Source: Octopus vulgaris
Taxonomy: Eukaryota
Direction: 5' to 3'
Assembly (NCBI GenBank): GCA_951406725.2
Contig: OX597819.1
Coordinates: 48,112,001-48,176,000, forward strand
Length of the DNA: 64,000 nt
In this document: positions 1-64,000 of the stretch, one piece after another
Numbering within the stretch: the first letter of the stretch is position 1
How the letters are laid out: each line of letters opens with the position of its first letter
The notes under the pieces: generated by a model
The model's database searches: none
The model's input: the letters and a program-made list of their open reading frames with translations, nothing else
Told to the model about the DNA's origin: nothing
Position numbers and translations under genes: made by a program

Positions 1-670
1 AAATCAGGACAGTTCTAGTGATGAAAATTTAACTTCAGTTTATCTATCAAAGTTTCTTGTTAGGATATTGTATAAATCTAAATCAAGAAGTAAAGGGACC
101 AGGACTATGTGTATTTGTAAACAATATATTTTGATTTCACTTTTATTTATTTATTCATTTCTTCATCTTTTTATTAGACTGTAATTCTATCATATATATA
201 TTACAACTGCACATTATACCTTCTAAAGACAGTTTAAAACCAGAACTATGTTTAATACTAGATCCTGGCAGCTTAGCTGCGCATATCAAAATAATTTATG
301 TTTCAAACTTATGCAATCATTTACTGTAGTACAGAACATCTTCAACCTCAGAGCAAAATGTACTTCACTTATGCATGAAATCCTCTAGAAACTACCCTCT
401 ATTCATGATTTCAGATTATTGTTTAAATCACTATTTCAGAAACCTAAACAATCTGTTGTGTATAGTCAATGATTAAAACTTTTTCTTCTCTCTTTTACAT
501 TATATTGTAATAGCAAGTTGTGTGCCTGCACTAAAAATACTATGATACTGAACATGGTTTGCCTTCATTTAGTGTTTTTCCTTTGTCTTGTCTTTAGAAT
601 ATATTTTTCTTTCAATTTCTTTATATATCTTATTTTTTAAAAATTATGTCTAACCTCTTTCTTTATATAG

Positions 671-838
671 GATGAAGGATTACAAAGTAATAAGAAACGT
701 ATTTATCGGAAACGTAAACACCGTCAAATTGCTCAGCAACAAGGAGCCAGTCTCAGCAGTAACCAAACTCCTCATTTCAATGATGTTGATGTTTTACAAC
801 CTGATATTTATAGTTCAGAGGAGGAAGGTCTTTCACCT
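671..838 (+). CDS. EPC1: Enhancer of polycomb homolog, internal coding exon (DEGLQSNKKRIYRKRKHRQ...YSSEEEGLSP); upstream exons lie outside the window
   Basis: AG acceptor at 669-670 after a pyrimidine tract, GTAAGT donor at 839, 168-nt open frame, phase 0-0. Basic NLS-like patch and SSEEE..LSP resemble human EPC1 KRKYEKKPK...SSDEEPLSQ. Splices in frame to the next exon. Confidence 0.88.
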
Positions 839-2507
839 GTAAGTACAACCTTCCTTCAAATTCACATATTTTACTTTATTTTGTTGGTATATAATGTTTA
901 CATTTGAGATGACTTTTATTTATTTCAAAATGAAAAAAAAAAATTGAATATAATAAATACCATTTTGCAATTATGCAAGTATGGAGACTTATGTTCAAAT
1001 ACGGACTTATTACCAGTTTCAGATCACAGATTTTTACATATTCAGTGTTATTATAAATTCAACTATTTCATCTTTTAACAATGACTTCTTATACAATCAC
1101 ACAAAGTCTCAGATTTATATGAGATGAATGAGGTAAGCGTGAGTGATGTTAGTAAAGTGGGCAACAACAGTTGATATTTTGGCTGCTGTAACATTTTTGG
1201 AATTTCAAATCAAACTCTCTATGAAATTCAGGGAAGTACATTGCCCCATATGGTAGCCATAAGTGCTACTTAATACAGTTCACTTATCTTTTTAAATTGT
1301 GGGTCTTCCTCTACCCAGAATACCTTTGACTGGTCACCTCCATCATGTAGATCTACTTTTGTAGAGTTGAGTTAATGAAGGAACTTCTATGTAATCAGCT
1401 TGCTAGAAATATCAGCCGACTCTCCTTCAAGTCACACTCTGTGATTTTGAAGTAAGAGAAGGACATATTAGATAATGTAGTCTTTGTAATCTTTAAAAAA
1501 AAGATGATGGTCACTGCTCAAATCACTTTTGGTCATAAGTCTGTTCAATCAAAATGATTTGAGGTTAAACAACAACAAACTTATTCTAAACTAACTGGAG
1601 CTTCTCAATAAGTGACTTTTCATCAGCAACAACAGTAGCCACATCAATAACAGTTAACACTACTCACTGTGTGGCTGGAGAATTTCTGTAAGGAAGCTCA
1701 CTGTGATTACAGATTTCAAATGTTTTTAAAATGGTTATTCAGTTCATCCTGACTTGTTATCATGCACTTAGAGACATTATTCACATGTGCTTGGATATCT
1801 GAGCATGCATACACAATTGCTCCAAATGTTGGGCCTTGTTATCACTGAAGATCTCTCCTAGTGAAAGTACATCGTTAACATAACTGGGACTGCACACCTA
1901 ATGACTGGCTTTTCTCTCCAGAGTCAGGCAATAATTAAGCCCTCAATAATTATTGGTACTACAAAAAAAATAAAAACCTCAGGTTAGGCCCACAATGAAG
2001 TATTGTTCCTACATTTTCACTGGTGCTACTACTTCACTCACAGACATCCTAAACCACATCTGGGAAAGAGCTACCTAACTGATTGGCAGAAAGTCGGATA
2101 TGCACCAACCTCTGGTTCACAGGCATGCTATTCCCCACTATGACTTCATTACTGCTATTGTAATAGCCTCCCCTTCTTGGAGCTGGTTGGACTCATGTAA
2201 TTACCTTATGGGTATCCAGCTCCCTCAGCTCTTGACTAACCATTACACCCATCCATGAAGACAAGATTAAACTCTTGATATTTCAGCATATATTTATTAT
2301 AAAATGTAGACTAAAAACAAAAAACAAAAAAATTACGGAGATGTACTTGCATAGCGAGTGACTTGATCTGAGATCGTGTGCTGGAACGAAAAAAAAATTG
2401 TTTACCAAGTACTGTTTGAAATTTCATTACCATTTGATCCTTTTTTTTTTCTTACTTCCCATAAAGTATATTTTATATTTAAAGCATGATGTATTTTTAT
2501 TATACAG

Positions 2508-2594
2508 AGTATGTCACCATCAGATCATGAAGATGAAAATGATCCTGATGGACAATTCGCATTTAGGAGAAAGAAGCATTGTAATTACTATGCT
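2508..2594 (+). CDS. EPC1: EPC exon (SMSPSDHEDENDPDGQFAFRRKKHCNYYA)
   Basis: CAG acceptor, GTAAGT donor, phase 0-0. Matches the EPC-B box EDNDPDGPFAFRRKAGCQYYA of EPC1. Confidence 0.95.
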
Positions 2595-4464
2595 GTAAGT
2601 TTCATTTTTCTCTTTTTTATTAATCACCAATTGTCAGTTCGCCAATCAGGGACATATATTCAAGCTGTGCTTCTAACAAACACTGTTTCTGTCTACATCA
2701 TCTTTTCTTCATCTCTGTTGTGCATTCTATTTCTTTTATTTGCTGACCTAAGAAAAAGTGGGGTAGAGTCTACAACTTTTTAGAGTCCTATCTAAATTAA
2801 AGGAACATATTAGATTAATTCAAATTCTTGCCAGTTACAAAGTAGTAGGTGTAAAGGAAACATAGGCAAGAATTGATTTTTAGTGGGGTGTAGTTCTGAC
2901 TTCTGGGGAAAGAAGGGATGAGAAATGTCAGAAAATCTAGGGAGAATAAAGCCTGTGAATATAAGATATGAAGTATTCTGTCATTTAAACAAATGACAGG
3001 TTGATTATTATATGTTCCAGCATTACAATAAAACTCCATGAAATAAAAACGAATTTTCTATAACTTGTTAATTGGTTGCTTCACCCATATTTACCTTTCA
3101 AAAGCATAGTCTACTTTTATTTTTAATGGATGATTTCAACTACACAAGGTTTCAGAGAAGTACCAACTTAATTTAGGCGCAATATTTTCAAATTTCTGGT
3201 ATGAAGAACAGTAATGAAAACAAGTAAAGGGAAGATAATCCAAACTATTGACGTTTGATTTTGATTTCTTATATAACATATTTATTTTTGTAGGATGCTG
3301 CTTAATAGATTTGATTAATGCAGCAAGAAAACATAAGTTTTGATTTGTATAAAGAGAAAAGAACTTTAAAATTAAAAAGAAAAAAAAATTGTAATTTTCA
3401 TACTATAAAATCTATAAAACTGGAGTTTTGATATATATAAACCTGTAACGTGTTAAATGTTTGATCAACGCTGATCTTGCACTAAACAACAAGAACAACA
3501 TTTTTTCTTGGGTTGGTGAGGAAGGTTCAGCTTTAGTAAATTGGTATTGTGATGTTTTGATTTTGATGTCATTCTTAGAATTAATATCTGATTGTCACAA
3601 AGAATGTTTACTAGATATAAGAAATTTTTACTAAGTAAATAAATTTCATCACCTCTTGCAAGACCAGATGAAATGTTATACTGTGGGGGAGGCATTGCAA
3701 CTTATAGTTTCTTGTAGTAAACAAGCAACATATCAATATTTTTAAACAAACAAGCATGTGTGTTTTCTGAATGAATTGAGAAGCAGTGATGAGTGACAAT
3801 TCTGTAAATTATAATAATATTTAATGAGCATAAAGCTTATAAGTTATCACTGTGTATTGACTGAAAATAATAGTCTAATAGTGGGTTTTCCACATGCATG
3901 GTACAGAAAACTCACTTTTTTTTCCTATCGAGGGCATATATGCCCCAGTATTAGTCAATAGATGGTGATCACTTGCAAGCTTTAAGCTTATAAGATATTA
4001 TTAATATTTTCAGAAATATCAGTATTTGCTTTTATCATTCTGATTTTTTTTAATGTCATAACTAATGTTCATTGTATCTAAATTGATTCTATTTTGATAA
4101 GTTAGACCTACTCATTTTACACACACATATTTTCTGTTATTGAATTCAAATTATAATATAACACTAATTGTACAGATTAACGAAATGCAGGTAAATTTTT
4201 CATATTCTTCTTTAAAAAATATATTCATGTAGTATAAGACAGCTATGAAATTGATACTTACATAAAAGAACTAAAGTTAGCATGAATACTGAATAATAAA
4301 CAAAAAGTCAACTACAAAAATGATCGACCAAATTCATATATTTTGAAGCTGAGTCAACAGAATTCTCATAAGATTTGACTTTTTTGGTTCTTTAGTATAA
4401 TAGGAAGCAGGTGTTGAAATATTGTACATTAACACAAAATATATAACTTGAATGTATATATTTT

Positions 4465-4607
4465 AGTGGTTGGCGTTAGGAAGGGCATCCAGCTGTAGAA
4501 ACACTGCCACATCTGACTGGCCTGGTGCAGCCTTCGGGCTTCCCAGACCCCAGTTGAACCGTCCAACCCATGCTAGCATGGAAAGCGGACGTTAAACGAT
4601 GATGATG
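4465..4607 (+). mobile_element. 3' part of a SINE/RTE-tail repeat ending in (GAT)n
   Basis: GTTGGCGTTAGGAAGGGCATCCAGCTG...GGACGTTAAACGATGATGATG. Related copies at ~12590-12730(-), 18180-18335, 42720-42855, 61870-61990 and 62498-62660(-). Confidence 0.8.
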
Positions 4608-4819
4608 AAGTTACAGAGTGACTCGAGGGTCAAGAATTTCCTTCGTTGCTTTTATCTGCTGATTAATAATCTCACACACACACATATACTCTTGTGTTTT
4701 GAATTCTGTTTCTCTTTTTGTGTCATCAAACTTTTCTTGGGTGTTTAAATCTGTAGTTTATTGATATATATTAATATTCATAATATTAAATGTACAAATA
4801 TTGCTTGTTCTCATTGCAG

Positions 4820-4968
4820 CCTCGGGTAGACAGATTAGGCAATTGGCCTTGGTGTAGTTCTGAAGAAGGTGGTTCAACAGACAAAAAATTTAGATTTTCA
4901 CTTATGTCTTTTTATCCTCCACACAAATGCATAGGTTATGCAAGGAGGCGAGTAGGACGTGGTGGAAG
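4820..4968 (+). CDS. EPC1: EPC exon (PRVDRLGNWPWCSSEEGG...CIGYARRRVGRGGR)
   Basis: TTGCAG acceptor, GTAAGA donor, phase 0-2. Contains the hallmark GNWPW and CIGxARRRVGRGGR motifs of E(Pc) proteins. Confidence 0.96.
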
Positions 4969-5597
4969 GTAAGAATATTTTCTACAAACTTTTGTATTGA
5001 TTTTGTTCTGAGCTTAAACTATAACTGATGAGCTGTGAGTCATTAATTAGCCAAATATTATTGATTGTAGTCTACAACTGAAGGAAGTAGTGGTAAATAA
5101 TGTATGTCAAAGTGACCCATGATGTTCATAGCTTCCTTCAGTTATTTAATTTTTTTGAATTTTTGTATATAAATAGAAAATAGTGTTATGAAAGAAATTC
5201 TAGTTATATTGCAACTTTTAAAAATGCTATGTGTGATATTCAGCCTCTGCAGGTATTACCTATGTGAAGAAATAAAATGAATGTTTTTGAGCTGATCTCC
5301 ACAACATCAATAAGAAAGAGGTGCAAAACATGCCAAAATCATTTGATACTGTTCTACTACCATTGCTGAAAGTTTTATTGTTTGCCACCAATATCTATAG
5401 ATGCTTCTATACATTAAATATCTATATGAGAGACTTCATCAGAACAAATACTGCAGTATTACAGTGCTGTCATAGTACATCCACATTAAGTTGGATACAA
5501 AGACTACTTTTCAAATATTTTAATAAGTTTCAGTATTTCCTTTTTATTCGTTTGTTTTTTTATTATTACTCATATGTTTTCATCCTTTCTTTCACAG

Positions 5598-5720
5598 AAT
5601 ACTTGTAGATAGAGGGTTTTCTCCCCAAAATGCAATCCTTGAACAGCTGGATCTGTCAAGCTCAAACACTGCCACGGGTATCCATCATGATTATATTACA
5701 TACATCAGGGAAAGAAAAAT
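5598..5720 (+). CDS. EPC1: EPC exon (ILVDRGFSPQNAILEQLDLSS...YIRERK)
   Basis: TTCACAG acceptor, GTAAGC donor, phase 2-2. Completes RGGR-ILVDR (human RGGRVLLDR). Not in the ORF track. Confidence 0.92.
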
Positions 5721-7827
5721 GTAAGCAGTATCTTATTGTTGTTTCTCTATTCCTTTTTCTTTGTTCATGATTTATTCACATTGTTTTTGCAGGATTTTTG
5801 AAAAATATGCTCATTCTCATTTCTTTACACAGGTTATTTATTTATTTTGCTTTTTGTCTTCTTGTCATTTACTTGGCCTTTTAATGATTGCTAAGGTTTC
5901 AAAATCAGCTCTCAGCAATCCAGAAGCAGTTTTTCATTATTAAGCACATGTGTGTGCACACACACATAACAAGATTTTTATTTTGTTTGTTTCAGCAAAA
6001 TTTGGATGTAGACTTATGTCAGAGATCAGGTTGTGTATAAAGGACAATACTTTTTGACAACTTTGTAGTGTCCAGGATTAAAAAAACAACCCATATCATA
6101 GCTGTCACTTGCAGGTAAAAATGGCCTAGAAGCATGTACCATGCATGGGTGTTGATGTACTCACAAGCACACATTAGCACCCACTCAGCCCTTCCTCTCA
6201 TTGACTTAGCATAACGTTAAGGATATGCTAGCTGAAGGAGAGTGCTGTGCCACTCCTACACAGCTGCTAGTTTCAGCTGAGTAAATTGGAGGAATGTGAA
6301 ATGAAATGCCCAATCTAAGAATTTAACTCAGAGCCTTGTTCACTACCATTAAGAAATAGAATAATATGAATGTAATTTAATCCTAAGATAATCTCAGGGA
6401 TATTCTGGAATAAATCATCATTGCTGTTTCTGTGGTCTCAGTTTCGAGATTTTCCACATCAGATCTCACCCAGTTGACCTAGCTGGGGTTGATCAAGTCA
6501 CAGCTTGCATCCCAGCAGCTATAAACCACTAATCTATTCTCTTTACCCAAAGCCACCTAGTGGCCTTCTCTGCAGTTCAGTGATGGCATTTATCATCTTC
6601 CCCTTTGGTTCACAAGTAAAACTCCAAGTCCAGTCAGAGCTTTGCAGGATAAATACTCAACAAAAACCTAGCAGCCCACTTCAGTTGCCCCCACAACATG
6701 CCCGCCAATCCTGGTTTCTGCACTGCTCTACCAGCTCCTGGTATTTAGCAACCTTCCTCTCATGAGCCTCCTTCACATGCTCTTCCTGGGATACAGTCAG
6801 TTCCTACGTATTGCCTGTTTGGTGGAATTTGAGAAGATCATCATGTCTGGGCAGTTTTTAAATGGCTATAATGACTCTTCCACAAGGTTAGCATTCCAAT
6901 TTCAACTTTAAACTGACAGAAAACTGCAAATACTTTCCAGAAAAAATACAACTAGTTGTAGAGTGTGTTTTTAGTTTATCAAACCTAATTCTTACCTTTT
7001 AGCAAGTTCTAGTAAAGGAAACATACTGGCATTTCTTCAGGGATTACTTCTGGATTTAGAGAAAATGCGTTAAATCTGAGGAATTGATTTATTTCACTTC
7101 ATAGTTTTCTTCGTTTTTTTTTTTTGTTTTTTTTTCAGGTGCCTTAACTCTGTATTTGCTTAATTAACTATTTGCTACATCTAATTAATAATTTTGTAAT
7201 TTTTCTAACAGCCAAAGTAACTCAAAATGAGGTTCTATAGTCATACAGACATTGGAAAACAAATGCAGAAACTTTATAGCTCTGACAGTTTAATGATATG
7301 AAGATTCTAATATCTCTACACAGAACATAATCTGTACCACCTTTAAAAGTTTTCTATTTATCTAATAATTTTTTTTGTTGATTTATGTATTTCTGTTAAT
7401 GTTATTTTTAGTTATTATAGAAAAAAAACAGCAGAAGCTAGAACCTTCTTTCTTAGACACCAACAAAATCATTCTTAAGCATTTAACTTCTGATATTCGC
7501 TTCACACAATCGTGAACTAAGATAACTGTTTACACTCTGTACATACTTTTGGTCATTATGCTCAGCTGTCATTGAAATTCTGTCGGTTAATAATACTGGG
7601 ATTCAAGGCAGTGAGCAGACAGAATCGTTACCTCACCAAGAAAAAATGTTTAGTAGTATTCATCCAACTTTACATTCTAAGTTCAAATGCCACCAAGGTC
7701 AGTAAAATAAGTATCATTTGAATACTGGGGGTCGATATAATCAACTTATCCTCTCCCCTGAAATTGCTGGCCTTGTACCAAAATTGTACTGGGATTCAAA
7801 TATATGTGCTCTACTAACATTGGCTTT

Positions 7828-8326
7828 TTAGCCCCTTACCCGGCAAAGACGAATTAACTCGTCTTCACCCAGTTAGTCTTTTTTCAGAGTGTGACAAGTA
7901 AACTCTTCCAAAGCATATAATTTCAAAAACAGCCACAGTCGAGTTTGTGCATCAGCTCTTGGCATTTCTTGTTTTTTTTCTGGGGGTTTTTTTTTTTTTC
8001 ATATTTCTTTATAAATATATATATATATATAAATTTTTGAGAAGACAAGAGTAAAATAAATGTGTAATTCCCCATTACTTTCGATGATAAAGTTGGGGAA
8101 AAAAGAAGCAATAAATAAGGATATTAAAAAATATAGGAAGACAAGTTATCTCGTTTTTGCCAAAAATGGTATCCTCAAAATAAAATTTCAAATGAAATAT
8201 TGGAAATAGATAAAACCAATAGTTATTTCCATAATCAACATTAAAAATACCATAAAAAACAGGAATAAAAAAATTCGTCTGGAAGTGAAATGTTTTCTCC
8301 AAAAAAAGTCACGAGGCAAGAGGTTA
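7828..8326. mobile_element. Degenerate piggyBac-like MITE
   Basis: TTAG/CCCCTTACCCGG ... CGAGGCAAGAGG/TTAA: imperfect TIRs bounded by TTAA-like sites. Confidence 0.45.
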
Positions 8327-8541
8327 AGTTGTATGACTAATTGTTACTGGTGGGTTTTGTTCAGAGAAATAAACATCACAAGAGATGTGAATTCATTGCT
8401 GTGTTTAATTATAGGTAAGATGAAATGTTAATTAAATTCATTTAGAAAATGTGATACAGTTAAGTGAGAAATTAGATTATAACAAAGTTCTTTTAAGTAT
8501 AAATATTTAAGATTTTTTCTCTTTTACATTTACATTTTTAG

Positions 8542-9011
8542 TCCACATTACACACCAAGAAAACATATAAAAGAGGAGGAAATTCAAAGTCCTTGCAGCA
8601 GTGGTCAGTCATTTAAAGAGACGACAACAACAGCAACAGGAACAACAGTAACAACAGCAACAGCCACTACCACCACCACCACCACTACGACGACGACGAC
8701 GACTAACAATGCATCTACCACAGAGTTTAACTTTGAAAGCTTTCAGAACCACAGAGAACAAATATTGTTAATGCAACAGAAACAGCGCCAACGTTTGGAA
8801 TCCTGTGAAACTGATACCATTCAGACACTTGAACAACATTCCACATCATCATCAAACCATTCTTCATCTCATCTCACCTTGGACTCTGCAAGTGCAAAGT
8901 TTGCTGTGTCAGCTGTGAGAGACACCGCACAGCTGCAGAACTCATCTGGTGCTAATTCGCATTCATCCTCATCGTCGTCGTCATTATCTAATGGTCCCAT
9001 CAGAGAATGTA
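8542..9011 (+). CDS. EPC1: EPC exon with poly-Thr tract, FQNHREQILLMQQKQ and TLDSASAKFAVSA motifs
   Basis: TTTTTAG acceptor, GTGAGT donor at 9012, 470 nt, phase 2-1, open throughout. Matches the EPC C-terminal domain (human YQQHQQQLALMQKQQ and TLDSASAQFAASA). Confidence 0.92.
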
Positions 9012-9144
9012 GTGAGTAACATTTTATATCCTATCAAAACCATCATCATCACTGCCACTTGTACCACGTCTGCATCTGCTATTATTACAAATATCAAACA
9101 CAAACCAATAAGGGGACCAGTTCAGAATAGGGCCCAAATCTCCC

Positions 9145-9373
9145 TTGACCCTTTTGTTACCTTAATTCTGTTGAAATACATGCTTTTCTTACAGTTAATT
9201 TTTAAAATAATGAAAAATTTAATAAAGTAACTTTATGCATGTTAACTTAGTATTTGGAACATAAATTAACATAAGATTTTTCCGGAAAATTTTAACTTAG
9301 ATCTCTTCAAAACAAGAGGTTTGTATCATGGAATCAAGACCAGTTTCAGGTGGGTTAGTATCAAAAGAGTTAA
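9145..9373 (-). mobile_element. piggyBac-like MITE, family A
   Basis: CCCTTTTGTTAC...GTATCAAAAGAG-TTAA termini. The reverse complement aligns by eye to the copies at 10348, 18457 and 44575. Confidence 0.7.
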
Positions 9374-10235
9374 ATCACATCTTACTTGTCTTAAGAAAAT
9401 AAGTTTATAATTGGATAATTCGAGGCAGGGAGATAAGATGGTTACTGATAAAATGCTTTTGATCAATATTCTGCTTAATCAAACTACAGCAGCCATCAAG
9501 TTTGTCTTTATAAAATTTTTACTCACAATCTCATAAATTCAAATTTAAAATCTCTTCTAAGAGCTTATAATTGTTGTTATTCGCATCATTCCAACAATTT
9601 CAGTTGCTGTCCAGTTATACACTCTTTATGTAACTGTAAGGTCTTCTGTGCCCTTTGTGAGTGTCTAAACATTGAGTGTTTGCATTAGCATGTTTGTAAA
9701 TTTGAATGCTGTGTAGTGTATTTGTTGTTTGTTGAAGACTGTGGTGGGTTGAGTCTCTCTCAATATCACCTGCTCTTAGCAACATAGTTCTTGTCTTGAC
9801 AAGCATGGACTACAAAGAAGAAAACAGGACTCCTTCTGGAGTTAAAGAGTATTACTCTCAGATACCATTATGTTGCATCCAGCCATTATATAGGAAGGCT
9901 TTATTATTCAGTTGAATGTGTTTTCAAACATTGTAATTTTGCTCTAGAACATTTCAAAGAAATTCTTCCAAACTTTTTTTTTAAAGATAATCCTCACTGA
10001 TTTTCCAAGTGTACAGATTTATTATTGGTTACGCATGTGTGTGTATGCAGAAATCTTTGAGATGTATACTTTCCTTAACAGTTCATATTTTAATTTTATA
10101 ATATCAAGTATTTGTTCAAAACATTCGGTTCTGCTTCCATCCCATAACTCTCTATCATAGTAATCTTAGCAATTACTTGCTGGTGGCTCAGTGAAAGGAA
10201 GTTTCATAGAAAATACTGGACATTTGTGTGTGTGA

Positions 10236-10281
<46 letters not shown>

Positions 10282-10347
10282 AATGTCTTGTGCAATTTTC
10301 AAGAGTATTGAAAAGTATAGACAGCTTGGTTCTGTTCAGTAAGATCA

Positions 10348-10570
10348 TTAGCTTTTTGATACCAACTGACCTGAGACTGCCTCTGAGTTCTATGAAACAA
10401 ACTTCCTGTTTTAAAGTGTTGTAAATAAAAACCTTTCATCAAACTTCCTTATTTGTTCCAAACACTGACTTAATCATGACAGTTATTTTACTAAATTCTT
10501 TATTATATTTAAGACTACTTGAAAGAAAGGCTCTTTATTTCATAAGAAATATGATAATGAAAGCAATAAG
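10348..10570 (+). mobile_element. piggyBac-like MITE, family A (degenerate)
   Basis: Internal similarity (GATACCAAC...CAAACTTC.TGTTTTAAAGTG...TTATTTTACTAAATTCTT) to the other copies. Confidence 0.6.
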
Positions 10571-12839
10571 TCCAACCACTCTCTCTCTCTCATCATCTCA
10601 CATTTTCATGATTACTAAGAACATAAATATTCTAATTAATCATACAGAAAATGATATAATACATTTAGTATAAATTAGCACCTACTTTTCCAGTCTGGAA
10701 TATATTGTAAGTGTTGTATCTATATTTGTGGTAGGGCCTAATTTCAGTATCCTCTTCTTTTAATAGCAGGATCTATCTATTGGTCTGTATTAGTTAATAG
10801 AGTGCTACCATATATATATCTATGCATCACTTGTTATACTTAATCTCTGTTTATCAATTGGGTTGCATTCAGTCCTACCCTCATCATTTCATCTAAAATC
10901 ATTTTATATAGTTGACAGGCTGTCTACCAGGTAAACCCGTTATCCTCTATAGACAAATTGAATGCTGTGTTATTTGATATACACACACAATACAGCCCTC
11001 TGCTATATCCATATGTAATTAGGTTGGTAATGTCCGTATAAATTTTGAAGATAGTGGCTCCAATTTGATCTCGGCCATAATGGCAAATACTAGGAAAGAA
11101 TCCAAATTGTATCACAAACTAGATCAAGGGACTTAACTCGGGTTATTACAATTTATTGAGAAAGCTATACGTACTTGATAGTCCAAAAAGTAATCCGACT
11201 ACATGTGCTTTTACAAAAATTCCCGTTAGTAAGTAAATGAAATTAAAATAACGACTGTCGGAAGTTTGCTTAACAGAAACTTCAGGAACAGCTAGCTTGT
11301 TTTCATTTTATCGTTCTAAAACCACTAGAATTTTTTAAAGAACCCTATTAACGTAAGGTTGTATTTTGTTGGTTTTAAATAATTGAATCGTTATTGTAGT
11401 TAACACTCAATAGCTTTTGTTAGAAATTTCCAGTTGCCAGTGTTTACAGAATTTTTTGTTTTTTGGAATAACATTTACGGTGTAAAAAGCAGTATAAAAG
11501 CATTACCATATATGATGGTATGTAACACGCACTTTTTTCCCTCCAATAAGCTGAAAAGCACTAAAAGCTTTATTTCCTAAATACACGTTGCTACAATTAA
11601 TTGATGTGCATCTAATATGCCATCAAATACGGTAAGTAAAAATATATATTGAAAAATATATTATGGCGCTGGAAAAGGGAGATAACAGTGTATAACTATA
11701 GCGTTCTTAAACGTTTATTGCACTTTTCCCACCTGTACAGATATATAGTTGACTGTTGAATATCCTGTAAATCTTAGGTCCAGATTTTACATCTGATTCA
11801 ACTAATAAATTCACCTTAGAAATATGAACAAAATAAATTAAAAAGTAAATATAAATAATTCTTTTTTTTATAATTATCCAGTTGCTGTAAACATTTTCAT
11901 TTAACACTTGTATTGACAAAGTTCTTATCGTTTGCTTAAGATCAACCATCAACATAATAAAGTTTGCAGCACAGAGAACATTTTATTTTATGTCTGACTA
12001 TTTGAGATGAACTGTGATTAATAAGATTGTAATGGGAGAGACAGCTGTTAATATCAGTTTTAGAGTTTGTATTTTACACATATACTGCATTTTATTCAAG
12101 TTGATCAATTCTTGTCACCAGGTTCTATATTCCTGGTTGTGTGCATGATCCTACATTGGATTTGAAGAAGGACTCTTATTTCTAAATTACGGGTAACAGC
12201 ATTTTTATCTCCTGGGCGCCTGGTGCATTTCAGAGCCAGTTTGGGACCATGTGCATAACCAGGAATAAGATACCTGATGAGGATTTGAGATAAGAACATT
12301 GAAATGTAGTGTAGATGTTAGATATACGTCAATATTCGAGGGTTGCCCAATATTGTCCTCTGGCAACTACTTGGATACAAATTTATCTCTAACTCTGTTT
12401 TGAAATTTATTCTTTTACTATAATAAAGCAACAGGGAAAGAGGATTTGAGTTCATATATCATTAGCAATAAAAGCAACACATAACAATGTTATTTCACTT
12501 ATTTATGAACTTATGATGAACAGATATCAAAACCAAATAGAGTTTTGTGAATTAGACTATTCCATAACAACAGAACGTATCATCATCAACATCTTCCTTT
12601 AATATCCAATTTATCGTGTTTGCATCGGTCAGACGGAATCTATTGAGACAAATTTTCTAAAGCCAAATGCCCTTCTTGTTGCCAACCATCACCTGTTTCC
12701 AAGTAAGGTAATATTTCCCCACAGCCAGACATGTTTTTCCTTAAGACTGAAAATGAGCAACATCACTTGTATGACAGTGATGCTGGTTGACAAGTGTCAC
12801 ATGATGTTAAGACAAAGTAATGCATGCGCACTCACACAC

Positions 12840-12985
12840 ACGACATGCTTCTTTTCAGTTTCCCTCTACCAAATCCAATCAGATGGCTATGGACGGCTTT
12901 GAAGACACCTGCCCAAAGTTCATGTTGTGGGACTGAACCCAAAACAGTGTGGTTGGGAAGCAAGCTTCTCCACCACACAGCCAGT
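12840..12985 (-). mobile_element. tRNA-derived SINE head, family 1
   Basis: Reverse complement of the 26201 SINE 5' region (A/B boxes, GGGCAGGTGTCTTC). Confidence 0.7.
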
Positions 12986-14798
12986 CATGTCTGGTAATTA
13001 AATCCAGAATGGTAGAAAGAATAATAATAAGAAAATGAGTATTTTTTTCATAAAATAGATCTAGTTTAAACAATTTTCTCAACTTTTGGATCATTTAAAA
13101 TTATAAATGGGGAAAAAATATGTAAAAATCTAGAATCAGCAAATTTATGCAGTTAGGGTTTTTTGTGCTCAGACTGCAAGATTGTGGTTTCAATTCCTGA
13201 ACCAAGGAGTGCGATTCGTTCTTGAGTAAAACAGTCCACTGACCTGTAAATAAGTAACTCAGCCATAGACAGGCATTCTATTCAGGGGAGGATGTTGTGT
13301 TGGTCACTTAAATACCATGGAAAAAAGGTGACCAGTCCTATGATTCTTAGAACTTAAAACAGTAATCTCTAGTGGTTGATGATGATGATAACTTCATCTT
13401 AGTTTGGGAACCCCTACTTCATACCATCCAACTTATGTAAGCATGGAAAAAACATAGAATGATTGTGGTAATACAGCAGCAGCAACAGATGTCTTCTAGC
13501 CATTTATTCTGTTAAACTTGGGGTGATATTAAGCAAACACATGGATTGGATTTTCATTGTCCACTGCAGAACAAAGGCCTTGGCTTGTTCTCTCTGCCAA
13601 CTATGGTCCTATTTGCAGACTGTGAATTTGAGCTTGAGATCATACTAGTTTGATAAGCCTACTCTGCCACACTGGCTCAACATGGCTTTACAAAGAGGTT
13701 TTTTTTTAATACTCATAGCCAGGAGTAAAGTCGTTTACATCGACCCCAGTGCTCAACTGGTACTTATTTGAACATATGTTCAAATATAAGGTGAGGCATT
13801 TTCCAAAAATTGTTACTCAAAACTGTAGAAATAACCTTACAAGTAGTCATCTTAGGGCCCATGGCAGAGGTCTGAGTTGAAATCCTGTTGAGGTTAACTT
13901 CACTTTTTATCTTTCTGGGATTTACCAGTTAAGTACTACAGTCAATACCTCTGTCTGTCTCCCTCCTTTACTCTACATTGTGGAAAGAAACATGGGAGAC
14001 CACTCACAGCTTTCCTTTCTCCAGAAATAGAGATGGACTGAATCCTTTGTTCAGTCTAGAGTTTTACTTTTACAAAAACTGATGTTACTGAAACTGTCCA
14101 AGGATGAGTGAATGTGCAGAATGATAATAATAATAAATGTATAAATATATGACTGTGTGGTCAAGATGTTTACTTTGCAACTATGTAATCTTGTTCAGCC
14201 CCACTGCACAGCAACTTGGGCAAGTGTCTATACAGCCCCTGGTCAATCATACACTTTTGAGTGAATTTGATGGATGGGAAGTGTTCAGAGCCTATCGTGT
14301 CTTTGTATCTATGTGTGCATGTGGTCATCATCTTTTAATCTCCATCTCCAGTGCTGGCATGGGTTGGCTAGACCTGAGGGTTCAGACACCTACATCATGC
14401 TCTAACATCTGCTTTGGTATGATTTCTATAGCTGGGTGCCCTTCTTTACCCTAACCACTATATAATAATAATAATGATGATGATGACTAACTTACGATAT
14501 ACAGTGCTCAGGTGCACTACAACTCACCAGAAAAAGTAACCAAAACTACATAGAGTATGCACAGGAAGTGAACTGTGACTAAGTCTTAAAAAAACAATAA
14601 AAACAGCAGCGGTTGGGGCATCAGGTGTACTGCTAGCGAATTTTAAGGAAGCATGGCAGTTTTGAAGGATGTAGTGTCTCGACAGCTAACAACTAATGCA
14701 GGTAGTTTATTCCATGTGTATGTAATATAGTGTGCATACACAGGTTGTGATTATGACTCTGATCTCATTGTTTTTGTGCCTATTCTTTTCTGTTTCAG

Positions 14799-15027
14799 TT
14801 CGAGAGAACCAGTCCAATAGAGGCCAGGCTGCAACTGTCCTACAACTCAACCTCAGTCAGTCATCTCCCAGTAGTGACTCTCATCTTCCATCAGGAATTG
14901 TTTCATCTTCACTAGTAGCAGGTTTAAATAATGTGACCTCCAATAAAATAATCACTGCATCAAAGTCTGCTTTACCAGTCCTCAAGCTTACGGCAAAGAA
15001 TCCCTCTGCTCTTGAATCCTATAAAAA
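14799..15027 (+). CDS. EPC1: EPC exon, Ser-rich low-complexity region (IRENQSNRGQ...SALPVLKLTAKNPSALESYK)
   Basis: TTTCAG acceptor, GTAAGC donor, phase 1-2, which bridges the flanking exons exactly. Confidence 0.85.
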
Positions 15028-15332
15028 GTAAGCATCCCGTTATTACTTAATGATTTCACTAATTACTCTCTCTCGGTTTGTTCTTTATATTTTCAATTAT
15101 TTTCTTTTGTTTCTTTTATATATTTTATATTTTATTCTTGTACGTTTTGGATTTACCAGTTAAGTACTCGAGTCAATACTGTTCTGTCTGTCATTCTCCT
15201 TACTTTGCATTGTGGAAAGAAACATGGGAAACCACTCACAGCTTTTCTTTCTCTAGACTTTTACTTCTACAAAAAAACTGATATGTTACTGAAACTGTCC
15301 AAGGATTAGTGAATGTGCAGAATGTTAATAAT

Positions 15333-15688
15333 AACAAGAGCCCTCAGAGAGTGCAAACCTCCGCCAAGGCAACACTAACGTCCTCTCAACAATTAGCCAG
15401 AGTTGATTTTTAAAATGAGAATATCTGAAATAAACTTGACTGCTCTCACAAACGAGAATACTAAAAATGAACCTAACCACTCTCAAAAATTAAGTAATAA
15501 AACGGAAAATAATCCAAAATCCTTGTCCAGCACTTGATCAATCTCCAAATCTAATCAGTTCATGCCAGGCATGAGGTCAAACATCCCTGAAAGTTTCATC
15601 TGACTCCATCTAGCAGTTCTTGAGATATCTTGACCACAGACAAACATGACTCAAAACAATACCTCCGCCTTCGCTAAGGCAGCAGTAA
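15333..15688. mobile_element. Helentron/HINE-like non-autonomous element
   Basis: Subterminal ACCTCCGCC at 15357 recurs at 15661 within a terminal hairpin ACCTCCGCCTT-CGCT-AAGGCAGCAGT. It sits in an (AAT)n run and is absent from the paralogous copy of the flank at ~14125. Confidence 0.6.
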
Positions 15689-16512
15689 TAGTAATGTAAA
15701 TCAGATCACATGTTGTTGTGATGCACTGCTCTGGTTATCACATTATAAGATTGACTAACAATGATTGTCTATTTTAACGTACATTATATGGATGTTTTGA
15801 TGGCCATAGTGTTGGTTACAGTTTTATGAGAAATGCACATATTCGCTGCAAAATCAATAGTTTAAGAATCTACTATTGCAACTCTGTTTAATTGGGGTTA
15901 CTAATTAAGGCCATATTACTTGTTTCAGTCTTCAGTCGGTTTAGCTGTTAATAGGTATATCTATAATAATAAAAGCGAAATTCTGTCTGTCTTGGACCCC
16001 TGTATCTTGGTCTTACATTTGTTCTACATAGACATGTTATAACTTTTTGGAATCAGGATGATCCCAGGAATGAAAATATATCCTTCATTTGGTTCTTGAA
16101 CATCCAGCATTGGGATTTGATTTAAAAGCATTTGAGTTGCTATTTTTAGCAGGTAAAGCTTGGCTGATTCATGCTATCTTGGTTGGTGTTTGTCAGATGA
16201 TATCAGAGATTAGCAGGGGAGATAAATGACATTCACTTCATTAATTTTACATTGAGATAAGTTTGGAATAAATTGGCCTACAATTGGAATTCAAATTGGG
16301 ACTGGAACAGTAGAATGATTTCATAACAGAATTTATTCTCATCCATCCTTAACCACTTACGAAACACCACCAGGTCATATTGTCATTACAGACGTATTTT
16401 AGTCATACTATTTAGCTCTCTTCAGTTTTAGGCCACTGGCTCAATTAGCCCTCTGCAGGAGCTAGCTTAAAAGTCTGCACTGAGTGCAGTTTTTAGAGCT
16501 AGTTATTTATAA

Positions 16513-16720
16513 GGCGGCGAGCTGGCAGAATTGTTAGCATGCCAGGCAAAATGCTGAGTGACATTTCGTCTGTCTTTATATTCTGAGCTCAAATTCTGCC
16601 ACAGTTGACTTGACTTTTCATCCTTTCAGGGTCGATAAAATAAGTACCAGCTGAGAACTGGACTCAATATAATCAACCCCTTCCATTGAAATTGCTAGTC
16701 TTGTGCCAAAATTTGAAATC
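16513..16720 (+). mobile_element. tRNA-derived SINE, family 2
   Basis: GGCGGCGAGCTGGCAGAA...GAGCTCAAATTC...GGTCGATAAAATAAGTACCAG. Other copies at ~7605-7785, 23241-23450, 26780-26970, 13720-13770(-) and 51570-51710(-). Confidence 0.8.
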
Positions 16721-17160
16721 AATATGTATGCCATTTTTACTCAGTTGTCAAAAAATAGATCAAGGAGTGAAGTGGCTCTAGTTTATTGAAAAGTTAGGAA
16801 GTTGCATGTCATCATAATTTATATGTCAGCTTTTCAATATTAATATGAGTTGAACTGTTCGGTTTCAACACAGCTTCTGAGTTTTAGTAGTCCTTTATCA
16901 TCTCCTTTGTGAGGTTCAGCATTCTACAATCAGCCTTCACCACATTTGCTAGCAACTTTCTATGTGTTAAGAAGTTTACTTTCCACCTCATTGCTTTCAA
17001 TTCTGCCCCACTGCATGGCAACTTGAGCAAGCGTCTTCTACTATAACCTCAGGTTGACCTAAGCTTTTCTGAGTGGATTTCGTAGATTGAAACTGAAAGA
17101 AACTCTTTGTGTGTGTGTGTGTGTGCACATGCATTTAGTAAGTATAAGATTGGTGAAGCT

Positions 17161-17550
17161 TCCCTATGCAGTCACAATTGTGCTGAGCTGGTCCTGTCAG
17201 AATGAGTGACAAAAGAATACCCAAAGTCCTCATGTACAACCAGCATTTATTGGGCACAGAAATGTTGGTCAACCCCAGCTCAGGTATAAGGACAAACTGA
17301 AGAGTAACTTCTCAGCTGTCTATAGTTCACAACACCTTTGAGCAAACAACCTTGGAGTGAACAAAATGGAGATCATCATGTCAAAATAATATAAGAGACT
17401 TTCTTTCAACCAGCTTTAACAGGTTAAGGGGTGTAGGGCAAATGAGAAAAGCAGCTGCAAACATACTGCCTGCACTGACTCATACTTGCAACATTTGTGA
17501 ATTTCTTTGTAAATTGTTGGCGGGACACAAATGTCACATTCGATATAAGC
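17161..17550 (+). mobile_element. Decayed 3' end of an RTE-clade LINE ORF
   Basis: Frameshifted remnants RMSDKRIPKVLMY..GHRNVGQPQLRYKDKLKSN and a C-terminal CNIC...HIR zinc finger typical of RTE/BovB-like ORFs. Confidence 0.75.
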
Positions 17551-18144
17551 ATTATGACTGACAAAGAATGAGTTGGAACCAATGGGAGAGTTCATCTATT
17601 ATATAAAATCCGTTCTGTCTTTCTGTGTGTGTGTCTTCTAGGATCTTCGGCATCCTCCATCCGATTGCGCTCAAATTTGATATGTAGATACTGAGGGTAT
17701 CAAGGTGTGTCGATTCCAGGTGAAAATGCAATTGATAAAGCCATGGGAACGTGCATTTGTACACGCAACTACATCAGCTGTTGCGATCTATACTACGTGT
17801 ACGCGAGAAAAATGCACATTGTTTTTGTAAAGCTTAACGGCACGTTTCTTTCCTGCCAAGCTTACTGTTTAAACCATGTTTGTGTTCTCCAAGTCAACAG
17901 CCTTATCATTACTGGTACTTTAAACTCTTCGGTTGCATATTTGTGTGAATAAAATCGTTTTTCTTTGGAATAGAAAAAAAGTCTATCTTTATTTCTTCTT
18001 TTGCTGATATCTCAAATTTAGGTTAAATCAGTGTTTCTCAAAAGGGAGGCCTATGGGACGGTCGGACAAGTTGTTTTGAGAAAATTTGGTTTAAATGTTT
18101 AACAACTCAGCACCGTCCATTGGAGGGGGAGGGCGTTTTGCTCG

Positions 18145-18184
<40 letters not shown>

Positions 18185-18456
18185 ACTCTCCCAAGAAAGC
18201 ATATCTGGTCATGGGGGAAATATTACCTAACTTAGAAATAAGTGAGGATGAGTGACAAGAGAGGCATCCAGTTGTTGAAAGTGTGCCTCTGCCTGACCTG
18301 TGAGAGCATGGAAAAGTGGACATTAAACTGATGATATATATCTTTGTATTTATATATAATATATTATGTAAGAGTGTTGTTTGTTTGAAGCATTGTAATT
18401 TTGAAGAAGGTAAAAAGAGAGAAAATAGAAAGCTTCTGACAATGTGTAAAGTTTAA

Positions 18457-18660
18457 CCCTTTCGTTACCAACCCAGCTGTAGTAGAAATGTCTTGTTTTC
18501 ATAAGTTTTGAATTTAAATCTTCTACAAAAACCTTAGTCACAAGTTATGTTCCTAACACTTGCTGAATGATAACTAAGTTATTTTACTAAATTCTTTCTT
18601 ATATTTAAAGTAATTGAAAGAAACACAGAGCATCTCAAAATAAATACAGTAACAAAATGG
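18457..18660 (+). mobile_element. piggyBac-like MITE with TTAA target-site duplication
   Basis: TTAA at 18453-18456 and 18661-18664; TIRs CCCTTTCGTTAC / GTAACAAAATGG. Confidence 0.8.
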
Positions 18661-18665
18661 TTAAC

Positions 18666-18855
18666 AAAACCTTTATATTTCAGACGCAAAGGCCCATCTT
18701 CAGAAGAAAATAACAGCCTGAGAAAAGTTCAGTCATGTAGGTTCTGTTAACCCATTCAAATATGAATGGGTTAATGGAACTTACATAACTGAACTTTTCT
18801 CAGATTGTTCTTTTCTTCTGGAGATGGGTCTTTGTGCCTGAAATATAAAGGTTTT
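18666..18855. repeat. Long imperfect inverted repeat (93-bp arms, 4-nt loop)
   Basis: 18666-18758 pairs with 18763-18855; 11 mismatches by manual alignment. Confidence 0.95.
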
Positions 18856-18991
18856 TATTAAGCTTTCCGCATTCTCAGGAGCTTTCTTTCCTCTCTCTCT
18901 TTACTTTCATTATATTATGTTTCTTTTTTATTGTTCATTTGTTCTTATATTGTTGTATGACGTATTTCTTTATTTTTTTTGTTTTTTACAG

Positions 18992-19064
18992 ACAGACCTA
19001 TGAAGATGGAAGTCTTCTGAGTAATTTCAGTAAAGACAGAATTGTACCAATGGATGTTACTTGA
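18992..19064 (+). CDS. EPC1: EPC terminal coding exon (KQTYEDGSLLSNFSKDRIVPMDVT*)
   Basis: Long T tract plus CAG acceptor, phase 2. Ends in VPMDVT-stop, matching the conserved EPC C-terminus (human VAMEVT). Confidence 0.92.
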
Positions 19065-19973
19065 TTTGTCATATTTGGTTAGTTTGACGGACTAAAAAAA
19101 ATACTGGAAAGAAAGAAAAAAAAGCCCTTGAAGACATTTCAACTCTTGTTCTTCTACCCCCCCATCCTCTAGAATGCTCCATCTTCCTGCCAGTGATTGA
19201 ACCACAAACTGTAGCTGCTGTTGCCTGGTCTGGCTGTCTTTCTGTGTACAGTGCATTGTTTTGTGTAGGTTATCTAACTGCTACTACTACTACTACTATT
19301 ACTATTAATATTACTACTACTATTACTACTACTACTACTACTACTACTACTCTACAGCAATTCCTACTATTGTCTGCACCTCTTCACTGTCAACTGGTGG
19401 CTGCTATTACTGTACAGTGTGAAGTAGGTACCAACACTCACACACACACACATATGGACATGTTTTGGACTAGGGGTCTTGGTGGGGCTGGCAGTAGAAT
19501 CATAATGTGACAGCAGCAAGGTCTGTGGCCGGTGTTTTTTTTTCTTTTTGTATTGTATTTTTTTATTTATTTTTTTTTTAAATTTTCAGTGAAAAGAAAA
19601 AGAAAAAAAAACACAAAAAATTTAGATCAGAAAAAAATAAACAACAAAATAACTGGATAGACAGACATCTCTACCTGCAGCAAAACAGAAGGAAGTATTA
19701 AAGGATTGTTTTTGTTTGGTTTTGTTTTTTTTTTTTTTGTTTTTCGTTCGTTTTTTTTTCTTCGCTTTGAAAGAAATGATAAAACAACAAAAGCAAAAAA
19801 AAAAGAGTTACAGACAACTCAAACAAAAAAATAAAAATAACGAAACCTGTCAGCAGAAAGCAACGACCACAATGTGATTTGCTACATGTTTTCTCCCATG
19901 GAGAAAGATTATCATAATAATAATAATAATGATGATAATAACAATAATAATAATAATATAATAATTATGAAAG

Positions 19974-20010
<37 letters not shown>

Positions 20011-20428
20011 AAGAAGAGCATAAGCAAAGAAAATAAGTGGCAAGAGACAGGGTAGTGAATGGGTGGGGAGAGTGAAGCATTAAAGGAGCCAGTTGAAATG
20101 GTACTTCTTGAACGTGCATACACAAACCCCCACACACACACACACAAGCACACACATGCGTGCACGCATACACACATGCACTGCCTGTCTGGGACTTTGG
20201 ATGCACCGACTTTGGTTGCCAGTGAAATACGTTTCAGGAATTTTTCTTGTGGCAGCAAGCAGTAATAATGACTCTTAGGGGTTGCTCTTGTTCCTACTAC
20301 TACTACTACTACTACTATTACTACTACTACTAGTAAAGCATTTCTAAAATTCATATCACGAGTAATATAAAAAAAAAAAAGTTTTATTCAGTATCAAACA
20401 GCAAAAACGAAATGATGATTGAAACAGG

Positions 20429-20471
<43 letters not shown>

Positions 20472-22870
20472 TACATACATACATACATACATACACACAT
20501 GCATATACTACACACATGTATGTGTGTGTCTGTATAGCTATAATTATTACCCCCTCTGTTTCTCTTGTCTCCACTTCCCCTTTAGTAATTATGTGATTAG
20601 TTTGGCTTTATTAATCTGTCGGAATTAAAAGTATGAAAGTTTGTTCTTTTTTTCCTGTTTTTGGATATTGTTTTGAGTTTACTACCATATACCTTTGTTC
20701 TAAAAGCTTTTGGTCAAAGAAACAGGGAACCAAATTTTTATTTTTAATTGGTTTATTCTAACAAAATAATACCCCCACCACCACCACCACAATTGTTATT
20801 TTGGGATGCAGGTGTTTTTTTTTTTTTTAGTGTTTTTAGTTTCTCAGCTCATTTCTTACATTTACCAAATGCCTCTTTACATGGTTTGTTTGTCTCTGTC
20901 CCTGTCTCTAAATTTGATTCCCTCATCTGTTTCTCACTCCCATTAACTTCTCTTACAAAAAATTTTTCCCTTCCTCTTTCAAAAGCATGGTTCTTTTTAC
21001 AAAAGATGCAAAAAAACCCCCCAAGGTGTAAGCTGTAGTTTCTGGTTACAGATAAATATCTGTTTATATGTGGTGATGTGTTCTGTTGTTAGTTTTATCA
21101 TTGGTACTAGTGTCCTGTGGTGGTACTATTACTCATCAAATGCTTGATATCAACTTGTAAATCCACTCAGTAGGCTTTCTGGACATGACCATTTCATCAT
21201 ATAATAGGCTATTGTATGTTGTTATTTGGTGGGGGCAGGGATTTAAACAGCATTGTTATTCTTGTCTTTAGCGGCGGTGGAAAATTGTGTTGAAGATGGT
21301 TGTCATTGACTACTAGCAAACTGTTTGGCTTCAGAATAATCAACTATATGCCAGGTAGTAAATGATGGACTTGGCACCTTTTAGAATTGGTAAAAGCTTT
21401 ACTGTCACAAACTTCCTAGGTCCTTTGGGTTGGTTGTTCTTGGAATCTATACTCCTGTTGTTGTTGATTGTGATGGTGATGATGTTGTTGTCACTGCTGG
21501 TGGGCAGCAGTTGTATGCATTGGTGCTTGCTTATTTATCATAGCTTTGTTATGTCAGTGTACATATTTCATATACAGCATATATGTGTGTATGCATGTGA
21601 GTGTGTATGTACACATATACACATACATGATGCATAACAGATATACATCATCTCATGGCTTATCTCATTCCTATGCCTTGTCACTGATCACATTAATTCC
21701 CTTTATTCCTTACGATAGCACCTGCGTGTGTCTGTAAAACTTATGCTGGCTTGGAGAAATAGATGTAAAAACACTCATACATGCACATATACAAGAATTC
21801 ATATATTTTTTTCTGTATTTCTACATCCCTTTGCATAAAACCTTAATTTTTTTTCTTATCCTTTTATAACCAAATGTGAAAATGTGGTTATTTGCCAGAG
21901 ATTCTTTGGTGTTTTAGCTTGACAACTCAAGTATGTCAGCTATGCTAAAATGTCCTTACAGAGAGAGATAAACCAAAAAAAAAAAAAAAAAAACTAAATA
22001 TAAGACATTTAGCAATATATTATACAAATACACATTCAACAAAAGTAGCTCAGAAGTTAACTTTGGGTTCAATCCCACTTTGTGGCACCTCAGGCTATTG
22101 TCTTCAATTATAAACTCAGGTTGAGCACTGCTTTGTAAGTGAAATTAAGTAGATGGAAACTGTAGGAGAACTTGTTGTTTGTGTGTGTGTGTGTGTGTAT
22201 GTGTAATCTGTCAGTGTCTGTATTTAGCAGTAAAGATGTAGTACCTTGTTCTGGTCACAGTGCAATGATTGAAGCCAGTTAAAGAATTAAAAAACCAGTT
22301 GTACAGAATTTTTTCTTTCTTTTCCGAAATTCATCATCTCTGCTAATTTTTTCTGTGACATATTCTCAGATTTCTTAATGTCTCCTCCATTCTTCTTTCT
22401 GCTACATTCATTGTTCTTTTCTCCCCCCACTCCATTTTAAATTTGAAACTTTCCTGCACAATATATATATAGCCCTTCTAGTTTCATTTCGTCATTATGA
22501 GAGAGAATTCATAGTTTGTATTTACTTGTTGTCAAAATCAATTTGAATTAGATACATTCTTTTTCATTTACCTATTAAGCTCTAATTCTCCTTATGAATA
22601 CCTAGTTGAGAATTGTGGCAGATAAGGCCCTCGCTTGGGAGCAGGCTCATGACTTGTGCTTGTGTTCGTTTCAGTTGGGATCTTTTGTTGTCCAATCTTC
22701 AATAGAGAGTAGGTGGGACTAAGACTCAGAAAGTTAAGATTCTACTTTCCTTCCTTCTCATATACTACTATATATATATTACAGTTCAAAACAAAAATAC
22801 AGTCATGTAACTCTTTTTATGTGTATTGTCACCATGTAAAATAAGACTTTGTAGATTATTACCATAAGCT
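19065..22870 (+). other. Probable proximal 3'UTR of EPC (microsatellite-rich; 3' end uncertain)
   Basis: Follows the stop codon. U-rich sequence with (CTA)n, (ATA)n, (GA)n and (CA)n tracts and few interspersed repeats. No unambiguous cleavage site seen. Confidence 0.45.
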
Positions 22871-23913
22871 GAGGCTTCTTGAGTGTTTTTATTCATTTTT
22901 CAGCTTTGAAAATGCCAAATGGCTTTTAATTTGTCCATTTTCTCAAACTTTGTTGTTTAAAAAAAAAACTTGCACCTGGTTCTTAACATATGTGCAGCAT
23001 TTAGTAAACGTTTCTTATAACTTGTATCTGTTAAGTTTTGCTGGTTTCCTAATTTATACATTTTGGCTTTTTAGCATCATTGCTTTACCAACTGCAGCTA
23101 TTCTTCCTTACTTGTTTATCTAACTTTGTAACACTCTTTAATGGCACTTGTTGGCTTGCAGGAAAACCAGTTGTCAGTTTTAGTTTATTTCCTACAACTG
23201 TTTTTCTTTATTTTGTCACTATTATTATTATTATTATTATTGCTGGCAGAATCGTTAGCACACCTGGCGAAATGTTTAGTAGCATTACATTTGTCTTTAC
23301 GTTCTGAATTCAAATTCCGCCAAGGTCAACTTTGTCTATCATCCTCTTGGGGGTTGATAAAATAAGTACCAATTGAGTACTGGGGGAAGGGTCTATATAA
23401 TTGACTTCCCCCTCCTCTCAAAATCCCTGGCTTTGTACCAAAATTAGAAAGAATGGTTAAGAACCCTAGTGATCTGGTCAGTTTTCAGCAATCACATTGG
23501 GAACTGTTTCATTTAATACAAGTGCTGTTATTTGTAAAGGTATGATTATCATACTTCCCTTTTTTCCTCTATTGTATTAATTGTAATAATTATGATTTTG
23601 CTCAGATGAAAAAATATAATTTTATGTTCTTGTTTTAATAATAGGAAATTTTATAGTTAGAAACAGAATTAAAAAAACACTTATAAAGATGGATTTCTTT
23701 CTTTGTATTTACATCTATTAAATTTCAGTCAGGTTTTATCTTTGATCACGACCAGTTGTCTTATTTCTGAAGCAGACTGAAGGTGCATCTCGAAGAATAA
23801 GACAATGGATTGTGATTGGAGATGAAACCAATTGAAATGATGTGGGTATAAATATAATAATAAAAAACATAAAGGTGAAGTTATTAGTCGAAAAAATAAA
23901 ATTTTTAAATATA

Positions 23914-23962
<49 letters not shown>

Positions 23963-24386
23963 TGATGTTGTTAGGTTAAGCTAATTGATTTCTGACTTTA
24001 TGGGTATTAGCTCAAATTCTACTTTTGCCTTTGAGTGGTGTTCCTAAGATGAATTATTAACATCCTTTATCTTAGATGTCCTAGCTGAAAACAGGCACCT
24101 TTTCCAGTTCCTAGTTACTTGGTTTAACAGTAAACAGAGTATCCAGCTGTAGAAACATTAGCTTCAGTAATACAAAATCCTCACCTATCTATTCATTTAT
24201 CTATCTGTCTGTGTATATATATATATACATACAAAAATGAGACAAGAACGCAAAACATCCAGACAGGTGATACAAAAAAGGCACAACAAAACATCCACAC
24301 AGACGATACAAAGAAAACAAGGATGGGTCATTTGGAGTTTTCTTTTCTCAGTCAAGGTCCAGATTATCTTTGCAATTTCGGCTGGT

Positions 24387-24420
<34 letters not shown>

Positions 24421-24806
24421 ATGTATGGATGTGTGTGTTATAAAACTAGAATGTTTTTTGTATAATGATCATCTAGTTACAAATCCTTAAGTATCTGAAT
24501 TTCCTTAATTCTAGCTTGTAGATAGTGATAAACAAAAAACAAAGAAAAATCAAACATTAATACAGGTTAAAAAGCTTTTCTTCTCTTTTTCTCTTTCTCC
24601 ATTTACGAAAATTTCTTTGTCAAAAGCTCGTTAAAGAAATTATCTTCTGAACCTATGTGAATGCTATCTTCTGGAGTATATAGTTGTATAAAACGGGCTT
24701 GATGGGTTTATTAATTTTTAATTTTAATTTTTGTTACTCCGATGATTAGAGCACGAAAATAACCAAAACAGTAAAGCACCAGACTAGATGCTTTATAAGA
24801 CATTTT

Positions 24807-25155
24807 GGTGACTGGTTAGAAGTTTGTTTCCCAACTGCATGATTCCAGGTGCAGTCCCACTGCATGGTACCTCGGGCAAGTGTTTTCTGCTATTGCCTCG
24901 GGCTGATCTTGTGAGTGGATTTAATAGACAGAAATTGAAAGAAACCTTTCATGTGTATGTTTTCTCCGACCACCACGTGACAACTGATGCTGGTGTGTTT
25001 ATGTCCCCATAACTTGGTGGTTTGGCAAAAAAAAAAAATACTGATAGAATAAGTACCAGGCTTTTAAAAAAAAAGTCCTGGGGTCAATTTATTCGACTAA
25101 AAATTCTTCAAGGTGGTGCCCCAGCATGGCCACAGTCTAATGACTGAAAATGTAA
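24807..25155 (+). mobile_element. tRNA-derived SINE, family 1 (diverged)
   Basis: Colinear similarity to 26201-26610. Confidence 0.75.
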
Positions 25156-25683
25156 AAGGTAACAGATAAAATTTTGCTGTGATCAACTTAATAAAAGTTG
25201 GTTGATGCAAAGAAGTCAACTGTCATTGTATTACTGTTAGCTGTATTTTTGACTCAACACCTTTTTAATAACATTAGTCTTATCTAAGCAATTGCCATTG
25301 TCATCCTCATTTATGTGAATAGCAGTAGGGAGGCAGACATAGTGTTTGACAAAATACCTATTGGATAATGGGGAGAGTAATACAGGTATACAGAATTGGT
25401 AAACAGCTTTCATGTCATTCTGTAAGATACATCTGTTATCAGTTTATCTTTAGAGCTAAACCCAGGATGGTAGTAACGATATGCCTTCTAAAATGCTCAA
25501 CTGCCTCTCCAGCTCCAGCTGTTATGTATCTAGATATTGTCACATCTGTAATGCATTCTGAAGCAGAGGCCTATATTGCGGTCTATTTACAAAGCTAAAG
25601 CTAAGGAATGAACTATAGAACCATTCACCATCCAGTCCTGGCTTACTTACAACATTGGCTGATACTGTTATAGGATTAAGAGC

Positions 25684-25725
<42 letters not shown>

Positions 25726-26200
25726 GTATGTATAATTTTGAACCCTACTTGTGTTCTTCTTTTACACATATGCTACATATGAAACCATCCCTGGGTTTGG
25801 TACCTATGTATATATTTATATATAGATATTGATATAGATGTGTGTGTGTACATATATACATACATACATTCAATATACTACCAACAAATGAGAACGATGA
25901 GTTGGCTACTGTAGGCTAAATACTAAGTACTCGGCCCAATCCTGGTGCCCTACATGTTGATTATATATATATATAAATATAATCCAAATAATCAGAAGAC
26001 ACAGGAATCCTTTAACACATCTTTAATGATTTGTTACGATTGTTTCTGTACTAACTCTGCTTGCAACACCAGTCTATGCAAAAATTTGAAGTGAAAATTT
26101 ACATAATGTTTGCGGTTTTAGACATTAGTTTGGCACTTCATTAGACTTGCATCAAAGGTACCCTCTTACATTGTGCGTCCAATATATATATATATATATA

Positions 26201-26610
26201 GGCGCAGGAGTGGCTGTGTGGTAAGTAGCTTGCTTACCAACCACATGGTTCCGGGTTCAGTCCCACTGCGTGGCACCTTAGGCAAGTGTCTTCTACTATA
26301 GCCCCGGGCCGACCAATGCCTTGTGAGTGGATTTGGTAGACGGAAACTGAAAAGAAGCCCGTCATATATATGTATATATATATATATATGTATGTATGTA
26401 TGTATGTGTGTGTCTGTGTTTGTCCCCCTAGCGTTGCTTGACAACCGATGCTGGTGTGTTTACGTCCCCATTACTTAGCGGTTCGGCAAAAGATACCGAT
26501 AGAATAAGTACTGGGCTTACAAAAGAATAAGTCCCAGGGTCGAGTTGCTTGATTAAAGGCGGTGCTCCAGCATGGCCGCAGTCAAAATGACTGAAACAAG
26601 TAAAAGAGAG
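26201..26610 (+). mobile_element. Full-length, apparently young tRNA-derived SINE (family 1) with internal (TA)/(TG) microsatellite
   Basis: A box TGGCTGTGTGG, B box GGTTCAGTCCC, CpGs retained, inserted in a (TA)n tract. Fragments also at ~14190, 16970, 22040 and 40415. Confidence 0.88.
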
Positions 26611-28633
26611 ATATATTGTAAGATTTAAAGTGAGATATCAGTTGAATGATTCTGTTGTTTCACATTTATTCTTATTTTGGTTCATTGCAGCATTGTCTTA
26701 AGATTTTGTTGAAGATGTAGCAAAGGCAATACCCAGACATTATCACTTTTATTCTTCCAGTTACCTTAAACTGGAACACTGGTAGAATCCTTAGCACCTC
26801 AAACAAAATGCTTAGCACCATTTTTCCAGCACTTTATGTTCTAATTTCAAATTCTGCCAAGGTTGACTTTATCTTTTAACCTCTCGGGATTGATAAAATA
26901 AGTACCGGTCAAGCCCTAGGGTCAATGTAATTGACTAACCTCCCTCCCACAGAATTTGCTGATCTTATCCAATAGTAAAAAGAAGACTCTTTTCAATTAC
27001 CTCCCTTTTTTCACAACTTTCTCTTTCTTTCTGTGATATCCCTTTATATTTTGATTCAGTTCTAATTTCTTCCTTGTCTTCTCTTAGCTGAAAGGAAATT
27101 GCATTTTGTAACCTCAGGACGGCTCTGAAAATAAAGCAAGCCTATGATCAAATGCGTTCCAACTGTGACCTTTGTTGCTTTTATTCATAGTGCATTCAAG
27201 ATTATGTTATCAAGTTTATCCCTTTGTTTTTTACTTCTTTTCTTTTGTAAGGTGTAATGTGGCTGTTGTATCTAGCAGGTTTTCTTTTTCATTTGTACCA
27301 AGTAAATTTGTCTTCATGATGTCTGGTGGATAATTTCTTAAGGTTATTGCTAGCATTAGGCTCTTGTTTCTGCCAACTGGTAGACACAGCTTCAACATTC
27401 CCTTACCACTGTTTCTTCATGGGGCATATAATTTTAACAGTGTTTCCTTATTTGTTCTCATTGATTCATGTATGCTGTTCAAATTTTAAAATTTTGTTTC
27501 ACAGTTAAAGAGAGCATTTCTTCAATTATAAGTTTGTTTCTAGTTTTCTTATTGCATCTTTGTGAATAGTCAACTAATTTGACATCACAACCAGCCATGT
27601 CATTATAGAATATATACCATCAACTCAATTTATCATAGCAGATACAGGATGAGTTTGATTTCTTGTCTAGGGGCCATAGCTTGAAGTGCTCCCTATCTAT
27701 TTTAGTAAACAAAATCAAAAGTTAAGATAACCATTTTTTTTTTGTTTTTATTCCTGTCTGAATGTTTGATAGTATAAATATACAAATATAATATAAGAAT
27801 CATTCAAATAAAAAAAAAAAACATTTAGTTTTTGCCAAACCATATATTCTTAACTTAAAAGTAAGATACATGAAGAAAAACTAATTCTTAAATTTTTTTT
27901 TTCCTAGCAGTTTTTAAAGATTTGTAATTTTCAAGTTCCTCTGTCTCTTCGAATGACCATACCATCAAAACTACTTTAAACAGTTCTTTTCAATACTAAA
28001 TCCATGTCTTGTTATCTGTGTGTTTACTCCAACAACACTTCCTCTGACTCAAAACGTTTTATATTCAAACAAAAGAAAAAAAAAAGCATTTATTTCTATT
28101 GAAGCAAGGTTATTTACATCTGACCCTCTCTTTTCTCTCATTTTTTGTGTTGTTTTTGTCTTGCTTGGTAAAAATATGGCCACATACTTTGTTGCTTTCA
28201 CTTACTGAAGAAAAACACAAAATCTATTATATAGGTAAAAAAAATGTGTGCAAATGGTTTTCTTTGAAAAAAAATTAAATAAACAAAATTTAAAAAAAGA
28301 ACAAAACTAATGAAAAAAAATCACTAATACATACACCTCATAAACTTTTTTTAAGAAAAAAAATCTGCAAGATTTAATTATGAATTCTCCTGTTCAATAC
28401 TGGTAGTAGACTTTAAAAAATAGTCTTACAGTCAACTGTTGTGAAGTAGTTGTTGTTTACTCTGATCACACCCACCGAGTTTCCTGACTATGGAGACTAC
28501 AGTTGTTAGTGTGCTTGCTCTAATCAAGGCAGGTGTGTCTGGTTAATGTCATCCTTTTATTGCCAAACCAACTTTTCATCCATTTCTCTCATCTTAAAAA
28601 GCTCTCTCCTCCTCTCACAATATTTTAGTGCTA

Positions 28634-29185
28634 TATATTTAATTATATATATTTATATATATACACACACACACACATATATATCATCATCACCATCATA
28701 TATGGATATATATGCGAATATATATATACATATATATATACACATATATATGGATATATATATATATATATATATACGCACACATATATGTGTGTATAAA
28801 TATATATATACATATGTGTGTGTATACATATATATGTATGTATATATACATATATGTGTGTATATATATACATATATGTGTGTATATATATACATGTGTG
28901 TATATATATACATGTGTGTATATATATACATATATGTATGTATATACATATATGTATGTATATATACATATATGTATATATATACATATATGTGTGTATA
29001 TATATACATATATGTGTGTATATATATACATATATGTGTGTACATATATATATATATATACATATATGTATATACATATATATACATATATGTATATATA
29101 TATATATATACATATATGTATATACATATATATACATATATGTATATATATATATATATATGCGTGTGTGTGTCTGTATATATAA
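28634..29185. repeat. ~550-bp compound (TA)n/(TG)/(CA) microsatellite
   Basis: Direct inspection. It generates the six overlapping YIYI-type spurious ORFs. Confidence 0.97.
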
Positions 29186-32100
29186 TGTAACTAGTGGTAA
29201 TTATTTTCACAAGTTACCCTTGTCATCTGTGTAGCTGTGCGTGAATGTGTGTGCATGATTCTGTGCGTTTGCATGCTGATTCTTTCTTAGTCTCATTATT
29301 AGAACTGAGTGCTGTTTCCAGAAGCAACAGGCAGACCTTCGCAAAAAAAAAAGAATTTTTTTTTTTAATAACATGCCCTTCCCAAGGAAAACGATCTTTT
29401 CTTTTATTTATTATTTTTTTTTGTTTTTTGCGTTTTTTTTTTGTTTTTTTTTGTACGTGTTGGTTCATAAGAGTTCTTTTTAATGCCAATTAAAGTTTAT
29501 TTCTTACTGAAAGAAGGAAAATAAAAATGATAATACCATGAAAATTTAATACCATGTAGACTATTTTGACAAGAAACAATAATTAAAAAATCCTGCAATA
29601 TTGGAGAGGAGTTAAAAAGAAACTAACAAACTCTAACAGAATTCTCTAAAACTATTCAATATTTATACAACCAACATTACCCTGCCCTCTTCCTTCCTTC
29701 TCTCTTTCTTGCTTTTTTTTTTTTTATTTTTAATACCATTTTATATGTGGAACTTGAATAATATGCTCTACTTTTGGCAGCAGGGGTTGTTTGCCCATTC
29801 TCACTTTTACTGTTTCATTTTGATGCGTTTCCAATAGCATGGTTTTTACTTTCCTAATGACCTGAAGCATTTTGTATGAGATCTTGAAGTTCTGATTGTT
29901 AGCAGCAGTAATTCATTTTTTAAATACTACATTTTTATTTATTATAATTTTGTGCGTGTGTGTATGTGTGTTTGTGCATATGTGTTCTTGGGCAAGCCCA
30001 AGGATACATACAATGTCATGACTGAAGTAGCACCATTTTCTCCTCCTTCCTCTGCCTTTTATCTACTCTCTATTCACATATATTCACTGTCATAAACATA
30101 CAACAGCTCTTTTGTTGAGTTGCCCTTAATTATCAGTTATTAAAAAAAAAACTATGCTACGTTTGTAAAAAAAAAAATAATAAAAATAAAAAAGGGGAAA
30201 GAAAAAAAGAATTGCCCAAACTTCCTTCAGAACGAAGGTCTTAGATTGGTCACATGTCCATCCACTCATGTTACAATGTTTTTTTTTTTTTTTTAATTAA
30301 CTGCTGGTTGTGGTTCCCCCCCTTGAGAATGCTGAAAGTACTACTGCCTCCTCACTCTCCCTTCAATGCCCCCACCTACTCCAACTTCTCCTTTGGGTTA
30401 GCAGTAGGAGTCGGGTAACTATGATGGAGACACACTTGAGGTTCGTTGGTGAGAAATGAACCGAATGTGGTGCGACTGTTCATAGTTGTTGGATTGGAGG
30501 GGGGGAGGCTCTGATTGCAGGTAACATGCGCAATGATAGACTGTCTATCTGTGATATTCTGGTGTGACACACCAATTTCATATGAAAAATAAAATTTGTA
30601 TAATGTTCTCATGTGGAAAAGTAATGTGTTGTCTTCTGTATTTTTATTATTCTGTACTGTAAATTCCTCCCACTTTAATTTTTTTTTAATTATTCTTCAG
30701 CTCAAAGTAACAAAGCTTTCTTCTGTGTCTAGTTGATTAAATCTTTTAGCAAAACATTCAACTGAAATGCACAATGTGACAATGCCAAGGTATATTAGAT
30801 CTGCAACATCTTTGCTTGTAATAAGATGTAGAAAAAGAAAAAAAACTGGAGCAACTCTTTGATGATTTATGAAGTATTTGTCTGCTAGCAACCTTAGGAC
30901 CACTTTGCCACATTCTCTGGTAACAAATTCTTTGTCATTGCTGCTCATTGCCATTTTAACCTTCAACTTTGATTTGGGAGTGGCTTACAAGATTTTTCTT
31001 TTAGCTAGTTATTTTTTTTTCTCTCATTTTTAAAGTAATTCTCAAATTTTCCTTCATTGGCTATAATGTAAATTCGTTTTTCTATTAAAAAATTTTTTTT
31101 TTTTTCAAGTTGTAAATGAGAATAAAAGAATGAATGAATTATGATTTAAGTTAAGAAGCTAGGTATATAAAAAACATTTGCTTAGTTCAAGTATAAACTT
31201 TACTTTTTAGTTTCCATTGGTTTCAAGATCGGAATTGATCAGCGTAAAAACAAAATCACTCTGGAGCTTTATTTGTTAACTAAATTAATTATTTTGGAGA
31301 AAGCAGAGATTATTTTTTGCAACTTATAAGTAACTTTTTATTGATTTGATGAACATCTTAAGTAATAGCTGAATAGAAATTAGATCATGGAAACAAGTTT
31401 TTCAATTTCTATATGTTACTCCTAGTTTTGATTGCGAGAAGCCAAAATTCGACTTAGATCTTGAATAGAAAGAGCAAGCAAATCTCACTTAGAAACTTTA
31501 AAATAAGATATGGAGTTAATATATATCTATATCTTTTACAATTAATCAAACTGATGTCTGATTTTGAAAGACATTAAAATAGATTTTTATACAATATATA
31601 CAGTTTGTTGTAATTTGTGATGTTAGTAAGTCTTCATATTTAGTTTAGCAAGAGACCACTAACATTCAGTGTAGCTGAAGTGACCACAGATTTTTCAACT
31701 CAAAACGATGATTCTGTAATGTAGTTTTGAGGTTTTCTTAATTAATTTACCCGCAACAGATAAAATTGTTCACTAGATTGACAAACACTAAAGTATTAAC
31801 TTCAATAGGTTGCTTGTTCAACTAGAAAAACTATTGTTTAAAAAAAATTGATGAAATTAATTAGCTTTTGTTTGAATGCATGTTAGAAAAGTGAGAGAAA
31901 TTTATGGCTTGCTTTTAAGATATTTATACAAATAGTTAAATCTTTAAAAGGTTTGCTGCAACTAAAATTCAACCTAGTTATTATTGAAGTTTATTTTGTG
32001 ATGGATTTCTTGTGATGATCTGTACATAAAATACACCACAATATAAGAACTGATGTTTTCTTACTTCATCATAGCCAATGAAATTCCACTCTATATATTG

Positions 32101-32479
32101 TATTTACATTGCAGCAAATCAAATAAGTTCTCTTCTAACTTTGCCATAGTGTTGACATTAATTTCTAGTTATGTATTAGATTGATTATAACCAACCTAAT
32201 CTCCAGCTCTGGTTGGCAGCAATTCTCTCTACCCACCGATTTTTTTTTTCTTTCTTTCCCAAAACCTTCCATTTCTGTAACTATTTATATTTTGTAGCCA
32301 AATGAAGGAAGATCTATTAATTGGGATACAGTTGAGGCTTCCAAACATTTTAGCTGTTTTTTTTTTTTTAAATTAAAAAAAAAAAAAAAAGAGTTGCAAT
32401 ATTTAAAAAGAAAAAAAAACTTGTATCTCCCACAATGGTGAATGCATGACTAAAATACTCCTTACTCTTATAAAGAATT

Positions 32480-35400
32480 TGTTTCATCTTTGGAATAAAT
32501 TTATTTGTTCAAGAAGTGAAATTATATACATATCAAACTCAATTGAAAGTCATTTCAGCACATTTTTCTACAGAGAACTCAACACAAAAGGATTTCAGTC
32601 AGAAAAATAACTTCAACTTAAAAAAGAAAAAAAAAAAATTAAATAAATAAAAATTTAAAAAATAAAATAAATTTTAAAAAATTAAGCAGATTAAGAAATC
32701 AAATCACATCTACACCAGTTATTTGGAGAAAAAAAAATAAAAGATTGAAGTGACAAAAACAACCAAGATGTACTGTTTTTATTAATATTTTTTGTAGTCT
32801 TTTGAACCTTTTATTGTTACTATTTATTCTCCTGACAATTTGACTGCTGCCAGTGGTTACAAAGGCACATTCTTAAATTCTGTCAACTGTTGAATGACTG
32901 TTCTACAGATGTTTCTGGAGCAAAAGTACCAATATTAGACAGGCTGTGGCTAAAAAAATTGTTTACATATGCTACTTCCAAGAATGTAAATTTAAAAGTA
33001 GAAATAATTACTAGATAGAAATTCTAAGAAACAATACGTTACTGATTCTTGTAGCTGAAGATAATAAATATTAAATTCTTCTTGTAATAATTATGTAAAG
33101 AAAGGATTTAAAAAATAAAAAATCCACAGTTCCAGAAGCTAACAGATGTATTACTTCTACTGGAGATTTATTTATTATTAATTAATTACCATATCACGTT
33201 AGTCAATCTACAAGTGAAAGAAGAAAAAAAAACAATTGACATTCTTTAAGTACAAACTATCAAAATATATTTTATGTGGCTGTAGTGATCTGATTTCAAA
33301 TCCCAAATCTCTGTTTTCAGATTAAAGTCTCTAAAAGATTATAATCAGAATTAAACTTTTTTTTTTTAATTTCATAGATAGCAAGTCTACCATATGTAAA
33401 TTTCGAAGAGAAAAGTAGTTATGCACGCACACACACACACTGAATTCTTCAACTACAAAACATGATGTTCCATTGGATTAAAACATCTTTTTTTTTCTTA
33501 ATACTCAAAGACTCTACAAATCCACTTAGATGGTTAGCTCAACTCAGGTTTCAGCAAACATTGGTTAGCTAGAACACTAAAGTAAAATATGCATTTACCT
33601 CTTACATCATTTATAGATGTGTCTGTACTTGAATTCCTGACTTCAAAAGAACAAACTTTTCAATTATATTGCTGGCATATTGAGAAGAAAAAAAAAACAT
33701 CCTGTCATGCAGCTAAAAAACCATAATTTCCTTGCATTTTTATTTTAGTTAACCCATAAAATTATCCTTTAAATTAAGCAGCCCATTTGAACTATTAAGT
33801 TTGAAAATATTTTTCTAATTTTACTTTCATTATCAGTTTCCCATGAAATTTTAACTGCTGTTGCATTATTCATCTTAAGGCCATGGCTACTAATCAAATT
33901 TGAAATTTCTCAATTACCTTTGAAAACATTTCAGACCACTGACATTTACTATATCTAATGATACTGAATTTTATTAAATGTCTTTCTCTGTGGAACTGTT
34001 TTTTCCTAACTAAAGTAAAATCTCACTCAACCATAAAAATGGCAGTTCATTGGCTAAAAGAACCACTAAAAGAATTTCATTTATTTTCTCTACCCAAGAA
34101 GTTACTGAACCGGTTTGTCTAAAGACACTAGAAGAATGAACTTCAAGAGCAAATACAACAATATACTGATTTACACTAATTTACAAATAGACATCTACAA
34201 CTGACAACTCCACAAAACATTTTTCTAGTTAAACCCAGAGTTTTATTTCAACTTTTTGTTTTCTTGATAACTATTTTTTTAGAATAGTCAAATCAGAAAG
34301 AGAAAAAAAAAAAGAATTATACAAAATTGTGCCACAATTTAAAGAACGAAAAAGATTTTCAAAAAAGGAGAGAGAAAAAAGTTATTTTATAGATTTTTTT
34401 TTAATAATTTTCTTGTCTCCTAAATAGATTTTTATATGGTAACAGAATTCCACAATAAACCTTAGAAGCATGCAAGAAGTCAAGAAATATTACAAATTCT
34501 CTCATCCCAATTACAATTTGAATTTCAAAGTAAAAGAAATTAGCTGTACAAAGTGTTGTAATTCATCAGGTCTTGTTGCATTAATCCACATCCTTCAGTA
34601 AAACAAGGATAGCTTTAATAAAAATCCAGGGTTGGGAAGGCATTTGAGTAACTAAGAAATAAAGGGAGATTATCAACACAAAACGTGTCCTTTAATCTAA
34701 AATGTTTAAAATAAATAAAATTCCGATAAATCATGTCACAACCATAATTTAAATAACACCCAACTGGCATAACCATTACCAAATCTTAGAGTAGACAATA
34801 CGAGCAATGATTTGTTTTTTTTTTTTATTTCGTTTGTTTTGTAGGGTTTTCTCTAATTGAAAATCACAACCTTGAAATAACATACATGCAAATGTTGTAC
34901 ATGTGCACATGCAGGTGTGTAAATGTGTGTACATACATAGAACTAGAACTTCAAGAACTGTCTTTTTTCTTTTATTGTCTATAGAATGTCCACGTTTTAG
35001 AGACTAGACATAGTTATACAGATATAACAGGGTCAGCAGGGAGATAAAGAAGTAAAGATTGGAGAAAAAAAAATCTACACTTCATACAAATCATTTCTGA
35101 AACAACTTTTATTTCCAAAAAAAAAAAAAAAATAATAAGTTTCATGAATTTTATTAATAAAAAAGATAAACAAAAAATAATAATTATAAAACCAATGCTA
35201 TATACTATGTTACTAAATGTAACACTTGTGCCAGTGGAACTAGTTCAGACTTTCAAAAGTTCTAGAGGGCAGCCAAACAGAAAATCTCCAAGTTAGTTGA
35301 GCCAGCATTTCAGAAATATATCATTGTCACATGTTATTCACATATTACTAATTGCTTTTCCTCAGTTACACATTGGGTCGATCAATTTCAAGAGGATAAA

Positions 35401-36971
35401 ATAAGATGAAATTATTTTAAAAGGAAGTCATTGTTAAGGAGATTTGTATTGCTTCAGAGTCTTTTCATTTTTACCCAGAATCTTCATAAAATATATTTAG
35501 ACCGTGTGCAGATTATGGCCAAGTATTACACATTCAAATTATGACAAAAAAAAAAATGGACAATGTATAAATTATATTTTATAGTATGTTTGAGTAAATA
35601 AAACAAAATGGAAATTAAAAATAATAATAATAATAAAATAAAAAGGAAAGCTAATATTTACAAGCAATGTTAACAGTAACATCCCCTAGTTGCAGGAAGC
35701 TGCAGCAGCCAGGGTACAATAAGGCTTCCTGTGGGCACCTGTGAACAGATGCTAGGTATCAGACAGAATGACATAGCATTCACCTGACACCCAGAAGAAA
35801 GAGAGCTGTTTGAGCACTGGCTGAAATCTGACAGTGGGAACTTTCCCCACATGAAATTAATCATAGTAGAGGGAGAAAGAGAGAATTAAAAAAATATGGC
35901 CATGCCCTTCAAGAATGCTTACAGAAATACCAGAATATATATATAGCTATATATAAAAAAAATTAAAAGAAGAAGCATTTTAAAGACGAAATTGTTATTA
36001 AAAAAAATATAAATAAATAAGAATTTTAAATTGAGAAAAAGTTTTAATATCAAGATTAGCTGAAAATATATAATTGAATTTATTTATGTTGCAAATATTA
36101 AGGACCAGTTTAATCAGTTTTATATTGTGCTAAGGAGTTTCTGATCATCTGATGGTATGCGAGCTTATGTTCCAATAAGCATTGATCCATCAAACAGTTT
36201 GTTTTTTATGCATGAATGAAGAAAATATGCAGCATACTGGACTCCTAAAACAGTTATTGTAGTCTGAGGTCAGTTTATTAGATTTCCTTATCAATTAGTA
36301 AATGAAAAGTCATTTTTAAATACAAAACTTAATATTCTATTTCATAGTCTAAATTACTGCAAACAAAAGGAAAAATAATATGAAGCAGGTCAGTGTCTTT
36401 GAAAATTCTAAAGTAACTGATCAAATAATTTTTAAAAATAGATAAAACCAAGGAAGTTAATGTTAGACAGCACTCGAGTGAAAATAACTGAGTGGCTGCA
36501 GTGCTTCAAGAAGGAGCTGTGCCAAAGTCAATATGTAAACACTCAATGCAAAGTGTTTAACAAGACAAGCAGAAACAAATCGGAGCAAAATAACAAAAGG
36601 AGGCACAGAGGAAGTTATTCTCATTAGAAGGGGCTGGGAGGCGGGACTGTTTCCAAAGCATTTTTTAAAAAAATCTAAAGAGGATTAAATACTCATTCAA
36701 GAAGGAAAAAAAGAAGGACATGAAAAAAAAAAATCAAATAAATAACGAAGGAAATAGGTGCAACAGTAAATAACTAATAATTAGTAGAGATGTTGAACTA
36801 CAAGAAAGTTTTCACAAAACATTATCAACTATATAGGTATATGTGTATCGAAATCTTAAATTTGATAGGCCTAGCCTGATTTGGGGGGAAAGCTGGAGGG
36901 GTGGGGGAATCAAAGGTCTGAGACGCAGGCTATAATAGGCAATTTTCAGAGGAGAGTTAGCTTTCAGCTTC
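32480..36971 (-). other. Probable ~4.5-kb 3'UTR of the LASP gene
   Basis: Downstream of the SH3 stop. U-rich on the - strand with no recognisable TEs. AATAAA on the - strand at 35108-35113 and 32500-32505. Confidence 0.55.
32494..32505. terminator. Palindromic AATAAATTTATT: candidate bidirectional polyadenylation signal
   Basis: AATAAA on + (32494-32499) abuts AATAAA on - (32500-32505), near where the + strand changes from T-rich to A-rich. Confidence 0.5.
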
Positions 36972-37151
36972 TCATGCTGATTGTGTTTGTACATAGTTGG
37001 AAGGCAACATTCCTCGTTCACCCGTTCGTTCAACAGTGCCTTCCATCCAACCCTGATCAATCGGCTGGCAATGGATAATGATATCACCTTCCATAAATGA
37101 AACCTCATCAGTGTCAGCAGCGCTATAGTCATAGATGGCCTTGGACACTAA
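36972..37151 (-). CDS. LASP1: LASP/nebulette-family terminal exon encoding the SH3 domain ([23 protein letters not shown]...[26 protein letters not shown])
   Basis: TCTTGCAG acceptor, phase 0, TGA stop. Close match to the LASP1 SH3 (AVYDYSAADEDEVSFQDGD...[21 protein letters not shown]). Confidence 0.93.
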
Positions 37152-37357
37152 CTGCAAGACAAACAAACAAATGGAAAAATAAATACATTACAAACATAGG
37201 GTATCAAAGAAAAAAAACAAAACATTTTACTTCAGCTTGATATCAATACTGGCCATTTTTATAATGGTCGTCTCTTACTTTAAACCAGCCACATACAAAC
37301 ACTCTTCTTTATGTTACAGATCTTGTCTACCTTTGAAATTCTAAAGCTTTAAAACTA

Positions 37358-37552
37358 TTAACCCTTTACCATTCAGATTATTTTGTCAAATATAATGCTT
37401 ATTTATTCACATTGTTTTGAATTAACAATACACTATCTTGTAGCTTCAAGATATTCATAATGTGATTGCTTATTTTAAGAAAAGCATTGTAGGGTAAGTG
37501 TGATAGGCTGGCCCTTAGCCTGATACAGCCAGTCAAAATACTAAAGAGCTAA
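37358..37552 (-). mobile_element. piggyBac-like MITE, family B
   Basis: TTAACCCTTTACCATTCAG start. The reverse complement aligns to 56477-56689. Confidence 0.7.
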
Positions 37553-37980
37553 TCTATTCTAATGATATGTAAACTTACATGATATTGAAGTGAATTTCTT
37601 AATGAAAGTCGTATCTGCACCTCACAGTCATATCTGCACACACATTTTTTTTGCTAAAATACAATTTTTTACTTCATGTTCAAAGTACACCAAAATATTT
37701 TTAAGTTGCTCTGAAAAAGGTAACATATTTACAACAAATAGATGGAAGTAAACAAACAGAGATGACTAGATGGAAAATTTTTGATGGTGCTAAGATAGAT
37801 TGAGAAAAGTGCAGATATTGTTTACTAAAAGTTCCTTTATAATTATTTATAAAATTGAGTTTAACACTTAAAAGTTTTGTTTTTCATTGGAGAGAGGAAA
37901 AATCTAGAGGGAAATTACTGACCAGGCTGACAGCAGTGAATATTACTCACTACCTACTTCCATTTCTCTCTTTTTCTGTT

Positions 37981-38020
<40 letters not shown>

Positions 38021-38194
38021 ACCATGATAGATCGTTAGCCACTACACACATTTTTTTCTCTCCTTGTTTTTTCTGTGTCCCTTTCCATAGAAGAGCGTAG
38101 GTTCGAAACGTAAAAGACTTATTCTATTCCTGAGCGTTATACTAATACATGTTTGTTTTGTACACCACCTGTCTTCGTCTTTTTTGTAAACTCT

Positions 38195-38231
<37 letters not shown>

Positions 38232-38238
<7 letters not shown>

Positions 38239-38352
38239 TTAGAGACAAAACCACTATTTTGCAAAACAAACAAGGAAAGACTTAATCAATACATATGATT
38301 AAGTCTTTCCTTGTTTGTTTTGCAAAATAGTGGTTTTGTCTCTAATTAATAT
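38232..38352. repeat. Perfect 57-bp-arm palindrome with 7-nt loop, embedded in (TA)n
   Basis: 38232-38288 is the exact reverse complement of 38296-38352. Confidence 0.95.
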
Positions 38353-39332
38353 CAATATTATATAATATTTTACTATAAAATTGGATTTAATCCTAAATCT
38401 GATTTTTTCCCTGTAAATTTGGATTTATTCCCTAATATATATATATAAAAGACTTTTTGTCAGGATGGAATGTAGTACACATAACTCTATACTAAGTTTG
38501 CAAGACTGGTGGGAAAGACATCCTATTCTGAATGCTTGCAACAGAGTCAACTCCACCAAAAGCATCCAAAGTACCAAGTGGTGATATTAAACAACTGGGC
38601 AATGGATTAAGTCTATCATCCAAGTTATGCCCAGGCAGGATACCACATACACCACAAGACGTCTGGTCCAACTTTTAACAGCAGTAAAAAGAATGAAGGA
38701 TGTGGACTCCATACACTGCATTGGAAAGACAACTCAATGAAGAGAGCAGTAAATCCAAATTTATTCAGGTGGACATTCATAACCATTCCATGTTTAAAAA
38801 ATTCTTATATTTTTATAATTAGATATTATTAAGAATTATATAAAAATAATTATTAAAATATTTTGTGTTGTAGAAGTGTAACTAACTTTATTGCACATAG
38901 ATTTTAACATGTTTTACACGCACTTTCGACAAGTTGTGGTGCACCTGAGCACTGTATACAATAACTTTATTATTATTATTAAAATCTTATGTGGACCCTG
39001 GTTGAGAAACCACTGCTCAGTGGTCCTTTTCAGAAACAACTTCTCTACTGTCAGTGGGATGATTAAATGCACCCAGCCTACACTGAAAAGTGGTTGGGGG
39101 TTAGAAAACTAGAAGTAAAAACCATGCTCTCCACCCTAACAAAAAAGAAAAAGCCAATATATGTTACCATAGAGCAAAGCACCTTCTCTCGTCATGGATG
39201 TTTGACAAAAAACATCCACAAGAAGAGAGAAGGTGCTTTGAGACCTTTTTATATATAAACATGAGAAAACAAAATGCAAAAGTGTTGACATCAACAAGAG
39301 TCAGTATCGCTTATTACAAATTTAACACTTAC

Positions 39333-39370
39333 CCCTTTTCCAGCATACGGATTCTGATGGTGTGCAGGAG
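39333..39370 (-). CDS. LASP1: LASP penultimate exon, 38 nt (APAHHQNPYAGKG)
   Basis: TTTTTAG acceptor and GTAAGT donor. Phase 1-0 is exactly what is needed to join the phase-1 linker exons to the phase-0 SH3 exon. Confidence 0.85.
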
Positions 39371-41145
39371 CTAAAAATTGGGAAATGAAGAGGAAAATAA
39401 TTAAATTGAGCATACATTAAAGAAAAAATTTTAATATGAGTAAAACTTCAATTCTGGAATATTTCAGTGATAGCTACATAGTTATCAGAGTATAGAAAAC
39501 AGAAAAGGAGAACTAATAAAACAGTAAAGGTGAAAAAAAAAAAAGAAAAGAAAAAGACTACATAAAACAATGAAGTGATGCAGTTTTTGTTTTGTTTTTT
39601 TGTTTTTCCTGAAATTGAGAAAGCTACAGTTGTGTTGTTTCCCTTTGTGTGTTCTGGAAAAAGGAATACATTTTGTTTTTCTTTCTTGATAACAACATAA
39701 ATAAACGACAAATGTAACACGGTGGAAGGAGAGAAGATAAAATAATGGCAACAATAACAACGATGACATCAACAACAACATTCATCTATTGACAAAAATG
39801 TACAAGACGAACACAAAGAAAATTCTACTGCAGAGAGAGCAGTACATGCTGACTAGTAATAGTTAGTTGGTAAAATTAAAAAGAAAAAAAAATAATAATT
39901 ATCAAAAGAACTAGATTATGAAGTGGTGTTCATTTTCCAGAGTGTTTCCTATCGGAAATATGTTAGATATTTTATTTAAATTATACCCTTAGTTTTGAAC
40001 GTAGTTTGAAAATAATTATTCATGAAATGGAATAAGTCAATAATTGTAAGGGAGATAACTCTTCTTTTTTTTTCGTAAATGGTCTTCCATAACAAACTGG
40101 TGACAATGGAAACATGTTTCGGTACCATTTCCTTTGTTTCAATGTTGATCAGATTGTATTTTCAAATATTTATCTTAAAATAATGTCAGTGTAATTCATT
40201 CAATGTCTGTTGCTACATCGGGGATACACAACTAAAAAGAAGAAACATTCTTAAATATTGAAATTAAAAAAAGAAAAGAAAATGTTTGCTAAAAAAAAAA
40301 TTTATGAGCAGTGAAAGAAAGCTTTAGAAATTGCCAGAAAGAAAAAAAATAGTTTCACACAAAGACACGCACGCACACACACACACATACATTTGAGCAA
40401 TTAAGAAAATAGGGCACAGCTATAATGGTGTAGTTAAGAAGCTCACTTTAAGAAGTTAAGAAGCAACCAGGTGGCTTCAGGTTCAATCCTATAGCATGTC
40501 ACCTCATGTCTTCTATTATAGCCTCAGGTCAACCAATGCATCTCTTTCACTGACCCTTTCCCACAGGTCCTCTGGCTTCCTATCACACTCAACTCTATCT
40601 CACACGTCTCTCCACCCATCCTAACTGCAATGTTCACTCTTATAAGGTGACAGACCACTCAATACCCACCTATTCAACACATCTCATCATCCTTACCACT
40701 CTGTCCTTCTCCCAAGTCCTTTACACTACTCTTTCCTTTGCCCTTTCGATTAGTCCTCCCAACACAATTTCTCCTGCAACTCTCCATTAACACACTTTCA
40801 CAATACTAAATCTGTTAATCCTTTTTATAGCGCAACCTCTTTTTATCATGTCACTGAACAGACTATCAGATGTTGTTATACATCACTGGTCACAATACAC
40901 TTTGCATCGTTTTAGCTTTCGAATGATACTGACCCATTAGCTAGGTGAACAGCCCAACATTCACCCTGAACAGGTTAGTCCATCACAGGGTTATACATTT
41001 ACAACTGTGTGGACTGAAGGAATGTGAAATTAAGCATTTTGCTCAAGAACACTACATGCTGGCCAGATTGAAAATCAAACCCTCAATAACTAGGTCGTAG
41101 GTGCAACATCCTAACCACTAGGCCACACACTTTCATAACTTCTCT

Positions 41146-41828
41146 GGCATGCTTTCGTTGACAGTAGCAAGAATGTGAAAATTAACAGCTGATTAATACC
41201 TAGTTGTTCAGCAATTTCTGTAAATAATTTTTATCTATTTACTTTTGTTTTTATGTCCTGTTAAAGCCAACATTTGCCCTGCAAGTCTGAAAAAGAGCTG
41301 AAAAGTGAAATACACACTCACATGTGCTCGCGCACACATACAAATACACACACACACACACACACACATATGCTCATTGACTTCCATGTCAATAAGTTAA
41401 ATAGCAAAACACACTTGCACACACATTCTCTCTCTCACATACACACAAAGTTGAACACTTGCACAAAAATACACACACATGTACATCTTTCATATACACA
41501 TAAATACATATACATATTTTTTTGTTTGTATCTGTGTGAAGATTTGTGTGAGTGCGTGAGAGCATGTTCAGCTTCGTGTGTGTGTGTGTGTGTTTCACTA
41601 TTCAACTTATGGACATGAAAGTCAATGGGTGTATGTGTGTGTGCACTCAAGTGCAAGCATGTGTTTCACTTTTCAGCTTACTTTCAGACTTGAGAAGCAA
41701 ATGTTGGCTTCAACAGGATACAAAAACAAAAGCAAATAAATTAAAATTCTTTACGGAAATTGCTGAACAAATAGATATTAATCAGATGTTAATTTTGACA
41801 CTTTTTCTACTTTCATCAAAGGAATGCC
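41146..41828. mobile_element. Foldback non-autonomous DNA transposon (Merlin- or MULE-like)
   Basis: Imperfect TIRs of ~250-270 bp, beginning GGCAT and ending ATGCC. Exact 8-bp TSD ACTTCTCT at 41138-41145 and 41829-41836. Confidence 0.82.
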
Positions 41829-42484
41829 ACTTCTCTTAATACCTCACCAATAGTCATCTCACTCTCTGTTCTATTCTCCCTTCTTTTTTGTCACAGAGGC
41901 CTTTTAATCTTGGGAGTTATAAAGCAACCTTAGTAATGCTCGTACCACAGGAAGTGGGAAGTAACCAGAGTAAGCAATATACTCTGTAAAGTGGTTGGTG
42001 AATCGATCAAAACCCATGCAGAGATGAGAGACATTTTTAGTCTTGCTGAGGGCAAAATAATCTCTATGATGCACTCAGTATAAGAGCATCCAATAGCAGA
42101 AGCCAGATGGAAACTGAGGCAATGGAGCAAGGCATGAATCTTTAACCCTTCACATCCTGTCACACTACTCAACTCTGTAAAGTAGATGGCAAATGAGTAG
42201 AGAATGCATGGAATGCTGAGGCCCTTTTATTCAACTTCTCCAAAGTTAAAACCACAAGGAAAAGAAAACATCTAGAACAATCTCTAAAAGGGATGGCAAT
42301 AAAAAGGGAATATCCAGTTATAGAAACCGGGCCATAAAACATGGAGCCACACCAATTCTGAGAGCTGCAGCTTCTAGTAACAAATGACTTGGATCATAAG
42401 GACACCTCCAACCCATGCTGGTATGGAATGTGGCCATAAAAATGATAATGACATACAGGCGCATACACGATACCTATGCATTGT

Positions 42485-42720
42485 AGTCATGGTCGTTCAC
42501 TGCTGGTGCCATGTAAATGACACCTGTGCATCACAGACATGGTCATCAATGGTGCCATGTATATTGGCACCTGTGAATCACCATGATCAATACCAGTGCC
42601 ATGCAAATGGTACCCATGAATGGTTGGGGTTGCTGCCGGTGCCATGTAAATGGCACCCACTCATGAATCATAGTCGTGGTCGTTGCCAGTGTCATTTAAA
42701 AAATGGTATGTAAAAGCACC
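42485..42720 (+). repeat. Minisatellite of ~5 units (43-50 bp) with palindromic core GGTGCCAT-GTAA-ATGGCACC, attached to a SINE/RTE tail
   Basis: Cores at ~42505, 42551, 42595, 42638 and 42688, running into GTAAAAGCACC...AGGAAGGGCATCC. Confidence 0.75.
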
Positions 42721-43058
42721 CATTACACTCCTGGAGTGATTGGTGTTAGGAAGGGCATCCAGGTGAAGAAACCATAACAAATAAGACTGGAACTTGGTGC
42801 AGCTCTCCGGCTCATCAGCTCCAGCATGCAGAGCAGATGTTAAATGATGATGATGACAATGATATACACAGACATTTGAAAGTCAATAAACACCCCTCAT
42901 CTTACTGTTTTAAGCCCAAGTGGGTTAAATTAATAAAACCTGCACATGGGTACCAGATTAAGTATTTTAAGTGCATCAAATAACATTATTTTGTTTCTAG
43001 GAAACAAAAAAAAAAAAATCTTTTGAAAATGGTGTCTAATTACTTTGTAAATGTCTGT

Positions 43059-43090
<32 letters not shown>

Positions 43091-43881
43091 TTACATAATT
43101 GGTTGGGTTGTTAAGATTTATTCAGGAATTTGTTAGTTATGTGTAAAGTACCAAGGTTAAATTGTTAGCAAGGAAGTGGTGCATATTAAAGCAAGCTGTT
43201 AAAGATTTGTGAAGTATTTGTTAATTTGACATTTGCTTCAGGACACACAAGTTTAAAAATCTTGTCTGCTCAAAATTGTTAATGAGTTTATTCCTGACAG
43301 TTGGAGAAGACGAAATGTGTTGGATATTAAATTCCTCAGACAAAATTAAGACTGTTTTTTTTTTCCTTCCTATGTTTATAGTTTCCAGGAGAGCAGAAAG
43401 AAAATTGGAGAAAGCCAAGAAGCATAAAAAATTATATTTATAAAAACAAAACATTTAAGAAATTTAATAAATATTTTTAAAAAATCCAATAAATGCCAGC
43501 AAAAAAAACAAAAGGGTGTAAACAGAATTAAGAGTGGTTTTAAGCCAAGAAAACAAATGAAAATGAAACAGTAGTCATATCTAAGATTGTTTAGTGATGC
43601 ATGATGCAGTACGCTGCCAGTGGTTTGATTCTCTAAAGAACCGAGTCTTCATAGAATAAGATTTGATGTATCTTCAAATCAAGTTGTTTCCAAATGCTTC
43701 AGAAATATTCTCAGATTTGATGTATTTTGAAGACAAAGGAAAAGATTCACTCTCTAAACTAAGAAAGCAGAATAGATTGCTGAAGCTCAAAATACATGTT
43801 TATCTATATAAAGATGTTGAGAAAAAAGCACTTGGAAATGTTCCTGTGCTCAGCAATTGGTACCTGGATCATACACTCTAC

Positions 43882-43977
43882 CTTTCCGCTCCTGGTCTGC
43901 TACAAGGGAGCCATATTGGTTATTCATAGGGTCATAATCAGCAATTGATCCAATGCGACGAGAAGAACCATTCTCAA
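43882..43977 (-). CDS. LASP1: LASP linker exon (VENGSSRRIGSIADYDPMNNQYGSLVADQERK); possible alternative donor extends it to 43864
   Basis: CTCTTCCAG acceptor, AAG|GTAGAG donor (or CAG|GTACCA 18 nt further), phase 1-1, open frame, GSIADYDP motif. Confidence 0.85.
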
Positions 43978-44574
43978 CTGGAAGAGAAATGCAGTAATCA
44001 AGCAAAAATCAAGCCAAGCCAACCTCAAGCTGCTCAGTAGAGAGATGTTAAAGCAGCAGTTTTAGATTTTCATTCATTAATGATTCACAATCAAAATTCT
44101 TTAAAATGTGTGGAACAAAAACAACAACACAATATATTAAAATTTACTGCTGTGATATAACACTGAGGATAAACCAACAAACAAGTGAGTTTTGTGGTGA
44201 AGGAGGATTAAGTGCATGGGGAGGGGAGTAAAAAACAACAAACAAATTAAAACAAATTTTTTTTTAAATTAGGTATTTGATGATTGATGAATGAGATACA
44301 GAAAAACTGAATTATTTTATATCTAAGAAAAATTAATGCTAAGATTCTAGAATACTTTAAGAGATTATTTCAATAGTTTAACACATTTTAAGTAAAGTTA
44401 TATAAATCATAATGTGCAACACACTGTTAAAGTTAACTTGAAATTTATAACTGCAATTTTATGAGAATTTATTTTCAGTCTCGGGTCAAAAGACTATTTT
44501 TTACAGGTCAATAACTAGAAAATGGCTGTAAAAATGTCTCTTCTTACATTACATGCACATTTAGATTAAGACCA

Positions 44575-44785
44575 TTAACCCTTTTGATACCAACATGCCT
44601 GAGACCACACCTGGTTCTATCATACAAACTTCTTGTTTTAAAGTGATCTAAATTAAGCCCTTCCATCAAAATGCCATGTTTGTTTATGTTTCAGATAACC
44701 AGCTATTTTAGTAAATTCCTCATTAAAATTTTTTTTTTTAAACAAAGACAGTACATTTCACCAGAAATAAAATTGCATAAAGATT
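44575..44785 (+). mobile_element. piggyBac-like MITE, family A
   Basis: TTAACCCTTTTGATACCAAC start; similarity to the copies at 9145 and 10348. Confidence 0.65.
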
Positions 44786-45304
44786 GTAAACCTTAAAAAA
44801 ATATTAAAAAATAAGTAAAAATATATATAAAATAAGTGCCCTTGGTTTTATTTGGGTTTCTTAATGATTTCTTTCTTTTCATATGAAAAACCCTTGATTC
44901 ATTGCAGCTTGTGGCAAAATGTAATTTATAGTCACTCTAAAAATATTAACCAATGAGGAAACAGGCAACATTCTTAACTCTGAAATGTTTCACGTCTCTC
45001 TCCACAATATCAGATACCCTACATGAATTTCAAATTGAGAACAGTGATTCCCTTAGCTTTTCTATTACAGAGACCATGAATATATGAATTAGATTTTAAA
45101 AAGTTGCTTTGGCATTGGCAAATGCAAGACTTAAAACTAGAGCCAGTTTATTCAAGATTGGCACACACCCAGTACAGTACTTAAATACTTCTTGCACTGA
45201 CCATTTCTGATTTAAAATTGAACTTCAACAACTCCAGAAGTTCTGTTTGTCATATTTCCAGCTTAAGTGATCTATTATATAAAGTCTTTTACTCTTTTTT
45301 ATAT

Positions 45305-45618
45305 TCTTTTACTTGTTTCAGTCATTTGACTGCGGCCATGATGAAGCTTTGCCTTTAGTCGAACAAATCGAACCCAGGACTTATTCTCTGTAAACCTAGT
45401 ACTTATTCTACTGGTCTCTTTTGCCAGACTGCTAAGTTACGGGGAGGTAAACACACCAACATTGGTTGTCAAGCAATGGTAGGAGGATGGACACACACAC
45501 GGCAGGCTTCTTTCAGTTTCCATCTGCCAAATCCACTCACAAGGCTTTGGTCAGCCTGAAGCTATAGTAGAAGACACTTGCCCAAGGTTCCATACAGTGG
45601 GACTGAACGCAGAACCAT
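45305..45618 (-). mobile_element. tRNA-derived SINE, family 1 (5'-truncated)
   Basis: Reverse complement of the body and tail of 26201-26610. Confidence 0.82.
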
Positions 45619-45632
45619 ATAAATAAACTGTG

Positions 45633-45679
<47 letters not shown>

Positions 45680-45847
45680 CATGTAAATGGGTGTGACTAC
45701 TAGCAAAAGTTAACAAAAGCAGTTTAGGCTTGTGTGACATGTGGCATGTAAATAAAACAACTACTATTTCTCTGACATACAGATGTGTCTGCATTCAGTT
45801 TATTCAGAAAAAAACAGACATCAAACTGATCAAAAATCTTGTGGTTT

Positions 45848-46212
45848 GATGAGTTCAAATTGAATTTGTTCAGTTCTGACAGCCAAGTGCTTGTCTGACA
45901 TTATACAGGAGAATTTCATGCAGAGTTCATGAATTTGAGAGTTAAGCATGGTGGTGGTTACATCATGGCTTGGCTCTGCATGTCTAGAAAAGTGGTCCTA
46001 ATCCTGTACATTAAATCAAGTGCATCACGAACAGTTAGCCTGTCTGAAAATCTTAAAAAAGACTATGCTTCCATCTGATAAGGGTTAGGCTAGTCATTGA
46101 TTTTTGAGCTTGATGACTCTCGGTATAGGTCAAAAAGACATCTAAGAATTCATCAAAAACAAGAAAACCCATTGACTGTGCCACATTGGTCAGCACAATT
46201 CTGGATTATTTA
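45848..46212 (+). mobile_element. Decayed Tc1/mariner transposase fragment
   Basis: Remnant motifs DEFKLNLFSSDSQVLV, VKHGGGYIMAWLCMS and WSAQ (compare Tc1 DESKFNLFGSDG, VKHGGGSVMVWGC, WPAQSPDL), with stops and frameshifts. Confidence 0.8.
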
Positions 46213-49200
46213 GCACCCCACCACACACACACACACACACACACACACAAAGAAACTCTGAAGTTTCATTTAGTGTGAACATCAAATTTACTGATACGAT
46301 TCCATATTAAAAAATTCTGGTGTTGGTGCTATATGATCTTTAATACACAAAATTTCATTTTGTTAAAATAGATATACTTTAAATATTCTTCAATAAATGT
46401 GGCATTAATGATACTGTCAATTACTGCATTAGGCTAATTTTAAAGATCTCTTTCTATTCATATACACACATATTTGAATTGCAAGTGATTAAATTAACAG
46501 AAGTAATTAATGTTTAATCATCAGTACATTATCTTTAAGTGATGCTATCATATGTCCCTTTGTAATGAATATCGCAATCAAAATAAATAGCTAAGATAAA
46601 TTTAGATGCATTCCATTTTCTTTTGGCAGTGGGAGGATGCTGTGAATCCTTCCCCCCTCCCCCCTTTCCTAGAAGCAATATTAATAATGCCAATGCATCT
46701 TTGAATTGGTTCTCCTATTCTCTTTCCAGTGCACATATCATTGTGCAGCAATTGCTTTGGCAGACACCACTTGACTATGTGAAGGATAAACCAAATAAAA
46801 TCTCAAGCAAGATGAAGCAGTGTGTAGGATGACCTCTGAAACAATGACTTTAATCTTAGGTTCCTGTCATCTTGTTGTGCAACATAACTTTCATGTTTTT
46901 GCAGAGGCAGGAAATATCATAAATGAGTGTCCTGATTGGTATGTCTGCTGCTGCTGTATAGTCCATGTTTCAGCAGACAGCTGAAAGGTTGTAAGAACAA
47001 CAGCACAATCCTCTTTATTTCAGTGATGTATAACCAATTCCTCAGCAATCCCACACCTTCTCACAGACTACAAGTTACTTTTGGAGATCTAGATGCTGAC
47101 CTCAACAAAAATATTCACAGCTCTTGAGAAAATACAGACAAGATAAATAAAAGGGGTCTCTACTGTTTTCAAGCTCTGTCCTTTGATTTTCTGAGACTGT
47201 TTTCTATGAACAGGCTGGAGTGTGACTTCAATTTTTACAACACTCATTTTGTTGCTGGTTTTATCAGGAGCAGTAAGAAATATATCCACACAAGTTTTTG
47301 CATTAAGGTTTTGCAGTTTTGTTTTTTTTTTTCTCTCAAGTACACTTGCTATAATACCAAAGAAAACATCTAAACTGCAATGAGAATTTAAAAAAAAACT
47401 TGAGTGACTAAATTTAGGGCAAAGACATCTGGCAACTCATACGGTTATAACATTAATTATAACAAAAGCAATGCATTTTTATGAGTAACCAAACTTAACC
47501 TTAATTTTCTCGTCGTCTCTGCCAAATAATTTGCAAGGCTTTTAAGCCACTAAAGGAGTACTTGTTATTTGAATAATAGTTGTCTTGCAGCAAACACATT
47601 TGCAGTCTCTAGGTTTGAAGAGACAATAATGCAGGCAAGTGTTTTGGCAGCAACAGACAAAAGGCAAATTCCTTTGAGTTTGTCATAAGATAGGCAATTT
47701 CCTTTGCACTTGTTCAAGAAAACTATATAGACACTATCTTGTGAGACAATTCTCTGTAACTATAAAGCACAGAAGAAATAAATTTTATTTTTATTGTTTT
47801 TTTTCACAGATTGCAATGGGAATGACACCTGACCCTGAAATGGGGCTTGATTGATAACCTTGACATTAGAAGGAATATCAAGTGTAGCACTGCTCTAAGA
47901 CAAGTTATAGTTTCTACATAGATAAATGAGCAATTTATCTTTGACTTTGCTCCTTGTCAATTAGTAGGGTTTTTGAGCGACAGTGGTCATCAAAGCATTA
48001 CATCCCACTCAGTTTATTGTGATAGCATAAATCTTCTGGGTGACAGTCTTCCTTGGCCTATTTCACACCAAGCTGGCAGACAACATTTCCTTTATTTCTA
48101 TTTTCATGTGGATTTATGGTTGTTAAAACAAAAAGTCATTTCCCAGCTAACAGCAGCTGTATTTCCTCTATTGTCACCAAACCAGTCTAAGTTCTTATAT
48201 GTAACTTGTCCAAATTAATCAATAACAATAACACAGATGTTCACTTTCAGAATATAACTGTCACAACCGCTAGAAACACTTAGCAATATCACTTAATACT
48301 ACGTTGTTGAAGCTAACTAGATTAGTATAAAAGAGGTTACATTAACCTAAACATCTATATTGCAATATACAGAATAATAATTGCCAAATAGATCAAAAGT
48401 TGGTTCTTGAATGAAGAATGAGGAGAATCATACTTCATTGATGACATAACTATATATTATGTACTTGAGTTACATACTGAACTCTTCTATCCTCCTCCTA
48501 GGCAAGTTATGAATTAAGTAAGAAGAAAGAAAGAATTGGCTGAGGTAGCATCACTTCATAACAGGTTAGTTGTATTTTAAAATGCGAAGTTGATTATCCT
48601 AGATTTATCGGTTAGAATTAGTAGTGTTGCAGCATTTCAGGGAAACTATAAAAGTAGATCCAAGATCAATCTGAAACGAGTGTGTCACTGACCACCTGCC
48701 TACCCTCACTCCTGCCCTACACTTAGGATGAAATGATTATTACTGATTGTGCAGTGTGCTACGTATGATGTCATGCATAAGTTACTGCTCGATGCACAGT
48801 GATAATGTTCAACAAAGAGCAACAAAAGTTAGAGATGTAGGATGACAAGTCATGAGGTTAAAATTTCATAATAAAATCTGTTAGCAAGGTCCAACATACA
48901 ATCAAGAGTTACTTTGATGGATGTCTACGCAAAATAAATACAAGTATAACTGGACTAAAATATTAATAAAATAGTTTGTTAGTTTCTAGGTGATGAAACA
49001 ACATCATTCTGACATTATTGTGTAGCTTGTGCAATTGCTAGTTTATATACACACACTCACACACGTTTATTTATATGGGAAGCAAACAGAAATTACATTC
49101 CCAGTCTATAATTTCATTCAATCAGTCCTTTGGTCATTTCTTTCAATACACTAACATGTACAGTTAACCAGACGCTGACTGAGTAAAACTGTGGTTTAGG

Positions 49201-50338
49201 ACTAAACCCCATTTATCTCACGCATAATAAATGTATGAATGCAAGGCTGTATGGAGCAGTTGTGTGTGTGCATACACACACACACTACAATTTAAGGAAA
49301 TTGCCTTTCATAATATACCTTTTCTTCCTCACCTGTAATAAAGCTAAAGATTTCTTTTGTTCAAATCAGGTTTTATATTATGTTCCTGTCTTAATAGTGA
49401 GAATTTCATAATCAGTTATATTGTTTGAAAGAGATAAACACCATATTCTCACAATTAGTAAGAACAAAACCCTATAATTTTAAAGTTTCTTAACTCTTTC
49501 ATAATTTTCTATTACACATACTGTTTTATGTAATACAACAATAAAAGCCATAATTAAATTGTTTGGTTTATCTATTATTAGCAATTGTGAAATTATTACT
49601 AAGTAATGTTATCAGCTTCTCTTTAATCATCTATGTATATTCTCTAAACAATTCCATTTTTCCACACTAACCAGTGGACAATCTTGTATGTTTACTTAGT
49701 GATTCTTTAACATATATAGTTAAAATCTGTCACCGATGAGATTATAAAACTGAAACATGTATGGAGTTACTTCTCATACTTGCCAAAATTAAAATATGAG
49801 CCATTGACTAAAATTGTTGTTTATTCTATACATAATTATTTCTAGCTAGCTTTTTAATGTTTCCAACATTAAATGTGTTAACATTAAACAAACAGTTTTA
49901 CTATTAGTTAAATTAAAGGTCAAATCAAAGTTGCCTTGTCATTATCATGGCTGTGTTGTCCTAATATCATTTAGGTTTTTTAATGGGTGATACTCCTTCT
50001 AAAAGGTAGTAGTAACTATGCTGAAGCTAACTTGCCAAAAACAGATGTTTCAAAGAACAACCAGAGCTTAATAGATTAGCTAACTGTTATGTAAGCTACA
50101 GAAGTTCTGTAGTTATCTACATTAAATCCATCATCTACCCAATTGTAGATCAGTTATCTACATAAATAAGATGTAGTCTGTGCAAAGAAGAAAGACTAGA
50201 ACAGACAACAAAAAGAAAAACAGTTTTACTTTCTATGTCAGAAAAAGATATGTGTTCAGGCATGTTCACATTTTTCAATCTGTGATAGCCACAATGGCTC
50301 TGAACATCTAGCAAACAGTAATATTTAATAGCTTTCCT

Positions 50339-51120
50339 CTCATCATCATCTTTCGGAACTCCATTGACAATCCCTTACCACACTACATGGTCCTGCATTG
50401 CTGTGTTCAGATCTCTAACATCTAGCCCTAAGTCCAGAGATATAGCATCTGGAAATGTCAGTTTCCTAGAGAAAACACTTCCAGAGGGATGCCATAGGAG
50501 CAGGGATGAGATAACCTCTTTCTCTGCTCGATGACAGTGGCCAGCAAATTGTAGCCACTTCTGCTTTAGCTTGAGGGATATTGGTATCAGATTTCCATAG
50601 GTGTTACTAAGTGTTGAGTGTGATCTCCAACTGATATTCAGTATCTTTCTGAGCAGGTTGGTATATGTTCCATCTAGTTGATTTTCTAAGAGAGCCAATA
50701 AGGTCCAGGTCTTTGATCCATAAAGAAGGACCAGCTCAGTCAGTGTTCTAAATATTTAAACTTTTAACATGGATGAAAGATTTGAGTACCAGATCTGATC
50801 AAGTCTGTTACATGCATCCCAAGCAAGAGCTTTGCAGATGCAAAAGTCCTTTTGGTAGTCTACTATGTGTGATCCAAGACATTTGAAGTCATCAACGTTT
50901 TTGATTGATATATTACTGAGCAATTTAAATTCAGTTAACTTGGAGGAGATCATGATAAACTCTATCTTACTCTCATTGCAGTAATGGCTAACCTGGTTTG
51001 TTGCTTTCTCCAGTGCTTGTAACAAAGATTCTGCATCTTTAATACAATGGGATATCAAGGCAAGATCATCAGCAAAGTCTAGATTAGTTAAATATTCAAC
51101 TGAGCTCTCTTCTTCTTCTA
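50339..51120 (-). mobile_element. 5'-truncated RTE-like LINE (RT C-terminal half to 3' end)
   Basis: ORFs 50756-51148 (LDFADDLAL, FKCLGS) and 50375-50698 (LLRKILNISW, LQFAGHCHR). (ATG)n tail at ~50339-50350; frameshifted. Confidence 0.9.
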
Positions 51121-54100
51121 TAGTTTGTGTATCTGTCAAAAAACACAAATAATTTTTTTTTAATCCTACTTTCTAGAAACTTTATAATTGTTGTGTGGAT
51201 AAAATGCCAGCAAACTTATTTTATTGATAAACATTCCTGACTCTAAATTACTAATCCAACAGATCCCAAGCATGATTAAATTGCTAGGGAATTTATGAGT
51301 TACAATGGTTTTAGTGTCATAAGCTGGATTAGCAAAATTAAATATAAAGACACTACTTGTAATTTATATTTAAAATTGATAGCATTTTACAGTCAGATGC
51401 TCCTCTGGTTGCCAACTCATCTGTTTCTCAAGTAAGGATTTCACAAGGTTTTTTTTTTTTTTTTTGAACACACAGAATCAGATCATAATGCCAGCAAACA
51501 ATACAAACATCATAGCACTGTTTTACTCAGGTAGTGACAATCAAAGTCATAGAATATCAATTTCAAGGGAGGCAAGAAGTCAATTACATGAACCCCAGTG
51601 TGCTATTGGGGCTTATTTTATCATGGCAGAATTTGAAATAAGAAGGAAAAGACAGATAAAATACTGCTAAGCATTTAGCCCAGTGTACTAATGTGACTGC
51701 CAGTTTGCCACCTAGAAATCATAGAATATTGACATTTATTCACACACTCACAAGTACGTACACACATACATACACACAATAGTTTTATGTAGCATAGTAC
51801 TAGGAATGTAAAATTAATACAGTAATATGGTAAGACCTTAATGTAGTAAATCTAGTTAATTAATATTAATATAGCTTTTACTTTCAATGTTCGCTTGTTT
51901 TTTACAATATTGTTTACAAAGTGAGTAACGAATAACTCCTTGATTTTCATTAGAGATTGTCTCTCCCTCAGACTACACTGAGCTTTTAATAATGTAGCAA
52001 GTGTCAACTATATTGACTAAATCATTCAGCATCAAATTTATTAACAGCAGATAATCTCTAAAAATATAGTATGTGAGAGAGTGGGTACATATTAGTGTAT
52101 ATGTGTATATGAGAGAGAGAGAGAGAGAGAATGAAAGAGAAATGCATGTAGGGAGAACAGTCTTCCTATCACTTTCAGATTATCGCTCAAACAAGCAAGT
52201 TAAAACAAAAAGAATTAAAAAGGTGTGTGCAGAAGGCTAAGGCCATTATTAATGAATTAAACTGATTAAGTGGATTTTAACAGTTATTGCACAAATTATT
52301 TTCTTTGAGGCTTAACATTAGCCAAATCTGCCGACAAAGATTATGGTTTATAACTGCACTCCAATTTCATATCCCTGATGAAAGATGATGTATACACATA
52401 GAAAACTTATGATGTGGTTCCGTTTCTGATTATAAGCAGCAAAAAATATCTAATTTAACAAATGTACACATAACTGCATAAAATAATCTAACAAATTAGT
52501 CATCAGTTTAAGTTTTCAAAGTAAATCTGTTCACGGAACTTCTCAAATTGACACATTCTGTTGGTTCCAAATGAATCTTTTTTTAATAAAATTGATAAAG
52601 ATGCATTCACTGGAACAAGAGATAGTGCAATACCATTTTGATAGTAAAGCTGTACAGACAGACAACAAGAATTAGACCAGTTCATACATCTTGCCAATTC
52701 TAATATCCTTTTTTAATAAGATGGCTATAACAAAGATATTTATTTCTTGCTATCAGAGAACTGATAAAAAAATGTTAACGATTTAATAAAACACACTGGT
52801 ATTGTTAATAGAATGAGGAAAAGCAAAACAAGCTAAAATAGGCTGACTGATTAATTAGTTAGGTTATGAAAGAAATGAAAGTTCCTTTTGTCTGTCAGAT
52901 AATTAAAGTTTTTTAAAAGAAGTAGAAATATATACAGAAAATATTTCTGTATATTTGATATAATACTCTTATGTTTAAATTAAGATAGATATTATATATA
53001 TATATATATATATACATACATACATACATACATACATACGCGCGCACACACACACACACAACACTATACAAAACTTTAAGGGGGAGCACAGAATCTAAAA
53101 TGTTTTTTTAACGTGTTTCTGACATACAAGTTGACAAAAATTTTATTTTTCATAGATACAACAACATCATCGTCGTCGTTTAGCGTAAATCTATTTTAAA
53201 TTGAAATTAAACAACAGGAGTAAATTAACACAACCAATCAACAGTGACATAACTGAAACATCATATTTGCTTTGTGAAGCAGTGAAGTACATAATTCAGT
53301 TGATTATGCTGAATCTTGAAGGCAAAGAAACAGAAATTCTAATACAATCTACAAATTCTTCCTAAATATAAAAGAGTGAAGTACAGCAATTGGTGATTTA
53401 CAAGGGCTAATTTAATGAGAAACAAACATTTGGTGTGCTGTATCAGTAATTACATGAGGTTTGAGTGTCAAATATTAGAATGCTCACAGGACAATTATTT
53501 TTAATAGGGTTACTACACTATAACTACCAGTGGACAACTTTTAGGGTAAAACTAACAATTACTACCAAGTGCTCAACATTGATTAAATGTTCATCTTATG
53601 CAAAAAACAAAAAAATCTTGAAATTTGGCTTGACATGATTTTGGCCTGACTACAGTCAAATATCTTCACAGCAATATTCAACAGCTCAATACTATCCATT
53701 TTAAAGGCGAATTAATTAAGCAATTCCTTCAAAATGTCACAAAATATAGTTCACTTAAAATCTTGATGAATAACAAACAATGAACAGAAAGATTGGCAGA
53801 CTATTCCACTACTTCCAGATAGTGGACAGATCTGGAAGTCTAGTTTAAGAAACTTATTGAATAGACAAAGAAAAAAACACCATCATATAAATATACAAAC
53901 AAAAATTGGCCACAACACAAACTGCTCATGCCATGTCTAGCAAGAAGCTAGCATCAAATAACTTCACTGAAATTATACTAAGCCATGGTAAAATAAAATA
54001 TATAAAGCCAGGCCATACAACATTTCTATACAGGGGTCTGGTTAGGCTAAAATTAGCTTACAATATTGAACAGCACACCTGAATTGCACAATAACAAACT

Positions 54101-55440
54101 GGAAAACAGCCTGCTCAATGATAACAACTAAACTGAACCAGAATATTCAATAAAACATTGAAGAGATTAGAAATAAAAGAGGTATTCAATCTTTCATTGA
54201 ATTAGAATATGCTATAATGATAGCTACAGTTCAGGTTTGACTTCACTTGCAAGAGAGTACAGAGTAAGGGACACAATGAAACAACATAAACACAGACAAC
54301 ACACGTATATGGACATATATAAATATATATTTCGTATATATATATATACTGAATAGACAACAATAAAAATAGACTTACTGTGAAGTATGCTATTGATAAT
54401 AGCATTTACAATAACTGATCAATGAATAACTAATAAAAGGCTCAAGAGTGTCCTTATGAACAACTACTTTTATAGAAATTTTGTATGACAACAACTAAAA
54501 CAAAATATATATTTTACAAACAGCAGATTAATAGTTAATTTATTTGGATTAGTTTGTACAAAAATTTATCAAAACTGTTATTCTCCAATTAGCAGATTCT
54601 GCTTGTAATTATAAAAGGTTTCAGTGAACAAAAAATATTCATAATTAGGCTTAAAGAAAAATTATGACAAAACAAACATGCGAACACATACAAAACAACA
54701 CATTATAAAATTTAAAAAGAAACAACTCAAGTTCAGCTTTACAAATAGTGTGTGTGTTTGTTTGTTTGTGTGTGTGTGTAAACAGAAAGAGAAAGGAAGA
54801 GAGAGAACTACTATCATCAATATATTTTATCATTAATATATTTGGATAACAAAACCAGTTTTCGAACTAGTTTATGTCTATATGACAGCCCACTCTGTGC
54901 ATTCGGCATTTTATTTCTATGCATATATAATTGATAACATTTTAATAATGCTCATTAATAAACAGCTTCAACAAAATAACAATATGGCTGTTATATTACT
55001 GTCAAACAGTATCCTTCAAATGACACTAGGAGAAATATCAGAGTTAACATCTTGAACTCATTAAATATATTAATATAAATAATATTAAAACTGTTGCACA
55101 TGTAAAAACAATATTTGAAAGAATAAAAAAAAAAAAACATTTCAAAATAATCAATATTGAAAACAATGAAAAATAGAAGTAAATTTTGTTATAGAGAATG
55201 AACTGTTAGTATAATTAGAAGAAATTGAGATGATAATCACATTAATTAAGAATAATCAAAAGAAACCAATCTTTAATCAACATCTACAATTTGTGCATGT
55301 ATGTGTGTGTGTGTGTGTATGAGAGCAATCTATTGTATTTCTCTAAAAAGAAAAAAAATTTTACTTTTTTTTTTCCTAGTAATATGAACTTAATATTAGA
55401 TTTCTTTAAAAATGATACATAGGGAAGAACAGTCACGAAC

Positions 55441-55452
55441 CTGTAGATCGAA
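55441..55452 (-). CDS. LASP1: Candidate 12-nt LASP microexon (V-R-S-T)
   Basis: Minus strand reads TTTTTTTCTTGTGCTACCCAG|TTCGATCTACAG|GTTCGT. Phase 1-1, with a TGC motif just upstream of the AG. Confidence 0.6.
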
Positions 55453-56108
55453 CTGGGTAGCACAAGAAAAAAAAAACGAAAAAAACATAGTAAATGGTAA
55501 AAATCAAAAGCATTCAAAATCAAATATATATATATATATATATTTATTATGTGTGTATACATTGCACACAAACACATACACACATTCTGAAAATTAAAGG
55601 AAATTCATTAAGAGCTAAAAACAAACATGATTATTTGAACTGCTACCAAACATCAGAAACAGAGGGCAACAACAGCTAATGAATGGAGGGAAATCTATAG
55701 AACTAATGGGTTATTTAATTTCTCTAATTATCTAACATCTCTATTTCTATTTCACTCGAAAGCAGTTGAATGAACAATAGCAACAGCAGCAACAAATGTT
55801 GTGGAGAGGGGGCAGATACTTGAGTCAACTAAGGTTTTTTACATACAGAATAATATATATGTATGAATGAATGAATGTATGTATGTATGTATACATGTGT
55901 CCATGTTTATTACAGAAAAATCTATTGGGCATACCACTAGTGAAATATTAACACACCAACTAATTCAATACAATTTTTTTTTTTTTGTTTGTTTCCTTTT
56001 ATGCTACTGGGAGAGATGTTCGGGAAGTCTAAACAGAAGCAGAAAAATGCCATGAAGCAACAATCAAGACAACACAGTTTTCCCAGCAGTGTGCAAGTGC
56101 TAACCAAC

Positions 56109-56156
56109 CTTTCTTAGATGACTTAGAACTTTCTTTGCCTTTGGCTACTTTTTCAA
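56109..56156 (-). CDS. LASP1: Candidate 48-nt LASP cassette exon (VEKVAKGKESSKSSKK)
   Basis: CTGTTTCTAG acceptor, AAG|GTTGGT donor, phase 1-1, open and purine-rich. Confidence 0.65.
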
Positions 56157-56476
56157 CTAGAAACAGTTCAAATCAAAATAAGGATGAAATCAGCAAGATC
56201 CCATGGATCCCATATTTTATATATGATTACAATGTAAAAAAACAAAAAACAAAACAAAAAAAAAAAAAAATTCTAACTAATTTACCCATATGCTTAAGGT
56301 CTATGATTTTAATTACTAATTATTGGTTTCAAACATTATTGATTTCTATTATTGGGACCATGCCATAAATTTGTGTAGTCCATCATCAGTTGAATTGATT
56401 CCAATACATAACTGAACATATTTACAAACCTGAATGTGTGTGGCAAGATTTGAACATTGAACATAGAAAACATTAA

Positions 56477-56689
56477 CCCTTTAGCATTTAAACTGGCCAT
56501 ATGAGGTCCGGACATTCTGTTTAATGTTCAAACTGGCTAGATCCAGCCTCATACCTACCTTACAATGCCATTCTAAAAATAAACGATCACATCATTGAAA
56601 TTTTGAAGCTATGAGATAATGCACGATAAATTAAAACCATGTGAATAAATATGCATTACATTTGACAATAAAATCTAAATGCTAAAGGG
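56477..56689 (+). mobile_element. Intact piggyBac-like MITE, family B (213 bp)
   Basis: Perfect 14-bp TIRs CCCTTTAGCATTTA / TAAATGCTAAAGGG with TTAA duplications at 56473-56476 and 56690-56693. Confidence 0.9.
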
Positions 56690-57753
56690 TTAAAAACTAA
56701 AAGGAATTCATTCCAGCACTGGTTATCATTTCTGCCATTTGAATGACAAAAATAAAATAATTCTAATTTCAGACATGGCCAAACTAGTTTGAAATTCAAT
56801 TCAAATTATTTATACTACAAAGATTAGAATATTAGAATATCTCTCCTTCAAAAAGTTGTTTACTTTCTGGCACAAAAAGACATTGGTGAACCAATTTATT
56901 TAGATTGTTACTAATGTTAAACCATAAAGTAATGTTCTCTCAACAGATTATGAAATAACTATGATTAATTTGCCAGATATCGACCACACGAGTACTTAGA
57001 TAGGATCAAACCTTTCATATGCAAACATTCTCTCAGCAAAAATATTTCTCAACTCTTTGATGTTGTTGGCTACTTAAGGTGCCAAGAAGGCCACTTGCAC
57101 AAATATTTGCTTTTGTTTTCCTTATCATTGATTCAGATATTATATATCTACATGAAGTATTATTATAATAGTTTGTCAAAAGATGTCTCACAGCATTATC
57201 ACAAAGCAGAAATGAATAGGATGTGCAAAGTTCTATGCTAAGTAATATCTGTCCCTCATTGTTGAATTTCCTTTAGTAGTTTTTTTTTTTGTTTTTCAGT
57301 GTAAGTATTAATTTGGTGGGGGCAATAATCATAAACAGAAAACATACATGGAATATTACTACTCAACTAGTGAAAACAGCAGATTGCAAGGAAAAAAATA
57401 TTTGCTTTAATGATAATTTTAAACATAATCATGACAAAGGAAGGAAAGCAATCTAACATATTTAGGAACCTAACAGACATTTTTTTCAATCTATATAATT
57501 TTAAAATTCAGTGCTAAGTGAAAATGAAGTTTGAACTAGATTAAATTTATCAAGTACTTCAAACTATTACACCTAAACATTAAAAACTTCTTGTCAAAGT
57601 GACAGCTTGAACAAGTGAAATTAATCACATATAATATTAAATTTGCTAAATGCAGTGAATCATTATTACAAAAGTCAATTTGAAGAGCTAGCTAAGCATT
57701 TGTGGGGAGAGAAAAAAGAAGCCAGGAGGCAGACTGCATGTGCTAAAACCAAC

Positions 57754-57789
57754 CTGTCTTAGCTGCTGAAGTATTTTTGGATTTGTCCA
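57754..57789 (-). CDS. LASP1: Candidate 36-nt LASP cassette exon (VDKSKNTSAAKT)
   Basis: TTTTTGGTTTTTTTAG acceptor, CAG|GTTGGT donor, phase 1-1, open. Confidence 0.7.
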
Positions 57790-57903
57790 CTAAAAAAACC
57801 AAAAAGCTAAATAATTAAACATGAGCTGATATTTTAAGACAGATGAAATCTATTATGATATCCAACAATGAAAGTTTGGAAGGGGAAAAAAATTATTACT
57901 TAC

Positions 57904-57912
57904 CCAGCTTCT
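57904..57912 (-). CDS. LASP1: Candidate 9-nt LASP microexon (E-K-L)
   Basis: TGTTTTTTAAG|AGAAGCTGG|GTAAGT. Consensus donor and phase 1-1, but the AAG acceptor is the less common type. Confidence 0.4.
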
Positions 57913-60711
57913 CTTAAAAAACATTTAGAACAATACATATAAACAATTTATGTTTAATCAAAAGTTGATTTACTTACAGAATAGAAAATTTAAAAATAAA
58001 AAAAAAATCAAATCAAAGAAACAATTGTTTGTTATGTTAGGAATCAAACAAAACATCACCATATCAAAAGAATATATAATGCAATTTAGACAGGCATCAG
58101 AGATAAGTCAAGAAATTTAAGCTTTCTAATACTATAAAGTCTATAAACATGTATACACACTTGGTTGAAAGATAAACTTTAGGATGTATACAACTGAAAG
58201 TTTATTAAAATGTTTTGAATATTTATCATGAATAAATTATGCGACAGCTTTACATAGATAAAACTCCAACAGAGCTATTTCAAAATCCAAGAACTGAGCA
58301 ACAATACTAAACTAGTTTTAAGTTGAGTGTTAGACAGCTAATTGCATTAAAAATTATTAAAAACTTGTGTACTGAGTCTGACCATCCCTTGCCCATCTCT
58401 GTTTCAGAAGTCAACAGAGTCTTCAATCATGTCAAAAGCAGACAGAGTAGATGCAAGTGTCCTGACTGCCAATCTGCACCTAAGCTAGGTAAACAGAATA
58501 TAAGCAATTCTTTATGGCAATATATAGACAGAAGCTCAAAATACTTAGTGTACAAGGCCTATAGGCTGGCCTTCAGCATCCAATAAAATATCTGTGTCAA
58601 TGAACTGCTCAGTTAGAGCTGACCAGGGCTATCCAATAACGGCCAGAGGGATTGATGGGTTCTTTCATATTCTTTATATATGATAATCACAAAGGATTCA
58701 AAATCAACTTATAAATAAGAGCCTACCAAGGATCTCACAATTAACAAATGAGAGAAGTGTGTATACATTTTTATCAGACATAGTGTATATTTTCTAAATA
58801 AAAACTATAAAAAAAACTTATCAAAGATACAGCTTTTTGTCTCAAACCACAATCATTAGACATAAAATGCTACATATTTATATAAACATTGTATGATACA
58901 CATTATAGTTGTAATAGAAGATCTTTTAAGCAATATTCCATTTGTAAATATAATAAAGTTTAATTCATTAGTGCTGGAGTAGATATTTTAGTGTAGAATG
59001 AATACATTTTTATGAATAATAGATATTTCCTCATAATCCAAAAATGGTTAATTTAGTATATGCTAAATTAATTTAACTTATTAATTTGGGTTATCAAAAA
59101 AATAAAAAAAATAAAATAAAGTGAAGTGAATTAAGTATGCAACAATGAAATAACTCTGAAATACATGTTGCTGTTTACTTCCAGCTTGGTCCTGATCAGA
59201 TAGAATTATGATAAAAGGCAATCCAGCCATGACCATCTCAGAGTTTTTTCAGAGACAGTGCATTTAGGACCACATAAGACAGCAGGGTTTGTGGCTTTAG
59301 GGATGTTTAGTTGTTATTTCTTGCAAGTCAAGCAACTGCTTAAAGGCTTTCAGTTAATATGTACATATATTCTATATTACAGAACTCTAGGGTAGTATTT
59401 AATAGCATGTTTTTATAGCAATTTGAATAATAAAATCTCCACAAATTTTTTTTTTTTTTTGCCAATTATAAATAGATTTATAAGATACAGAGCAGTAAAT
59501 TTTAAAAGTTATTTCTAACATATAGTGTTACATATTAATAATAATTAGAAAATTTTAAGTACAGTGAAATGAAGATTTTCACCAATGAAAAGTAATTCGG
59601 AAGAAAATGTGAAAATACAATGACCCCAAATACCACCAAGTGCATATTGCAGAAGAAATGCATAGAAAGGTAGTGCTAAGTGATAGGCAAGGTTCTGTCA
59701 GTGCAGTAAAGGAACACAACACTGGTACAAAAGAGACACTCTTTGAGCGGACAATGTTTACTAAAAGCATGGAAATGCCCTTTTCTCATCTTACCCCATT
59801 TATCATTAACAAAATGGCAGCAGCTCCATTATTTGTAACACATAAAAGGCTACCAAAATGTTTATAGATATAGTCAATTGATTTATATGAGAGGAAGGGG
59901 TGAGTCAACATGACTTCAGTTTGCTTAATGCTTGTGATATCAACCCTGGTGAGATTGACAAAATTGATTATGGCAGGACTGTTATGGAGGATAGAGAGAA
60001 ACCAGGCATTGCAATGCACCATATTCAGCTCACTACACTTTCTCAGCTGCCTTGAGTAAAATTCCAGAGAAGGTGAATGGGGTTAAGGCAATCATTTTAC
60101 AATACATCTTGGAATAAATCCCACAAATGCAACAAATTATCATCATTGTCTCACTGAGATTTAACATTCTTAAGAACTGCTTCAAGTTCAGCATATTCTT
60201 CGTCTACGTTTCTTTGACACTAAATCTAGACAAAAGCAGCCTTAAAACATTTCAGTGATAAAAAATAGAAAATGCCAGATAAATGGATTTCTGTTAACTT
60301 GAAGAAAAGAAAAAAAAGAAAAAATATATATTTTAATGGCAACATTTTGACTTCATTCTTAGTTAGCCACTCTAAAACTAATTTTATATATTAGCTTATT
60401 CTTCTACACATTTGACTTAGAATAGAAACTGTTTTATATATTTATGGAAAGATAAAAGTTTTTTTCCTTTTTTTCCAAAAAATCTTGCTTTTTATATACA
60501 GTGTATTGTCAATGAATTCTGTGTTGTTATATTCAGAACAATAAAGTTTACAGAGGAGTTTATAATTTGCTGTTGTGTGTGAATATGTGTATCATACAAA
60601 TAGAATATTGTTGACAATATTCTATAACAGAATTCAAAATAAACTTACTGACAACCAACATTGAGATTTATTAAAATATTTAACTGATAAATGTTTGGTT
60701 TCCAGACTCAC

Positions 60712-60912
60712 CTTGTCCAATTCTAGAATCATAAATGGTAGTGGCCTGGGACTTAGCAGAGTATGGGGAGCTGAATGATGAATTCTCTTGGTAGGGGTCG
60801 TAGTCACTGATCTTACCAGGTCGCCCAATGCTGCCAATTGTGGGGACCCCACTACCACCTCCACCAGCTGCAGCAGTAGTAGAAGACATAGGAGGAGGAG
60901 GAGGAAGACCAT
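60712..60912 (-). CDS. LASP1: LASP linker exon (DGLPPPPPMSSTTAAAGGGGSG...GKISDYDPYQENSSFSSPYSAK...DSRIGQ)
   Basis: CTCTTTGGTAG acceptor, AAG|GTGAGT donor, 201 nt, phase 1-1, second DYDP motif. LIM and nebulin-repeat exons are expected beyond the window end. Confidence 0.85.
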
Positions 60913-61596
60913 CTACCAAAGAGGTCAATGCAACAGAACAAAGTCAAGCTAACATTGGTAAGGCAATTAGGCTGCATGCAATTGAAAAGTCTCCCCAAGA
61001 TTTAAAAAAAAAAAAAAACAATGAAGAGAACTGCATACAAAGCTTTCTATCAGTGGCACAGTGATGTATAGTTGATATTAATTCATGATGATCTGATGCT
61101 GGAGTGGAGTGCACCGGGGGTGGGGGGATTACATAAGGATTTATTGCTTGGTTATAAAATTATTAAGTTAAACATGAATAAGATAAATTACTACAAGACC
61201 AAACATTAACTCCTTTGCAGACACAGTATATATTATGTTCAGCTTGCTATCAGGAAACCACATTGAAATCAATAATCTACACCCTTTAATGGCTGAAATG
61301 ATGTGCAGATAGTGTTTCCTTCTAAGAATATCATCCAATGAGAAAGAGATATGCATTATTTAAAAAAGAAAAGTGAAAAGAAAAAAAGAACTGTACCACA
61401 AAATAAGATAAAATAACAGTAAAAATAATAAATAATAATAATAATAAAACAGATCTAAACTTAACTAGCTGAGATTAAATTCCTCAGTGTTGTATACTTG
61501 TCTATATTCTGACTTTGCTACAGAGATAAAACAGAGGGGCATTATATCCAGTATATTTAAAACTAAATACTACAGTAAAAAGAAATAATTATCATA

Positions 61597-61750
61597 CATG
61601 GAGGCACAGCTATGTGGCTAAGAAGCTTACTCTGCAACCATGTGGTTTTAAGTTCAGTCCCACTGTGCAGCACCTTGGCCAAGTATTTTCTACTATAGCC
61701 CTGGACTGACCAATGTCTTATGAGTGAATTTGGAAGATGATAACTATGTT

Positions 61751-61783
<33 letters not shown>

Positions 61784-62180
61784 TTGTGTGTGCGCACATG
61801 CATGTGTGCGCACATGCATGTGTGCGTGCAATACCCTTCCTAATGCCAACCACTTTACAGCATGTAAAGTGGTTGGCATTAGGAAGGGCACCCAGCCTTT
61901 AAAACACCGTGCCAAAGCAGATATTGGAGTTTGGTGCAGTCATTGCACACATTAGACCCTATCAAACCATCCAACCCACAGCAACATGAATATTAAATAA
62001 TTATGTTGTGTGTGTGTTACCACCTCTGCCTCCACTTGACAACTGGTGTTTGTCCACATCCTGTAACAGAGTGGTTCAGTATAAGAAACCAATAGATGCA
62101 CTGGATTTCATTTGCTCAATTAAACCCTTCAAAGTAGTGTCCCAGCATGGCCACAGTCCAATAATTGAAACAAGTAAAAA
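61597..62180 (+). mobile_element. SINE family 1 with an RTE-tail repeat nested in its internal microsatellite
   Basis: Head 61597-61740 and tail ~62030-62180 match the 26201 SINE; 61870-61990 matches the 4465 repeat. Confidence 0.75.
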
Positions 62181-62497
62181 GTAACATATGGACATTCTTC
62201 TCAGAAGTTTTAAAGAACTAAATTTCAGTGACTACAAGTCAAAATTATTACAAAGAATATAAAATACTAAAAAATAGAACAAAATATTCTTTTGTTCTTT
62301 TTACTGGTCTCCGACACTGAACTGTGGTCATTCTGGAGGACCACTTTCATGTAGTAACTCAATCAATTTGAGCCTAGCACTTATCTCAAAATTTGGTACA
62401 CATTGTGTCATGCCCTTTTTTACTAATCCACTAAGTTAAGGAAATGTAAACAAGACAACACTGGCTATCAAATGGTGAGAGAGAGATACACACATAC

Positions 62498-62830
62498 ACA
62501 TCATCATCATCGTTTAACGTCCGTTTTCCATGCTAGCATGGGTTGGACAGTTTGACTGGGGTCTGGGAAGTCAGGAGGCTGCACCAGGCTCCAGTTTGAT
62601 CAAGCAGTGTTTCTACAGCTGGATGCCCTTCCGAACGCCAACCACTCCGTGAGTGTAATGGGTGCCTTTTATGTGCCACCGGCACAGGTGCCAGGGGAGG
62701 CTGGCAGCAGCCACGATCAGTTGGTGCTTTTTACATGCCACCGGCACAGAAGCCAGTCAAGGCGGCGGCGCTGGCATCGGCCACGTTTGGATAGTGCTTT
62801 TTACATGCCACCGGTACAGGTATCATAACT
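62498..62830 (-). mobile_element. SINE/RTE-tail repeat with three internal GTGCTTTTTACATGCCACCGG units
   Basis: (CAT)n tail, then the reverse complement of 4465-4607, then ~50-bp-spaced repeats. Confidence 0.8.
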
Positions 62831-64000
62831 ACAATTTCGATTTGGTATTTATTTTGATGTACTTGACTCAATAGGTCTCCTCAAGCACAGCAGGTCACCC
62901 TATGATCCAAGGTCGTTCTGCAATCCAAGGTACTTTGGATGGGCTATGCGAAATTGGTGCAGGACACATATATATTATAATGGATGTCTGTCCAGTTTCT
63001 GTTTATTAAAATTATTCAATACATTGGTTAGTCCAGATTACTCAGTAAGGAGCATATGACTAGTTTCCTGGTTTCTCTGGCATATATACCCCTTCCTAGA
63101 AAGGACAGGAAATGAAGCATTTTATTAAATAACACAATGCATCCCCCAGTTCGGGAATTGAAACCGTAATCTTATGATCATGAGTCAAACACCCTAATCA
63201 CTAAGCCATGTACCTCTTCTATACAATGTCTATGCCTCCATATAAATAAATGTTTTTCTTTAGAAGAGTGCTTGTTACTTTCAACTATTATTAAATACAT
63301 CTATTCAAGATGAAAGAAGAACCAACAAACCGTTTTAATTACGAAGAGACTGGTTAACAGACAGAACTGTTGTTTCAAACCACTGTTTTTCAACAGAAAA
63401 TGAATGCCAAATCTTAAAGTAGAATGAACCAATCTTCTTGGCTATGGTACAGAACTGTTTCTGGAAACTGATATCAAGTTCCAGAGGATTTATCAATTTG
63501 TAAATATTCTATTTGATCAGCTAGCTCTATGTCACTTTCTTCTTGGACAAGATAAATCAATCTCAAGAACTAACAAAAGAGTATAGGAGCAAAAACATTA
63601 AAAAAAAACCCAGGATGGTATATTCTTGTTGATTATATTTAGCTCCTCCTCAGTTCAAATAGAGAAGACTTATGAGACATTCCAGCTATGACCATCCTGT
63701 CTTTGTATGAATGCCATGTGAGTGAAATTTGGTAGATAGAGTCTGTACAAAAACCTGTCATGTGTATGTGTGGAGGGAAATATGTGTGCATGCATGTGCA
63801 CACACATGTGTGTGTGTGAGAGAGAAACTCCTACCCACCATTTTAAGCTTACTCATGTAAACTGGTGTGTTAAGCTCCATCCCTTTATATCAGAAAGGCA
63901 ATTCAGGCATTTGATAGAAAAAGATCAATAAAATATGTCTCAAGCCGAAGTACTAGTGTTGATACGATTGACTAAGATCCTTGAAAATGGCACCACAACA

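What the first reader, a model, noticed from the sequence alone, without database searches (positions are those of the whole stretch)
55441..57912. Hidden cluster of frame-preserving mini/microexons in the LASP linker
Seen: within the ~16.7-kb 'intron' between exons 60712-60912 and 43882-43977 there are at least four short segments with AG/GT boundaries. All are phase 1-1, multiples of 3 and stop-free: 9 nt (57904-57912, EKL), 36 nt (57754-57789, VDKSKNTSAAKT), 48 nt (56109-56156, VEKVAKGKESSKSSKK) and 12 nt (55441-55452, VRST). Inference: any subset could be included without a frameshift, giving a combinatorial Lys/Ser-rich insert between the two DYDP motifs of an actin-binding adaptor. Gene finders and the ORF track miss segments this small.
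Basis: partly seen in the sequence, partly recalled or inferred. Interest (0 to 1): 0.75.

Follow-up and report, generated by a model that had tools for sequence, protein, structure and literature searches.

The report
Optional mini-exons in octopus LASP linker
Three of four tiny segments in an octopus actin-binding gene (LASP) are real optional exons that public gene models already contain, and they likely let tissues change the length and charge of a flexible linker; the fourth has no transcript support.

Summary
The window holds the 3' half of an Octopus LASP gene (LIM, nebulin repeats, SH3) on the minus strand. All four segments exist as described. The 36-, 48- and 12-nt segments are real exons: they are spliced in transcript contigs and occur in 16, 19 and 15 of 36 octopus database proteins, so they are not hidden from annotation. 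The 9-nt EKL segment is in 0 of 36 proteins, contigs join across it in 6 of 7 runs, and its acceptor is AAG: probably not an exon, though not excluded. The 36- and 48-nt exons look like tandem duplicates with a shared intronic motif. A cuttlefish-type transcript has a similar Lys/Ser insert in place of both DYDP exons. The 12-nt exon has some neural-microexon features. Linker splicing is family-wide (oysters, fly, shark nebulette). Verdict: real, largely annotated, modest interest; tissue pattern and function untested.

The parts
60712..60912 (-). Cassette exon A, 201 nt, phase 1-1, first DYDP motif (GKISDYDP); optional
   Evidence: In 23 of 36 octopus proteins; included in X11, X3, X19 and skipped by a contig in X1
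57904..57912 (-). 9-nt candidate (EKL); unsupported, probably intronic
   Evidence: 0 of 36 proteins; contigs join across it in 6 of 7 runs; AAG acceptor against 16 of 16 YAG, strong donor; AG-free zone 58 nt
57754..57789 (-). Cassette exon B, 36 nt, VDKSKNTSAAKT
   Evidence: Spliced in an X1 contig from the last nebulin exon to B to C, depth 80.9; 16 of 36 proteins
57729..57753 (-). Donor and intronic motif after B, similar to that after C; possible shared regulatory element
   Evidence: Alignments
56109..56156 (-). Cassette exon C, 48 nt, VEKVAKGKESSKSSKK; likely tandem duplicate of B
   Evidence: Joint 56156-57754 with CT..AC ends in X1; 19 of 36 proteins; B and C exon-plus-flank units align at score 60 against a maximum of 42 in 3016 controls
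56086..56108 (-). Donor and intronic motif after C
55455..55586 (-). 132-nt AG-free zone with a 13-nt pyrimidine run and TGC at -10 before the 12-nt exon
   Evidence: 4 of 884 AGs in the intron have a zone of 130 nt or more
55441..55452 (-). Microexon D, 12 nt, VRST
   Evidence: X11 contig joins A to D to the 38-nt exon (loose end at 60712); 15 of 36 proteins
43864..43977 (-).
   Evidence: X14 record 9 and joint 43977-60712 in X6 and X14; 22 of 36 proteins, each with the 18-nt extension where checked (35 proteins; P0106 lacks E)
39333..39370 (-). 38-nt exon closing the linker, present in all full-length octopus proteins examined
   Evidence: loose ends in X3, X11, X19
36972..37151 (-). Last coding exon, SH3 domain and stop

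Best explanation
The 36-, 48- and 12-nt segments are real, optional, in-frame exons of octopus LASP that form a five-cassette linker together with the two flanking DYDP exons, likely spliced in tissue-biased sets, while the 9-nt segment is likely not an exon. Shown: every cassette is a multiple of 3 in phase 1-1 between the last nebulin exon and the 38-nt exon, so any skip keeps the frame; different runs show different main paths (X1: nebulin exon-B-C; X11: A-D-38; X3: A-E and A-38; X19: A-38). Inferred: B and C arose by tandem duplication and are co-regulated through their shared downstream motif; they add a basic Lys/Ser/Thr spacer (28 aa, net +6) that can stand in place of the conserved DYDP motifs, probably in a muscle-type form with extra nebulin repeats; D is probably a neural, eMIC-type microexon. 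Inferred protein effect: a change in length, charge and phosphorylatable sites of a disordered tether between the actin-binding repeats and the SH3 domain, and gain or loss of the DYDP short motifs, tuning localisation rather than fold.
For: Spliced contigs. Isoform census: 21 of 32 combinations, EKL in 0 of 36. Exon map and phases. B/C similarity, score 60 against a control maximum of 42 in 3016. Cuttlefish-type P0050 has a 27-aa Lys/Ser insert (net +4) at the same junction with both DYDP blocks absent, like O. vulgaris P0035; alignment score reached by 36 of 5000 shuffles. Among 20 non-RefSeq cephalopod proteins, 5 of 6 lacking A carry extra nebulin repeats against 3 of 14 with A (Fisher p 0.018, not independent). 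D has a 132-nt AG-free zone and TGC at -10, features listed for eMIC exons in PMC8797185 (passages). B-D residues have pLDDT about 35 in a low-confidence model (mean 53). Linker phosphorylation at S146 lowers actin binding of human LASP1 (PMC4381576 passages).
Against: No tissue is known for any run, so 'muscle' and 'neural' are inference. P0013 has C with both DYDP exons and no extra repeats, and RefSeq lists B and C separately and with A, so the sets are not strict. The downstream motif alone is weakly distinctive (18 of 4413 control GT sites score as high). YGCY counts after B and C (2 and 3 per 150 nt) are within background. D has no CTAAY branch point in -45..-15, and TGC near the acceptor also occurs in E, the SH3 exon and a nebulin exon. 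B and C are poorly conserved beyond cephalopods (column occupancy 0.22 and 0.17). In fly flight muscle a short-linker Lasp rescues fully (PMC4137052 passage). Contigs drop rare variants, and eMIC exons have weak acceptors, so the 9-nt is not excluded.
Confidence: 0.65

Rival explanations
1. Free combinatorial code: each small exon is included independently, giving a menu of functionally distinct linkers in the same cells.
For: 21 of 32 combinations and 20 of 21 junctions occur in database isoforms; all are frame-neutral.
Against: 25 of the 36 proteins are RefSeq predicted isoforms of one species; runs laid show one or two main paths each; the B+C-without-DYDP form recurs in octopus and a cuttlefish-type transcript.
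Confidence: 0.15
2. Tolerated variation: the linker is a dispensable disordered spacer in which symmetric exons arise by duplication, persist because they keep the frame, and have little function.
For: Inserts at this junction differ between lineages (9-aa blocks in oysters, long blocks in snails); low conservation of B-D; a short fly isoform rescues.
Against: A similar basic insert at the same junction in a cuttlefish-type transcript; B-C is a main path at depth 80.9 in X1; the intronic motif is retained after both B and C.
Confidence: 0.2
3. The 9-nt EKL segment is a real, rarely included neural microexon that short-read annotation misses (compatible with the rest of the best explanation).
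For: Donor score 5.1, higher than those of B, C and D; only 0.28-0.44 such segments expected per 16.7 kb on the both-sites test; 58-nt AG-free zone, about the top 4%; a cuttlefish-type protein has a 3-aa insert, ETT, after exon A (P0011).
Against: 0 of 36 proteins; the X1 contig runs from the nebulin exon straight into B; AAG acceptor, no TGC in 60 nt, longest pyrimidine run 6; summed score at background; ETT could equally match D or be an alternative acceptor.
Confidence: 0.2

Closest known systems
O. sinensis RefSeq LASP isoforms X1-X28 (e.g. XP_036359930.1), O. vulgaris CAI97241xx models, O. bimaculoides XP_052824630.1
   Same: Same gene; exons B, C and D are already in these models in many combinations; the one O. 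bimaculoides protein seen has B and C.
   Different: None of the 36 seen includes EKL; they carry no tissue or functional information; 5 of 20 members of one cluster were not listed.
Drosophila Lasp
   Same: LIM-nebulin-SH3; four isoforms differ only in the linker (PMC4137052, passages); two related motifs in the linker (P0069).
   Different: The paper describes all fly isoforms as differing only in the linker after nebulin repeat 2; octopus also varies repeat number through seven optional exons, and uses small basic exons.
Vertebrate LASP2/NEBL (lasp-2 and nebulette) and the nebulin serine-rich region
   Same: Shark proteins show two independently optional linker blocks at the same place, one with PGSIFDFDP and one Ser/Lys-rich (P0109-P0124); alternative splicing of NEBL is described (bioRxiv 10.64898/2026.10.05.756842, passages).
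   Different: Vertebrate blocks are 31 and 48 aa, not mini-exons; homology of the shark Ser/Lys block to B/C was not tested.
eMIC/SRRM4-dependent neural microexons
   Same: D is 12 nt, symmetric, with a long AG-free zone, a pyrimidine run and a nearby TGC.
   Different: No CTAAY branch point found; neural specificity untested; B and C exceed the usual 27-nt limit (limit recalled) and lack a nearby TGC.

Membership tests
LASP (LIM and SH3 protein, nebulin family) | N-terminal LIM domain | tested here: met
   PF00412, E 3e-12 on P0022; its exons map upstream on the same contig
LASP (LIM and SH3 protein, nebulin family) | Nebulin repeats | tested here: met
   PF00880, 8 stretches on P0022; exons mapped
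LASP (LIM and SH3 protein, nebulin family) | C-terminal SH3 domain | tested here: met
   PF00018; exon 36972-37151
LASP (LIM and SH3 protein, nebulin family) | F-actin binding | not testable with these tools
   Reported for other invertebrate lasp (passage); inferred here
Symmetric cassette exons (B, C, D) | Multiple of 3, same phase on both sides, seen both included and skipped in transcripts | tested here: met
Symmetric cassette exon (9-nt EKL) | Seen included in any transcript or protein | tested here: inconclusive
   0 of 36 proteins; joined across in 6 of 7 runs; contigs cannot show absence of rare forms
eMIC/SRRM4 neural microexons | Length 3-27 nt (recalled definition): exon D | tested here: met
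   12 nt
eMIC/SRRM4 neural microexons | Length 3-27 nt (recalled definition): exons B and C | tested here: not met
   36 and 48 nt
eMIC/SRRM4 neural microexons | Long AG exclusion zone, UGC near the 3' splice site, long pyrimidine tract: exon D | tested here: met
   132 nt, TGC at -10, run of 13; feature list from PMC8797185
eMIC/SRRM4 neural microexons | Strong CUAAY branch point: exon D | tested here: not met
   None in -45..-15; further upstream not searched
eMIC/SRRM4 neural microexons | Neural-specific, eMIC-dependent inclusion | not testable with these tools
   Runs carry no tissue label
Mutually exclusive duplicated exons (B versus C) | Never included together | tested here: not met
   B-C joint in X1 and in many proteins

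The most novel reading that the evidence does not exclude
One cephalopod LASP gene reproduces by splicing much of what vertebrates spread over LASP1, LASP2/nebulette and nebulin: a bank of seven optional nebulin-repeat exons sets actin-binding length, and a second bank of five linker cassettes switches between a DYDP-motif form and a basic Lys/Ser form kept since the octopus-cuttlefish split, under separate muscle (B+C) and neural (D, perhaps also the unannotated 9-nt exon) programs.
Probability: 0.3. Interest if true: 0.5.

Novelty: new member of a known kind. Interest (0 to 1): 0.27.

Why it matters
A 2026 preprint states that the function of the LASP linker has not been analysed even in mammals (passage). 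This gene offers natural, modular linker variants, with and without a short motif conserved from molluscs and insects to shark nebulette, so the question becomes testable. It may also give a compact reporter of muscle and neural splicing programs in octopus. As a discovery it is modest: the exons are annotated, and linker splicing is known for the family.

Tried and rejected
No listed holder is on record as RNA; the spliced joins themselves show RNA. One search was swamped by SINE-like repeats (116 joints and 1252 loose ends not shown), so it says little about absence; X2 showed no listed linker joint. Lack of cover over the 9-nt segment is not used as evidence, only joins across it. Other high-scoring candidates (52649, 39 nt; 54414, 36 nt; 44162, 15 nt) are not among the linker blocks seen in the proteins and are treated as chance. 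The 96-nt version of exon E was not seen in use. An MBNL-type YGCY signal was not above background. The AlphaFold model is low-confidence overall (pTM 0.22) and shows no packing of the DYDP motifs; no fold search was run. No related eukaryote genome was available, so splice-site conservation of the 9-nt segment was not tested. One search was translated in the wrong frame and not used. Paper searches listed no study of these octopus exons; most subscription papers are outside the library, and the closed supplements of bioRxiv 10.64898/2026.09.05.749416 (tissue-specific splicing, includes O. bimaculoides; its main text has no 'lasp') may list them. Earlier scan notes: none near this window or on LASP words.

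Full report
Observation. The four segments are present on the minus strand at the stated coordinates, with AG/GT ends, lengths 9, 36, 48 and 12, and the stated peptides in phase 1. This alone is weak: the 16,734-nt intron holds 543 AG..GT, 3n, stop-free segments of up to 51 nt. With a rough score (acceptor model trained on 16 sites of this gene, including B, C and D; donor frequencies recalled) the 12-nt exon ranks 1st, the 36-nt 2nd, the 48-nt 5th and the 9-nt 9th. For segments up to 27 nt, a summed score at least that of the 9-nt is expected 4.55 times per 16.7 kb on the plus strand and 5.66 times in other sense introns. Requiring both sites to be at least as good gives 0.44 and 0.28, because its donor is strong. 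Its acceptor is AAG, whereas 16 of 16 scored acceptors are CAG or TAG.

The gene. The 201-nt exon translation matches Octopus 'LIM and SH3 domain protein' isoforms at 100%. Pfam gives LIM, nebulin repeats and SH3. The exons span about 166 kb of contig C6, whose length equals that given for the O. vulgaris models. Mapping isoforms on the window plus adjacent genome gives seven phase 0-0 nebulin-repeat exons of 105-108 nt, optional as judged from proteins with 0 to 211 extra residues there; a 175-nt nebulin exon ending in phase 1 just beyond the window; then A (201), B (36), C (48), D (12), E (114); a 38-nt exon; and the SH3 exon.

Protein evidence. Of 36 octopus proteins (25 O. sinensis RefSeq, 10 O. 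vulgaris, 1 O. bimaculoides; the truncated P0015 and the Argonauta P0009 left out), A is in 23, B in 16, C in 19, D in 15, E in 22 and EKL in 0. They show 21 of 32 combinations and 20 of 21 forward junctions, B to D missing. O. vulgaris models themselves hold B (P0035), C (P0013, P0035) and D (P0002, P0007). Five of 20 members of one cluster were not listed. So three exons are annotated, and both DYDP exons are optional too.

Transcript evidence. Seven of the 22 listed runs were laid, all assembled contigs without tissue labels. X1: a 114-nt contig of depth 80.9 joins the last nebulin exon directly to B and then C, skipping A and the 9-nt segment (record 3 and loose ends; joint 56156-57754). 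X11: A to D to the 38-nt exon. X3: A to E and A to the 38-nt exon. X19: A to the 38-nt exon. X6 and X14: A to E; the X14 piece covers 43864-43977, fixing E at 114 nt. X2 showed no listed linker joint in a truncated table. No listed piece or loose end included the 9-nt segment, but contigs drop rare forms.

Relatives. Unnamed protein P0050 matches named Sepia pharaonis P0010 in 43 of 43, 58 of 59 and 68 of 68 constant residues. It carries a 27-aa Lys/Ser insert at the same junction with both DYDP blocks absent and three extra nebulin repeats, the same layout as O. vulgaris P0035 (B+C only, one extra repeat). The inserts align with a score reached by 36 of 5000 shuffles; net charges are +4 and +6. 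P0011, also matching P0010, has a 3-aa insert ETT after A; whether it matches D, the 9-nt segment or an alternative acceptor cannot be told. Oyster isoforms show 9-aa optional blocks at this junction and optional DYDP blocks; snails show long inserts. Shark nebulette proteins show two optional blocks, one with PGSIFDFDP. The DYDP-type motifs are shared from molluscs to insects, whereas B-D columns are sparsely occupied. These cross-species exon inferences rest on protein differences, not genomic DNA.

Anatomy of the small exons. B and C with their flanks align end to end through the donor and about 25 intronic bases (score 60; maximum 42 in 3016 control windows), which suggests tandem duplication and perhaps a shared regulatory element. 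The intronic 60 nt alone is matched by 18 of 4413 control sites, and YGCY density is not unusual. They are not mutually exclusive. D has a 132-nt AG-free zone (4 of 884 AGs reach 130), a 13-nt pyrimidine run and TGC at -10, but no CTAAY in -45..-15. These are among the features given for eMIC-dependent exons in PMC8797185 (passages read). In 20 non-RefSeq cephalopod proteins, loss of A goes with extra nebulin repeats (5 of 6 against 3 of 14; p 0.018; rows not independent). AlphaFold gives pLDDT about 35 over B-D in a model of mean 53 and pTM 0.22, compatible with disorder but weak.

Mechanism. Shown: five frame-neutral cassettes, with different main paths in different runs. Inferred: tissue-biased sets, a probably muscle-type B+C form and a probably neural D, alter the length, charge, phosphosites and short-motif content of the tether between the actin-binding repeats and SH3. 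By analogy, S146 phosphorylation lowers actin binding of human LASP1 (PMC4381576, passages), and phosphosites in nebulin's serine-rich region were suggested to regulate N-WASP binding (PMC7109182, passages). Against a large effect, a short-linker fly Lasp rescues flight-muscle defects fully (PMC4137052, passages). P0013 (C with A and E, no extra repeats) shows the sets are not strict.

Known and new. Linker-only isoform variation is described for fly Lasp and alternative splicing for vertebrate NEBL (bioRxiv 10.64898/2026.10.05.756842, passages), which also says linker function is unanalysed. Seven paper searches (listings and abstract starts) showed no study of these octopus exons. bioRxiv 10.64898/2026.09.05.749416 (passages) includes O. 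bimaculoides, and its closed supplements may list them. Other notes of this scan report further small-exon linkers in this genome; they are unchecked and not used as support.

Verdict. New member of a known kind; interest 0.27.

Noticed in passing
beyond the window end, G000:C6:48183859-48211598 (L001, L002, L004), minus strand: Seven optional phase 0-0 nebulin-repeat exons of 105-108 nt; isoforms carry none to six of them, so actin-binding length is set by splicing as in vertebrate nebulin.
   Followed up: partly
   Followed up: partly
window 60712-60912 and 43864-43977: The G[SK]I.DYDP motif is shared by mollusc and insect LASP and resembles PGSIFDFDP in shark nebulette; I found no known partner for it in the papers seen.
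   Followed up: partly
window about 2490-15030, plus strand: Exons of an Enhancer of Polycomb-like gene (PF06752 hit, E 5e-8, at 8483-9016), facing LASP tail to tail.
   Followed up: partly
window 50375-51172, minus strand: Broken LINE-like reverse-transcriptase fragment inside the LASP intron (RVT_1, E 0.002, below cut-off).
   Followed up: no
window about 45300-45620, 51560-51700, 56500-56680: High-copy SINE-like repeats in the intron that draw very high contig depth.
   Followed up: no
   Followed up: no
window 60874: Run X19 (organism F) has a 3-nt insertion in exon A's Thr/Ala stretch; O. bimaculoides P0018 also has a longer Thr run there.
   Followed up: no
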